DNA of 32,572 nucleotides. It comes from an uncultured Gammaproteobacteria bacterium. GTDB taxonomy: Bacteria > Patescibacteriota > Microgenomatia > UBA12405 > BS750m-G30. The translations under genes were made by a program, and so were the position numbers. Under the pieces are notes generated by a model. It was not told where the DNA came from and searched no databases. It saw nothing but the letters and a program-made list of their open reading frames with translations. How positions within the stretch are numbered: position 1 is the first letter of the stretch; each line of letters begins with the position of its first letter. The stretch is from positions 1 through 32,572 of the forward strand of contig CAZAEB010000003.1 of assembly GCA_964484095.1 (NCBI GenBank), given 5' to 3'. Shown here in pieces: positions 1-32,572 of the stretch.

Positions 1-74
1 AACTCGAACCGAAACCAACAATACAATTGTACCCCATCATCTCAATTTACACTCCACACCAATCCAGCCTCTCA

Positions 75-83
75 TGCTAAAAT
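75..83 (+). promoter_or_regulatory. extended -10 promoter (TGcTAAAAT), probably leaderless, for the helicase-nuclease gene
   Basis: TG at 75-76 and TAAAAT at 78-83, 7 nt before ATG 91; no Shine-Dalgarno sequence in between. Confidence 0.55.
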
Positions 84-90
84 TACATAA

Positions 91-3030
91 ATGACTGAAA
101 TAAAACTCAACTCCCAGCAGAAAAAAGCAATAGAACACCATGGCTCTCCCCTTTTAATCATTGCCGGGGCAGGAACAGGAAAAACAACCGTTATCACCGA
201 AAGAGTTAAGTGGCTAATTTCTAAAAAAGGATTACTGCCCTCCCAAATACTAGCCCTTACTTTTACTGAAAAAGCAGCCGCGGAAATGGAGGAGCGAATT
301 GATGTTTCTTTGCCCATGGGCTATAGCCAGTTGTGGATTTCTACCTTTCATTCTTTTTGCGACCGGATACTTAGAAATGAAGCAGTTCATATCGGCCTTG
401 ACTCAAATTTCAAACTAATGACTGAGGCAGAATCAATTCTATTTTTAAAAAACCAACTTTTTAAATTAGAACTTAATTACTTTCGCCCGGCCAGCAACCC
501 CACTAAATTTTTAAAAGAACTTGTTAGCCACTTTTCCAGACTGCAAGACGAAGACATTTTTCCAGATCAGTATTTAAAATTTGCCGACAAGCAATCAAAA
601 CAAGCAGACACCGAGGAAGAAAAACTGGAAGCAGAAAAAACTCAAGAACTTGCTAGAGGCTACCTATCCTATCAGGAACTTAAAGATAAAAGTGGAGTTA
701 TGGACTTTGCTGATCTTATCGGAAACACTCTTAAATTATTCCGCTCTCGACCTAACGTATTAAAAAACATCCAGGGCCAGTTTAAGCATATCTTGGTTGA
801 CGAGTACCAGGACACCAATATTGCCCAAAACGAGCTGGTAAGGCTACTGGAAGGAGGCAGAGGGGCAATTACTGTTGTTGGTGACGATAACCAATCAATA
901 TACAAATGGAGAGGAGCGGCCGTTTCAAACATTATTGGTTTTATGGAAACCTACAAAAACGCCAAAACGATTGTTCTTACTACAAACTACCGTTCTACCC
1001 AGACTATTCTTGATCAAACCTATAAACTGATTAAAAATAACGATCCCGATACTCTGGAAGCAAAACTAAAGATTCCCAAAAAACTTATAAGCTCGAGAGG
1101 TACTGTCGGTGATCCTGTTGTTTTTTTCTTCACCCAAAACGTTGACGATGAGGCTGACGCAGTAGCTAAGAAAATCGAAAAACTTAGTAAAAGTAAATAT
1201 CAATATAAAGACTTTGCAATTTTGGTACGAGCCAACAACCACTCCGAGCCATTTTTAAGATCTTTGTCCAGGCTAGGCATTCCCTTCCAGTTTTTAGGCC
1301 CGGGCCAACTTTTTAAGCAGCCGGAAATAAAAGACCTGATTTCATATCTTACTGTTATTAATGATCCCCAAAACGATCCGGCGGTTTTCAGAGTTTTTTC
1401 CATGGATATATTTTCAGTTCTTGCTCGAGATTTAGCTTTCATTAAAAGCTTTGCCAAAAAGCAAAACCTGTCGCTTTTTGAAGCTTTAGAAAAAGTCGCT
1501 AGGGGTAAAAAAAGCAAAAAAAGACCCATTCCAAGAATAAGTAAAAAAACAAAAGAAAAAGTAAAAAACCTGGTTTCAATGATCCACCACCATTTGAGTT
1601 TGGTTAACAAAGAAACCGGCGGTCAGATTCTTTACTATTTCTTGCAAGACTCACAAATTTTAAAAAATTACTTGGATCCTAAAACCGAAAAAGATCAAAA
1701 AACAGTTCTAAACATTGCTAAGTTTTTTGACAAAGTAAAATCCTTTGAAGGCCAAAGTGATAAAAATAGCGTTGCTGATCTTCTTGACTGGGTTACCCTA
1801 AGAATGGAAATGGGAGAAAGCCCTTTGGCCTCGGAAACCGACTGGTCAGAAAATGATGCTGTTAATATTCTTACCGTTCATTCCGCAAAGGGGTTAGAAT
1901 TTCCAATTGTTTTTCTTGTCAACCTTGTCAACCAAAGATTTCCCACAAATCGCAGAAGCGAAGTTATTCCCGTTCCCCAACCATTAATTAAAGAGATGCT
2001 GCCCCAGGGAGATCCTCATGAACAAGAAGAAAGAAGGCTTTTTTACGTCGGAGCAACTAGAGCAAAAGACAAACTCTTTTTAACGGCAGCAAAATTCTAC
2101 GGAGAAGGCAAAATGCAAAAAAAGGTTTCCCCTTTTGTTGCTGAAATTTTAGGAGACAAAGAACTTGAAAAAATTATTGCTGTGGGAGAAATAAAAAACA
2201 AAAAATCACAGCTCTCTTTAATTGACTGGGAGAAAAACGAACAAAAAGATTCCCCAGTCAGGCCAAATCAGCCGATTAGCTATCTTTCATATTCTCGATT
2301 TGATTCTTTTCATATTTGCCCCAGACAATACAAGTTCAAATATGTCCTAAACATTCCTACCCCACCTTCGTCCTCTCAAACATTTGGTGACACTGTCCAT
2401 AAAACTTTAAAAAACTTTTACCAGTTTCAATTGGTCGAAAAAGAAAAGCTACCCCTAAAAACTCTTTTATCATTTCTGTCCAAAAACTGGTCCAGTATAG
2501 GGTTTTCCAATAAAGAAGATGAAAAAATAAATAAACAAAGAGCGGTTAACATTCTTTCCAGATTTTATAAAGATGAGTTTAACTATTCAAAGATCGGCCA
2601 GATTGTTGCTCTGGAACAGCCCTTTTCTTTTAAAATCAGCCCCACATTAAAAATTGGCGGAGTTATTGACCGAATTGATAATATTGATAAAAACAAAATC
2701 GAAATTATCGACTATAAAACTGCTGAAAAAACCCCAACTCAAAAAGACGTCGACGGCAACGAACAGCTAACTACTTACGCCCTGGCAACAACAAGAATAA
2801 AAGAACTGTCATTTAATCGACCTGTTGAAAATATTGTCCTTTCTCTCTATTATCTGGATTCTGGAGTAAGGATCTCCAGCACCAGAACCGAGGCCCAACT
2901 AGAAAAAACCAGGCAAAGAATTATCGAAACCGCGAAAGAATTAGAAACAACCAATTTTCCCCCAAAACCAAACCGGCCCTTCCCTTGTGATTATTGTGAG
3001 CTAAAACTACTCTGTGACGCCTGGAAATAA
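91..3030 (+). CDS. UvrD/PcrA-family (SF1A) DNA helicase fused to a C-terminal PD-(D/E)XK (RecB/AddB-like) nuclease with a putative Fe-S cluster
   Basis: Helicase motifs AGAGTGKT, TFTEKAA, VDEYQD, VGDDNQSIY, NYRS, TVHSAKGLEF, EERRLFYVGATRA. C-terminal LSYSRF..ICPRQY, GVIDRID..IIDYKT and CDYCELKLLC. Confidence 0.92.
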   Translation: MTEIKLNSQQKKAIEHHGSPLLIIAGAGTGKTTVITERVKWLISKKGLLPSQILALTFTEKAAAEMEERIDVSLPMGYSQLWISTFHSFCDRILRNEAVHIGLDSNFKLMTEAESILFLKNQLFKLELNYFRPASNPTKFLKELVSHFSRLQDEDIFPDQYLKFADKQSKQADTEEEKLEAEKTQELARGYLSYQELKDKSGVMDFADLIGNTLKLFRSRPNVLKNIQGQFKHILVDEYQDTNIAQNELVRLLEGGRGAITVVGDDNQSIYKWRGAAVSNIIGFMETYKNAKTIVLTTNYRSTQTILDQTYKLIKNNDPDTLEAKLKIPKKLISSRGTVGDPVVFFFTQNVDDEADAVAKKIEKLSKSKYQYKDFAILVRANNHSEPFLRSLSRLGIPFQFLGPGQLFKQPEIKDLISYLTVINDPQNDPAVFRVFSMDIFSVLARDLAFIKSFAKKQNLSLFEALEKVARGKKSKKRPIPRISKKTKEKVKNLVSMIHHHLSLVNKETGGQILYYFLQDSQILKNYLDPKTEKDQKTVLNIAKFFDKVKSFEGQSDKNSVADLLDWVTLRMEMGESPLASETDWSENDAVNILTVHSAKGLEFPIVFLVNLVNQRFPTNRRSEVIPVPQPLIKEMLPQGDPHEQEERRLFYVGATRAKDKLFLTAAKFYGEGKMQKKVSPFVAEILGDKELEKIIAVGEIKNKKSQLSLIDWEKNEQKDSPVRPNQPISYLSYSRFDSFHICPRQYKFKYVLNIPTPPSSSQTFGDTVHKTLKNFYQFQLVEKEKLPLKTLLSFLSKNWSSIGFSNKEDEKINKQRAVNILSRFYKDEFNYSKIGQIVALEQPFSFKISPTLKIGGVIDRIDNIDKNKIEIIDYKTAEKTPTQKDVDGNEQLTTYALATTRIKELSFNRPVENIVLSLYYLDSGVRISSTRTEAQLEKTRQRIIETAKELETTNFPPKPNRPFPCDYCELKLLCDAWK

Positions 3031-3046
3031 AACTAACAAAAACAAG

Positions 3047-4105
3047 TTAAATCCCAATCTTTCTTCTCAATCTCAAAAGGCTCCATCTTGATTTGTCGGC
3101 AAAGTTATAGAGCTTATATAAAGGCTTGTTAATTACCAGATCCCAACTTCCCGCATATTCGATAAGATCGCCGCCATAACCTAGTTTAAACTTGTGAAAC
3201 CCAAACCAGGGATGAGAAGGATCAGCGTCAACAGGAAGACCTCCCCACATATCAAACTTTTTTAGACCCATTTTTTGGCCAAACTTTATCGCCTCCCAGC
3301 AGACTAAGTTAGAAGCCATTACATTTCTCATTTTTGACGAAGAGGCCCCGTAAGGGTAATAGAGCCAGTCTTTGTAGGTAAAAAGCATCCAAGCGCTTAA
3401 AACCTCTTCTTTATGTTTAGCAAAAAGAAGATGGACGATTCCTTTTGGTTGGAGAATCGACCACATTTTGCGAAAGTATTCTTCATCGTGCATATAAAAA
3501 CCCTGCCTTTTTACCGTCTCGGAAAATAATAGAGACAAAAACATTGCCAGACCCCGGTTAGAATTATCAACCTCAACAACTACTCCCTTTTTAGCCGCCA
3601 GGCGAATGTTGTAGCGAGTTTTTGGATGCATGTTTGCTAGTAAATCTTCCTCACTTTTTTCTAAATCAAGATGAAAAGTGTGCTGGTCAAAAAGCTGTTT
3701 TACCGCTGGACTCAAGCCAAGGCCCTGATAATCTGCCAGTTTTTCTTCCCTTTTGCTCTGGTCAATCCCTCCCTTTTTGTTTTCCCAGCGATATTTTATT
3801 TCATTTGGTTCAAGCTTGATAAAAATAGCATTATTCTCTCGGGCTAAATCCTTTAGAGATTCGACCATTTCTTTTGTTGGCGCTGGCCCTTTTGGAAAAT
3901 AACCAACAGTATATGAAGTTTTCGGAATAGAATGAAAAAAAACCTGCCAGCCTCCAACCAACCGACTGCCCTCAAACATTCCCACCCTTTCGGTCTTTTT
4001 GCCCAAGCTCTCTCTAAACTTGCCCCACTGCCACGACTGAAGAGGATGATTGACAATCAAAGAGTAATTATTTTCGTCCTTTTCGTTTAACTTTCTTATT
4101 ATCAT
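3047..4105 (-). CDS. FemABX-family peptidoglycan interpeptide bridge aminoacyltransferase (lipid II:amino acid ligase)
   Basis: HPLQSWQWG, KTRYNIRLA.KKGV, YPYGAS, FDMWG and GFHKFKLGYGG motifs typical of FemX/FemAB. Confidence 0.88.
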   Translation of the reverse strand: MIIRKLNEKDENNYSLIVNHPLQSWQWGKFRESLGKKTERVGMFEGSRLVGGWQVFFHSIPKTSYTVGYFPKGPAPTKEMVESLKDLARENNAIFIKLEPNEIKYRWENKKGGIDQSKREEKLADYQGLGLSPAVKQLFDQHTFHLDLEKSEEDLLANMHPKTRYNIRLAAKKGVVVEVDNSNRGLAMFLSLLFSETVKRQGFYMHDEEYFRKMWSILQPKGIVHLLFAKHKEEVLSAWMLFTYKDWLYYPYGASSSKMRNVMASNLVCWEAIKFGQKMGLKKFDMWGGLPVDADPSHPWFGFHKFKLGYGGDLIEYAGSWDLVINKPLYKLYNFADKSRWSLLRLRRKIGI

Positions 4106-4113
4106 CTTATTTT

Positions 4114-4122
4114 ATTCTACCA
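4114..4122 (-). promoter_or_regulatory. extended -10 (TGgTAGAAT) for the FemABX gene, overlapping the pcrA stop codon
   Basis: Minus strand reads TG-g-TAGAAT, 8 nt before ATG 4105. Confidence 0.4.
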
Positions 4123-5985
4123 CTCGTCGTCGCAATCATCATCGTCGTCTTTAAACTCATTCTTTTTCCATCCCTCAATTGATAGGAGGTTTTTGGGTAG
4201 ATCTGATAAAAAACGAGAAGGGTCATTATATTGGGTTTTACCAAAATACAACCTTTGAGCAGTCAGAGTCAAAAAAAGTTTTGTTTTGGCTCGGGTCATT
4301 CCTACATAGCAAAGCCGCCTTTCCTCCTCTAGTTTCTCTGTTTCATTGAGATTTTGAGAATGAGGAAGTAGTCCCTCCTCCATTCCTACTAAAAAGACCG
4401 TTTCAAATTCCAATCCCTTGCTAGCATGAAGGGTCATTAATTTCACCGCCCTGTCTTTCCAGTCATCTTTTTCTTTTTCCTGAGCATAATACTCCTGTTG
4501 AACCAGGGTGACATTTTCTAGAAAATCGCCAATGTCAGGAAACTTTTCCGCTACTGAGGCCAACTCTTTAACATTTTCCAGTCTTTTGGCATCAGTCTCA
4601 TCTTGAGAATCAAACTTTTCTAAATAGCCACTTTTAACAGTAATTGCTTCCATTAATCTTTTAGAAGGGAGATTTTTATTTTTTGCGTCCGCAAGAAACT
4701 CTCTCACTTTAGCCATTCTTCTCTTACCCATGTTTTTTTCAATTCTCTGCCAGGACACCCAGTCTTCCGGATTATAAAAAACTCTAAGCAAACACAAAAC
4801 ATCTTTTACCTCGGCTCTGTCATAAAACCGGGTCCCACCGATAAGAATATAAGGAATGGAGCGGCGGATAAATACCTCCTCAAATGTTCTCGACTGAGCA
4901 TTGGTTCGATAAAGCACAGCAATCTTTGTCGGATCGACACCACTATAATCAACCAAAGACTTAATCTTGTCGGCAACATATTCAGCCTCATCAGTCTCAT
5001 CGCCCGAACGATATACAACAACTTTGCCTCCTTTACTACCAAAAGATACAAGCTTTAAAATCGGATGGCACTCGTTTTTGGAAATAATATTATTGGCAGC
5101 GTCTAAAATAGTCTGGGTGGACCGATAGTTAACCTCCAGATTTATTTTTTTCATATTAGGATAATCCTGCTCCAAGCTTATTAAATTGCGATAATCAGCT
5201 CCCCGCCAGCTATAAATGGCCTGAGCAGCATCGCCAACAGCAGTCAAATTTTTATGTTTGCCAGCCAAAAGCTTGGTTAACAAATACTGTGATCGATTAG
5301 TATCCTGATACTCGTCTACTAAAATATGCTGATATTTATCCTGATATTTTTCCAAAACTGTCTTATTTTTAAAAAGCTCAACTGTTTTAAAAAGTAAATC
5401 ATTAAAATCTAAGGCCTGCATTTTTGCTAGTCTTTTTTCGTATTGAAGATATACTCTTGCAAGAGTTTCTGCCCAACTATTTCCCGCGCTATCAGTAAAC
5501 GTTTTTACTCCAATCATATTATTTTTAGCATCTTCAATAACCGATTTAATCATCGGCATTTTGAATCTTGAATCATCCAAATCCAGGTCCTTGATAATGT
5601 CTCTAACCAAAACCTGCTGATCACTGTCATCATAAATAACAAATGTCGGTTCTATTCCTATCGCCCTTCCATCACGTCGAAGAACACTACAACAAAACGA
5701 ATGAAAAGTACCAGCAAACAAAGAGTTTTTATTAACCTTTCCAGGAAACACCCCCTTTAATAGAGAAAAAAGCCTCTTTTTCATCTCTCCTGCCGCTTTG
5801 TTGGTAAAAGTAAGCAGTAATAACTCTTCCGGTTTTGCCTCCCCGGTAGCTACCAGCCAAGCGGCTCTACTGGTTAAAACCCTAGTTTTACCACTTCCTG
5901 CCCCGGCCAGCACCAGCAAAGGACTGCCGCTGTGCATTACCGCCTTTTTTTGAGCAGGGTTTAATCCCTTTAGAAGCTTATCCAT
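4117..5985 (-). CDS. pcrA: ATP-dependent DNA helicase PcrA/UvrD, short form with an acidic C-terminal tail
   Basis: LNPAQKKAV, AGAGSGKT, VDEYQD, VGDAAQAIYSWRGA, LYRTNAQSR, TLHASKGLEF, EERRLCYVGMTRA. Start re-called at ATG 5985 (MDKLL) because the ORF-track start 6069 overlaps the upstream gene. Confidence 0.9.
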   Translation of the reverse strand: MDKLLKGLNPAQKKAVMHSGSPLLVLAGAGSGKTRVLTSRAAWLVATGEAKPEELLLLTFTNKAAGEMKKRLFSLLKGVFPGKVNKNSLFAGTFHSFCCSVLRRDGRAIGIEPTFVIYDDSDQQVLVRDIIKDLDLDDSRFKMPMIKSVIEDAKNNMIGVKTFTDSAGNSWAETLARVYLQYEKRLAKMQALDFNDLLFKTVELFKNKTVLEKYQDKYQHILVDEYQDTNRSQYLLTKLLAGKHKNLTAVGDAAQAIYSWRGADYRNLISLEQDYPNMKKINLEVNYRSTQTILDAANNIISKNECHPILKLVSFGSKGGKVVVYRSGDETDEAEYVADKIKSLVDYSGVDPTKIAVLYRTNAQSRTFEEVFIRRSIPYILIGGTRFYDRAEVKDVLCLLRVFYNPEDWVSWQRIEKNMGKRRMAKVREFLADAKNKNLPSKRLMEAITVKSGYLEKFDSQDETDAKRLENVKELASVAEKFPDIGDFLENVTLVQQEYYAQEKEKDDWKDRAVKLMTLHASKGLEFETVFLVGMEEGLLPHSQNLNETEKLEEERRLCYVGMTRAKTKLFLTLTAQRLYFGKTQYNDPSRFLSDLPKNLLSIEGWKKNEFKDDDDDCDDEW

Positions 5986-5995
5986 TTTTTTGCAC

Positions 5996-8110
5996 CTACT
6001 TGAGCTTATAAATCCTTGTGTCTCCCGATGAAAACACCCTTTCTCCCCAGTCTTCAAATCGATCCTCATCTAAATTGGAATATTTCTCCCTTTCCATCTG
6101 ACCAATAAAAACATAGGAAACGTTGTATTTATTTAACAAAGCCTTAGCTGTGATTTTATCTTCTCCTTGATATATGTTGTCCACCTCGGCGGCTCGGGCT
6201 CCAGGCTGATCATATCCTCCCCGCCACAACCATTCATGAACCAGCCAACCTTCAATTGTCGGCAAGCCTGTCATTGCTGAAACTCGATTATAAAGAGTAT
6301 AACTGTCTCCAACTGCTTCAAGTAAAACCGGCTGGTCAGAAATATTTTTATTTAACCATAAAACCGCCTGATAGTCGTCTGGGTACTGCTTTTTTAAAAA
6401 ATCCAACCCTGAAGAAAGTCCTTTATAATTCTTCAAAGAAAACTGACCATAGTAACCCTTAATTGCATAAAAGGGATAGGTTAGTTGAGCAAAAAACCCA
6501 ATCGCAACCAAACCTAAAAAGACAAAATACGCCGGCTTAATTTTTTTCTTAAGTTCTTGACCTACCCGCCAGAGGACATATCCGCTAGAAAGGGCATAAA
6601 TAACAAAAGACTGATAAACCAATTTAAATATCGTGTTAGCACGGTGATACTCGGGGATATAAATGTCTTTGACATAAACAACCTCAGGAATAAATATCAG
6701 CACTGTTGCCCAAATAGTTCCTACTAAAACAAAATAGTCAGAAAGCAGTAATGGCTTTTTTCTTTTTACTTTTCTAACTATAAACAACCAAAAAGTGATG
6801 GCAATAAACCAGAAAAATCCCCACAAAACCAAAAGCTGCCACCATAAAGAACGAGCCATGACAAAACCGATTCCATCAGTCATTGGATTAAAACCAAGAG
6901 CAAACGGCAAAGAAACTATAATTGCCGAAGCTAGGACGGTTAGTCCCAAGAACAACTCTTTTCTGCCAATTTCCAATACAGATTTTATATTTATTTTCTT
7001 TGTCTGGCTTATAAGTATCATCAGCAGCACCCCAGCAAAGAAAATCCCATAAATAGGTAGATCCCAAGAGTTGGTCATATAGTGAACTCCCAACAAAAAA
7101 CCCAAAAGTGCCAAAAGGCCAACAATTTTAATAGATAACTGTTCGTTTTTTGCCCTTAAAAGTTCCCTTCCTAAAATAAGTAGTACTGCTAAAAACAATA
7201 AAACGGCGGGAATATTGTTCATGTGACCATGAAGATCGGCTACCACAAAAGAGTATGAAGGAAACTCGTGAATGGTTTTGTCGCTGGGATTGTTGGGATT
7301 ATAACCGATAAACCGGGTTGCATCCGGATACCAATATAGTCCTTTTTTAACCAAGCCAAATATAAAAGAATGTAAATTGCCTCCCAAAGAAACTAAAAAC
7401 GCCGAAGCAAAACCTGCCAACAAGGCAAGGCGGAAAAAGTTTTTAGAGGCTTTTGTTAATAGTTTTTTCGGCTGGGCAAAGATAACCATGTTTGAAACTA
7501 AGGAAAAACTACCTGTAAAAACTAATCCAAAAATAGTGGCAATCATTAGGTTATATGTAGTTGCCGAATCCAAACCGGAAAGTTTTGTTAAAACGGCCGC
7601 TTGAAGATGGCCAAAATAATAGTAGTTTATCGACTCTCCAGCAAACCACATGTCGGCGGGTGGGAAAAATTTTGATCTCAATATCGAATTTACAAACCCC
7701 TGGTCCATAAACTTTTCTAAACCCTCAATTCTAGGCTCAAAGCCTCTCACAAAAGACCAAAAAGTCAAACAAACAAAAAAGATCAGTTCCTGGGCTAAGA
7801 TAAGCTTCCAATTTCTTTTCAAGGTTTCCAGAAGATCTTTCTTTCTTTTTTTAGAATTATAAATCCACAAACCTACCCCGGCAAATAAAATAATTACTAT
7901 AAAAATTGATTCACGGTAAAAGGGAAAAATATGGGCTCTACCTAAAACAAAGACAAGATAAGAAACAGATATGATCGAAAGAATTTTTACGAATATCCAA
8001 CCCTTTGCCCAAAACTTATTAAAAAGACTTAAAGAAATCGGGAAAAAAATAGCCGTCAAACCAAACAAAATCAGCCACCAGTAGGTTATTGTAAAAAAAT
8101 CGGTAAACAT
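5996..8110 (-). CDS. DUF2298 / Chlor_Arch_YYY polytopic membrane protein (probable GT-C-like glycosyltransferase)
   Basis: Many TM segments; EKFMD, PPADMWFAGESINYYYFGH (YYYxG motif), TIHEFPSYSF..ADLHGH, NSWD, RANTIFK; C-terminal extracytoplasmic domain. Confidence 0.85.
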   Translation of the reverse strand: MFTDFFTITYWWLILFGLTAIFFPISLSLFNKFWAKGWIFVKILSIISVSYLVFVLGRAHIFPFYRESIFIVIILFAGVGLWIYNSKKRKKDLLETLKRNWKLILAQELIFFVCLTFWSFVRGFEPRIEGLEKFMDQGFVNSILRSKFFPPADMWFAGESINYYYFGHLQAAVLTKLSGLDSATTYNLMIATIFGLVFTGSFSLVSNMVIFAQPKKLLTKASKNFFRLALLAGFASAFLVSLGGNLHSFIFGLVKKGLYWYPDATRFIGYNPNNPSDKTIHEFPSYSFVVADLHGHMNNIPAVLLFLAVLLILGRELLRAKNEQLSIKIVGLLALLGFLLGVHYMTNSWDLPIYGIFFAGVLLMILISQTKKINIKSVLEIGRKELFLGLTVLASAIIVSLPFALGFNPMTDGIGFVMARSLWWQLLVLWGFFWFIAITFWLFIVRKVKRKKPLLLSDYFVLVGTIWATVLIFIPEVVYVKDIYIPEYHRANTIFKLVYQSFVIYALSSGYVLWRVGQELKKKIKPAYFVFLGLVAIGFFAQLTYPFYAIKGYYGQFSLKNYKGLSSGLDFLKKQYPDDYQAVLWLNKNISDQPVLLEAVGDSYTLYNRVSAMTGLPTIEGWLVHEWLWRGGYDQPGARAAEVDNIYQGEDKITAKALLNKYNVSYVFIGQMEREKYSNLDEDRFEDWGERVFSSGDTRIYKLK

Positions 8111-8116
8111 TTTTAG

Positions 8117-8145
8117 ATTCTAGATCAACCGTTTTTAAAATCCAA
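8117..8145 (-). promoter_or_regulatory. sigma70-like promoter TTGGAT-17-TAGAAT for the DUF2298 gene (leaderless spacing)
   Basis: -35 at 8145-8140, -10 at 8122-8117, 6 nt before ATG 8110. Confidence 0.45.
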
Positions 8146-8634
8146 GCCCTTTTTTTTAATAATCTTTAAAATGAAAAAAATTGCTAGTCCGCCGATAATA
8201 TACCCGCCCAAAATATCAATTGGATAGTGAAGCTTAAAAACAACTCTACTAATACTTACTAAAAGTACACCTGGCAGCAAAATCCAAAACAGTCTTTTGT
8301 CTTCTCTCCAAAAAAAACAAAGCAAAATAATCGATCTAAACGCATGGCCGGACGGAAAACTTCCTTGAGAATAACTACCAATCCACTCTGGAGGAATAGT
8401 CACATCATTGATGAAAGGCCTATTCCAAGGAGAAAAAGCCTTTAATACCGTATTGGCAATCTCAAAAACCACCAGTAAAATCCAAAAAATAGAAAAGATT
8501 TTAAACCTTTTCTTTATCAACCAAAAGCCGCTAAGACCAATTATCAACAACCACAAAAACCAGTGAGAAAAGAAAAACATTAACAAGCTTTTAGAGGGAA
8601 AGGTCGGTTGCCAAAATAAAAGAGATTTAATCAT
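8125..8634 (-). CDS. PAP2-family membrane phosphatase (polyprenyl-phosphate/phosphoribose phosphatase candidate)
   Basis: Three PAP2 motifs: K-x6-RP (KAFSPWNRP), SFPSGH and SR-x5-HYP-x-D. Confidence 0.88.
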   Translation of the reverse strand: MIKSLLFWQPTFPSKSLLMFFFSHWFLWLLIIGLSGFWLIKKRFKIFSIFWILLVVFEIANTVLKAFSPWNRPFINDVTIPPEWIGSYSQGSFPSGHAFRSIILLCFFWREDKRLFWILLPGVLLVSISRVVFKLHYPIDILGGYIIGGLAIFFILKIIKKKGLDFKNG

Positions 8635-9617
8635 TGTTTTTCTTTACCTTTGAATTTATTAAGAACATAAAAGAAGGCAATCAGTCCAATTCCCACTCCC
8701 CACCAAAGAGTAAGCAGGCGAAGAAGAATTGTTGCCGCCGCTGCTTTTGCCCGAGTCAAAGAAAGAAGAAGTGTTAAAAGACCAACAAATCCGCCTTCGG
8801 CAACTCCTATTCCACCAGGGATAAAAGAGACAAATCCTAAAATACTGACAAAGCAGAAAATAAACACCGTTTTAGAAAGTAAAAGATAAGAAAACTCAAC
8901 CCCTCCTACGCTGGATATTATTATTGAAAAACCAACTGCCTCTGCAAACCAAGCTGTAGCTGCTAGCAAGCTGGCTCCCGACAAGCTCTTCCAGCTAACC
9001 AAACTTAAAAGAACCTCTCTAAAAACTACCAATCGATTGCTAACTTTTTCCAAAGAAGGCTTTTTAAAAGATAGTTTTTTGATTAAATTAGCAACCAGAT
9101 TCCAGGCCAAATTACTATAAATCACAAAAATAAAAACACCGCAAGAAATTAAAGCAAAAACAATAGCCAGCCAGCCAAACTGATATGAATAAAAACCAAA
9201 AGCTAGAAGAATAAGCGCCCCCAAACCATCCGTTAATCTTTCAGCAATTACTACAGGAATTGTCCGACTTAAATGATCCCCTGTCATTCTTTTTAAAAAA
9301 TAGGCCTTCAAAACCTCGCCTGTTTTTCCTGGTGAAAGAGTTAGGGGCAAGCCAGAAAGGAATATTAGTCCACTTTCCCTTGGCTTAAGTTCTTTTTCAA
9401 AGCCGACCTTTTTCAAAAAAAAGTGCCAACGGAAAAACCTTAATAAATAGTTAAAACAGGTCAGTGCTAAAACAGGTATTGCCAGCCACCAGTTAAAACT
9501 AACAAGTTCTCCAACTGTTTCTCTAACATCTCCCCAAAAGACTAGCAATGAAGCGACAACCGCTCCTAAAACAAAGGAGAAAATAATTTCTCGTTCAAAT
9601 TTTTTAATCTTATCCAT
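8631..9617 (-). CDS. UPF0104 / lysylphosphatidylglycerol-synthase TM-domain protein (flippase-like)
   Basis: LRFFRW, PGKTGEVLK, ERLTD, PGGIGVAEG and LLRLLTLW motifs; about 8 TM helices. Confidence 0.85.
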   Translation of the reverse strand: MDKIKKFEREIIFSFVLGAVVASLLVFWGDVRETVGELVSFNWWLAIPVLALTCFNYLLRFFRWHFFLKKVGFEKELKPRESGLIFLSGLPLTLSPGKTGEVLKAYFLKRMTGDHLSRTIPVVIAERLTDGLGALILLAFGFYSYQFGWLAIVFALISCGVFIFVIYSNLAWNLVANLIKKLSFKKPSLEKVSNRLVVFREVLLSLVSWKSLSGASLLAATAWFAEAVGFSIIISSVGGVEFSYLLLSKTVFIFCFVSILGFVSFIPGGIGVAEGGFVGLLTLLLSLTRAKAAAATILLRLLTLWWGVGIGLIAFFYVLNKFKGKEKQ

Positions 9618-9631
9618 TTAAGTTTAAAAAG

Positions 9632-9670
9632 TCCCGACCTGCCCCGACATAAGCCGAGACAAGATCGGGA
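9632..9670 (-). other. G.U-rich RNA hairpin followed by a U-tract (leader, terminator or REP-like element)
   Basis: Minus RNA UCCCGAUCU-U-GUCUCGGC-UUAU-GUCGGGGC-AGGUCGGGA gives a 17-bp stem with 4 G.U pairs, followed by C-UUUUU. Confidence 0.6.
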
Positions 9671-9676
9671 TAAACT

Positions 9677-9685
9677 ATCGTAACA
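9677..9685 (-). promoter_or_regulatory. extended -10 (TGtTACGAT) directly upstream of the hairpin
   Basis: TG at 9685-9684 and TACGAT at 9682-9677; predicted TSS ~9671-9670. Confidence 0.4.
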
Positions 9686-9694
9686 GAAAAACTA

Positions 9695-10765
9695 CTAATA
9701 TAAAAACCCATAATCTGACAAAAGTTTTCCCCAATCCGAATCTAAATATTTCCCAATCCTCTTTCTGCCTACAAAATTATACCAATAAACATCATGATAA
9801 AGTCTTGAGGCTAAATAAGACCAGGGGGTAATAAAAGTGTGCAAAATAAGCTTTTCAAACCACCAAGGAAGTTTTTTGTAAATCAGCTTTTGACCCCTTG
9901 AAGCAAAGGTGTCACCCTGAATCAGTTTAAAATTAGGTAAAGAAGATATCCCCTCTATGCTTATCTTTTTAGGATCATTTTCTCCCAGTCCTAATTTTTT
10001 TCCAAGTTTTAAATATTTCATTTTTTGGGGGTTAAAGCCAATTATCTTACTGGCAATCGAATCTAAAGCCACCTCGTCATCACTTGCCAAAACCAGCCCT
10101 GCTTCCTTCCACTCCATTGCCCGTGGACCAGAACCATAACCAACCACCGAACCATCCATCAAACCTAAAATATGAGGATGAAGTTCTTTTTGAATCGAAA
10201 GCAGATCGATAATCACCTCATCAATAAACCGATGTGCCCAATGACGCTTAGTATTTAACATGCCAAAATAATTTTTAATTGACCCGGTAGTTTTGGTAAA
10301 CACATGAGTTTTTAAGGTACACAAGCTGATCAAAGGTTTTTGGAAAATAATTTCTGGAAAATGTACTCCTTCGGGAAATATTTTATCCAAAGCAATCATT
10401 TTTGCTTTTGGCCGATATAAACAGTACTTTTCATCAGTAAGATAATGAATCTTAACTCCATACTTTTTACAAACCTTATCCCAACAATGAACTTGAGCCC
10501 CTTTATAAACGTCAGTAACCACTGTTCTGTTTTCTACGGGAATAATATCTTTAGCTGAAAAACCAAAATCTAAAAGTCCTTTTATCACTCCCTCCAACTG
10601 CCAGGGAGGTGAAGAACAAGCCGGATAAAACTTTGACCAGGAAAGATTTAATTTGATAACAACCGGTTGGCTCTTAACTTTAGAAAAGGATTTTCTTACA
10701 ATAGAAGCATTAATATCAACAATGTTTTTGGGAGTAACTCTTTTAACAATGACTTTTGATTTCAT
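9695..10765 (-). CDS. DUF362 domain protein
   Basis: VVIKLNL, LKTHVFTKTTGSIKNYFG, G.GP and D.VALD motifs of DUF362; no C-terminal CxxCxxC ferredoxin domain. Confidence 0.8.
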   Translation of the reverse strand: MKSKVIVKRVTPKNIVDINASIVRKSFSKVKSQPVVIKLNLSWSKFYPACSSPPWQLEGVIKGLLDFGFSAKDIIPVENRTVVTDVYKGAQVHCWDKVCKKYGVKIHYLTDEKYCLYRPKAKMIALDKIFPEGVHFPEIIFQKPLISLCTLKTHVFTKTTGSIKNYFGMLNTKRHWAHRFIDEVIIDLLSIQKELHPHILGLMDGSVVGYGSGPRAMEWKEAGLVLASDDEVALDSIASKIIGFNPQKMKYLKLGKKLGLGENDPKKISIEGISSLPNFKLIQGDTFASRGQKLIYKKLPWWFEKLILHTFITPWSYLASRLYHDVYWYNFVGRKRIGKYLDSDWGKLLSDYGFLY

Positions 10766-10898
10766 GAAAAAATATTTTTATAGTCTTTTTTTAATCCTAA
10801 TCATTATTCTATCAACGTTTCCGAGAATTTGGAATATAGAAACAAATCCCCGGAGAAAAAACATTTTAGTTGTAGAACTATTCCTTAACCGTGGGTAA
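10764..10898 (+). pseudogene. 44-aa ORF resembling the first TM helix of an ArnT/PMT-type GT-C (possible remnant)
   Basis: MKKYFYSLFLILIIILSTFPRIWNIETNP matches the hydrophobic-helix-R-x-aromatic start of neighbouring GT-Cs, then breaks off before any DE motif. Confidence 0.35.
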
Positions 10899-12401
10899 AA
10901 AAACCACTGTTACTTTTTTATTCCCAGAAGACGAGTAGTAGTTTCTCACTTCCTGATTTTTCTTTATTTGAAGAATACTATCCAGATAATAATCATTTTC
11001 TGGATGGGCTATAATAAAACAAGTACTCCCCTCTATAATTTCGCTAAGCTGTTTATCATTTTTAATAAAAACAGATCTTTTAGACAAGCCATAAGATTCA
11101 AGGGCTGGCTTAAGGAGAGGCTCTGGAGTTTGATATAAAATTACCACTTGTTGATCGGCAGGACACGAACTGAAAGCTTTAATTATCAAAGCCTCTTGAG
11201 TCAAATCCATTTTTTGCGGTGTTTCCCAATAAAAACGATAAAGATTGAGAGTGAGGACAGAAATCATAACCAAACAAACAACTAACCAAGAGGCCTTGGA
11301 GGAAAAATAACTACATAACTTATCGGAAACATAACCCAGTCCAATCCCTCCCACAAGAGCCAAAACAGGCAGTAAAAAATAAAGTCGACTAATGGCCACG
11401 TAAGGATATTGAGAAAGCCCACCAACCATAAATAACAAACAAATAAGAGTGAATAGAATAAAGCGATATTTTTTCCAAGCGAAAATCGAAACAATCAGGC
11501 CAATTACCACAAATAGTCCAAAGAGAGGGTCCAAAAGAGATCCAGAAACAAAGTGAGATACCCGATCATTTTGAAAAAAAGCAAAAAAAGAAGCCCAGGT
11601 ATTTTTCCAAAAAGCGTTCATTACTGCTTCTCTTGGGATTTCTCCAGAAGCAAGCAAAGAACGCTTTAAAATAGGTTCTAATAAAACCTTTTGATTAACC
11701 CAAAAATAAGGAACAGATGTTGCTAAAAACCCAGCTAAAAAAATAAAACCTTGTCTTACTTTCTTTATCCAATCCTGGGATAAAACTAAATATAAAAAAA
11801 TTAAGAAAAGACTAATCCTAGAAAAATAGTTTGTATAAAAGCACAGACCAGAAAAAATTCCTGAAGCAAAAAGAAAAAAGTTTTTTTGTTTCAATCCCAA
11901 CATAAACATATAAAGAGATAAAAAAAGAGGGAAAAAAGCATGAATGTTCCAATAACCTATATGAGTAAACGCCCAAAGATAGTGAGAAAAGGCGAAAAAA
12001 AATAGAGAAAACACCGCTACTTTTTTTCCTAACAACTCTTTAATAAAAAAATAAAAAAAGACAAAAGCTAAAATCACTATCAAGATAGAGCTTATTATCC
12101 AGCCCCGATGGTCAACCCCGAACAGCTTCATTATAAAAGCTTGATAAACAGAAGTGGCCACTGAGACAAAATCATATACTCCTTTTTGGTCTAATATACT
12201 AATAAACCCTGACTGACGAAAAAAAGAAAGTTTACTTTCGCCTAAAACAATCGATTTTGCAAAATTAAAGAACGCATATTCATCACCAATCGCCGAGTAA
12301 TACCAAGAATTAACATCAAAAATAATTAAAAAAAAGAAAAATAAAGAAACTATTCCTAAAAAAACAAAATCAAAACTTTTACTCTTTATCTTAAACTTCA
12401 C
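10878..12401 (-). CDS. GT-C glycosyltransferase (ArnT/PMT, GT39/83-like)
   Basis: TM1 followed by IGDE; about 11-12 TM helices; C-terminal soluble domain. Confidence 0.75.
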   Translation of the reverse strand: MKFKIKSKSFDFVFLGIVSLFFFFLIIFDVNSWYYSAIGDEYAFFNFAKSIVLGESKLSFFRQSGFISILDQKGVYDFVSVATSVYQAFIMKLFGVDHRGWIISSILIVILAFVFFYFFIKELLGKKVAVFSLFFFAFSHYLWAFTHIGYWNIHAFFPLFLSLYMFMLGLKQKNFFLFASGIFSGLCFYTNYFSRISLFLIFLYLVLSQDWIKKVRQGFIFLAGFLATSVPYFWVNQKVLLEPILKRSLLASGEIPREAVMNAFWKNTWASFFAFFQNDRVSHFVSGSLLDPLFGLFVVIGLIVSIFAWKKYRFILFTLICLLFMVGGLSQYPYVAISRLYFLLPVLALVGGIGLGYVSDKLCSYFSSKASWLVVCLVMISVLTLNLYRFYWETPQKMDLTQEALIIKAFSSCPADQQVVILYQTPEPLLKPALESYGLSKRSVFIKNDKQLSEIIEGSTCFIIAHPENDYYLDSILQIKKNQEVRNYYSSSGNKKVTVVFLPTVKE

Positions 12402-14158
12402 TTTTCTTGCCCCTTGAAAATTATCACTCTGGGGTGGTCATAAACAGTAAAACTTTCATCAGCAGACTGGTCGTTTATCTCAAACTCCCAGTCGCCTATT
12501 TTAATTCCTGGATATAAGGAAAAATCAGCTACTTTTTCAAAGCCTAATTCTCCCGAAAAAAGATCCTGATAATATTTAACTGTTTCGGGGTAGCACTTTT
12601 TATGCTTGGAACAATCGACCAACTTCATCAACGGCACGTATAGTCTGTTACTGGAAAGAATGATATAGTCAGCCCTTTTTAAATTACTTTCCACTTTCTC
12701 CCATTTAGAAATTGACTGGTCGGGTTCATACATCGGCATCTCTAAAAAGAGATATTTTTCTGACCCCACCAGTGGAAGCCTATCATCCCAATGCTCAACA
12801 GCAATCACTGACCCGGAAGGAATGTTTTTGTTAATCCAATTTGTTGCCGCTACTCTAGAGTGAGGTCGAGAATAAATAGAGATAAAGGAAAATGTCCAAA
12901 AAAGATGAACAAAAATAAAAAGAATAAAAAATAACGAATAACTTTTACCTACTTTTGATTTAATTTCCCTGAAAAACCAGGCCGATATTAAAACAAAAAA
13001 AGGATATAGGGGCAAACAATATCGCATAAATTTGATCGCAAACCCACCAACTATCAAAAAATATGTCAAGAAAAAAACGGATAAAATAATTTCTTTTGCC
13101 TCACTATCATAATTTCCCGGCTTTTTAATTCTTTTTACTAAACTCGCCAAATAAAAGAAAATGGCAAAAAGAGAAACCGTACCAAGTCCTAATCCTAACC
13201 CGTAAACAACCATGTTTTTGAGAGGATAAAAATAACTTGCTGTCCCAACGTACTGCAAAGTATAGGGAAAGATATAGGCATCTTTGGTCATTTCCTGCTG
13301 ATTTTTAATCTGTCTCCAGAAATTAGGAAAATCGATAACTGCATAAGGTTCAATGATTATAAAAACTAAAACCGCAACAAGAAAAATCAACCCACCGTAG
13401 ACAAACAGCCTTTTACTAATTTGTAAAATCGCCTGCTTTCTTTTAACTTTTCCCAATAGCAAAAGCAGTTTCGGGATAATACCGGCTTTTCTCTCTCCCC
13501 ATAGTTTTATTCCTAATAGTAAAAAATCAGCAATTAAAGCCGTTCCTATCGCTGCTAACAAAACAGTCGCGCTAACTTTGGTCGCCAGCGCCAGACCAAA
13601 GGATGCTCCCACTTTTAAAGCAGTTTTTACTTTTGGATTCTCGTAAAAACCAATAAGAAACCACAAGGTGAGCCAGACAAAAAAATTAAGAGGAACATCA
13701 ACAGTATAAAAATGGGCTGATTGGAGAGGAAAAACACAAGAAGCATATAAAAAGGCGGCTAGAAGGGCAACTTTTTTAGAAAAAATCTTTTTACCAATTT
13801 TGAAAATTAAAACAACCACCCCAAGATCAAATAATACAGAAATCATTCTTCCTACTATTGGCAAATACTGATAGGTTGTCCATTTCTCTCCCCCAAACAA
13901 AGAAGCGATAGTGGAAGTAAACTTTAATAAATATATCGGTAGGCTGCCATAAGCAAAAAAGTTTGGATTAAATGAACTTTGCGAAGTAAAAAAAGTTTGC
14001 CAATTAGACAAAGAGGGCAAAAAGATCTTCTCTGTTACCATAACAATCATCCGCTCGTCAGGGTGAAGATTGTAACCCTGATCCCAGGAAAGCCCAAAAA
14101 CTCTAAAAAGAAGGCCAAATATTAAAATTAATAATAAAATAAGTCGGTCCTTTTTCAT
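12398..14158 (-). CDS. GT-C glycosyltransferase (PMT-like, HPDE subtype)
   Basis: WDQGYNLHPDER, FFAYGSLP, QSAHFYTVD, LATK, KFMRY, DESFTVYDHP. Confidence 0.85.
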   Translation of the reverse strand: MKKDRLILLLILIFGLLFRVFGLSWDQGYNLHPDERMIVMVTEKIFLPSLSNWQTFFTSQSSFNPNFFAYGSLPIYLLKFTSTIASLFGGEKWTTYQYLPIVGRMISVLFDLGVVVLIFKIGKKIFSKKVALLAAFLYASCVFPLQSAHFYTVDVPLNFFVWLTLWFLIGFYENPKVKTALKVGASFGLALATKVSATVLLAAIGTALIADFLLLGIKLWGERKAGIIPKLLLLLGKVKRKQAILQISKRLFVYGGLIFLVAVLVFIIIEPYAVIDFPNFWRQIKNQQEMTKDAYIFPYTLQYVGTASYFYPLKNMVVYGLGLGLGTVSLFAIFFYLASLVKRIKKPGNYDSEAKEIILSVFFLTYFLIVGGFAIKFMRYCLPLYPFFVLISAWFFREIKSKVGKSYSLFFILFIFVHLFWTFSFISIYSRPHSRVAATNWINKNIPSGSVIAVEHWDDRLPLVGSEKYLFLEMPMYEPDQSISKWEKVESNLKRADYIILSSNRLYVPLMKLVDCSKHKKCYPETVKYYQDLFSGELGFEKVADFSLYPGIKIGDWEFEINDQSADESFTVYDHPRVIIFKGQEK

Positions 14159-15777
14159 ATCAGTTCTCTTTTATACAAACGAATAGTCGGTCGATCAAAA
14201 ACCGTCCAGGTTTCCTCGCTGGTCAAATCTGAACCAAGCAACAACTCCTCCCACAAACTAAATGTCCTAAACTCTTTTTCACCAATAAATCCTAACTCTC
14301 CGGAAAACAGTTTTTGATAATAATCTCTTGTTTGTGGATACTTTTTATTGTTTTTAGAAAGATTGGCAAAAACTCGCCTAGAAGGGATAAGAATGTAGTC
14401 TGCTTTTGAAACAAGCTCGTCCAGTTCTTCTTTATTTTCTAAACTATCTTCAAGCGAATAGAAGTCAAAGTTAGTCACTTTAAAACTACTTCTGTTTTCC
14501 ACCGGTAAATCAATAATATTACCTCCTTCTGATAAAATAACCGACCCTGCTGGAAGTTTTTCATTCATCCAATCAGTCGCAAATAAACGAACATCAGTTT
14601 TGTACACCTTTAGAAAAATCAGACCAGGAAAAAGGACTGCTAACAAAAAATATGTTTTCACTTTCTTTCTCTCTATTAAACTCACAAACCAGGCCGCCAA
14701 CAAAACAAAAAAAGGTAAAATCGGAATCATGAATCGAACCCACTTAGCATACAAAAAACCATTAAACATAAACCAAAATACTGGACCAATCAAAACAATA
14801 ACCAGTCCTTTTTTGAGCCTCATCCTTCTGAAAAGTAGTCGTCCTACACCAGTAATCAGGCCTGCTAGAAAAAGAAGAAACATTGGCAAGCCCAATACCC
14901 AAGGAAATATTTTTGTCAACTGAAAAATAACTGGCCCAGTATTGGTAAACTGGCGAGTATAAAAAACTACCGCTTCGCCAACAGCAACCCTAGATTCGTA
15001 AACAACCGTAGTTAACGCCTCCTGCCAGCGAATAAAATAAAACGGACAAAACAAAGCAAAAAATAAACCGGTGATAAGAAAAAGAAACAAAGAATTTCTT
15101 GCCCCAATAAGTTTTTTTTCACTATTGGCAACATTAATCACCACTGTTACTAATAGTAAGGGGAAAATATAAACAATAGCGCTCATTTTAGTAGCCAAAC
15201 CAATCCCCCCAAGAAAACCAACCATTAAAAAGTGCTTATTTTCAGCTTCTTTTCTAAATATTTTTAGACAAAAATAGGCCAAAGCGATAAAAACAAAGGC
15301 CAGTATTGATTCGGTAGTTCCAAAATGAGCCGATTGGATAAGTCCTGGAGTTAAGGCCAAGAGAGCAGGATAAATATATCTTTGCTTTTTGTCAGGAAAC
15401 AAAACCGTTGCCAGTCGATAGCCAATCACTACAGTTGCCAAAGAAAAAACCGCTGACCAAAATCTTAAAAGATATACTGCCTCACTGAAAGCAACAACGG
15501 TAGTAAATCCGAGCTTAAAGCTATTTATCAAAATGCCGGTAAAATATGCCAAATACAAAGGAAATTGGCCATATGCAAAAAAGCGAGGATCAATGTCAGG
15601 AAAACTCATTTGCGAGACACTTCTGGCCATGTTGTTTTCGTCAGGATGAAAAAAAAGCCCCTCTCCCCAATCAAGATGGTAAAAACGAACTAGAAAAGCT
15701 ATTGCCAGCAAAATCCCCCAGCGATAGTCAGCAAATATTCTTCGAATAGAAAAGAAAGAAAAAGACCTAAATAACAT
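14155..15777 (-). CDS. GT-C glycosyltransferase (PMT-like, HPDE subtype), paralog of the adjacent gene
   Basis: FFHPDE, FFAYGQFP, QSAHFGTTE, LATK, KWVRF, EETWTVFDRP. Confidence 0.85.
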   Translation of the reverse strand: MLFRSFSFFSIRRIFADYRWGILLAIAFLVRFYHLDWGEGLFFHPDENNMARSVSQMSFPDIDPRFFAYGQFPLYLAYFTGILINSFKLGFTTVVAFSEAVYLLRFWSAVFSLATVVIGYRLATVLFPDKKQRYIYPALLALTPGLIQSAHFGTTESILAFVFIALAYFCLKIFRKEAENKHFLMVGFLGGIGLATKMSAIVYIFPLLLVTVVINVANSEKKLIGARNSLFLFLITGLFFALFCPFYFIRWQEALTTVVYESRVAVGEAVVFYTRQFTNTGPVIFQLTKIFPWVLGLPMFLLFLAGLITGVGRLLFRRMRLKKGLVIVLIGPVFWFMFNGFLYAKWVRFMIPILPFFVLLAAWFVSLIERKKVKTYFLLAVLFPGLIFLKVYKTDVRLFATDWMNEKLPAGSVILSEGGNIIDLPVENRSSFKVTNFDFYSLEDSLENKEELDELVSKADYILIPSRRVFANLSKNNKKYPQTRDYYQKLFSGELGFIGEKEFRTFSLWEELLLGSDLTSEETWTVFDRPTIRLYKRELI

Positions 15778-16687
15778 AAATAATAATGATTAGTATTGAT
15801 CCCCAAGAAATTATCGAAGAAGCAAGTGGAATATCAGAGGCAAGCAATTTCTCCGGTCGTTCACCCCCAGAATAACCATAGACCAGTTGGGCATAACGCA
15901 TAATCCCAAAAATTACCGGCAAAATAGTAATCATCAGCCACTTTCTTCCTATAATCATGTGGCCAATATCTGTCCCCATATACTCTGCCAGCTTTCCACC
16001 AAACTCCATATCAGAAAAATATGTGAATAAAGAATAGGAAATCAAGGTAGCAACAGCAAAAATCGAAGAGTAAAAGTCTAAAAGAGATTTTTGGTAACGT
16101 TCTAATACTGGTCTTGTTTCACTCCCCTTAGTAACCAACTCACTCCTTCTCTTTCCACTAGCAATAAACAAGGAAAGAAAAACTACCGTAAACATTAACC
16201 AAATAGGCAGATGGTAGCCGGTAGCAACCTCTCCCGCCAAGGTTCTAATGATAAACGAAAAAGAAATGCCAATAATATCCCAAAGGGCAAACTTTTTCAA
16301 TAAAAATGAGTAAAAAACATGCAGGACTATAAAAAACAAGCAGATTAGAAAAACACCCAAACTCTGAAAAGCGGCAATTACCAAACCGATGCCAACAAGA
16401 ACAAAAAAGATTCGGGATGCTAAAGCGACAGAAAGATCTCCTTTGGCAACCGGACGATTCTTTTTTAAAGGATGTTTTTTATCATAAGGAGCATCCACAA
16501 TATCATTTAAAGTATACGAGGCCGAAGAAAGCAGGCAAAGAGAAATAAACACCATTAAGGCCTTAGAGAAAAGATCTACTTCAAAAAACTGGCCAGTAAA
16601 TATAATTGAAGCAAAAACAGCTAGGTTTTTAACCCACTGACCAGGACGAAGCGTGCGAAATATTGCAATAATCATTTTTGAATTCAT
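15767..16687 (-). CDS. UbiA-family polyprenyl-phosphate phosphoribosyltransferase (DPPR synthase-like, Rv3806c type)
   Basis: RPGQWVKN, YTLNDIVD..YDKKHPLKKNRP, YSFLLK, GKRRSE, RY..L and GERPE motifs, diagnostic of the DPPR-synthase branch of UbiA. Confidence 0.88.
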   Translation of the reverse strand: MNSKMIIAIFRTLRPGQWVKNLAVFASIIFTGQFFEVDLFSKALMVFISLCLLSSASYTLNDIVDAPYDKKHPLKKNRPVAKGDLSVALASRIFFVLVGIGLVIAAFQSLGVFLICLFFIVLHVFYSFLLKKFALWDIIGISFSFIIRTLAGEVATGYHLPIWLMFTVVFLSLFIASGKRRSELVTKGSETRPVLERYQKSLLDFYSSIFAVATLISYSLFTYFSDMEFGGKLAEYMGTDIGHMIIGRKWLMITILPVIFGIMRYAQLVYGYSGGERPEKLLASDIPLASSIISWGSILIIIIYVI

Positions 16688-16715
16688 CTAGAAAGATTTT
16701 AAATTAAACCACTCT

Positions 16716-18119
16716 TTAAAACAAGCGAAGAAGACCAGCGAATAAAAAGACAGAGCCAATAACAAATGCTGTCATGACCGGAAGCAAGATTCCTGTTTCG
16801 GGAACTCCGGAATCGGTTGCCGGCATAGTACTCCGAGAAAGATCTGTTGTCGGTGTTGGTGACAAAGTTGGAGTGTTAATCGGTGAAACCGACGGAGCAA
16901 CAGTTGTCGGGGTTGGCGTAGGCGTTGTTGTTTCTCCAGAAGGAGTAGCCGTAAAAGCAGGGTCATTCTCATCCCCAGCAGCTAGAACAACAAAATTTCT
17001 AACAAAAGATTTTTTCTCTCCTTGAGGAGTAGTATAATCAACCGTTAAGGTGTGACTCCCAAGCTCCAAATCCCCTGGCGGCGTCCACTGCCACTCTTCA
17101 CTATCTCCAATTTCCAAACTACTTTCATAGGCAACCGACGATTCGATAGTTATTTTCACCAATCCCAATTTCGGTCCCGTTCCAAATATCTCTGGCCGGA
17201 GAGTACTAACCGTTTCCCCATCGTTAGGACTGATAATTTCAAACTCTTTCTCTTTTTCATACAAAGATCCATTTGTGGCAAAATTACTGCCCCCTTCTTG
17301 TCCAGCATTGAAACCCAACTCGTTATCCTTAATAGAATCCTGATTAGTAAAATCACTATCTACTCCCAAAACAATATTTCTTACTGGACGATTATCCCTA
17401 GTAAAATTAACCACCAACGACCGCCCCATATTTCCTCCTTCAACAGAAATATTTTCTTTAACCTCTCCCTCTTGATAATTAGCAGGAGCAGAAAGACCGG
17501 CGTTGTAAGCAAAAGCTAAAGGTATTACCCAGATTCCCGATGAACTGGTCAGCGAGGATAGAGGAGCCATTCCGGGAATATCCAGATAAACTAAAATTCC
17601 TGAAACTGCTTCACCATTACTGTCAACAACCCTTCCAAAGGCCAACTTTGCCTCTGGAGGCTGTCCTGAATAGATGGCTGCGGTTTTTGCTGTCGATCTG
17701 TTTTCTGCCTCTCCCAAAAGATTATAACTCTTTCCCCCAGAAACCAGCTGGAACCGATATTCTGAACTTGGGTTTAATCCCTCAACTAAAACATAGTGAA
17801 GATAATAATTTTCTGAACTGCCAGAAACTCGATCGCGAACATCAAAAAAAATTCGCTCTTCACCATCAATAAATATTTTTATAAACCCTGTTGTTGCTGT
17901 TTGGGTTTCCCAGGAAACCGATAAAGAACGGTCAATAACATTGGTTACGTTGGCGCCTCTGGGAATAATTTGGGCGCTAGCACGAGAACCAAATATTCTT
18001 GTCTCGGAAATAAAATACAAAAGTGCTAAAGTTACCAAAAGAAAAAACAATCCCAATACTGTAGGAATTTTTCCCGTGCGAACTTTGCCTATAATAGCTG
18101 GTTTTTTTTTATTGGACAT
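16716..18119 (-). CDS. secreted surface protein: N-terminal TM/signal, Fn3/Ig-like domains, Thr/Pro-rich linker, VPETG sortase-like motif and C-terminal TM
   Basis: Hydrophobic N-helix then RASA; Fn3-like VSWET..HYV.VEGL.PSSEY; Ig-like WQWTP..L.LGSHTLTV; TTTPTPTPTT; VPETG at 16805-16791 then a hydrophobic tail. Confidence 0.7.
   Translation of the reverse strand: MSNKKKPAIIGKVRTGKIPTVLGLFFLLVTLALLYFISETRIFGSRASAQIIPRGANVTNVIDRSLSVSWETQTATTGFIKIFIDGEERIFFDVRDRVSGSSENYYLHYVLVEGLNPSSEYRFQLVSGGKSYNLLGEAENRSTAKTAAIYSGQPPEAKLAFGRVVDSNGEAVSGILVYLDIPGMAPLSSLTSSSGIWVIPLAFAYNAGLSAPANYQEGEVKENISVEGGNMGRSLVVNFTRDNRPVRNIVLGVDSDFTNQDSIKDNELGFNAGQEGGSNFATNGSLYEKEKEFEIISPNDGETVSTLRPEIFGTGPKLGLVKITIESSVAYESSLEIGDSEEWQWTPPGDLELGSHTLTVDYTTPQGEKKSFVRNFVVLAAGDENDPAFTATPSGETTTPTPTPTTVAPSVSPINTPTLSPTPTTDLSRSTMPATDSGVPETGILLPVMTAFVIGSVFLFAGLLRLF
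16800..16955 (-). repeat. low-complexity Thr/Pro/Ser-rich linker coding region
   Basis: Encodes TATPSGETTTPTPTPTTVAPSVSPINTPTLSPTPTTDLSRSTMP. Confidence 0.7.
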
Positions 18120-18459
18120 CCATAGAGGAAGATTCAGATTCTAACTGAGAAAGAGATTTGTAATAGTTATCAATCTCTTCTAAGGAAAAAAACTTCTTCT
18201 TTTGTGATTCTGAAATTAGCCCACTGTCAATCTCGGGGTTCAAAGGCTTTACTAAATAGGTGGATTTTTCAACCATCTCCTTGGAAAGCAAAAGATGATA
18301 TCCTTCTAGCATCACCCAGGTAAGGCTGGCAAAAAGAACAAAGACTGATATTATCACCAGGTTTTTTAATACCCTTTTTCTCCTTTTAATTACCGCCTTT
18401 CTGTTTTTTGACTCAACCATCTTTTTGATTTTTGGAACCAAATCTTTTTTTTCTACCAT
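18109..18459 (-). CDS. small single-TM protein at the pilP position of a pilNO cluster
   Basis: Basic N-terminus, one TM helix, PLNPEID; overlaps both neighbours (translational coupling). Confidence 0.6.
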   Translation of the reverse strand: MVEKKDLVPKIKKMVESKNRKAVIKRRKRVLKNLVIISVFVLFASLTWVMLEGYHLLLSKEMVEKSTYLVKPLNPEIDSGLISESQKKKFFSLEEIDNYYKSLSQLESESSSMDVQ

Positions 18460-19085
18460 TAGTTTATAAAGTATGGCAATAAACCAAAAACAGAAACATT
18501 AACCCAGCCCGTCGGCAAATCTTCAGAAACAGATATCGAATAACCATCAACGACAAAAACTCTCCTTACCTTCAAAAGATCGTCCAAAAACAATTTAATC
18601 GCTTCATAATCACCAGAAAAAGAAGCAGAATAACTGACTCCCGTGGTTGCCTGATCTTTACTGGAAGCTGGCCTCGTAACCTTGCTGGAAAAAAATTTCA
18701 CCTCCGAAAAAGTGACCGAATCCACAATTAATCCTTTTTCTAAACCTAATCCCACTAGTTGAGCCCCACCTTTGGCCAATTGAGGAAGCTGAGGATAGGC
18801 TTCATCGAGATAAGCAATTTCTCCCTGAATAGAGGCAAAATTTGTTTGAGCAGCAATTACCTGATTGATTTTTTTGCCCATCTTTTGAGAAAGCTCTTTT
18901 TTGTTCTCAATCTCTGAAAGAAGGGTTGATATCGCCCTGACCGTTGGCCTGATTGCAAAAACTACAAAAAAAGCAATTGCCAGTAAAGTAATCGTCAACT
19001 CGCCATAACGCCAAACTTCCTCTTTATTTTTATAATTTTTATACGTCCGACCTGCCTTGAAAATTAAGTTAGACTCTTTGATCAT
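18459..19085 (-). CDS. pilO: type IV pilus assembly protein PilO-like
   Basis: N-terminal TM (FAIRPT), coiled coil, ferredoxin-like C-domain with G.YEAIKLFL..L..VRR; directly follows pilN. Confidence 0.72.
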   Translation of the reverse strand: MIKESNLIFKAGRTYKNYKNKEEVWRYGELTITLLAIAFFVVFAIRPTVRAISTLLSEIENKKELSQKMGKKINQVIAAQTNFASIQGEIAYLDEAYPQLPQLAKGGAQLVGLGLEKGLIVDSVTFSEVKFFSSKVTRPASSKDQATTGVSYSASFSGDYEAIKLFLDDLLKVRRVFVVDGYSISVSEDLPTGWVNVSVFGLLPYFIN

Positions 19086-19632
19086 TCTGTTTAAGGTTAA
19101 CTTGTAAATTTATACTTGTCCCCGAAGATAGTTTTTCTTTTTTAATCATCCCCACCCTTACCGATTCCACCTCCGGATCGGCAATAATATTGTTAATAAA
19201 TTGAGCTAAACTCGACTCTGAATAGACCAGAATCGATAAAGAAATGGTTGATTTTTCCGAAATTTTATTAAATCGATAATTATTAACCACAATATCGTCA
19301 GGAATCTGGCGGGCAATGACAACTAAAGGACTGGCAAGATCCTCATTTTTCCCGACCAGTTTATTGCCCTGAGAAATCCTTTCCTGAACAACTCTAAAAT
19401 CATTTTCAAATTCAACGACGCTTTCCAATATTGCCCTCTTTTGGCGAAGATCTGCCGACAAATCAGAATTCTTTCTATCCAACCAAAAACGAGAAATAAA
19501 AGCGGCAATAACGATAAGTTCAGTAAAAACGACAATAAATCTACCTACCGTTGTCAGCCAGCTAACCACTCTGCCCAGCAAAGTAAAGTCAAAAGACTGA
19601 TCAGTAAGAAGGGATATTTCTTTTTTGGCCAT
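19069..19632 (-). CDS. pilN: type IV pilus assembly protein PilN-like
   Basis: N-terminal ISLL (variant of the PilM-binding INLL motif), TM, coiled coil, IP.DI and LAQFINN core. Confidence 0.72.
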   Translation of the reverse strand: MAKKEISLLTDQSFDFTLLGRVVSWLTTVGRFIVVFTELIVIAAFISRFWLDRKNSDLSADLRQKRAILESVVEFENDFRVVQERISQGNKLVGKNEDLASPLVVIARQIPDDIVVNNYRFNKISEKSTISLSILVYSESSLAQFINNIIADPEVESVRVGMIKKEKLSSGTSINLQVNLKQNDQRV

Positions 19633-19640
19633 TCTGAATC

Positions 19641-19669
19641 AGTATATTAAACTAAAAACCAAGTGTCAA
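19641..19669 (-). promoter_or_regulatory. consensus sigma70 promoter TTGACA-17-TATACT for pilN and downstream genes
   Basis: -35 at 19669-19664 (overlaps murJ TGA), -10 at 19646-19641, 8 nt before ATG 19632. Confidence 0.7.
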
Positions 19670-21348
19670 AAGCTAGTCGGAGACTCCAAAACTTCTTTCT
19701 GTTTTTGAATCTGATCCCCGGAAGAAGCAATCACCTGTTTTAATGATCTAAACCTCTTTATTAAATTAAGATAGGCTTTAATCTCCTCCACCTTCAAGCC
19801 GAAGGAAAGCATCAGATAAATAATCATTCCACAAATAACCGAAATCGAGGTTAACAGCATCAACCCGACAACCCGCGAAGTATCAATAAAATAAATATCT
19901 AAACCTCTCATTGCCGCCCAGGAAACTGCTCCTGAAAAAGTGGCTGAAATGCCAACCTTGCCCAAAAACACGAATATTCTCCGCCATGGAAAATATTTCA
20001 CTTTTTTAGAGATAAAAAAGAAAAGAACTAAAAACTGGAAAATGCTTGCCAAGGAAATTGCCAAAACCAATCCTAAAATTCCCATATTGAATACATAAAC
20101 CCCTAAAACTCCAATGACAACACTAATCACCAAAGATATTGCCGCCACCCAAAACGGAGTCCTAGTGTCTTGCAAAGAATAAAAACCCCTGGTAATAATT
20201 TGAATGCCGGACTGAGCAATTATTCCTGGGGCCAAGAAAGCCAATGCTTGGCCAGTTTTCAATGTTGCCTGCCAAGGAAATCCTCTTGTTCCAAATGCCA
20301 ACCGAATAATCGGAATCCTAAGCACCAAAATCGCTACCGCAACAGGAATAGTTAAATAAAGGGCCTGAAGAAAAGAATCAACCAAAATTTTTGTAAACTC
20401 CTTATCCTTTTTCTGTGAATAAGAAGAAGAAAGCGCCGGCAGAGCCGCTTGGCCGATAGTTGCCCCAAAAAGCCGGGAAGGAAGCGACCCTAAATGCTGA
20501 GCAAGATACAAAAGTGACAAAGACCCAGTCGGCAAAGATGTCGCCAGAAACAAAACTACTGTTGACTCAATTTCGCCCAGTCCCAATGACAAACTTCTAG
20601 GAACCATCAGTCGCACAATTCTTTTGACTCCTGGAAGACTAAAAGAAAATTCCGGCTTAAGTTTAAAACCCAGACTGGCCACCAAAGGCAATTGAATAGC
20701 AAAATGAAGAAATGAACCAATCAAAACACCAACCGCTGGACCATAAATTCCCAAGACAGGAGATAAAATAACTATCCCGAAAATAATTCCTAAATTATAA
20801 ACAACCGGAGAAAAAGCAGGAACTAAAAATCTTTTATTCACTTGCAGTATTCCTGTTAAGAAATTACTCAGCAAAAAAAACAACTGGGCGGCAAGCATCA
20901 ACCGGGTCAAGCTGGCCATCAGGTCTACTTGCTCAGATGAAAAACCCGCAGTGATAAGAGATGAAAGCGGACGAGCAAAAATAAAAACAACAACAGAAAT
21001 TCCAAAAAAGATTAAAAACAAAAGAGTTATTGTTGATCTGGCCAGACGATAAGCATTTTTTTTATCCTCGTTTAGCGCTCCTGAAAAAACAGGAATAAAT
21101 GCCGCCGAAAGCGCCCCGATCACCAAAAGCTTAAAAATTATGTCAGGAATTCTAAAAGCAGCATTGTAGGCATCTAACTGACTGGTGCAACAGGAGTAAA
21201 ACTGAGCATATAAAAACCTGTCCCGCAAGATCCCCAATAAGGCAGATATGGTAAATGCAAATCCCAAAACAAAAGCTGCCGAAAGAATATTTGTCTGCTT
21301 GCGAGAAAGAATGTTTTTGCCATTAGTAAACAAATCTTTCAAAGTCAT
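19666..21348 (-). CDS. murJ: lipid II flippase MurJ (MviN)
   Basis: LGILRDR, DAYNAAFRIPD, GALSAAFIPVF, P.VYNLGII, RGFYSLQDTRTP; about 14 TM helices. Confidence 0.93.
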   Translation of the reverse strand: MTLKDLFTNGKNILSRKQTNILSAAFVLGFAFTISALLGILRDRFLYAQFYSCCTSQLDAYNAAFRIPDIIFKLLVIGALSAAFIPVFSGALNEDKKNAYRLARSTITLLFLIFFGISVVVFIFARPLSSLITAGFSSEQVDLMASLTRLMLAAQLFFLLSNFLTGILQVNKRFLVPAFSPVVYNLGIIFGIVILSPVLGIYGPAVGVLIGSFLHFAIQLPLVASLGFKLKPEFSFSLPGVKRIVRLMVPRSLSLGLGEIESTVVLFLATSLPTGSLSLLYLAQHLGSLPSRLFGATIGQAALPALSSSYSQKKDKEFTKILVDSFLQALYLTIPVAVAILVLRIPIIRLAFGTRGFPWQATLKTGQALAFLAPGIIAQSGIQIITRGFYSLQDTRTPFWVAAISLVISVVIGVLGVYVFNMGILGLVLAISLASIFQFLVLFFFISKKVKYFPWRRIFVFLGKVGISATFSGAVSWAAMRGLDIYFIDTSRVVGLMLLTSISVICGMIIYLMLSFGLKVEEIKAYLNLIKRFRSLKQVIASSGDQIQKQKEVLESPTSF

Positions 21349-21354
21349 TTAGCA

Positions 21355-21363
21355 AATATATCA
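21355..21363 (-). promoter_or_regulatory. extended -10 (TGaTATATT) for murJ, leaderless spacing
   Basis: 6 nt before ATG 21348; TTGTGG lies 17 bp upstream. Confidence 0.5.
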
Positions 21364-21368
21364 CGCCC

Positions 21369-21397
21369 TTGAATTACCCACAAGAGACTGATAAAAT
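21369..21397 (+). promoter_or_regulatory. sigma70 promoter TTGAAT-17-TAAAAT with extended TG for rpsT
   Basis: -35 at 21369-21374, TG at 21389-21390, -10 at 21392-21397. Confidence 0.6.
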
Positions 21398-21431
21398 ACT
21401 GGCGCAGTAAATTAAAGATTAATTTTTATTT

Positions 21432-21752
21432 ATGCCAATAACAAAATCAGCCAAAAAGGCTTTGAGAGTATCAAAAAGAAAAGAAGACATTAACCGCAAG
21501 GTAAGAGAAAAAGTTAAAAAAGCGGTTAAAGAGTTTGAAAAAAGACTAACCCTAGAAAGTCTTGGGGTAGCTTATTGTGAAATAGACAAATCAGCCAAAA
21601 AACATATCATTCACAAAAAAAAAGCCTCAAGGATTAAATCAAGATTGGCAAGAATGCTAAAAAACAAATCTTCTGAAAAAAAACCAACTGCTCCAAAAAA
21701 ATCCAAAAAGACCGCTGGAAAAAAGACCAGCGGTAAAATGTCAAAAAAATAA
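21432..21752 (+). CDS. rpsT: 30S ribosomal protein S20 with a Lys-rich C-terminal extension
   Basis: MPITKSAKKALR, IDKSAKKHIIHKKKASRIKSRL. Confidence 0.93.
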   Translation: MPITKSAKKALRVSKRKEDINRKVREKVKKAVKEFEKRLTLESLGVAYCEIDKSAKKHIIHKKKASRIKSRLARMLKNKSSEKKPTAPKKSKKTAGKKTSGKMSKK

Positions 21753-21805
21753 ATTCCCCAACTCAATTAAGATTGGGGTATAATTTTTAAAAGCAAGGAT
21801 TTTTT

Positions 21806-23233
21806 ATGGATAAAAAAAGATTTTTCGTCACCACGCCAATTTACTACGTCAATGACATACCCCATATTGGTCATGCCTGCACCACAATAATTGCCGACAT
21901 TATCGCCCGCTATCAAAGATTATCCGGAAAAGAAGTGTTTTTTCTAACCGGCACTGACGAACATGGAGCCAAAGTAGCTCAAGCGGCGGAAAAAAAAGGC
22001 TTAAGGCCTATTGATTTTTGCGACCAGATTTCCAAGCAATACCAAGTAGTCTGGAAAAAACTTAACATCTCTAACGACTACTTTTTCAGAACCACTTGCC
22101 AAGATCATAAAAAACTCGTTAGTGAAATTTTAAATAACATTTACCAAAAAGGAGATATTTACAAGTCTATATATAAAGGACTTTATTGTATTGGCTGTGA
22201 AAAATTCCTAACTGAAACTGATCTAGTTGATGGGAAATGCCCTCTTCATCCCCCAGAACAAACAGTACAGCAGGAGGAAGAAAACTGGTTTTTTAAAATA
22301 ACTAAATACATTCCTAAAATTATTAAACTCATCGAGAGTGACGAAACCAACTACATTATCCCAGAGGGAAAAAGGCGGGAAGTATTGGCAAAACTAAAAA
22401 CCATTGATCGAAACATCTCAATATCAAGAGCTAATGTTGAATGGGGAATCCCCATTCCTTGGGATAAAAATCAAACCATCTATGTTTGGATTGAGGCTCT
22501 CCTTAATTACTACACCGCCACCAGATTTTTAAAAGATAAAAAAGATTTTTGGCCGGCAGATATCCACATTTTAGGCAAAGAAATTCTTACCTTTCATACT
22601 GTTATCTGGCAAGCAATCTTGCTATCTGTCGATCTTCCACTTCCTAAAAAAACTATCATTCATGATTTCTATATCATTGACGATAGAAAAGTTTCAAAAT
22701 CCCTCGGCAACATGATCTCTCCCGATGAACTTTTAGAAAAATTTGGTATTGACGGAACCAGATATCTTATTGCCGCCTCTTTTCCCATCGGCGGAGATAC
22801 CAATGTAAGTATTAAAAGATTTACCCAAAAATACAATGCCGACCTGGCAAATGGGCTAGGAAACCTTGTTTCCAGAGTTGCTAAACTGGCAGAGAAAAAT
22901 AACATCACCGTCTCAACTACAAAAATTGAAAAAAACAGCGAGATTGGGAAATTCATTAAAACTGCCAACACTCCCGAGGCTCTTTTTACTATTTGGAATA
23001 AAGGAGTAAACAGTGTTTCTGGAGCCAACAAAAGCTTTAATGATCAAAGAATCTGGGAGAAAAAAGGCCAAGAACTGGAAAAATCCCTAAAAGAATCAAT
23101 AAGCACAATTCTAAATATTACTAGTGAAATCGAGCCCTTTATGCCTCAAACAGCAAAACAGATTAGAAAAATATTTGCCAGAGGGAAACCAATAAAAGCC
23201 CCAAAAAAGCCACTATTTCCCAGAATTGCATAA
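21806..23233 (+). CDS. metG: methionine--tRNA ligase, short form without the C-terminal tRNA-binding domain
   Basis: TTPIYYVN..PHIGH, TGTDEHG, Zn knuckle CIGCE..CPLH, WGIP, KVSKS (KMSKS), LAN.LGNLVSR. Confidence 0.95.
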   Translation: MDKKRFFVTTPIYYVNDIPHIGHACTTIIADIIARYQRLSGKEVFFLTGTDEHGAKVAQAAEKKGLRPIDFCDQISKQYQVVWKKLNISNDYFFRTTCQDHKKLVSEILNNIYQKGDIYKSIYKGLYCIGCEKFLTETDLVDGKCPLHPPEQTVQQEEENWFFKITKYIPKIIKLIESDETNYIIPEGKRREVLAKLKTIDRNISISRANVEWGIPIPWDKNQTIYVWIEALLNYYTATRFLKDKKDFWPADIHILGKEILTFHTVIWQAILLSVDLPLPKKTIIHDFYIIDDRKVSKSLGNMISPDELLEKFGIDGTRYLIAASFPIGGDTNVSIKRFTQKYNADLANGLGNLVSRVAKLAEKNNITVSTTKIEKNSEIGKFIKTANTPEALFTIWNKGVNSVSGANKSFNDQRIWEKKGQELEKSLKESISTILNITSEIEPFMPQTAKQIRKIFARGKPIKAPKKPLFPRIA

Positions 23234-23235
23234 AC

Positions 23236-24015
23236 ATGATCGACACTCACGCCCATCTTAATTTTCCTGACTATAAAAACACTCTTAACTCGGTAATCCA
23301 AAATGCCCAAAAATCCGGAGTTGAAAAAATAATTTGTGTAAGCAGTAACATCGGTGACTCAATAAAAGCGATAGAGATTGCCAAAAAATATCCCGGAGTC
23401 GTTTATGCCGCTGTTGGTATTCACCCTCAGCAAACTGATCCAGAAAACAAAGATTCTTTAAAATTACAAATAGAAAAGCTTAATAAACTTGCTTGTTTGA
23501 AAGAAGTAATCGCAATCGGAGAGAGCGGTCTTGACTACTCGCCCGCTCCTCCTCCAGAAAAAGACCGATCAAAAAAAGATCAGATTTTTTTGTTTGAAAA
23601 ACAAATAGAACTGGCAGTCTTGAAAAACATTCCTATTGTTGTTCATACTCGCAAGGCCTTTGATGACACCTTAACCACATTAGAAAAATATCAAAAAGTA
23701 AAAGGAGTTATTCACTGCTACTCTGCTGGGAAAAAAGGAATAGAAAGGGTGGTCAATCTCGGTTTTTGTTTCGGAGTTGATGGTAATTTAACCTATGATA
23801 AGGGCTTGCAAAACGTATTTACTCAAATTCCTCTGAAAAAAATAATTTTAGAAACCGACTCGCCTTTTTTAACTCCAGAGCCTAAAAGAGATCAAAGAAA
23901 TGAACCGGGATTCCTGCCTTACTCGGCAATGAAGCTGGCAGAAATTAAAAACACTTCAAAAAAAGAAGTTAATAAAATAACCACCAAAACAGCTCGCCGT
24001 CTTTTCCGGTTGTAA
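23236..24015 (+). CDS. tatD: TatD-family deoxyribonuclease
   Basis: DTHAHL, GIHP, IGESGLDY, VHTR, HCYS, ETDSPFL.P, RNEP. Confidence 0.93.
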   Translation: MIDTHAHLNFPDYKNTLNSVIQNAQKSGVEKIICVSSNIGDSIKAIEIAKKYPGVVYAAVGIHPQQTDPENKDSLKLQIEKLNKLACLKEVIAIGESGLDYSPAPPPEKDRSKKDQIFLFEKQIELAVLKNIPIVVHTRKAFDDTLTTLEKYQKVKGVIHCYSAGKKGIERVVNLGFCFGVDGNLTYDKGLQNVFTQIPLKKIILETDSPFLTPEPKRDQRNEPGFLPYSAMKLAEIKNTSKKEVNKITTKTARRLFRL

Positions 24016-24030
24016 TTATTTCTATTTCTT

Positions 24031-24039
24031 TGCTAGACT
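24031..24039 (+). promoter_or_regulatory. extended -10 (TGcTAGACT), leaderless spacing
   Basis: 6 nt before ATG 24046. Confidence 0.5.
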
Positions 24040-24045
24040 TCAATA

Positions 24046-25323
24046 ATGGAAACGCTTTTTAATTGTAGTCTTTGGGGAGATGAGGCATTTAGTGCAGTTT
24101 TAGCTCAGAGACCTTTTTTTGAAATGATTGGTGTTGTCGCCAAGGACACTTCTCCACCTCTTTTCTATATTATTATGTGGTCCTGGTTTAAAATTTTCGG
24201 TTCATCAGAAATTGCCATAAGAAGCTTAACTCTGCTTTTTTATCTTGGAACAATCACTCTTGTTTACCTAATTTCCAAAAAGCTTTATAATAAAAAAACA
24301 GCCATCCTCTCGGTCTTACTGACCTTTTTTAACCCGTTTTTATTTCCCTATGCTTTTGAAGGAAGAATGTATTTTTCTCTTCTCTTTTTTACCGTTCTTT
24401 CTTTTTATTTTCTGGTCTCAAAAAACCGCTGGGGATACATTCTTGCTGCCGCAGCAGCCATATATTCCCATCATTTTGCCTTCTTGGTATTGTTTGCCCA
24501 ATTTCTCTGGCTAATATTTGACCAGCCAAATAAAAAAAATATCCTAAAAACCATAAAAGACTATTTGATTATTGGCGTGCTTTACATTCCTTGGCTGTAT
24601 CCTCTTTATCTGCAAACCAGCCTAGTTTCCGAAGGATTCTGGCTGGGAAAACCAAAACCAGCAGATCTGGTTAATATATTTATAAACTTTTTAAACAACA
24701 AGCCCCTTGCCCCCATTCACAAAATTACCCCACTTCTTGCCGGAACTCTTTTAGCACTAAGAAAATGGCAAAAGAAAGACTTGCTTTTGGTTTTTTGGCT
24801 AACGATTCCGCCAATAGTTGCTTTTGGTATCTCTCAAACAAGTTTGAAAATTTTTTATGAGCGCTACCTTCTCTACTGTGTCCCTCCCTTGGCAATCCTT
24901 CTTGCATCACGTTGGCGAAAAATCTCTTTGCTTTTAATTGCAATTTTGGCTGTTTTTTATTTACAAATTAGCTATGCTCAATTTACAAAGCCATTTAAAA
25001 AACCTTTCCGAGAATTTTCCGACTGGATTAAAAACAACAGCTCTGATATTTCAATTATTAACTACAATGGTGGCGCCCATCATCTTTGGGAAACAAAGTA
25101 CTATCAGATAAATGCCCCGATTTATTCTCCTGGAGGAGAACTGCCTTTTTTTGTCGGCACCGCCCAAATGAAGCCTGAAGATGTCATTTATCAGCTGCCG
25201 GAAAAAAACACAATTGGAGTGGTTACCAGCGACGATCCTCAATCAGTAAAAATAGCAGGATATACGATAACTGAAATTTATAGGCTAAACTCATTATCTT
25301 TTCTAGAAATGGACAGAGAGTAA
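24046..25323 (+). CDS. GT-C glycosyltransferase (ArnT/PMT-like)
   Basis: SLWGDEAFS, DTSPPLFY, EIAIR, EGRMY, ERY; multiple TM helices. Confidence 0.82.
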   Translation: METLFNCSLWGDEAFSAVLAQRPFFEMIGVVAKDTSPPLFYIIMWSWFKIFGSSEIAIRSLTLLFYLGTITLVYLISKKLYNKKTAILSVLLTFFNPFLFPYAFEGRMYFSLLFFTVLSFYFLVSKNRWGYILAAAAAIYSHHFAFLVLFAQFLWLIFDQPNKKNILKTIKDYLIIGVLYIPWLYPLYLQTSLVSEGFWLGKPKPADLVNIFINFLNNKPLAPIHKITPLLAGTLLALRKWQKKDLLLVFWLTIPPIVAFGISQTSLKIFYERYLLYCVPPLAILLASRWRKISLLLIAILAVFYLQISYAQFTKPFKKPFREFSDWIKNNSSDISIINYNGGAHHLWETKYYQINAPIYSPGGELPFFVGTAQMKPEDVIYQLPEKNTIGVVTSDDPQSVKIAGYTITEIYRLNSLSFLEMDRE

Positions 25324-26825
25324 TGTTTAAAATCAAAAAATTCATCCCAGAAAAACCACTGCTGATTTTAATCGCAATAAATATAATTCTATATATTCCT
25401 GCACTTTTCGAACCTGTTTCTTATGGAGATGAATGTATATATTTGGTATTAGGAAACGCTTTTAGGAAAGGATTAGTTTTTTACCGAGATATTCACGACA
25501 ATAAACCGCCACTCCTTTATTTGACTGCCGCCATTAGTGGAAACAGTCTTTTTTGGTTTAGGTTAATTTCGATAGTTACCAGTCTTGTTCATATTGATCT
25601 GGTTTATAGCTTGATCAAAAAACTTACCAAAAACAAATATCTGCCCATTTTAGGAGGAATCATTTTTTCCGCTCTGCTTTTAATTTTTGAAGGTAGAGTC
25701 GCCAATGGAGAAATTTTCATGACCGCTGCGGCTACCTTGGCGGTTTATCTTCTTTTAACTAGACCAGAAAAAAGCAATTTTTCTTGGGGGATAATTATTG
25801 GAGGAATATTTAGTGTCGGTTTTCTCTACAAGATCCCGATTGCCTTTGATTTTGTCGGCATAATCTTAGCAATATTTTTCCTTACAATAAAATCGGTATC
25901 TAAAAAAAGCTTTCTAAAGGTTTTAAAAGACAAAAAACTCTGGGGAATGATTGCCGGTTTTTCTGCTCCAATACTTCTGAGCATTATCTACTATGCCACT
26001 AAGGGAGCTTTTACTCCTTATGTTCGTTCCGCCTTAATGCAAAACATCGGATATCTTTCTTCCTGGCAGGGCGGAAGCAGTGAGTTATTTATCAGATTAG
26101 AAATATTGGCCATTCTCACCGCTGCCACCTTTTTGGCAAGAAAAATTATTTCCAAAGAAATACTATTTTTCTTTACCTGGTTTACTTTTTCCCTTTTTGG
26201 GGCTCTTCTCTCCACAAGACCCTATCCTCATTATTTAATTGAATCTTCTCCCTCAATAGTGATTCTTGCCGCTCTTTTAATCAACAGGATTCTCGCGATT
26301 AAGCCGGCAGGAAAAATTAAAAATCCTGGGGATTTCATTCTTCCTTTGGTCGCCATTGGCATGCTCATTTTCTCACACAACCATTACCAGTTTTGGCGCT
26401 ATCCCCAGCTTTCATACTATCAAAATTTTGCAAAAAAACTGATAGGGGCAAAAACCAACGAAGAATATATTTCATATTGGGGATACCGGGCTTTAGAAAA
26501 CCAAAAACTGGCCAAGTTTGTCAAAGAAACAACTTTGCCAGATGAAAGTATTTTTGTATGGGGAGAAGCCTCTTGCTCCTATGCCCTATCAAACCGACTT
26601 CCCCCAGGAAGATATGTGGTTAACTATCACATATCTGATTTTGATGGTTATGAAGAAACTTTAAAAGCGATCGAAAACAAAAAACCAAAACTAATAATAA
26701 AGATGAAAGAAGAAGAAAAACACTGGCCAGAGCTGGACCTATATCTTGAAAAAAACTACCTTCCTTTAGTGTCAGACCAGCTTAAAGATAGGATTTTTCT
26801 TCTAAACAAAGCTAATTTTCAATAA
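25323..26825 (+). CDS. GT-C glycosyltransferase (ArnT/PMT-like)
   Basis: YGDECIY, YRDIHDNKPPL, ANGE, RPYPHY; C-terminal IFVWG soluble domain. Confidence 0.82.
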   Translation: MFKIKKFIPEKPLLILIAINIILYIPALFEPVSYGDECIYLVLGNAFRKGLVFYRDIHDNKPPLLYLTAAISGNSLFWFRLISIVTSLVHIDLVYSLIKKLTKNKYLPILGGIIFSALLLIFEGRVANGEIFMTAAATLAVYLLLTRPEKSNFSWGIIIGGIFSVGFLYKIPIAFDFVGIILAIFFLTIKSVSKKSFLKVLKDKKLWGMIAGFSAPILLSIIYYATKGAFTPYVRSALMQNIGYLSSWQGGSSELFIRLEILAILTAATFLARKIISKEILFFFTWFTFSLFGALLSTRPYPHYLIESSPSIVILAALLINRILAIKPAGKIKNPGDFILPLVAIGMLIFSHNHYQFWRYPQLSYYQNFAKKLIGAKTNEEYISYWGYRALENQKLAKFVKETTLPDESIFVWGEASCSYALSNRLPPGRYVVNYHISDFDGYEETLKAIENKKPKLIIKMKEEEKHWPELDLYLEKNYLPLVSDQLKDRIFLLNKANFQ

Positions 26826-26873
26826 AAATGTTAAAATATCCACCACTAAGAGGAATCTGACCGGCTACTAACC

Positions 26874-28376
26874 ATGAGCAGGAACAAAAAACAAAAATCA
26901 TATCGTATTTGGGAAATAGTTCCTGGACTTGTTTCCTGGATAATTATTCTTTTCCCACTTTGGGGATCTTTTTTTATGCCCAAAGTGGTTGCATATTTTA
27001 TTATTAGTTTTTTAATCTTCTGGTTTTACCAATCTTTCAAATCGGCATTTTTAGGAATTAAGGGATATTCGAAAATAAAGGCTGATGAAAAAACAAACTG
27101 GAAAAAACGATACAAGAAGGAGAAAAAGGCAAACTGGTTAGCCTGGAAAGATATTCGACACGTGATTATCATTCCCAACTATCAGGAAAAGATAGAAACT
27201 TTAAAAAATCCTCTTAATTCACTGGCTCGACAAAAAGATATTGACAAGAAACAGATTTTTGTCGTTCTTGCCATGGAAAGTAGAGCCGAACCGGATGCCA
27301 AAAAACGAGCTAAAACCTTGATTAAAATGTACCAGAATATATTTGGAATGATAATTACCACCTATCACCCTGACGGAATTATCGGCGAAATTAAGGGCAA
27401 GGCTTCAAATGAAGCCTATGCTGCTAAATATTTTAAGAAAAATATTATCGACAAATTGGGGTTAGATATAAAATACCTCACCGTCTCAAGCTGTGATGCT
27501 GATATAAAATTTAACCCTAAGTATTTTTCTGCTCTTACTTATAATTTTTCTAAAAACCAAAACAGATATATTAGATTCTGGCAATCGCCAATCTTCTGGT
27601 ACAACAATCTTGATAAAGTTCCCAGCCCAATAAGAATTGTGGGAGTTATTGGAAACATTATCCACATAAGCAACCTTCAAGAACCAGACGGGTTGTTTTT
27701 CAACTATTCCACCTATTCTCTTTCATACAAAATGCTCGATGATGTTGGCTACTGGGACACAGATATTATTCCCGAAGACTGGCACATTTTCCTTCAATCA
27801 TTTTTCGGAAAAGAAGGAAAGGTTAAGGTTAATCCCATCTTCCTTCCCACCAGTATCGACGCCCCGGAAGGAAAAACCTACGCAGAAGCTCTTAAAAACC
27901 GCTATCTCCAAGCTCAGCGCCACGCTTGGGGAGCTACTGATTTGGCTTTTGCTGTTGACCAGGCCAAAAAACATCCGGAAATTCCCTGGCGAGTTAAACT
28001 GCCACGAATATTTAAGATTTTAGAAACCCATCTCATCTGGTCAACCAACTGGTTTATTCTCACCTTGGGAGCTCTGCTTCCTACCCTGGTTAATCCAAAA
28101 TTTATGCAAACTTCTTTAGGTTATAATCTTCCTAAGTTTTCTCAACTGATTTTGACCACTTGCCTTCTGGCTTTGGTAGTAACTATAATTCTTGATTTGC
28201 GACTTAGACCAGAAGAGCTAAAAAATAAAAGCTTGAAAGGTAAAATATTAGAATTTGCTCAATGGATACTGATGCCCATTGCCACCCTTTTTATGGCAGT
28301 TTTACCAGGACTGGACGCTCAAACCAGGTTGATGCTGGGAAAAAGAATTGAATATAAAGTAACTAAAAAAATCTAG
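26874..28376 (+). CDS. membrane-embedded GT2 glycosyltransferase (synthase-like)
   Basis: Two N-terminal TMs, IIPNYQE, GKASN, CDAD (DxD), PEDW (TED-like), QAQRHAWG (QxxRW-like), C-terminal TMs. Confidence 0.82.
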   Translation: MSRNKKQKSYRIWEIVPGLVSWIIILFPLWGSFFMPKVVAYFIISFLIFWFYQSFKSAFLGIKGYSKIKADEKTNWKKRYKKEKKANWLAWKDIRHVIIIPNYQEKIETLKNPLNSLARQKDIDKKQIFVVLAMESRAEPDAKKRAKTLIKMYQNIFGMIITTYHPDGIIGEIKGKASNEAYAAKYFKKNIIDKLGLDIKYLTVSSCDADIKFNPKYFSALTYNFSKNQNRYIRFWQSPIFWYNNLDKVPSPIRIVGVIGNIIHISNLQEPDGLFFNYSTYSLSYKMLDDVGYWDTDIIPEDWHIFLQSFFGKEGKVKVNPIFLPTSIDAPEGKTYAEALKNRYLQAQRHAWGATDLAFAVDQAKKHPEIPWRVKLPRIFKILETHLIWSTNWFILTLGALLPTLVNPKFMQTSLGYNLPKFSQLILTTCLLALVVTIILDLRLRPEELKNKSLKGKILEFAQWILMPIATLFMAVLPGLDAQTRLMLGKRIEYKVTKKI

Positions 28377-28380
28377 ATTT

Positions 28381-28755
28381 ATGAAATCTTTTCTTACTAA
28401 TCTCTTTGGTAGTCTGGGAAAAATATGGCTCAATAGAGCAATTGCCGCTCAAATAAGAATCACTATACTGCTAGTTTTTGCCCAACTAGGAATAATAATT
28501 TTTTCATATCCTAGTCTTCCCCCAGAAATTCCTCTATTTTTCAGCCGACCCTGGGGAGAGTCACAACTGATCCAGCCGCTACTGATAATAGTTCTACCAG
28601 TTTTTTCCCTTGTTTTTTTAATCGTCAATTCCTTAATCGCCAGCATGTTTTTAGACAAAGAAACATTTTTGTCTCAAATTCTAGTCTTTGGAGGAGTTTT
28701 GTTTGCCACATTTAACACTATCGCCTTAATAAAAATAGTTCTTTTGATGATATAG
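28381..28755 (+). CDS. small 3-TM membrane protein (DUF1648-like)
   Basis: LPPEIPLFFSRPWG motif between TM helices. Confidence 0.6.
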   Translation: MKSFLTNLFGSLGKIWLNRAIAAQIRITILLVFAQLGIIIFSYPSLPPEIPLFFSRPWGESQLIQPLLIIVLPVFSLVFLIVNSLIASMFLDKETFLSQILVFGGVLFATFNTIALIKIVLLMI

Positions 28756-28769
28756 TTTAATTAAATACC

Positions 28770-29837
28770 GTGGTTAACCTACTCAGCCAACCATTCTTAA
28801 TCGCTTTTTTAATCTCCTTTACCACCACCCCCCTGGTAATTTACATATTCCAAAAAAAAGGCTGGACGGAAAAACCAGATAAGAAAAAACACCCGAAAAT
28901 AATCCATACCCGCCCTGTTCCGCGCAGCGGAGGAATACCAATATACCTTGCCATTTTTATTGCCACTTTGATTTTCCTTCCTCTAGACAATCATCTTCTT
29001 GCCATTCTTATTGCCGGATTAATAAACTTGGTAATTGGCATTGTCGATGATCTTTTTGATATCAGTCCCTACTTTCGCTTGGGAACAAACACCCTATCTG
29101 CTCTAATAATCATCGCCGGGGGAATCGGGATTGCTTTTATCACCAACCCCTTTGGAGGAATTCTTCATCTTGACCAGCCCCAGCTAACTTTTAATCTTTT
29201 TGGTCAGGTAAGAAATATTTGGTTAATCTCTGATATTTTTACGATTGTTTGGATTATCTGGTGCATGAATATTGTCAGTTGGTCAGGGGGAGTCGACGGC
29301 CAACTGCCAGGATTTGTAACTATCGCAGCAATAACCATCGGTGTTTTAAGCTTGGGATTCAGTCAAGACATTACTCAATGGCCGGTAATAGTTCTAGCTG
29401 GAGCGGTAGCCGGAGGATATCTTGGTTTCCTTCCTTTTAATATTTACCCTCAAAAAATCATGCCCGGTTATAGTGGAAAAAGCTTGGCGGGTTTTTTCCT
29501 AGCTGTTCTGGCAATTCTTTCCGGAGCCAAAGTAGCTACCGCCATTTTGGTTCTGGCCGTACCAATGATAGACGGAATAATAACAATAATAAGAAGACTA
29601 GCTAAAAAACACTCTCCATTTTGGGGCGATGCAGAACATCTTCACCATCTAATGCTAAAAGCTGGTATCCCAAAACCAAAAATTGCCATCTATTATTGGC
29701 TTTTCTCGGCGTTGCTGGGAATGATTGTTCTTAATCTAAACAGCGAGCAGAAATTCTGGACCTTTGCAATGCTTTTCCTTATGGTAAGCGGAGGAATAAT
29801 TATCGTTCGAACAATGATAAATAAAAAGGGAAAGTGA
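28770..29837 (+). CDS. MraY/WecA/TagO-family polyprenyl-phosphate hexosamine-1-phosphate transferase
   Basis: PRSGG, GIVDD, GVDG, FNIYP.KI, HLHH; about 11 TM helices; GTG start. Confidence 0.85.
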   Translation: MVNLLSQPFLIAFLISFTTTPLVIYIFQKKGWTEKPDKKKHPKIIHTRPVPRSGGIPIYLAIFIATLIFLPLDNHLLAILIAGLINLVIGIVDDLFDISPYFRLGTNTLSALIIIAGGIGIAFITNPFGGILHLDQPQLTFNLFGQVRNIWLISDIFTIVWIIWCMNIVSWSGGVDGQLPGFVTIAAITIGVLSLGFSQDITQWPVIVLAGAVAGGYLGFLPFNIYPQKIMPGYSGKSLAGFFLAVLAILSGAKVATAILVLAVPMIDGIITIIRRLAKKHSPFWGDAEHLHHLMLKAGIPKPKIAIYYWLFSALLGMIVLNLNSEQKFWTFAMLFLMVSGGIIIVRTMINKKGK

Positions 29838-29842
29838 AGATA

Positions 29843-30682
29843 TTATTCTTCGACCTTTTCAGCATAGGTTCCAGAAATCCAGCCCTCTTCGCCTTGCTTA
29901 TACTCAATCTGGTACCAACCGGATTTCTCATCTAGCAGTAAAAATTGATCTCCTGGATTAACTTTAGCCGCTTCGCTTGCTATTGTAGAAGGTTCCATTC
30001 TCACCCGAAGCCAACCAGTAGGAGTGTCACTAATAACCACATAAACGCCCTCCAGTTCTGTTTCTGCCCCATCTTTATTCTCTTCGTCTTCTTGCTGTTC
30101 AGCCAAACCAACATCCTCTTTGGCAAGCTTAACCTCAACCATGAGCCGATAACCACCCAAGCCGCGAGTTAACACCTCTATACTTTTATATCCCGGATGA
30201 GAAATTACAATTTTCCTGTCACCAACAGAGATATCATCCAGCTTAACCGGAGCAAACCCTCTCATTTGGCCATCAACAGTAACCGACACCCCATCAGGAA
30301 TAGAAACTAAAACTAACCCTGCTTTATTTTTATCACCAGTTTTTTCGAGATAAAGAACCTGGCTTTCCTCTTTTTCCAAGTCAGCATTAAACTGCTTATC
30401 AACTATTAAACGAGTATTGGGATTAATTGTCAGTCTTTTCTCCCAAGTCCCCAAAGTTGAATCTTCCGGAACTAATTTCAGATCAACATCACCGGGCTTT
30501 ATTGTTTCGCTCTCAAATGGACTAGTACCAACCTCTTTGTCATTTAGAAAAACCTTTACCGAGGGTGTAGTATTTATTTGAATCGCCGCTTTTTTGCCGG
30601 CAAAAGCGCCTCCCCAAACAGCAAAAGCAACCAGGCCGACAAGTAAAACAATAACAGCGGGAATAAGTATCTTTTTATTCAT
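29843..30682 (-). CDS. membrane-anchored PEGA-domain protein with a C-terminal bacterial SH3 domain
   Basis: N-terminal TM; two PEGA-like repeats (TTPSVKVFLN..GTSP and SIPDGVSVTVDG..GFAP); SH3b LRVR.EPS..GWYQI..GWIS. Confidence 0.8.
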   Translation of the reverse strand: MNKKILIPAVIVLLVGLVAFAVWGGAFAGKKAAIQINTTPSVKVFLNDKEVGTSPFESETIKPGDVDLKLVPEDSTLGTWEKRLTINPNTRLIVDKQFNADLEKEESQVLYLEKTGDKNKAGLVLVSIPDGVSVTVDGQMRGFAPVKLDDISVGDRKIVISHPGYKSIEVLTRGLGGYRLMVEVKLAKEDVGLAEQQEDEENKDGAETELEGVYVVISDTPTGWLRVRMEPSTIASEAAKVNPGDQFLLLDEKSGWYQIEYKQGEEGWISGTYAEKVEE

Positions 30683-30688
30683 AAAACA

Positions 30689-30717
30689 AGTTTAACAAAA
30701 ACAATAACCGCTGACAA
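30689..30717 (-). promoter_or_regulatory. sigma70 promoter TTGTCA-17-TAAACT (extended TG), leaderless spacing
   Basis: -35 at 30717-30712, -10 at 30694-30689, 6 nt before ATG 30682. Confidence 0.6.
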
Positions 30718-30734
30718 GAAAGGATGCTTATCAT

Positions 30735-30763
30735 TTGCCTAAAAATAACTTATTTGCTAAACT
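30735..30763 (+). promoter_or_regulatory. sigma70 promoter TTGCCT-17-TAAACT for tRNA-Ile
   Basis: -35 at 30735-30740, TG at 30755-30756, -10 at 30758-30763. Confidence 0.55.
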
Positions 30764-30777
30764 CAAACCATTCTAAA

Positions 30778-30851
30778 GGGTGCGTAGCTCAGCTGGCTAG
30801 AGCGCCGTCCTGATAAGACGGAGGTCCCAGGTTCAAGTCCTGGCGCACCCA
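30778..30851 (+). tRNA. tRNA-Ile (GAT), CCA end not encoded
   Basis: Acceptor stem GGGTGCG/CGCACCC, D arm GCTC..GAGC, anticodon arm CCGTC-CTGATAA-GACGG, T arm CCAGG-TTCAAGT-CCTGG. Confidence 0.96.
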
Positions 30852-30910
30852 CAATAGATTGTTTTGTTTTATAAAGCACGTAAGTTTCTGCAATTTTTTA
30901 ACTTCGTATT

Positions 30911-30939
30911 TTGACAAATTAACACAAACATCTTAAAAT
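30911..30939 (+). promoter_or_regulatory. consensus sigma70 promoter TTGACA-17-TAAAAT for the RHH-Nudix gene
   Basis: -35 at 30911-30916, -10 at 30934-30939. Confidence 0.7.
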
Positions 30940-30969
30940 AGTTTAACTTAGTTAAAACAAGTTAAACAA
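30940..30969 (+). promoter_or_regulatory. putative operator: three 10-bp-phased AGTT(T/A)AA repeats including a palindrome
   Basis: agtttaactt/agttaaaaca/agttaaacaa; palindrome TTTAACT-T-AGTTAAA at 30942-30956, over the predicted TSS. Confidence 0.5.
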
Positions 30970-31641
30970 ATGAGCAGAAAAACAAAAGTTGTTGGATTTT
31001 CTTTACCACCGGAAATCTACCAAAAATTAGAACAGGTAATAAAAACCAAACATAAAACACGAAGCGAATTTTTTCGAGAAATAATCGATGCTTATTTCGA
31101 AACTGTTAAAGATCAAACATCTCAAAAAGTAGATGCTATTAATATCGGTGAAACCGACTTGGCAAAAGTTTTAAAATCCTACTGGCTTTTAAGATCTAAA
31201 ACAAAACTTGAAGTTATTACAATCGGCCTAGCTATTATCGTTAATGACCAAGATAAAGTTCTAATTGGCGCGCGAAAGAATAAGGATTTATGGGTCGAAA
31301 ACCTGACCTGGGTTTTTCCAGGAGGCAACTTAAAATCGCTAAATTTTGAACAAGAGATTAAAAAAACAGTAAAACGAGAGACTGGTCTTTCTATTGATGT
31401 TAATTGTCTTGTTGCAAGTCGAACATATCCAGATTCCGGCTTTAAACCTGTCAATATTGTAGGTTTGTACTTCTACTGTACTCTTGGCAAAAACCAGTCA
31501 GCCAAACCAGGAGGTGACCTATCCCAATTAAAATGGGTACAACCAATAGAGGTTTTTAAATATTTCACCACTTCAACTTGTGATGAAGTAACTAAATTCC
31601 TGACAACAATCGAAAAAGGGACAAAAATCAACCAAACATAA
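30970..31641 (+). CDS. CopG/ribbon-helix-helix DNA-binding domain fused to a degenerate Nudix domain
   Basis: N-terminal KVVGFSLPPEIYQKLE..TRSEFFREII (RHH); C-terminal VLIG.R..WVFPGG..RETGL..LKWV (Nudix fold). Confidence 0.8.
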   Translation: MSRKTKVVGFSLPPEIYQKLEQVIKTKHKTRSEFFREIIDAYFETVKDQTSQKVDAINIGETDLAKVLKSYWLLRSKTKLEVITIGLAIIVNDQDKVLIGARKNKDLWVENLTWVFPGGNLKSLNFEQEIKKTVKRETGLSIDVNCLVASRTYPDSGFKPVNIVGLYFYCTLGKNQSAKPGGDLSQLKWVQPIEVFKYFTTSTCDEVTKFLTTIEKGTKINQT

Positions 31642-32572
31642 GAAGCTCAGGTTTAAAAAGCATCAAAATTCCAATCACCACCATAATTGCCCCTCCAAAA
31701 AGATGTGAAAAACGGGCATATTTACCATTAATTCCTACTGCTTTTAAAGAAGTCATTGCAATAGCAAACACAACCAAGTCGTCCAGTATAAAAAAGAAAA
31801 TATACAAAAGTATATAAGAATAATACTGCCAAGAAGAAAGGTTGCTGAGCGCTAAAACCTTGGTATAGACCGCCGGCAATCCAGCCGAACAAACCAGTTC
31901 TACCAGATTAACCGCTAAAGCAAGAAGAATGATTCCTCCCAAAGCGAAAATAAACTCCTTTTTTTGGGTAATCTTTTTTAGTTTTTTAAAAACATTTTGT
32001 CTTTTTTTACTACCAGTAATTTTACATGCCCCATCTTTGTTAATAATATAGTCTCTGATATTATATCCGCCTGCTCCCAGAGCAACAATTCCAACAACCA
32101 CTCTAATCCAGACAACGAAACCCAAAAAAAGAAAAACATTCAACCAAGCGCTCATAAGAAGAAAATAAACAAAACCAGAGGTAAGGATAAACGCTGAGCC
32201 CAACATCCACATCCTTTTTCTGTCTTTCATTGCCAATAGAAGAGTAATCAAAAAAAGAAGCGCCCACATAGCGCAAGGGTTAAACCCGTCAAGAACACCA
32301 ATCACTATTGTTAATATCGGAAGAGAAAGGTCTTTTGTTTTGATCTCCCCCAACAAGGGAAGACTTATTGTTTCCAATATAGGATTGGACTGATCAATAT
32401 CCCCATCTATGATTACCGACAAAACCATACTTTCAATCGCCTTCCCCGTCGTTTCATCGCTAAGATAGCCAATAACGTATTGGTCGCTAACTACTGTAAA
32501 TGGAGTAGGAAACCCGGAAATATTGGCCTCAATCTCTTTAGCAATTTTTTGAAGAAATTTGATGTTCTCCTT
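31628..32572 (-). CDS. glutaredoxin-like domain plus CcdA/DsbD-like TM protein (5' end outside the window)
   Basis: Frame is open to the window edge (KENIKFLQ..GFPTPFTVV..YVIGY); TM motifs DGFNPCAMW and ELVCSAGLP carry the paired membrane Cys. Confidence 0.75.
   Translation of the reverse strand, partial: KENIKFLQKIAKEIEANISGFPTPFTVVSDQYVIGYLSDETTGKAIESMVLSVIIDGDIDQSNPILETISLPLLGEIKTKDLSLPILTIVIGVLDGFNPCAMWALLFLITLLLAMKDRKRMWMLGSAFILTSGFVYFLLMSAWLNVFLFLGFVVWIRVVVGIVALGAGGYNIRDYIINKDGACKITGSKKRQNVFKKLKKITQKKEFIFALGGIILLALAVNLVELVCSAGLPAVYTKVLALSNLSSWQYYSYILLYIFFFILDDLVVFAIAMTSLKAVGINGKYARFSHLFGGAIMVVIGILMLFKPELLMFG

Follow-up and report, generated by a model that had tools for sequence, protein, structure and literature searches.

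A putative lipid-linked pentose glycosylation locus conserved across an order of CPR bacteria

A probable, conserved envelope glycosylation locus

Our analysis of a 32,572-nucleotide stretch of contig CAZAEB010000003.1 (the window) indicates that eight neighboring genes are probably this genome's version of a locus for glycosylating the cell envelope, which is conserved throughout this order of CPR bacteria. With them, the tiny-genome bacterium most likely makes a lipid-bound pentose donor for decorating its cell surface. Pathways of this kind have been described before, and the locus would draw two protein families of unknown function into it. The reading as a pentose-donor pathway is partly supported: the genes present, their synteny, the protein folds and the conserved residues were observed, and from these we infer the biochemical steps, the sugar and its acceptor.

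The ORFs at positions 5996-16687 are co-oriented and mostly abutting, lie exactly where the original prediction had placed them, and belong according to Pfam to the families it had named (Table 1). UbiA and GTC1 overlap by 11 nt, and GTC1/GTC2, GTC2/GTC3 and UPF0104/PAP2 by 4 nt each; the remaining junctions are gaps of 112, 77 and 14 nt. Promoter and terminator consensus scans of the locus stayed at chance level. Hence, it is not these scans but the gene order, seen again in relatives, that marks the cluster as more than a chance arrangement. UbiA was present in 39 of the 41 genomes of the order, including all 29 of high quality, and is syntenic across the order with GT-C genes, a phosphatase gene (PAP2 or HAD-like) and DUF2298. 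We call the 21 relatives' loci that reach 9 kb or more downstream long loci.

Table 1. Genes of the glycosylation locus and of its flanks in the window
Feature	Position	Strand	Length (aa)	Basis or remark
UbiA-family polyprenyl-phosphate 5-phosphoribosyltransferase candidate	15767-16687	-	306	Rv3806c-like PPPRS
GT-C glycosyltransferase 1 (GTC1)	14155-15777	-	540	PMT_2
GT-C glycosyltransferase 2 (GTC2)	12398-14158	-	586	PMT_2, weakly Agl23-like
GT-C glycosyltransferase 3 (GTC3)	10878-12401	-	507	PMT_2, variable member
DUF362 protein, soluble	9695-10765	-	356	LarA-like fold, accessory
UPF0104 / MprF-flippase-like membrane protein, candidate lipid-linked sugar translocase	8631-9617	-	328	accessory
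PAP2 phosphatase	8125-8634	-	169	candidate 5'-phosphatase for polyprenyl-P-ribose-5-P
DUF2298 / chlor_Arch_YYY membrane protein	5996-8110	-	704	GT-C-fold transferase candidate
Surface protein, candidate acceptor	16716-18119	-		fn3/Ig-like domains (weak Pfam matches)
Linked second glycan cluster	24046-29837	+		Pfam, NCBIfam
Second cluster: two further PMT_2 GT-Cs	24046-25323, 25323-26825	+
Second cluster: membrane GT2-like protein	26874-28376	+
Second cluster: small multi-TM protein	28381-28755	+
Second cluster: WecA/MraY-like phosphotransferase	28770-29837	+

Phosphoribosyltransferase and phosphatase

UbiA matched the Pfam UbiA family with an E-value of 1.3e-24. The best NCBIfam models describe decaprenyl-phosphate phosphoribosyltransferases (189.9 bits against a cut-off of 207 and 179.4 against 234), just under both equivalog cut-offs. 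The top four models are of the phosphoribosyltransferase type (143-190 bits), and every other UbiA subfamily scored at most 56 bits. PDB entry 8j8j was matched across residues 5-289 (E 8e-32), and the alignment with Rv3806c was full-length. Residues R14, K20, Y58, N61, D62, D65, D69, K75, R78, Y126 and K179 are invariant among 22 homologues and correspond, in this order, to R22, K28, Y70, N73, D74, D77, D81, K87, R90, Y138 and K191 of Rv3806c. Of 13 residues of Rv3806c contacting PRPP or polyprenyl phosphate (taken from PMC10994848), 10 are identical in UbiA; among the 22 homologues these either do not vary or are conserved in at least 90 %. At the other three positions UbiA has His for Q135, Pro for K208, and Phe for Y157, the latter also at least 90 % conserved; this Tyr-to-Phe change is also found in some mycobacteria (PMC10994848). 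NCBIfam ranking, structural match and conserved contacts thus agree with the predicted PRPP-dependent Rv3806c type, and sequence comparison supports this assignment over a quinone or heme prenyltransferase. Many CPR homologues already carry the NCBI name decaprenyl-phosphate phosphoribosyltransferase. UbiA would transfer 5-phosphoribose from PRPP to polyprenyl phosphate at the cytoplasmic face, as homology and the conserved substrate-binding residues suggest.

The PAP2 phosphatase expected in the cluster (Pfam E 4.5e-16) has all three catalytic motifs intact: K65, R72, P73, P94-H97, R130, H136 and D140, which belong to the motifs KX6RP, PSGH and SRX5HX3D, do not vary among the 15 sequences compared. 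The positive-inside rule predicts that the active site faces outward, where PAP2 may strip the 5'-phosphate, the role proposed for Rv3807c (PMC11127046, PMC10994848). Its weak NCBIfam matches are undecaprenyl-diphosphatases. In gene-order maps PAP2 lies directly upstream of DUF2298, and we found proteins in which the two are fused (P0441 and P0452), a new observation. PAP2 was detected in 15 of the 21 long loci. In 5 a small HAD-like gene, presumably encoding a cytoplasmic protein, replaces it at the same position and could take over its step in these sister lineages; two further loci have both genes, and one or the other is present in 20 of 21.

GT-C transferases

Outside the membrane, the lipid-linked pentofuranose would be used by three PMT_2-type GT-Cs with an N-terminal Asp-Glu motif and by DUF2298. 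GTC1 matched PMT_2 (E 2.4e-9) and PMT (E 1.9e-5), has an HPDE motif at residue 46 and directly follows UbiA in 12 of the first 12 loci; all 31 loci of relatives that extend 1.8 kb or more downstream contain a GTC1/GTC2-type gene. GTC2 (PMT_2 E 1.5e-13, HPDE at residue 34) is present in all 21 long loci and scored 21.7 bits with TIGR03663, far under the cut-off of 126. GTC3 (PMT_2 E 4.5e-11, GDE at residue 40) was found in some relatives only.

DUF2298 (Pfam E 6.8e-104; TIGR03662, chlor_Arch_YYY, 497.6 bits, over its cut-off) occurs in 20 of the 21 long loci. Its profile comparison with GTC1 was not significant. The AF2 model (pLDDT 85.2, pTM 0.91) matched STT3, AftA (TM 0.52/0.59), AglB, DPY19, PglB and ArnT with Foldseek probability 1.00, the top matches being STT3, AglB and PglB. 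In VIA it matched 12 GT-C chains with Z of 11.6-15.8, and residues 570-704 matched the C-terminal domain of AglB (Z 9.6). The longest-covering structural match was AftA, with 498 residues aligned. The model thus predicts a GT-C fold with an AglB-like C-terminal domain, which makes the earlier count of up to four transferases in the locus, three PMT_2 proteins plus DUF2298, a reasonable one. The oligosaccharyltransferases among the best fold matches use polyprenyl-PP-glycans, which speaks against the pentose reading. AftA uses a polyprenyl-P-pentose.

Accessory genes DUF362 and UPF0104

DUF362 and UPF0104 would form an accessory module. DUF362 (Pfam E 2.5e-25) has no TM segment and belongs to the same Pfam clan, CL0471, as the LarA N-terminal domain (PMC11770544). 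With its AF2 model (pLDDT 95.1), the top five PDB matches belong without exception to the LarA family (Z 13.3-15.1), the next best reaching 5.8. Orthologues occur in 11 of the 41 genomes, this one included, so the gene is accessory and not core. In 8 of 8 genomes with both genes on one contig it lies 3.3-9.3 kb downstream of UbiA, and in three relatives' loci lacking DUF362 an SDR epimerase takes its slot. The CPR loci have DUF362 alongside the HAD-like gene in 17 of 24 cases and PAP2 in 4 of 24. Furthermore, DUF362 directly adjoins a UbiA gene in 19 of the 30 distant loci taken from metagenomes, and 19 of the 20 UbiA genes in these loci exceed the curated decaprenyl-P phosphoribosyltransferase cut-off. 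This neighborhood of a LarA-like-fold protein with a bona fide polyprenyl-P phosphoribosyltransferase gene is new. Hence, the predicted pathway membership of DUF362 finds genetic support well beyond this genome, but only as an accessory component. The product of the phosphoribosyltransferase may be the substrate of DUF362, whose most probable action would be to alter the pentose, a task that falls to DprE1/E2 or the SDR epimerase ORF13 in other systems.

UPF0104 matched LPG_synthase_TM (E 5.2e-34) and the flippase-like family TIGR00374 (76 bits, cut-off 43.2) and probably moves the product across the membrane; two ORFs (P0388 and P0294) run from DUF362 into LPG_synthase_TM. Its predicted role as the core flippase did not hold, because only 1 of the 21 long relatives' loci carries it. 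The core flipping step is therefore left without an assigned protein.

Candidate acceptors and sugar supply

Likely acceptors would be the neighboring Thr/Ser/Pro-rich surface proteins with sortase motif or a WecA-primed glycan of the second cluster. The surface protein combines a tail rich in Thr, Ser and Pro with a VPETG sorting-type motif and a TM segment at the C-terminus; among 33 homologues, the window's own included, 24 have a TM tail after a [VI]Px[TSA]G motif. Of the 34 loci that extend 1.5 kb or more upstream of UbiA, 27 contain such a gene, and the genome encodes two sortases. In other orders of the class UbiA directly follows the gene set of the second cluster and precedes a PEGA/SH3 gene (L070-L075, L080).

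Neither a PRPP synthase gene (prs) nor PhnN was found in this genome (89.7 % complete), and 15 of the 29 high-quality UbiA-carrying relatives had no prs match above cut-off. These missing prs genes are the main weakness of the pathway reading. Of four relatives in the same family, three have prs, and in one distant locus (L131) a prs-like gene adjoins the UbiA-DUF362 pair. An adenine phosphoribosyltransferase, which also uses PRPP, is retained in the genome, so the cell must have PRPP at its disposal, or else prs is missing from the assembly.

In line with the predicted absence of DprE1, no protein resembling it was found in the genome: the ALO domain is absent, and FAD_binding_4 matched a single frame, which at 334 aa is not long enough for DprE1 and is probably MurB-like. 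A likewise predicted lack of GtrA applies to the window, where ORFs of at least 80 aa were scanned, but not to the genome, which encodes on contig C7 a 402-aa frame with GT2 and GtrA domains (C7:22075-23190), a conventional polyprenyl-P-sugar synthase. An Agl23-like GT-C is also encoded on C7; therefore, some or all of the GT-Cs in the window could use hexose donors. With the GT2-GtrA fusion, 12 GT2 matches and three clear plus one marginal SDR epimerase/dehydratase matches, the cell does have nucleotide-sugar chemistry, and the suggestion of a glycan built without nucleotide sugars found no support. BacA and a second PAP2 elsewhere in the genome cover housekeeping carrier recycling.

Alternative explanations

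The UbiA product may serve only the overlapping GTC1, with the other GT-Cs and DUF2298 using a polyprenyl-P-hexose made by the GT2-GtrA synthase or a polyprenyl-PP-oligosaccharide whose synthesis starts with the WecA-like enzyme. In that case DUF2298 would be an oligosaccharyltransferase or ligase, and PAP2 its partner recycling the polyprenyl diphosphate freed outside. This agrees with the top structural matches and the C-terminal domain of DUF2298, with the existence of both the WecA-like gene and the synthase, with GTC1 as the sole gene overlapping UbiA, with PAP2 being fused to or directly upstream of DUF2298 and not UbiA, and with its undecaprenyl-diphosphatase matches; a fused outward-facing PAP2 fits polyprenyl-PP recycling as well as ribose-5-P dephosphorylation. 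We nevertheless consider such a mixture of donors unlikely, as the presumably cytoplasmic HAD-like protein that replaces PAP2 could not recycle an outward-facing diphosphate and is in keeping with the HAD-type phosphatase acting on phosphoribose in the systems of Kelly et al. (PMC11127046), BacA and the other PAP2 are already at hand, and the longest-covering match of DUF2298, AftA, uses a polyprenyl-P-pentose.

It is quite unlikely that DUF362 is no epimerase but the 5'-phosphoribose phosphatase, another processing enzyme or a chaperone, the sugar being plain ribofuranose. Structurally it is related only to racemases and epimerases, an SDR epimerase takes its slot in some relatives, and the CPR loci pair it with a HAD-like gene or PAP2. 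On the other hand, the order-level PAP2 and HAD profiles had no match in the 30 distant loci, nor did Pfam detect either family beside the UbiA-DUF362 pair among 69 flanking proteins of 23 of them, and in characterized systems the phosphatase step always goes with the synthase, as described by Kelly et al. (PMC11127046). The conserved Lys, His and Asp residues of DUF362 could bind a metal, and LarC was not found in this genome for a nickel-pincer cofactor. LarA enzymes require this cofactor. Very improbable, finally, is a UbiA that uses another donor or catalyzes another prenyl-type reaction in an ordinary hexose-based GT-C locus. The missing prs genes and the scores under the equivalog cut-offs would fit, but the Lys/Arg cluster and phosphoribose contacts are invariant and, according to the structural study, not common to prenyltransferases (PMC10994848); adenine phosphoribosyltransferase, the prs genes of same-family relatives and the prs-like gene of L131 likewise argue for PRPP use.

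Relation to known systems

Synthesis of undecaprenyl-P-ribofuranose from PRPP and its transfer by a GT-C, with no DprE1/E2 involved and an epimerase as an optional addition, have been proven experimentally for the three-component extracytoplasmic pentofuranose glycosylation systems of Citrobacter youngae O1/O2 (ORF15, ORF14, ORF12, with or without ORF13; Kelly et al., PNAS 2024, PMC11127046). Hence, the concept is not new, and the original prediction of an undescribed pathway was preceded by this publication. Both these systems and our locus, on the pathway reading, combine an Rv3806c-like PRPP-using transferase, 5'-phosphate removal, no DprE1/E2, a GT-C moving pentofuranose outside the membrane and an optional auxiliary enzyme altering the pentose. 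They differ in the phosphatase (here PAP2 or, in relatives, a small HAD-like protein, each encoded by its own gene; there a fused HAD domain), the flippase (here no MATE in the cluster and UPF0104 in some genomes only; there MATE), the number of GT-Cs (four to six of the PMT_2 and DUF2298 families here; one GT136 there) and the auxiliary enzyme (candidate DUF362 with LarA fold here; SDR there). Our host is a CPR bacterium without O antigen, unlike theirs.

In the mycobacterial decaprenyl-P-arabinose pathway (Rv3806c, Rv3807c, DprE1/DprE2, Rv3789, Emb/Aft GT-Cs; PMC11127046, PMC10994848), a UbiA-type PRPP transferase likewise stands beside PAP2 and several GT-Cs, and AftA aligns with the DUF2298 model as given above. 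In contrast, DprE1 was not found here, the window contains no GtrA-type Rv3789 homologue, and its GT-Cs fall outside the Emb/Aft sequence families. In Pseudomonas aeruginosa pilin, a GT-C uses lipid-linked pentofuranose to O-glycosylate Ser/Thr. This type IV pilin O-arabinosylation, which involves a PPPRS homologue with the GT-C (PMC11127046), is by analogy the closest model for a putative glycosylation of the neighboring Thr/Pro-rich proteins, the candidate acceptors being sortase-motif proteins here and pilins there. Candidate systems for Araf-containing glycans described in the same study have DprE1/E2 homologues (PMC11127046).

Our DUF2298 neighbors PMT_2-like GT-C proteins, although these are far under the TIGR03663 cut-off. 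TIGR03662 (chlor_Arch_YYY / DUF2298) and TIGR03663 (Agl23) are families that co-occur in genomes. To our knowledge, the description of this pairing includes no link to a phosphoribosyltransferase, unlike our locus. Agl23 of Haloarcula has been reported as a hexose-P-dolichol flippase (PMC11182771). The LarA superfamily comprises nickel-pincer racemases and epimerases, with DUF362 as a sister family (PMC11770544). The likeness of the DUF362 model to five LarA-family structures concerns the overall two-domain fold; the two are separate sequence families, and DUF362 would act on a lipid-linked sugar, whereas LarA acts on a 2-hydroxy acid.

Organization and conservation of the locus

The assembly comprises 560,784 bp on 33 contigs and is 89.7 % complete; the window is its full 32,572-bp contig C3. 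Since the best protein matches carry the names Shapirobacteria, Woesebacteria or Patescibacteria, the genome can be assigned to the CPR/Microgenomates. All eight open reading frames of the locus are located on the minus strand, joined by four overlaps (11, 4, 4 and 4 nt) and separated by three gaps (112, 77 and 14 nt). Pfam and NCBIfam recovered every family named in the original prediction, i.e. UbiA, three PMT_2 glycosyltransferases of the GT-C type (GTC1 to GTC3), DUF362, LPG_synthase_TM (UPF0104), PAP2 and DUF2298. Consensus scans of positions 5800-21600 stayed at chance level for promoters (43 sites vs 37.7 +/- 5.5 expected) as well as terminators (11 sites vs 17.4 +/- 4.2 expected) and yielded no operon boundaries.

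UbiA was found in 39 of the 41 genomes of the order, this one counted, among them all 29 of high quality. The loci of 36 relatives were fetched and re-scored by tblastn. All 31 loci that extend 1.8 kb or more beyond UbiA on its downstream side contained a GTC1/GTC2-type gene. Where this downstream stretch reached 9 kb or more (21 loci), GTC2 was detected in 21, DUF2298 in 20, PAP2 in 15 and a small HAD-like gene in 7, either phosphatase being present in 20; the counts for the remaining genes were 4 (DUF362), 3 (SDR epimerase) and 1 (UPF0104). Hence, UbiA, GT-Cs, a phosphatase and DUF2298 make up the core, while DUF362 and UPF0104, which had been included in the proposed gene set, are accessory. 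The usual gene order (arrowheads indicating orientation) is MetRS<, S20<, MurJ>, PilN-like>, two small proteins>, fn3/Ig surface protein>, optionally extra Thr/Pro-rich proteins and a flavoprotein, UbiA>, GTC1>, GTC2>, a variable slot, PAP2> (or HAD-like<), DUF2298>, PcrA> and FemAB. Genes seen in the variable slot encode a uracil-DNA glycosylase, a GT4, methyltransferases, further PMT_2 proteins, an SDR epimerase or DUF362. The window arrangement, UPF0104 and PAP2 included, is repeated in one metagenomic locus (L090) whose DUF362 is 86 % identical.

In a phylum-wide sample, a UbiA homologue at E <= 1e-20 was contained in 35 out of 151 genomes (this one counted). Among the genomes with listed kinship, i.e. 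the sample less 96 genomes without a match, all 7 labelled "same class" have it. In more distant classes UbiA is located among Bac_transf, GT4, Wzy_C and UPF0104 genes.

Several further features of the region are collected in the table. One relative carries a DDE transposase and an HTH open reading frame between the flavoprotein gene and UbiA, and in 11 relatives' loci a uracil-DNA glycosylase gene lies between GTC1 and GTC2. Throughout the order, the PilN-like protein and two family-less small membrane proteins are flanked by MurJ and the surface protein; they are candidates for a role in pilus assembly, division or sorting. As called, the open reading frame of the PcrA-like helicase overlaps the 3'-end of the DUF2298 frame by 74 nt, and its real start codon is likely situated further downstream.

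Coordinates of the locus and of features in the window, on other contigs of the assembly (C) and in relatives' or metagenomic loci (L)
Feature	Record	Position	Strand	Remark
Eight-gene locus	C3 (window)	5996-16687	minus	UbiA to DUF2298
UvrD-like helicase-nuclease	C3 (window)	91-3030		second such gene in the window
PcrA-like helicase	C3 (window)	4117-6069		as called
DUF2298	C3 (window)	5996-8110	minus
DUF362	C3 (window)	9695-10765	minus	K-T-H motif around K152/T153
Thr/Ser/Pro-rich surface protein	C3 (window)	16716-18119		just upstream of UbiA
PilN-like and two small membrane proteins	C3 (window)	18109-19632
TatD to PEGA/SH3 arrangement	C3 (window)	23236-30682		cf. L070-L075, L080
Small membrane protein	C3 (window)	28381-28755		124 aa
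Apt	C2	23127-23624
MTA phosphorylase gene of this genome, adjoining Apt	L032	4371-5634
PRK07233-family flavoprotein, one part	C20	9361-10215		contig end
PRK07233-family flavoprotein, other part	C32	2-490		contig end
DDE transposase and HTH frame	L019	8197-9248		same record as L041
Uracil-DNA glycosylase	L023	12431-13060	opposite	example of 11 loci
PAP2-DUF2298 fusion gene	L055	11361-14177		PAP2 N-terminal
LytR-CpsA-Psr ligase	L055	15009-16034		adjoins the fusion gene

UbiA as a predicted PRPP-dependent phosphoribosyltransferase

The UbiA superfamily fold was assigned by Pfam (E 1.3e-24). Compared with the solved structure of Rv3806c (PDB 8j8j) the match is full-length, residues 5-289 aligning with chain residues 13-285 at E 8e-32. 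Three of the top four NCBIfam models describe decaprenyl-phosphate phosphoribosyltransferase (189.9, 179.4 and 143.3 bits); the other one, "UbiA family prenyltransferase", has 482 positions, of which UbiA matches the C-terminal half (148.5 bits). The two highest scores are just under the curated equivalog cut-offs (189.9 vs 207 and 179.4 vs 234 bits). Models of quinone, heme, chlorophyll and archaeal-lipid prenyltransferases reached at most 56 bits, and a clustering of UbiA with quinone or heme enzymes, which would have contradicted the original prediction, is not seen.

According to the structural study (PMC10994848), 13 residues of Rv3806c contact PRPP, Mg2+ or decaprenyl phosphate, and the phosphoribose contacts are absent from prenyltransferases. 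Counted by hand along the alignment with 8j8j, 10 of these residues are identical in the window protein (R22, K28, Y70, N73, D77, K87, R90, Y138, K143 and K191), the remaining positions being Y157 to Phe, Q135 to His and K208 to Pro. That study describes Phe at position Y157 in some mycobacteria (PMC10994848), and we regard the change as tolerated. In an alignment of 22 homologues the counterparts of 9 of the 10 identical residues are invariant, and the counterpart of K143 as well as the Phe at Y157 are at least 90 % conserved. Judged by its sequence, the window UbiA is of the PRPP-dependent type, with predicted activity as a polyprenyl-phosphate 5-phosphoribosyltransferase (PPPRS).

Comparison with known systems

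The locus had been proposed to encode an undescribed pathway. However, Kelly et al. 2024 already showed that in Citrobacter youngae alpha-ribofuranose is added from undecaprenyl-P-ribose, which derives from PRPP, by an Rv3806c-like synthase bearing a HAD phosphatase domain together with a MATE flippase and a GT-C, and that an SDR epimerase switches the added sugar to xylofuranose (PMC11127046). The central novelty claim is thus out of date. Several components differ between the two systems. The phosphatase of Kelly et al. is the HAD domain of ORF15, whereas the window encodes a PAP2 protein with intact motifs as candidate 5'-phosphatase of another family. Their cluster includes a MATE flippase; a Pfam search detected no MATE-family protein among the eight locus genes, which include UPF0104 instead. 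In place of one GT-C of family GT136, the window has more GT-Cs, of the PMT_2 and DUF2298 types. Peculiar to the present case are the phylum, the alternation of PAP2 and HAD-like genes, the PAP2-DUF2298 fusion and DUF362.

In the literature searched, no link of the pathway to the CPR was found. We regard the finding as real and its general reading, a PRPP-derived lipid-linked pentose glycosylation, as probably right. To our knowledge, hardly any information exists on the surface chemistry of CPR bacteria, whose lifestyle depends on attachment to other cells. If the reading is true, the whole order carries a nucleotide-sugar-independent pentofuranose pathway, encoded beside likely protein substrates, and so does about a quarter of the phylum-wide sample. 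In addition, two large families of unknown function gain a testable pathway context, DUF2298 as a GT-C transferase acting with PAP2 and DUF362 as a partner of PPPRS.

Source of PRPP and alternative sugar routes

The strongest evidence against the PRPP reading is the gap in prs across the order. The search for prs suggested with the original prediction gave a negative result: PF13793 had no match in the 89.7 %-complete assembly, and TIGR01251 matched only a 175-aa frame (28.7 bits). This frame was rejected as prs, the same protein being an adenine phosphoribosyltransferase (Apt, 214 bits) encoded beside the MTA phosphorylase gene. A search for PhnN as an alternative PRPP route gave P-loop matches only. 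Above cut-off, prs was detected in 17 of the 41 genomes of the order. By our own count, 14 of the 29 high-quality genomes have it, whereas UbiA is present in each of the 29. The high-quality genomes that lack it include assemblies of 4 to 20 contigs with 97-98 % completeness. For the genome studied here prs may simply be unassembled. It is present in 3 out of 4 same-family relatives, and Apt, which this genome shares with only 3 others of the 41 in the order, is itself a PRPP user. That prs is missing in half of the UbiA carriers raises the separate question of PRPP supply in reduced cells.

DprE1, known from the mycobacterial DPA pathway, was not found in this 89.7 %-complete genome: the ALO domain gave no match, and the single FAD_binding_4 match, a 334-aa frame on contig C9, is too short for DprE1. 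In 12 of 34 relatives' loci (e.g. L018, L019, L021, L023, L024, L026 and L029), the gene directly upstream of UbiA encodes an FAD flavoprotein that belongs to PRK07233 (396 bits), an uncharacterised family. It is missing at this position in the window, and the genome's own copy, split over two contig ends, follows mreBCD-pbp2. As a substitute for DprE1 the flavoprotein was therefore discarded, since it is not specific to the cluster.

For DprE2, a short-chain dehydrogenase, the search covered the Epimerase family PF01370, which had three clear matches outside the window and one marginal match. Contig C7 encodes a GT2-GtrA fusion beside an SDR 4,6-dehydratase-like gene and an Agl23-like GT-C. 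Together with 12 GT2 matches in the genome, this fusion indicates that the cell does use nucleotide sugars and also possesses a conventional route through polyprenyl-P-sugars.

Phosphatase and DUF2298

The PAP2 protein contains the motifs KX6RP, PSGH and SRX5HX3D, of which K65, R72, P73, P94-H97, R130, H136 and D140 are invariant in 15 out of 15 orthologues. From the positions of basic loops, the motifs are predicted to face outward, as in other PAP2 enzymes. Relatives without PAP2 at this site have a gene of about 175 aa on the opposite strand, whose product begins with DxDGV and matches HAD or LNS2 weakly. According to Kelly et al., 5'-phosphatases belong to two families, the HAD domain fused to the synthase and PAP2 (Rv3807c) as its mycobacterial counterpart (PMC11127046). 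Our main argument that PAP2 would remove the ribose 5'-phosphate is that PAP2 and HAD-like genes replace each other at one position of the locus. Alternatively, PAP2 may recycle polyprenyl diphosphate for an oligosaccharyltransferase-like DUF2298. Single proteins that combine PAP2 (residues 8-170) and DUF2298 (from residue 187 on), namely P0441 and P0452, indicate that the phosphatase works with DUF2298. For housekeeping carrier recycling the window PAP2 is not needed, as BacA/UppP and a second PAP2 are encoded elsewhere in the genome. Removal of the 5'-phosphate is the role we propose for PAP2. A natural fusion gene of the same kind occurs in locus L055, where a LytR-CpsA-Psr ligase gene adjoins it; this neighbor hints at polymer attachment to the cell wall.

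DUF2298 matched TIGR03662 with 497.6 bits. Its AF2 model (pLDDT 85.2, pTM 0.91) has fold matches to GT-C enzymes only. Among the matches listed, Foldseek gave a probability of 1.00 to 29 GT-C entries, with STT3, AftA (TM 0.52/0.59), AglB, DPY19, PglB and ArnT represented. VIA comparisons with 12 GT-C chains resulted in Z scores of 11.6-15.8, among them Pmt1-Pmt2 (Z 15.8, rmsd 5.4, 378 aligned) and AglB (Z 15.6). Since helical bundles can attain a Z near 13 simply through their arrangement, weight was put on the consistency of the GT-C list. AftA aligned over residues 24-704 (Z 14.0, rmsd 5.0, 498 aligned), and residues 570-704 matched the C-terminal domain of AglB (VIA Z 9.6, rmsd 2.9, 115 aligned). 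The model thus points to a GT-C membrane fold with an extracytoplasmic domain. E132, D136 and D153 are invariant near a YYY motif and are candidates for the catalytic acidic residue of the first outer loop; all five PMT_2 proteins of the window have an Asp-Glu pair within the first 46 residues. The families are joined by fold searches and not by sequence profiles: hhalign of DUF2298 against GTC1 gave a probability of 21.8 % over one 36-column C-terminal stretch. Phmmer of DUF2298 against PDB sequences found nothing at E <= 1. The literature searched contained two incidental mentions of DUF2298 and assigned no function to it.

DUF362 and its link to the phosphoribosyltransferase

DUF362 has no transmembrane segment. 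Its model (pLDDT 95.1) resembles the LarA-family structures 7s91, 9eia, 4nar, 9q3j and 5huq with Z scores of 15.1, 14.7, 14.4, 14.0 and 13.3, the next best match being 5.8, and Foldseek agrees with this result. The predicted structure accordingly shows the two-domain LarA fold. DUF362 and the N-terminal domain of LarA belong to the same Pfam clan, CL0471, and DUF362 is the sister family of the LarA racemases (PMC11770544). Phmmer against PDB sequences gave nothing at E <= 1, and an ESM Atlas feature search with PF04015 excluded had no usable match. A nickel-pincer cofactor is unlikely in this cell because LarC (PF01969) had no match in the genome at E <= 0.1. No function was assigned to DUF362/PF04015 in the literature searched.

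DUF362 orthologues were identified in 11 of the 41 genomes of the order. In 8 out of 8 genomes with both genes on one contig, DUF362 is located 3.3-9.3 kb downstream of UbiA on the same strand. DUF362 is missing from all 3 relatives whose variable slot is occupied by an SDR epimerase. A metagenome scan with a DUF362 alignment yielded 80 loci. The 24 close ones (at least 54 % identity, with room upstream) contained GT-Cs in 24, the HAD-like gene in 17 and PAP2 in 4 cases. Among 30 distant loci (39-45 % identity), UbiA was present in 20 and directly adjacent in 19. These UbiA genes scored 243-316 bits on NF008977 (cut-off 234) in 19 out of 20 cases, the twentieth being an incomplete gene, and the DUF362 proteins of the 20 loci form 17 clusters at 90 % and 6 at 70 % identity. 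Further neighbors were PMT_2 or GT87 GT-Cs, MurJ-like, UPF0104 and SDR proteins, a prs-like gene, phosphohexomutase, transketolase and GT2s. The 69 neighbor proteins scanned contained neither PAP2 nor HAD, nor any domain of the DprE1 type.

PPPRS and DUF362 are thus a conserved gene pair well outside the order. The pairing supports the proposal that DUF362 acts in the pathway and does not itself tell its function. This directly testable link is the most valuable product of our analysis. Quite speculatively, and with clear reservations, we propose that this DUF362 subfamily could be a new enzyme remodelling polyprenyl-phosphate-linked (phospho)ribose, one LarA-fold protein taking the role of DprE1/DprE2 or of an SDR epimerase without nickel-pincer machinery. 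A widespread PPPRS-DUF362 module might then provide pentofuranose donors other than ribose (arabinose, xylose or keto-pentose) from which the CPR and other bacteria build surface glycans, in this order on Thr/Pro-rich sortase-anchored proteins. The DprE1/E2 reaction is a well-studied enzymatic step, and its replacement by DUF362 would be an unrelated solution to the same chemistry, of interest to enzymologists.

Inteins were observed in 7 DUF362 homologues of 37-45 % identity (P0242, P0244, P0247, P0254, P0256, P0257 and P0263), and 5 of these inteins include a LAGLIDADG endonuclease. Alignment of four (P0242, P0244, P0254 and P0256) placed the insertion site either exactly at the Lys-Thr junction of the K-T-H motif or next to it; this conserved motif is therefore likely an active-site element. 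Some open reading frames (P0388, P0294) run from DUF362 into LPG_synthase_TM, and one DUF362-methyltransferase fusion was seen (P0350); P0388 and P0294 begin inside DUF362, i.e. are partial genes, so that an assembly artefact is possible.

Flipping step and candidate acceptors

UPF0104 scored above both cut-offs, 118.5 bits on LPG_synthase_TM (33.4) and 76 on TIGR00374 (43.2). It carries an MprF-type flippase domain and is a putative flippase. With 300.6 bits vs a cut-off of 235.55, the MurJ encoded nearby is classed as a genuine MurJ. A protein of 124 aa with 3-4 hydrophobic segments is kept in other orders between a PMT_2 gene and a WecA-like gene, two genes upstream of UbiA. It matched no Pfam family, even at E <= 5 and with seven orthologues included, and may be a small translocase, a GtrA-like flippase being a candidate idea.

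The protein encoded just upstream of UbiA terminates in a hydrophobic tail, preceded by a VPETG motif and a stretch rich in Thr, Ser and Pro. In 24 of 33 homologues, the window's own counted, a transmembrane tail follows a [VI]Px[TSA]G motif. The proteins added in relatives contain 19-104 Thr/Ser-Pro dipeptides and an LPxAG-type motif, and the genome encodes two sortases. In other orders of the class and some other classes, UbiA directly follows TatD, a GT2-like gene, one or more PMT_2 genes, a small membrane protein and a WecA-like gene, and precedes a PEGA/SH3 gene, an arrangement that corresponds to a second region of the window (see table). The position of UbiA has shifted, being between the WecA-like and PEGA/SH3 genes in other orders and about 12 kb from there, beside GTC1, in this order. 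Both protein O-glycosylation and a WecA-primed glycan are possible as end use.
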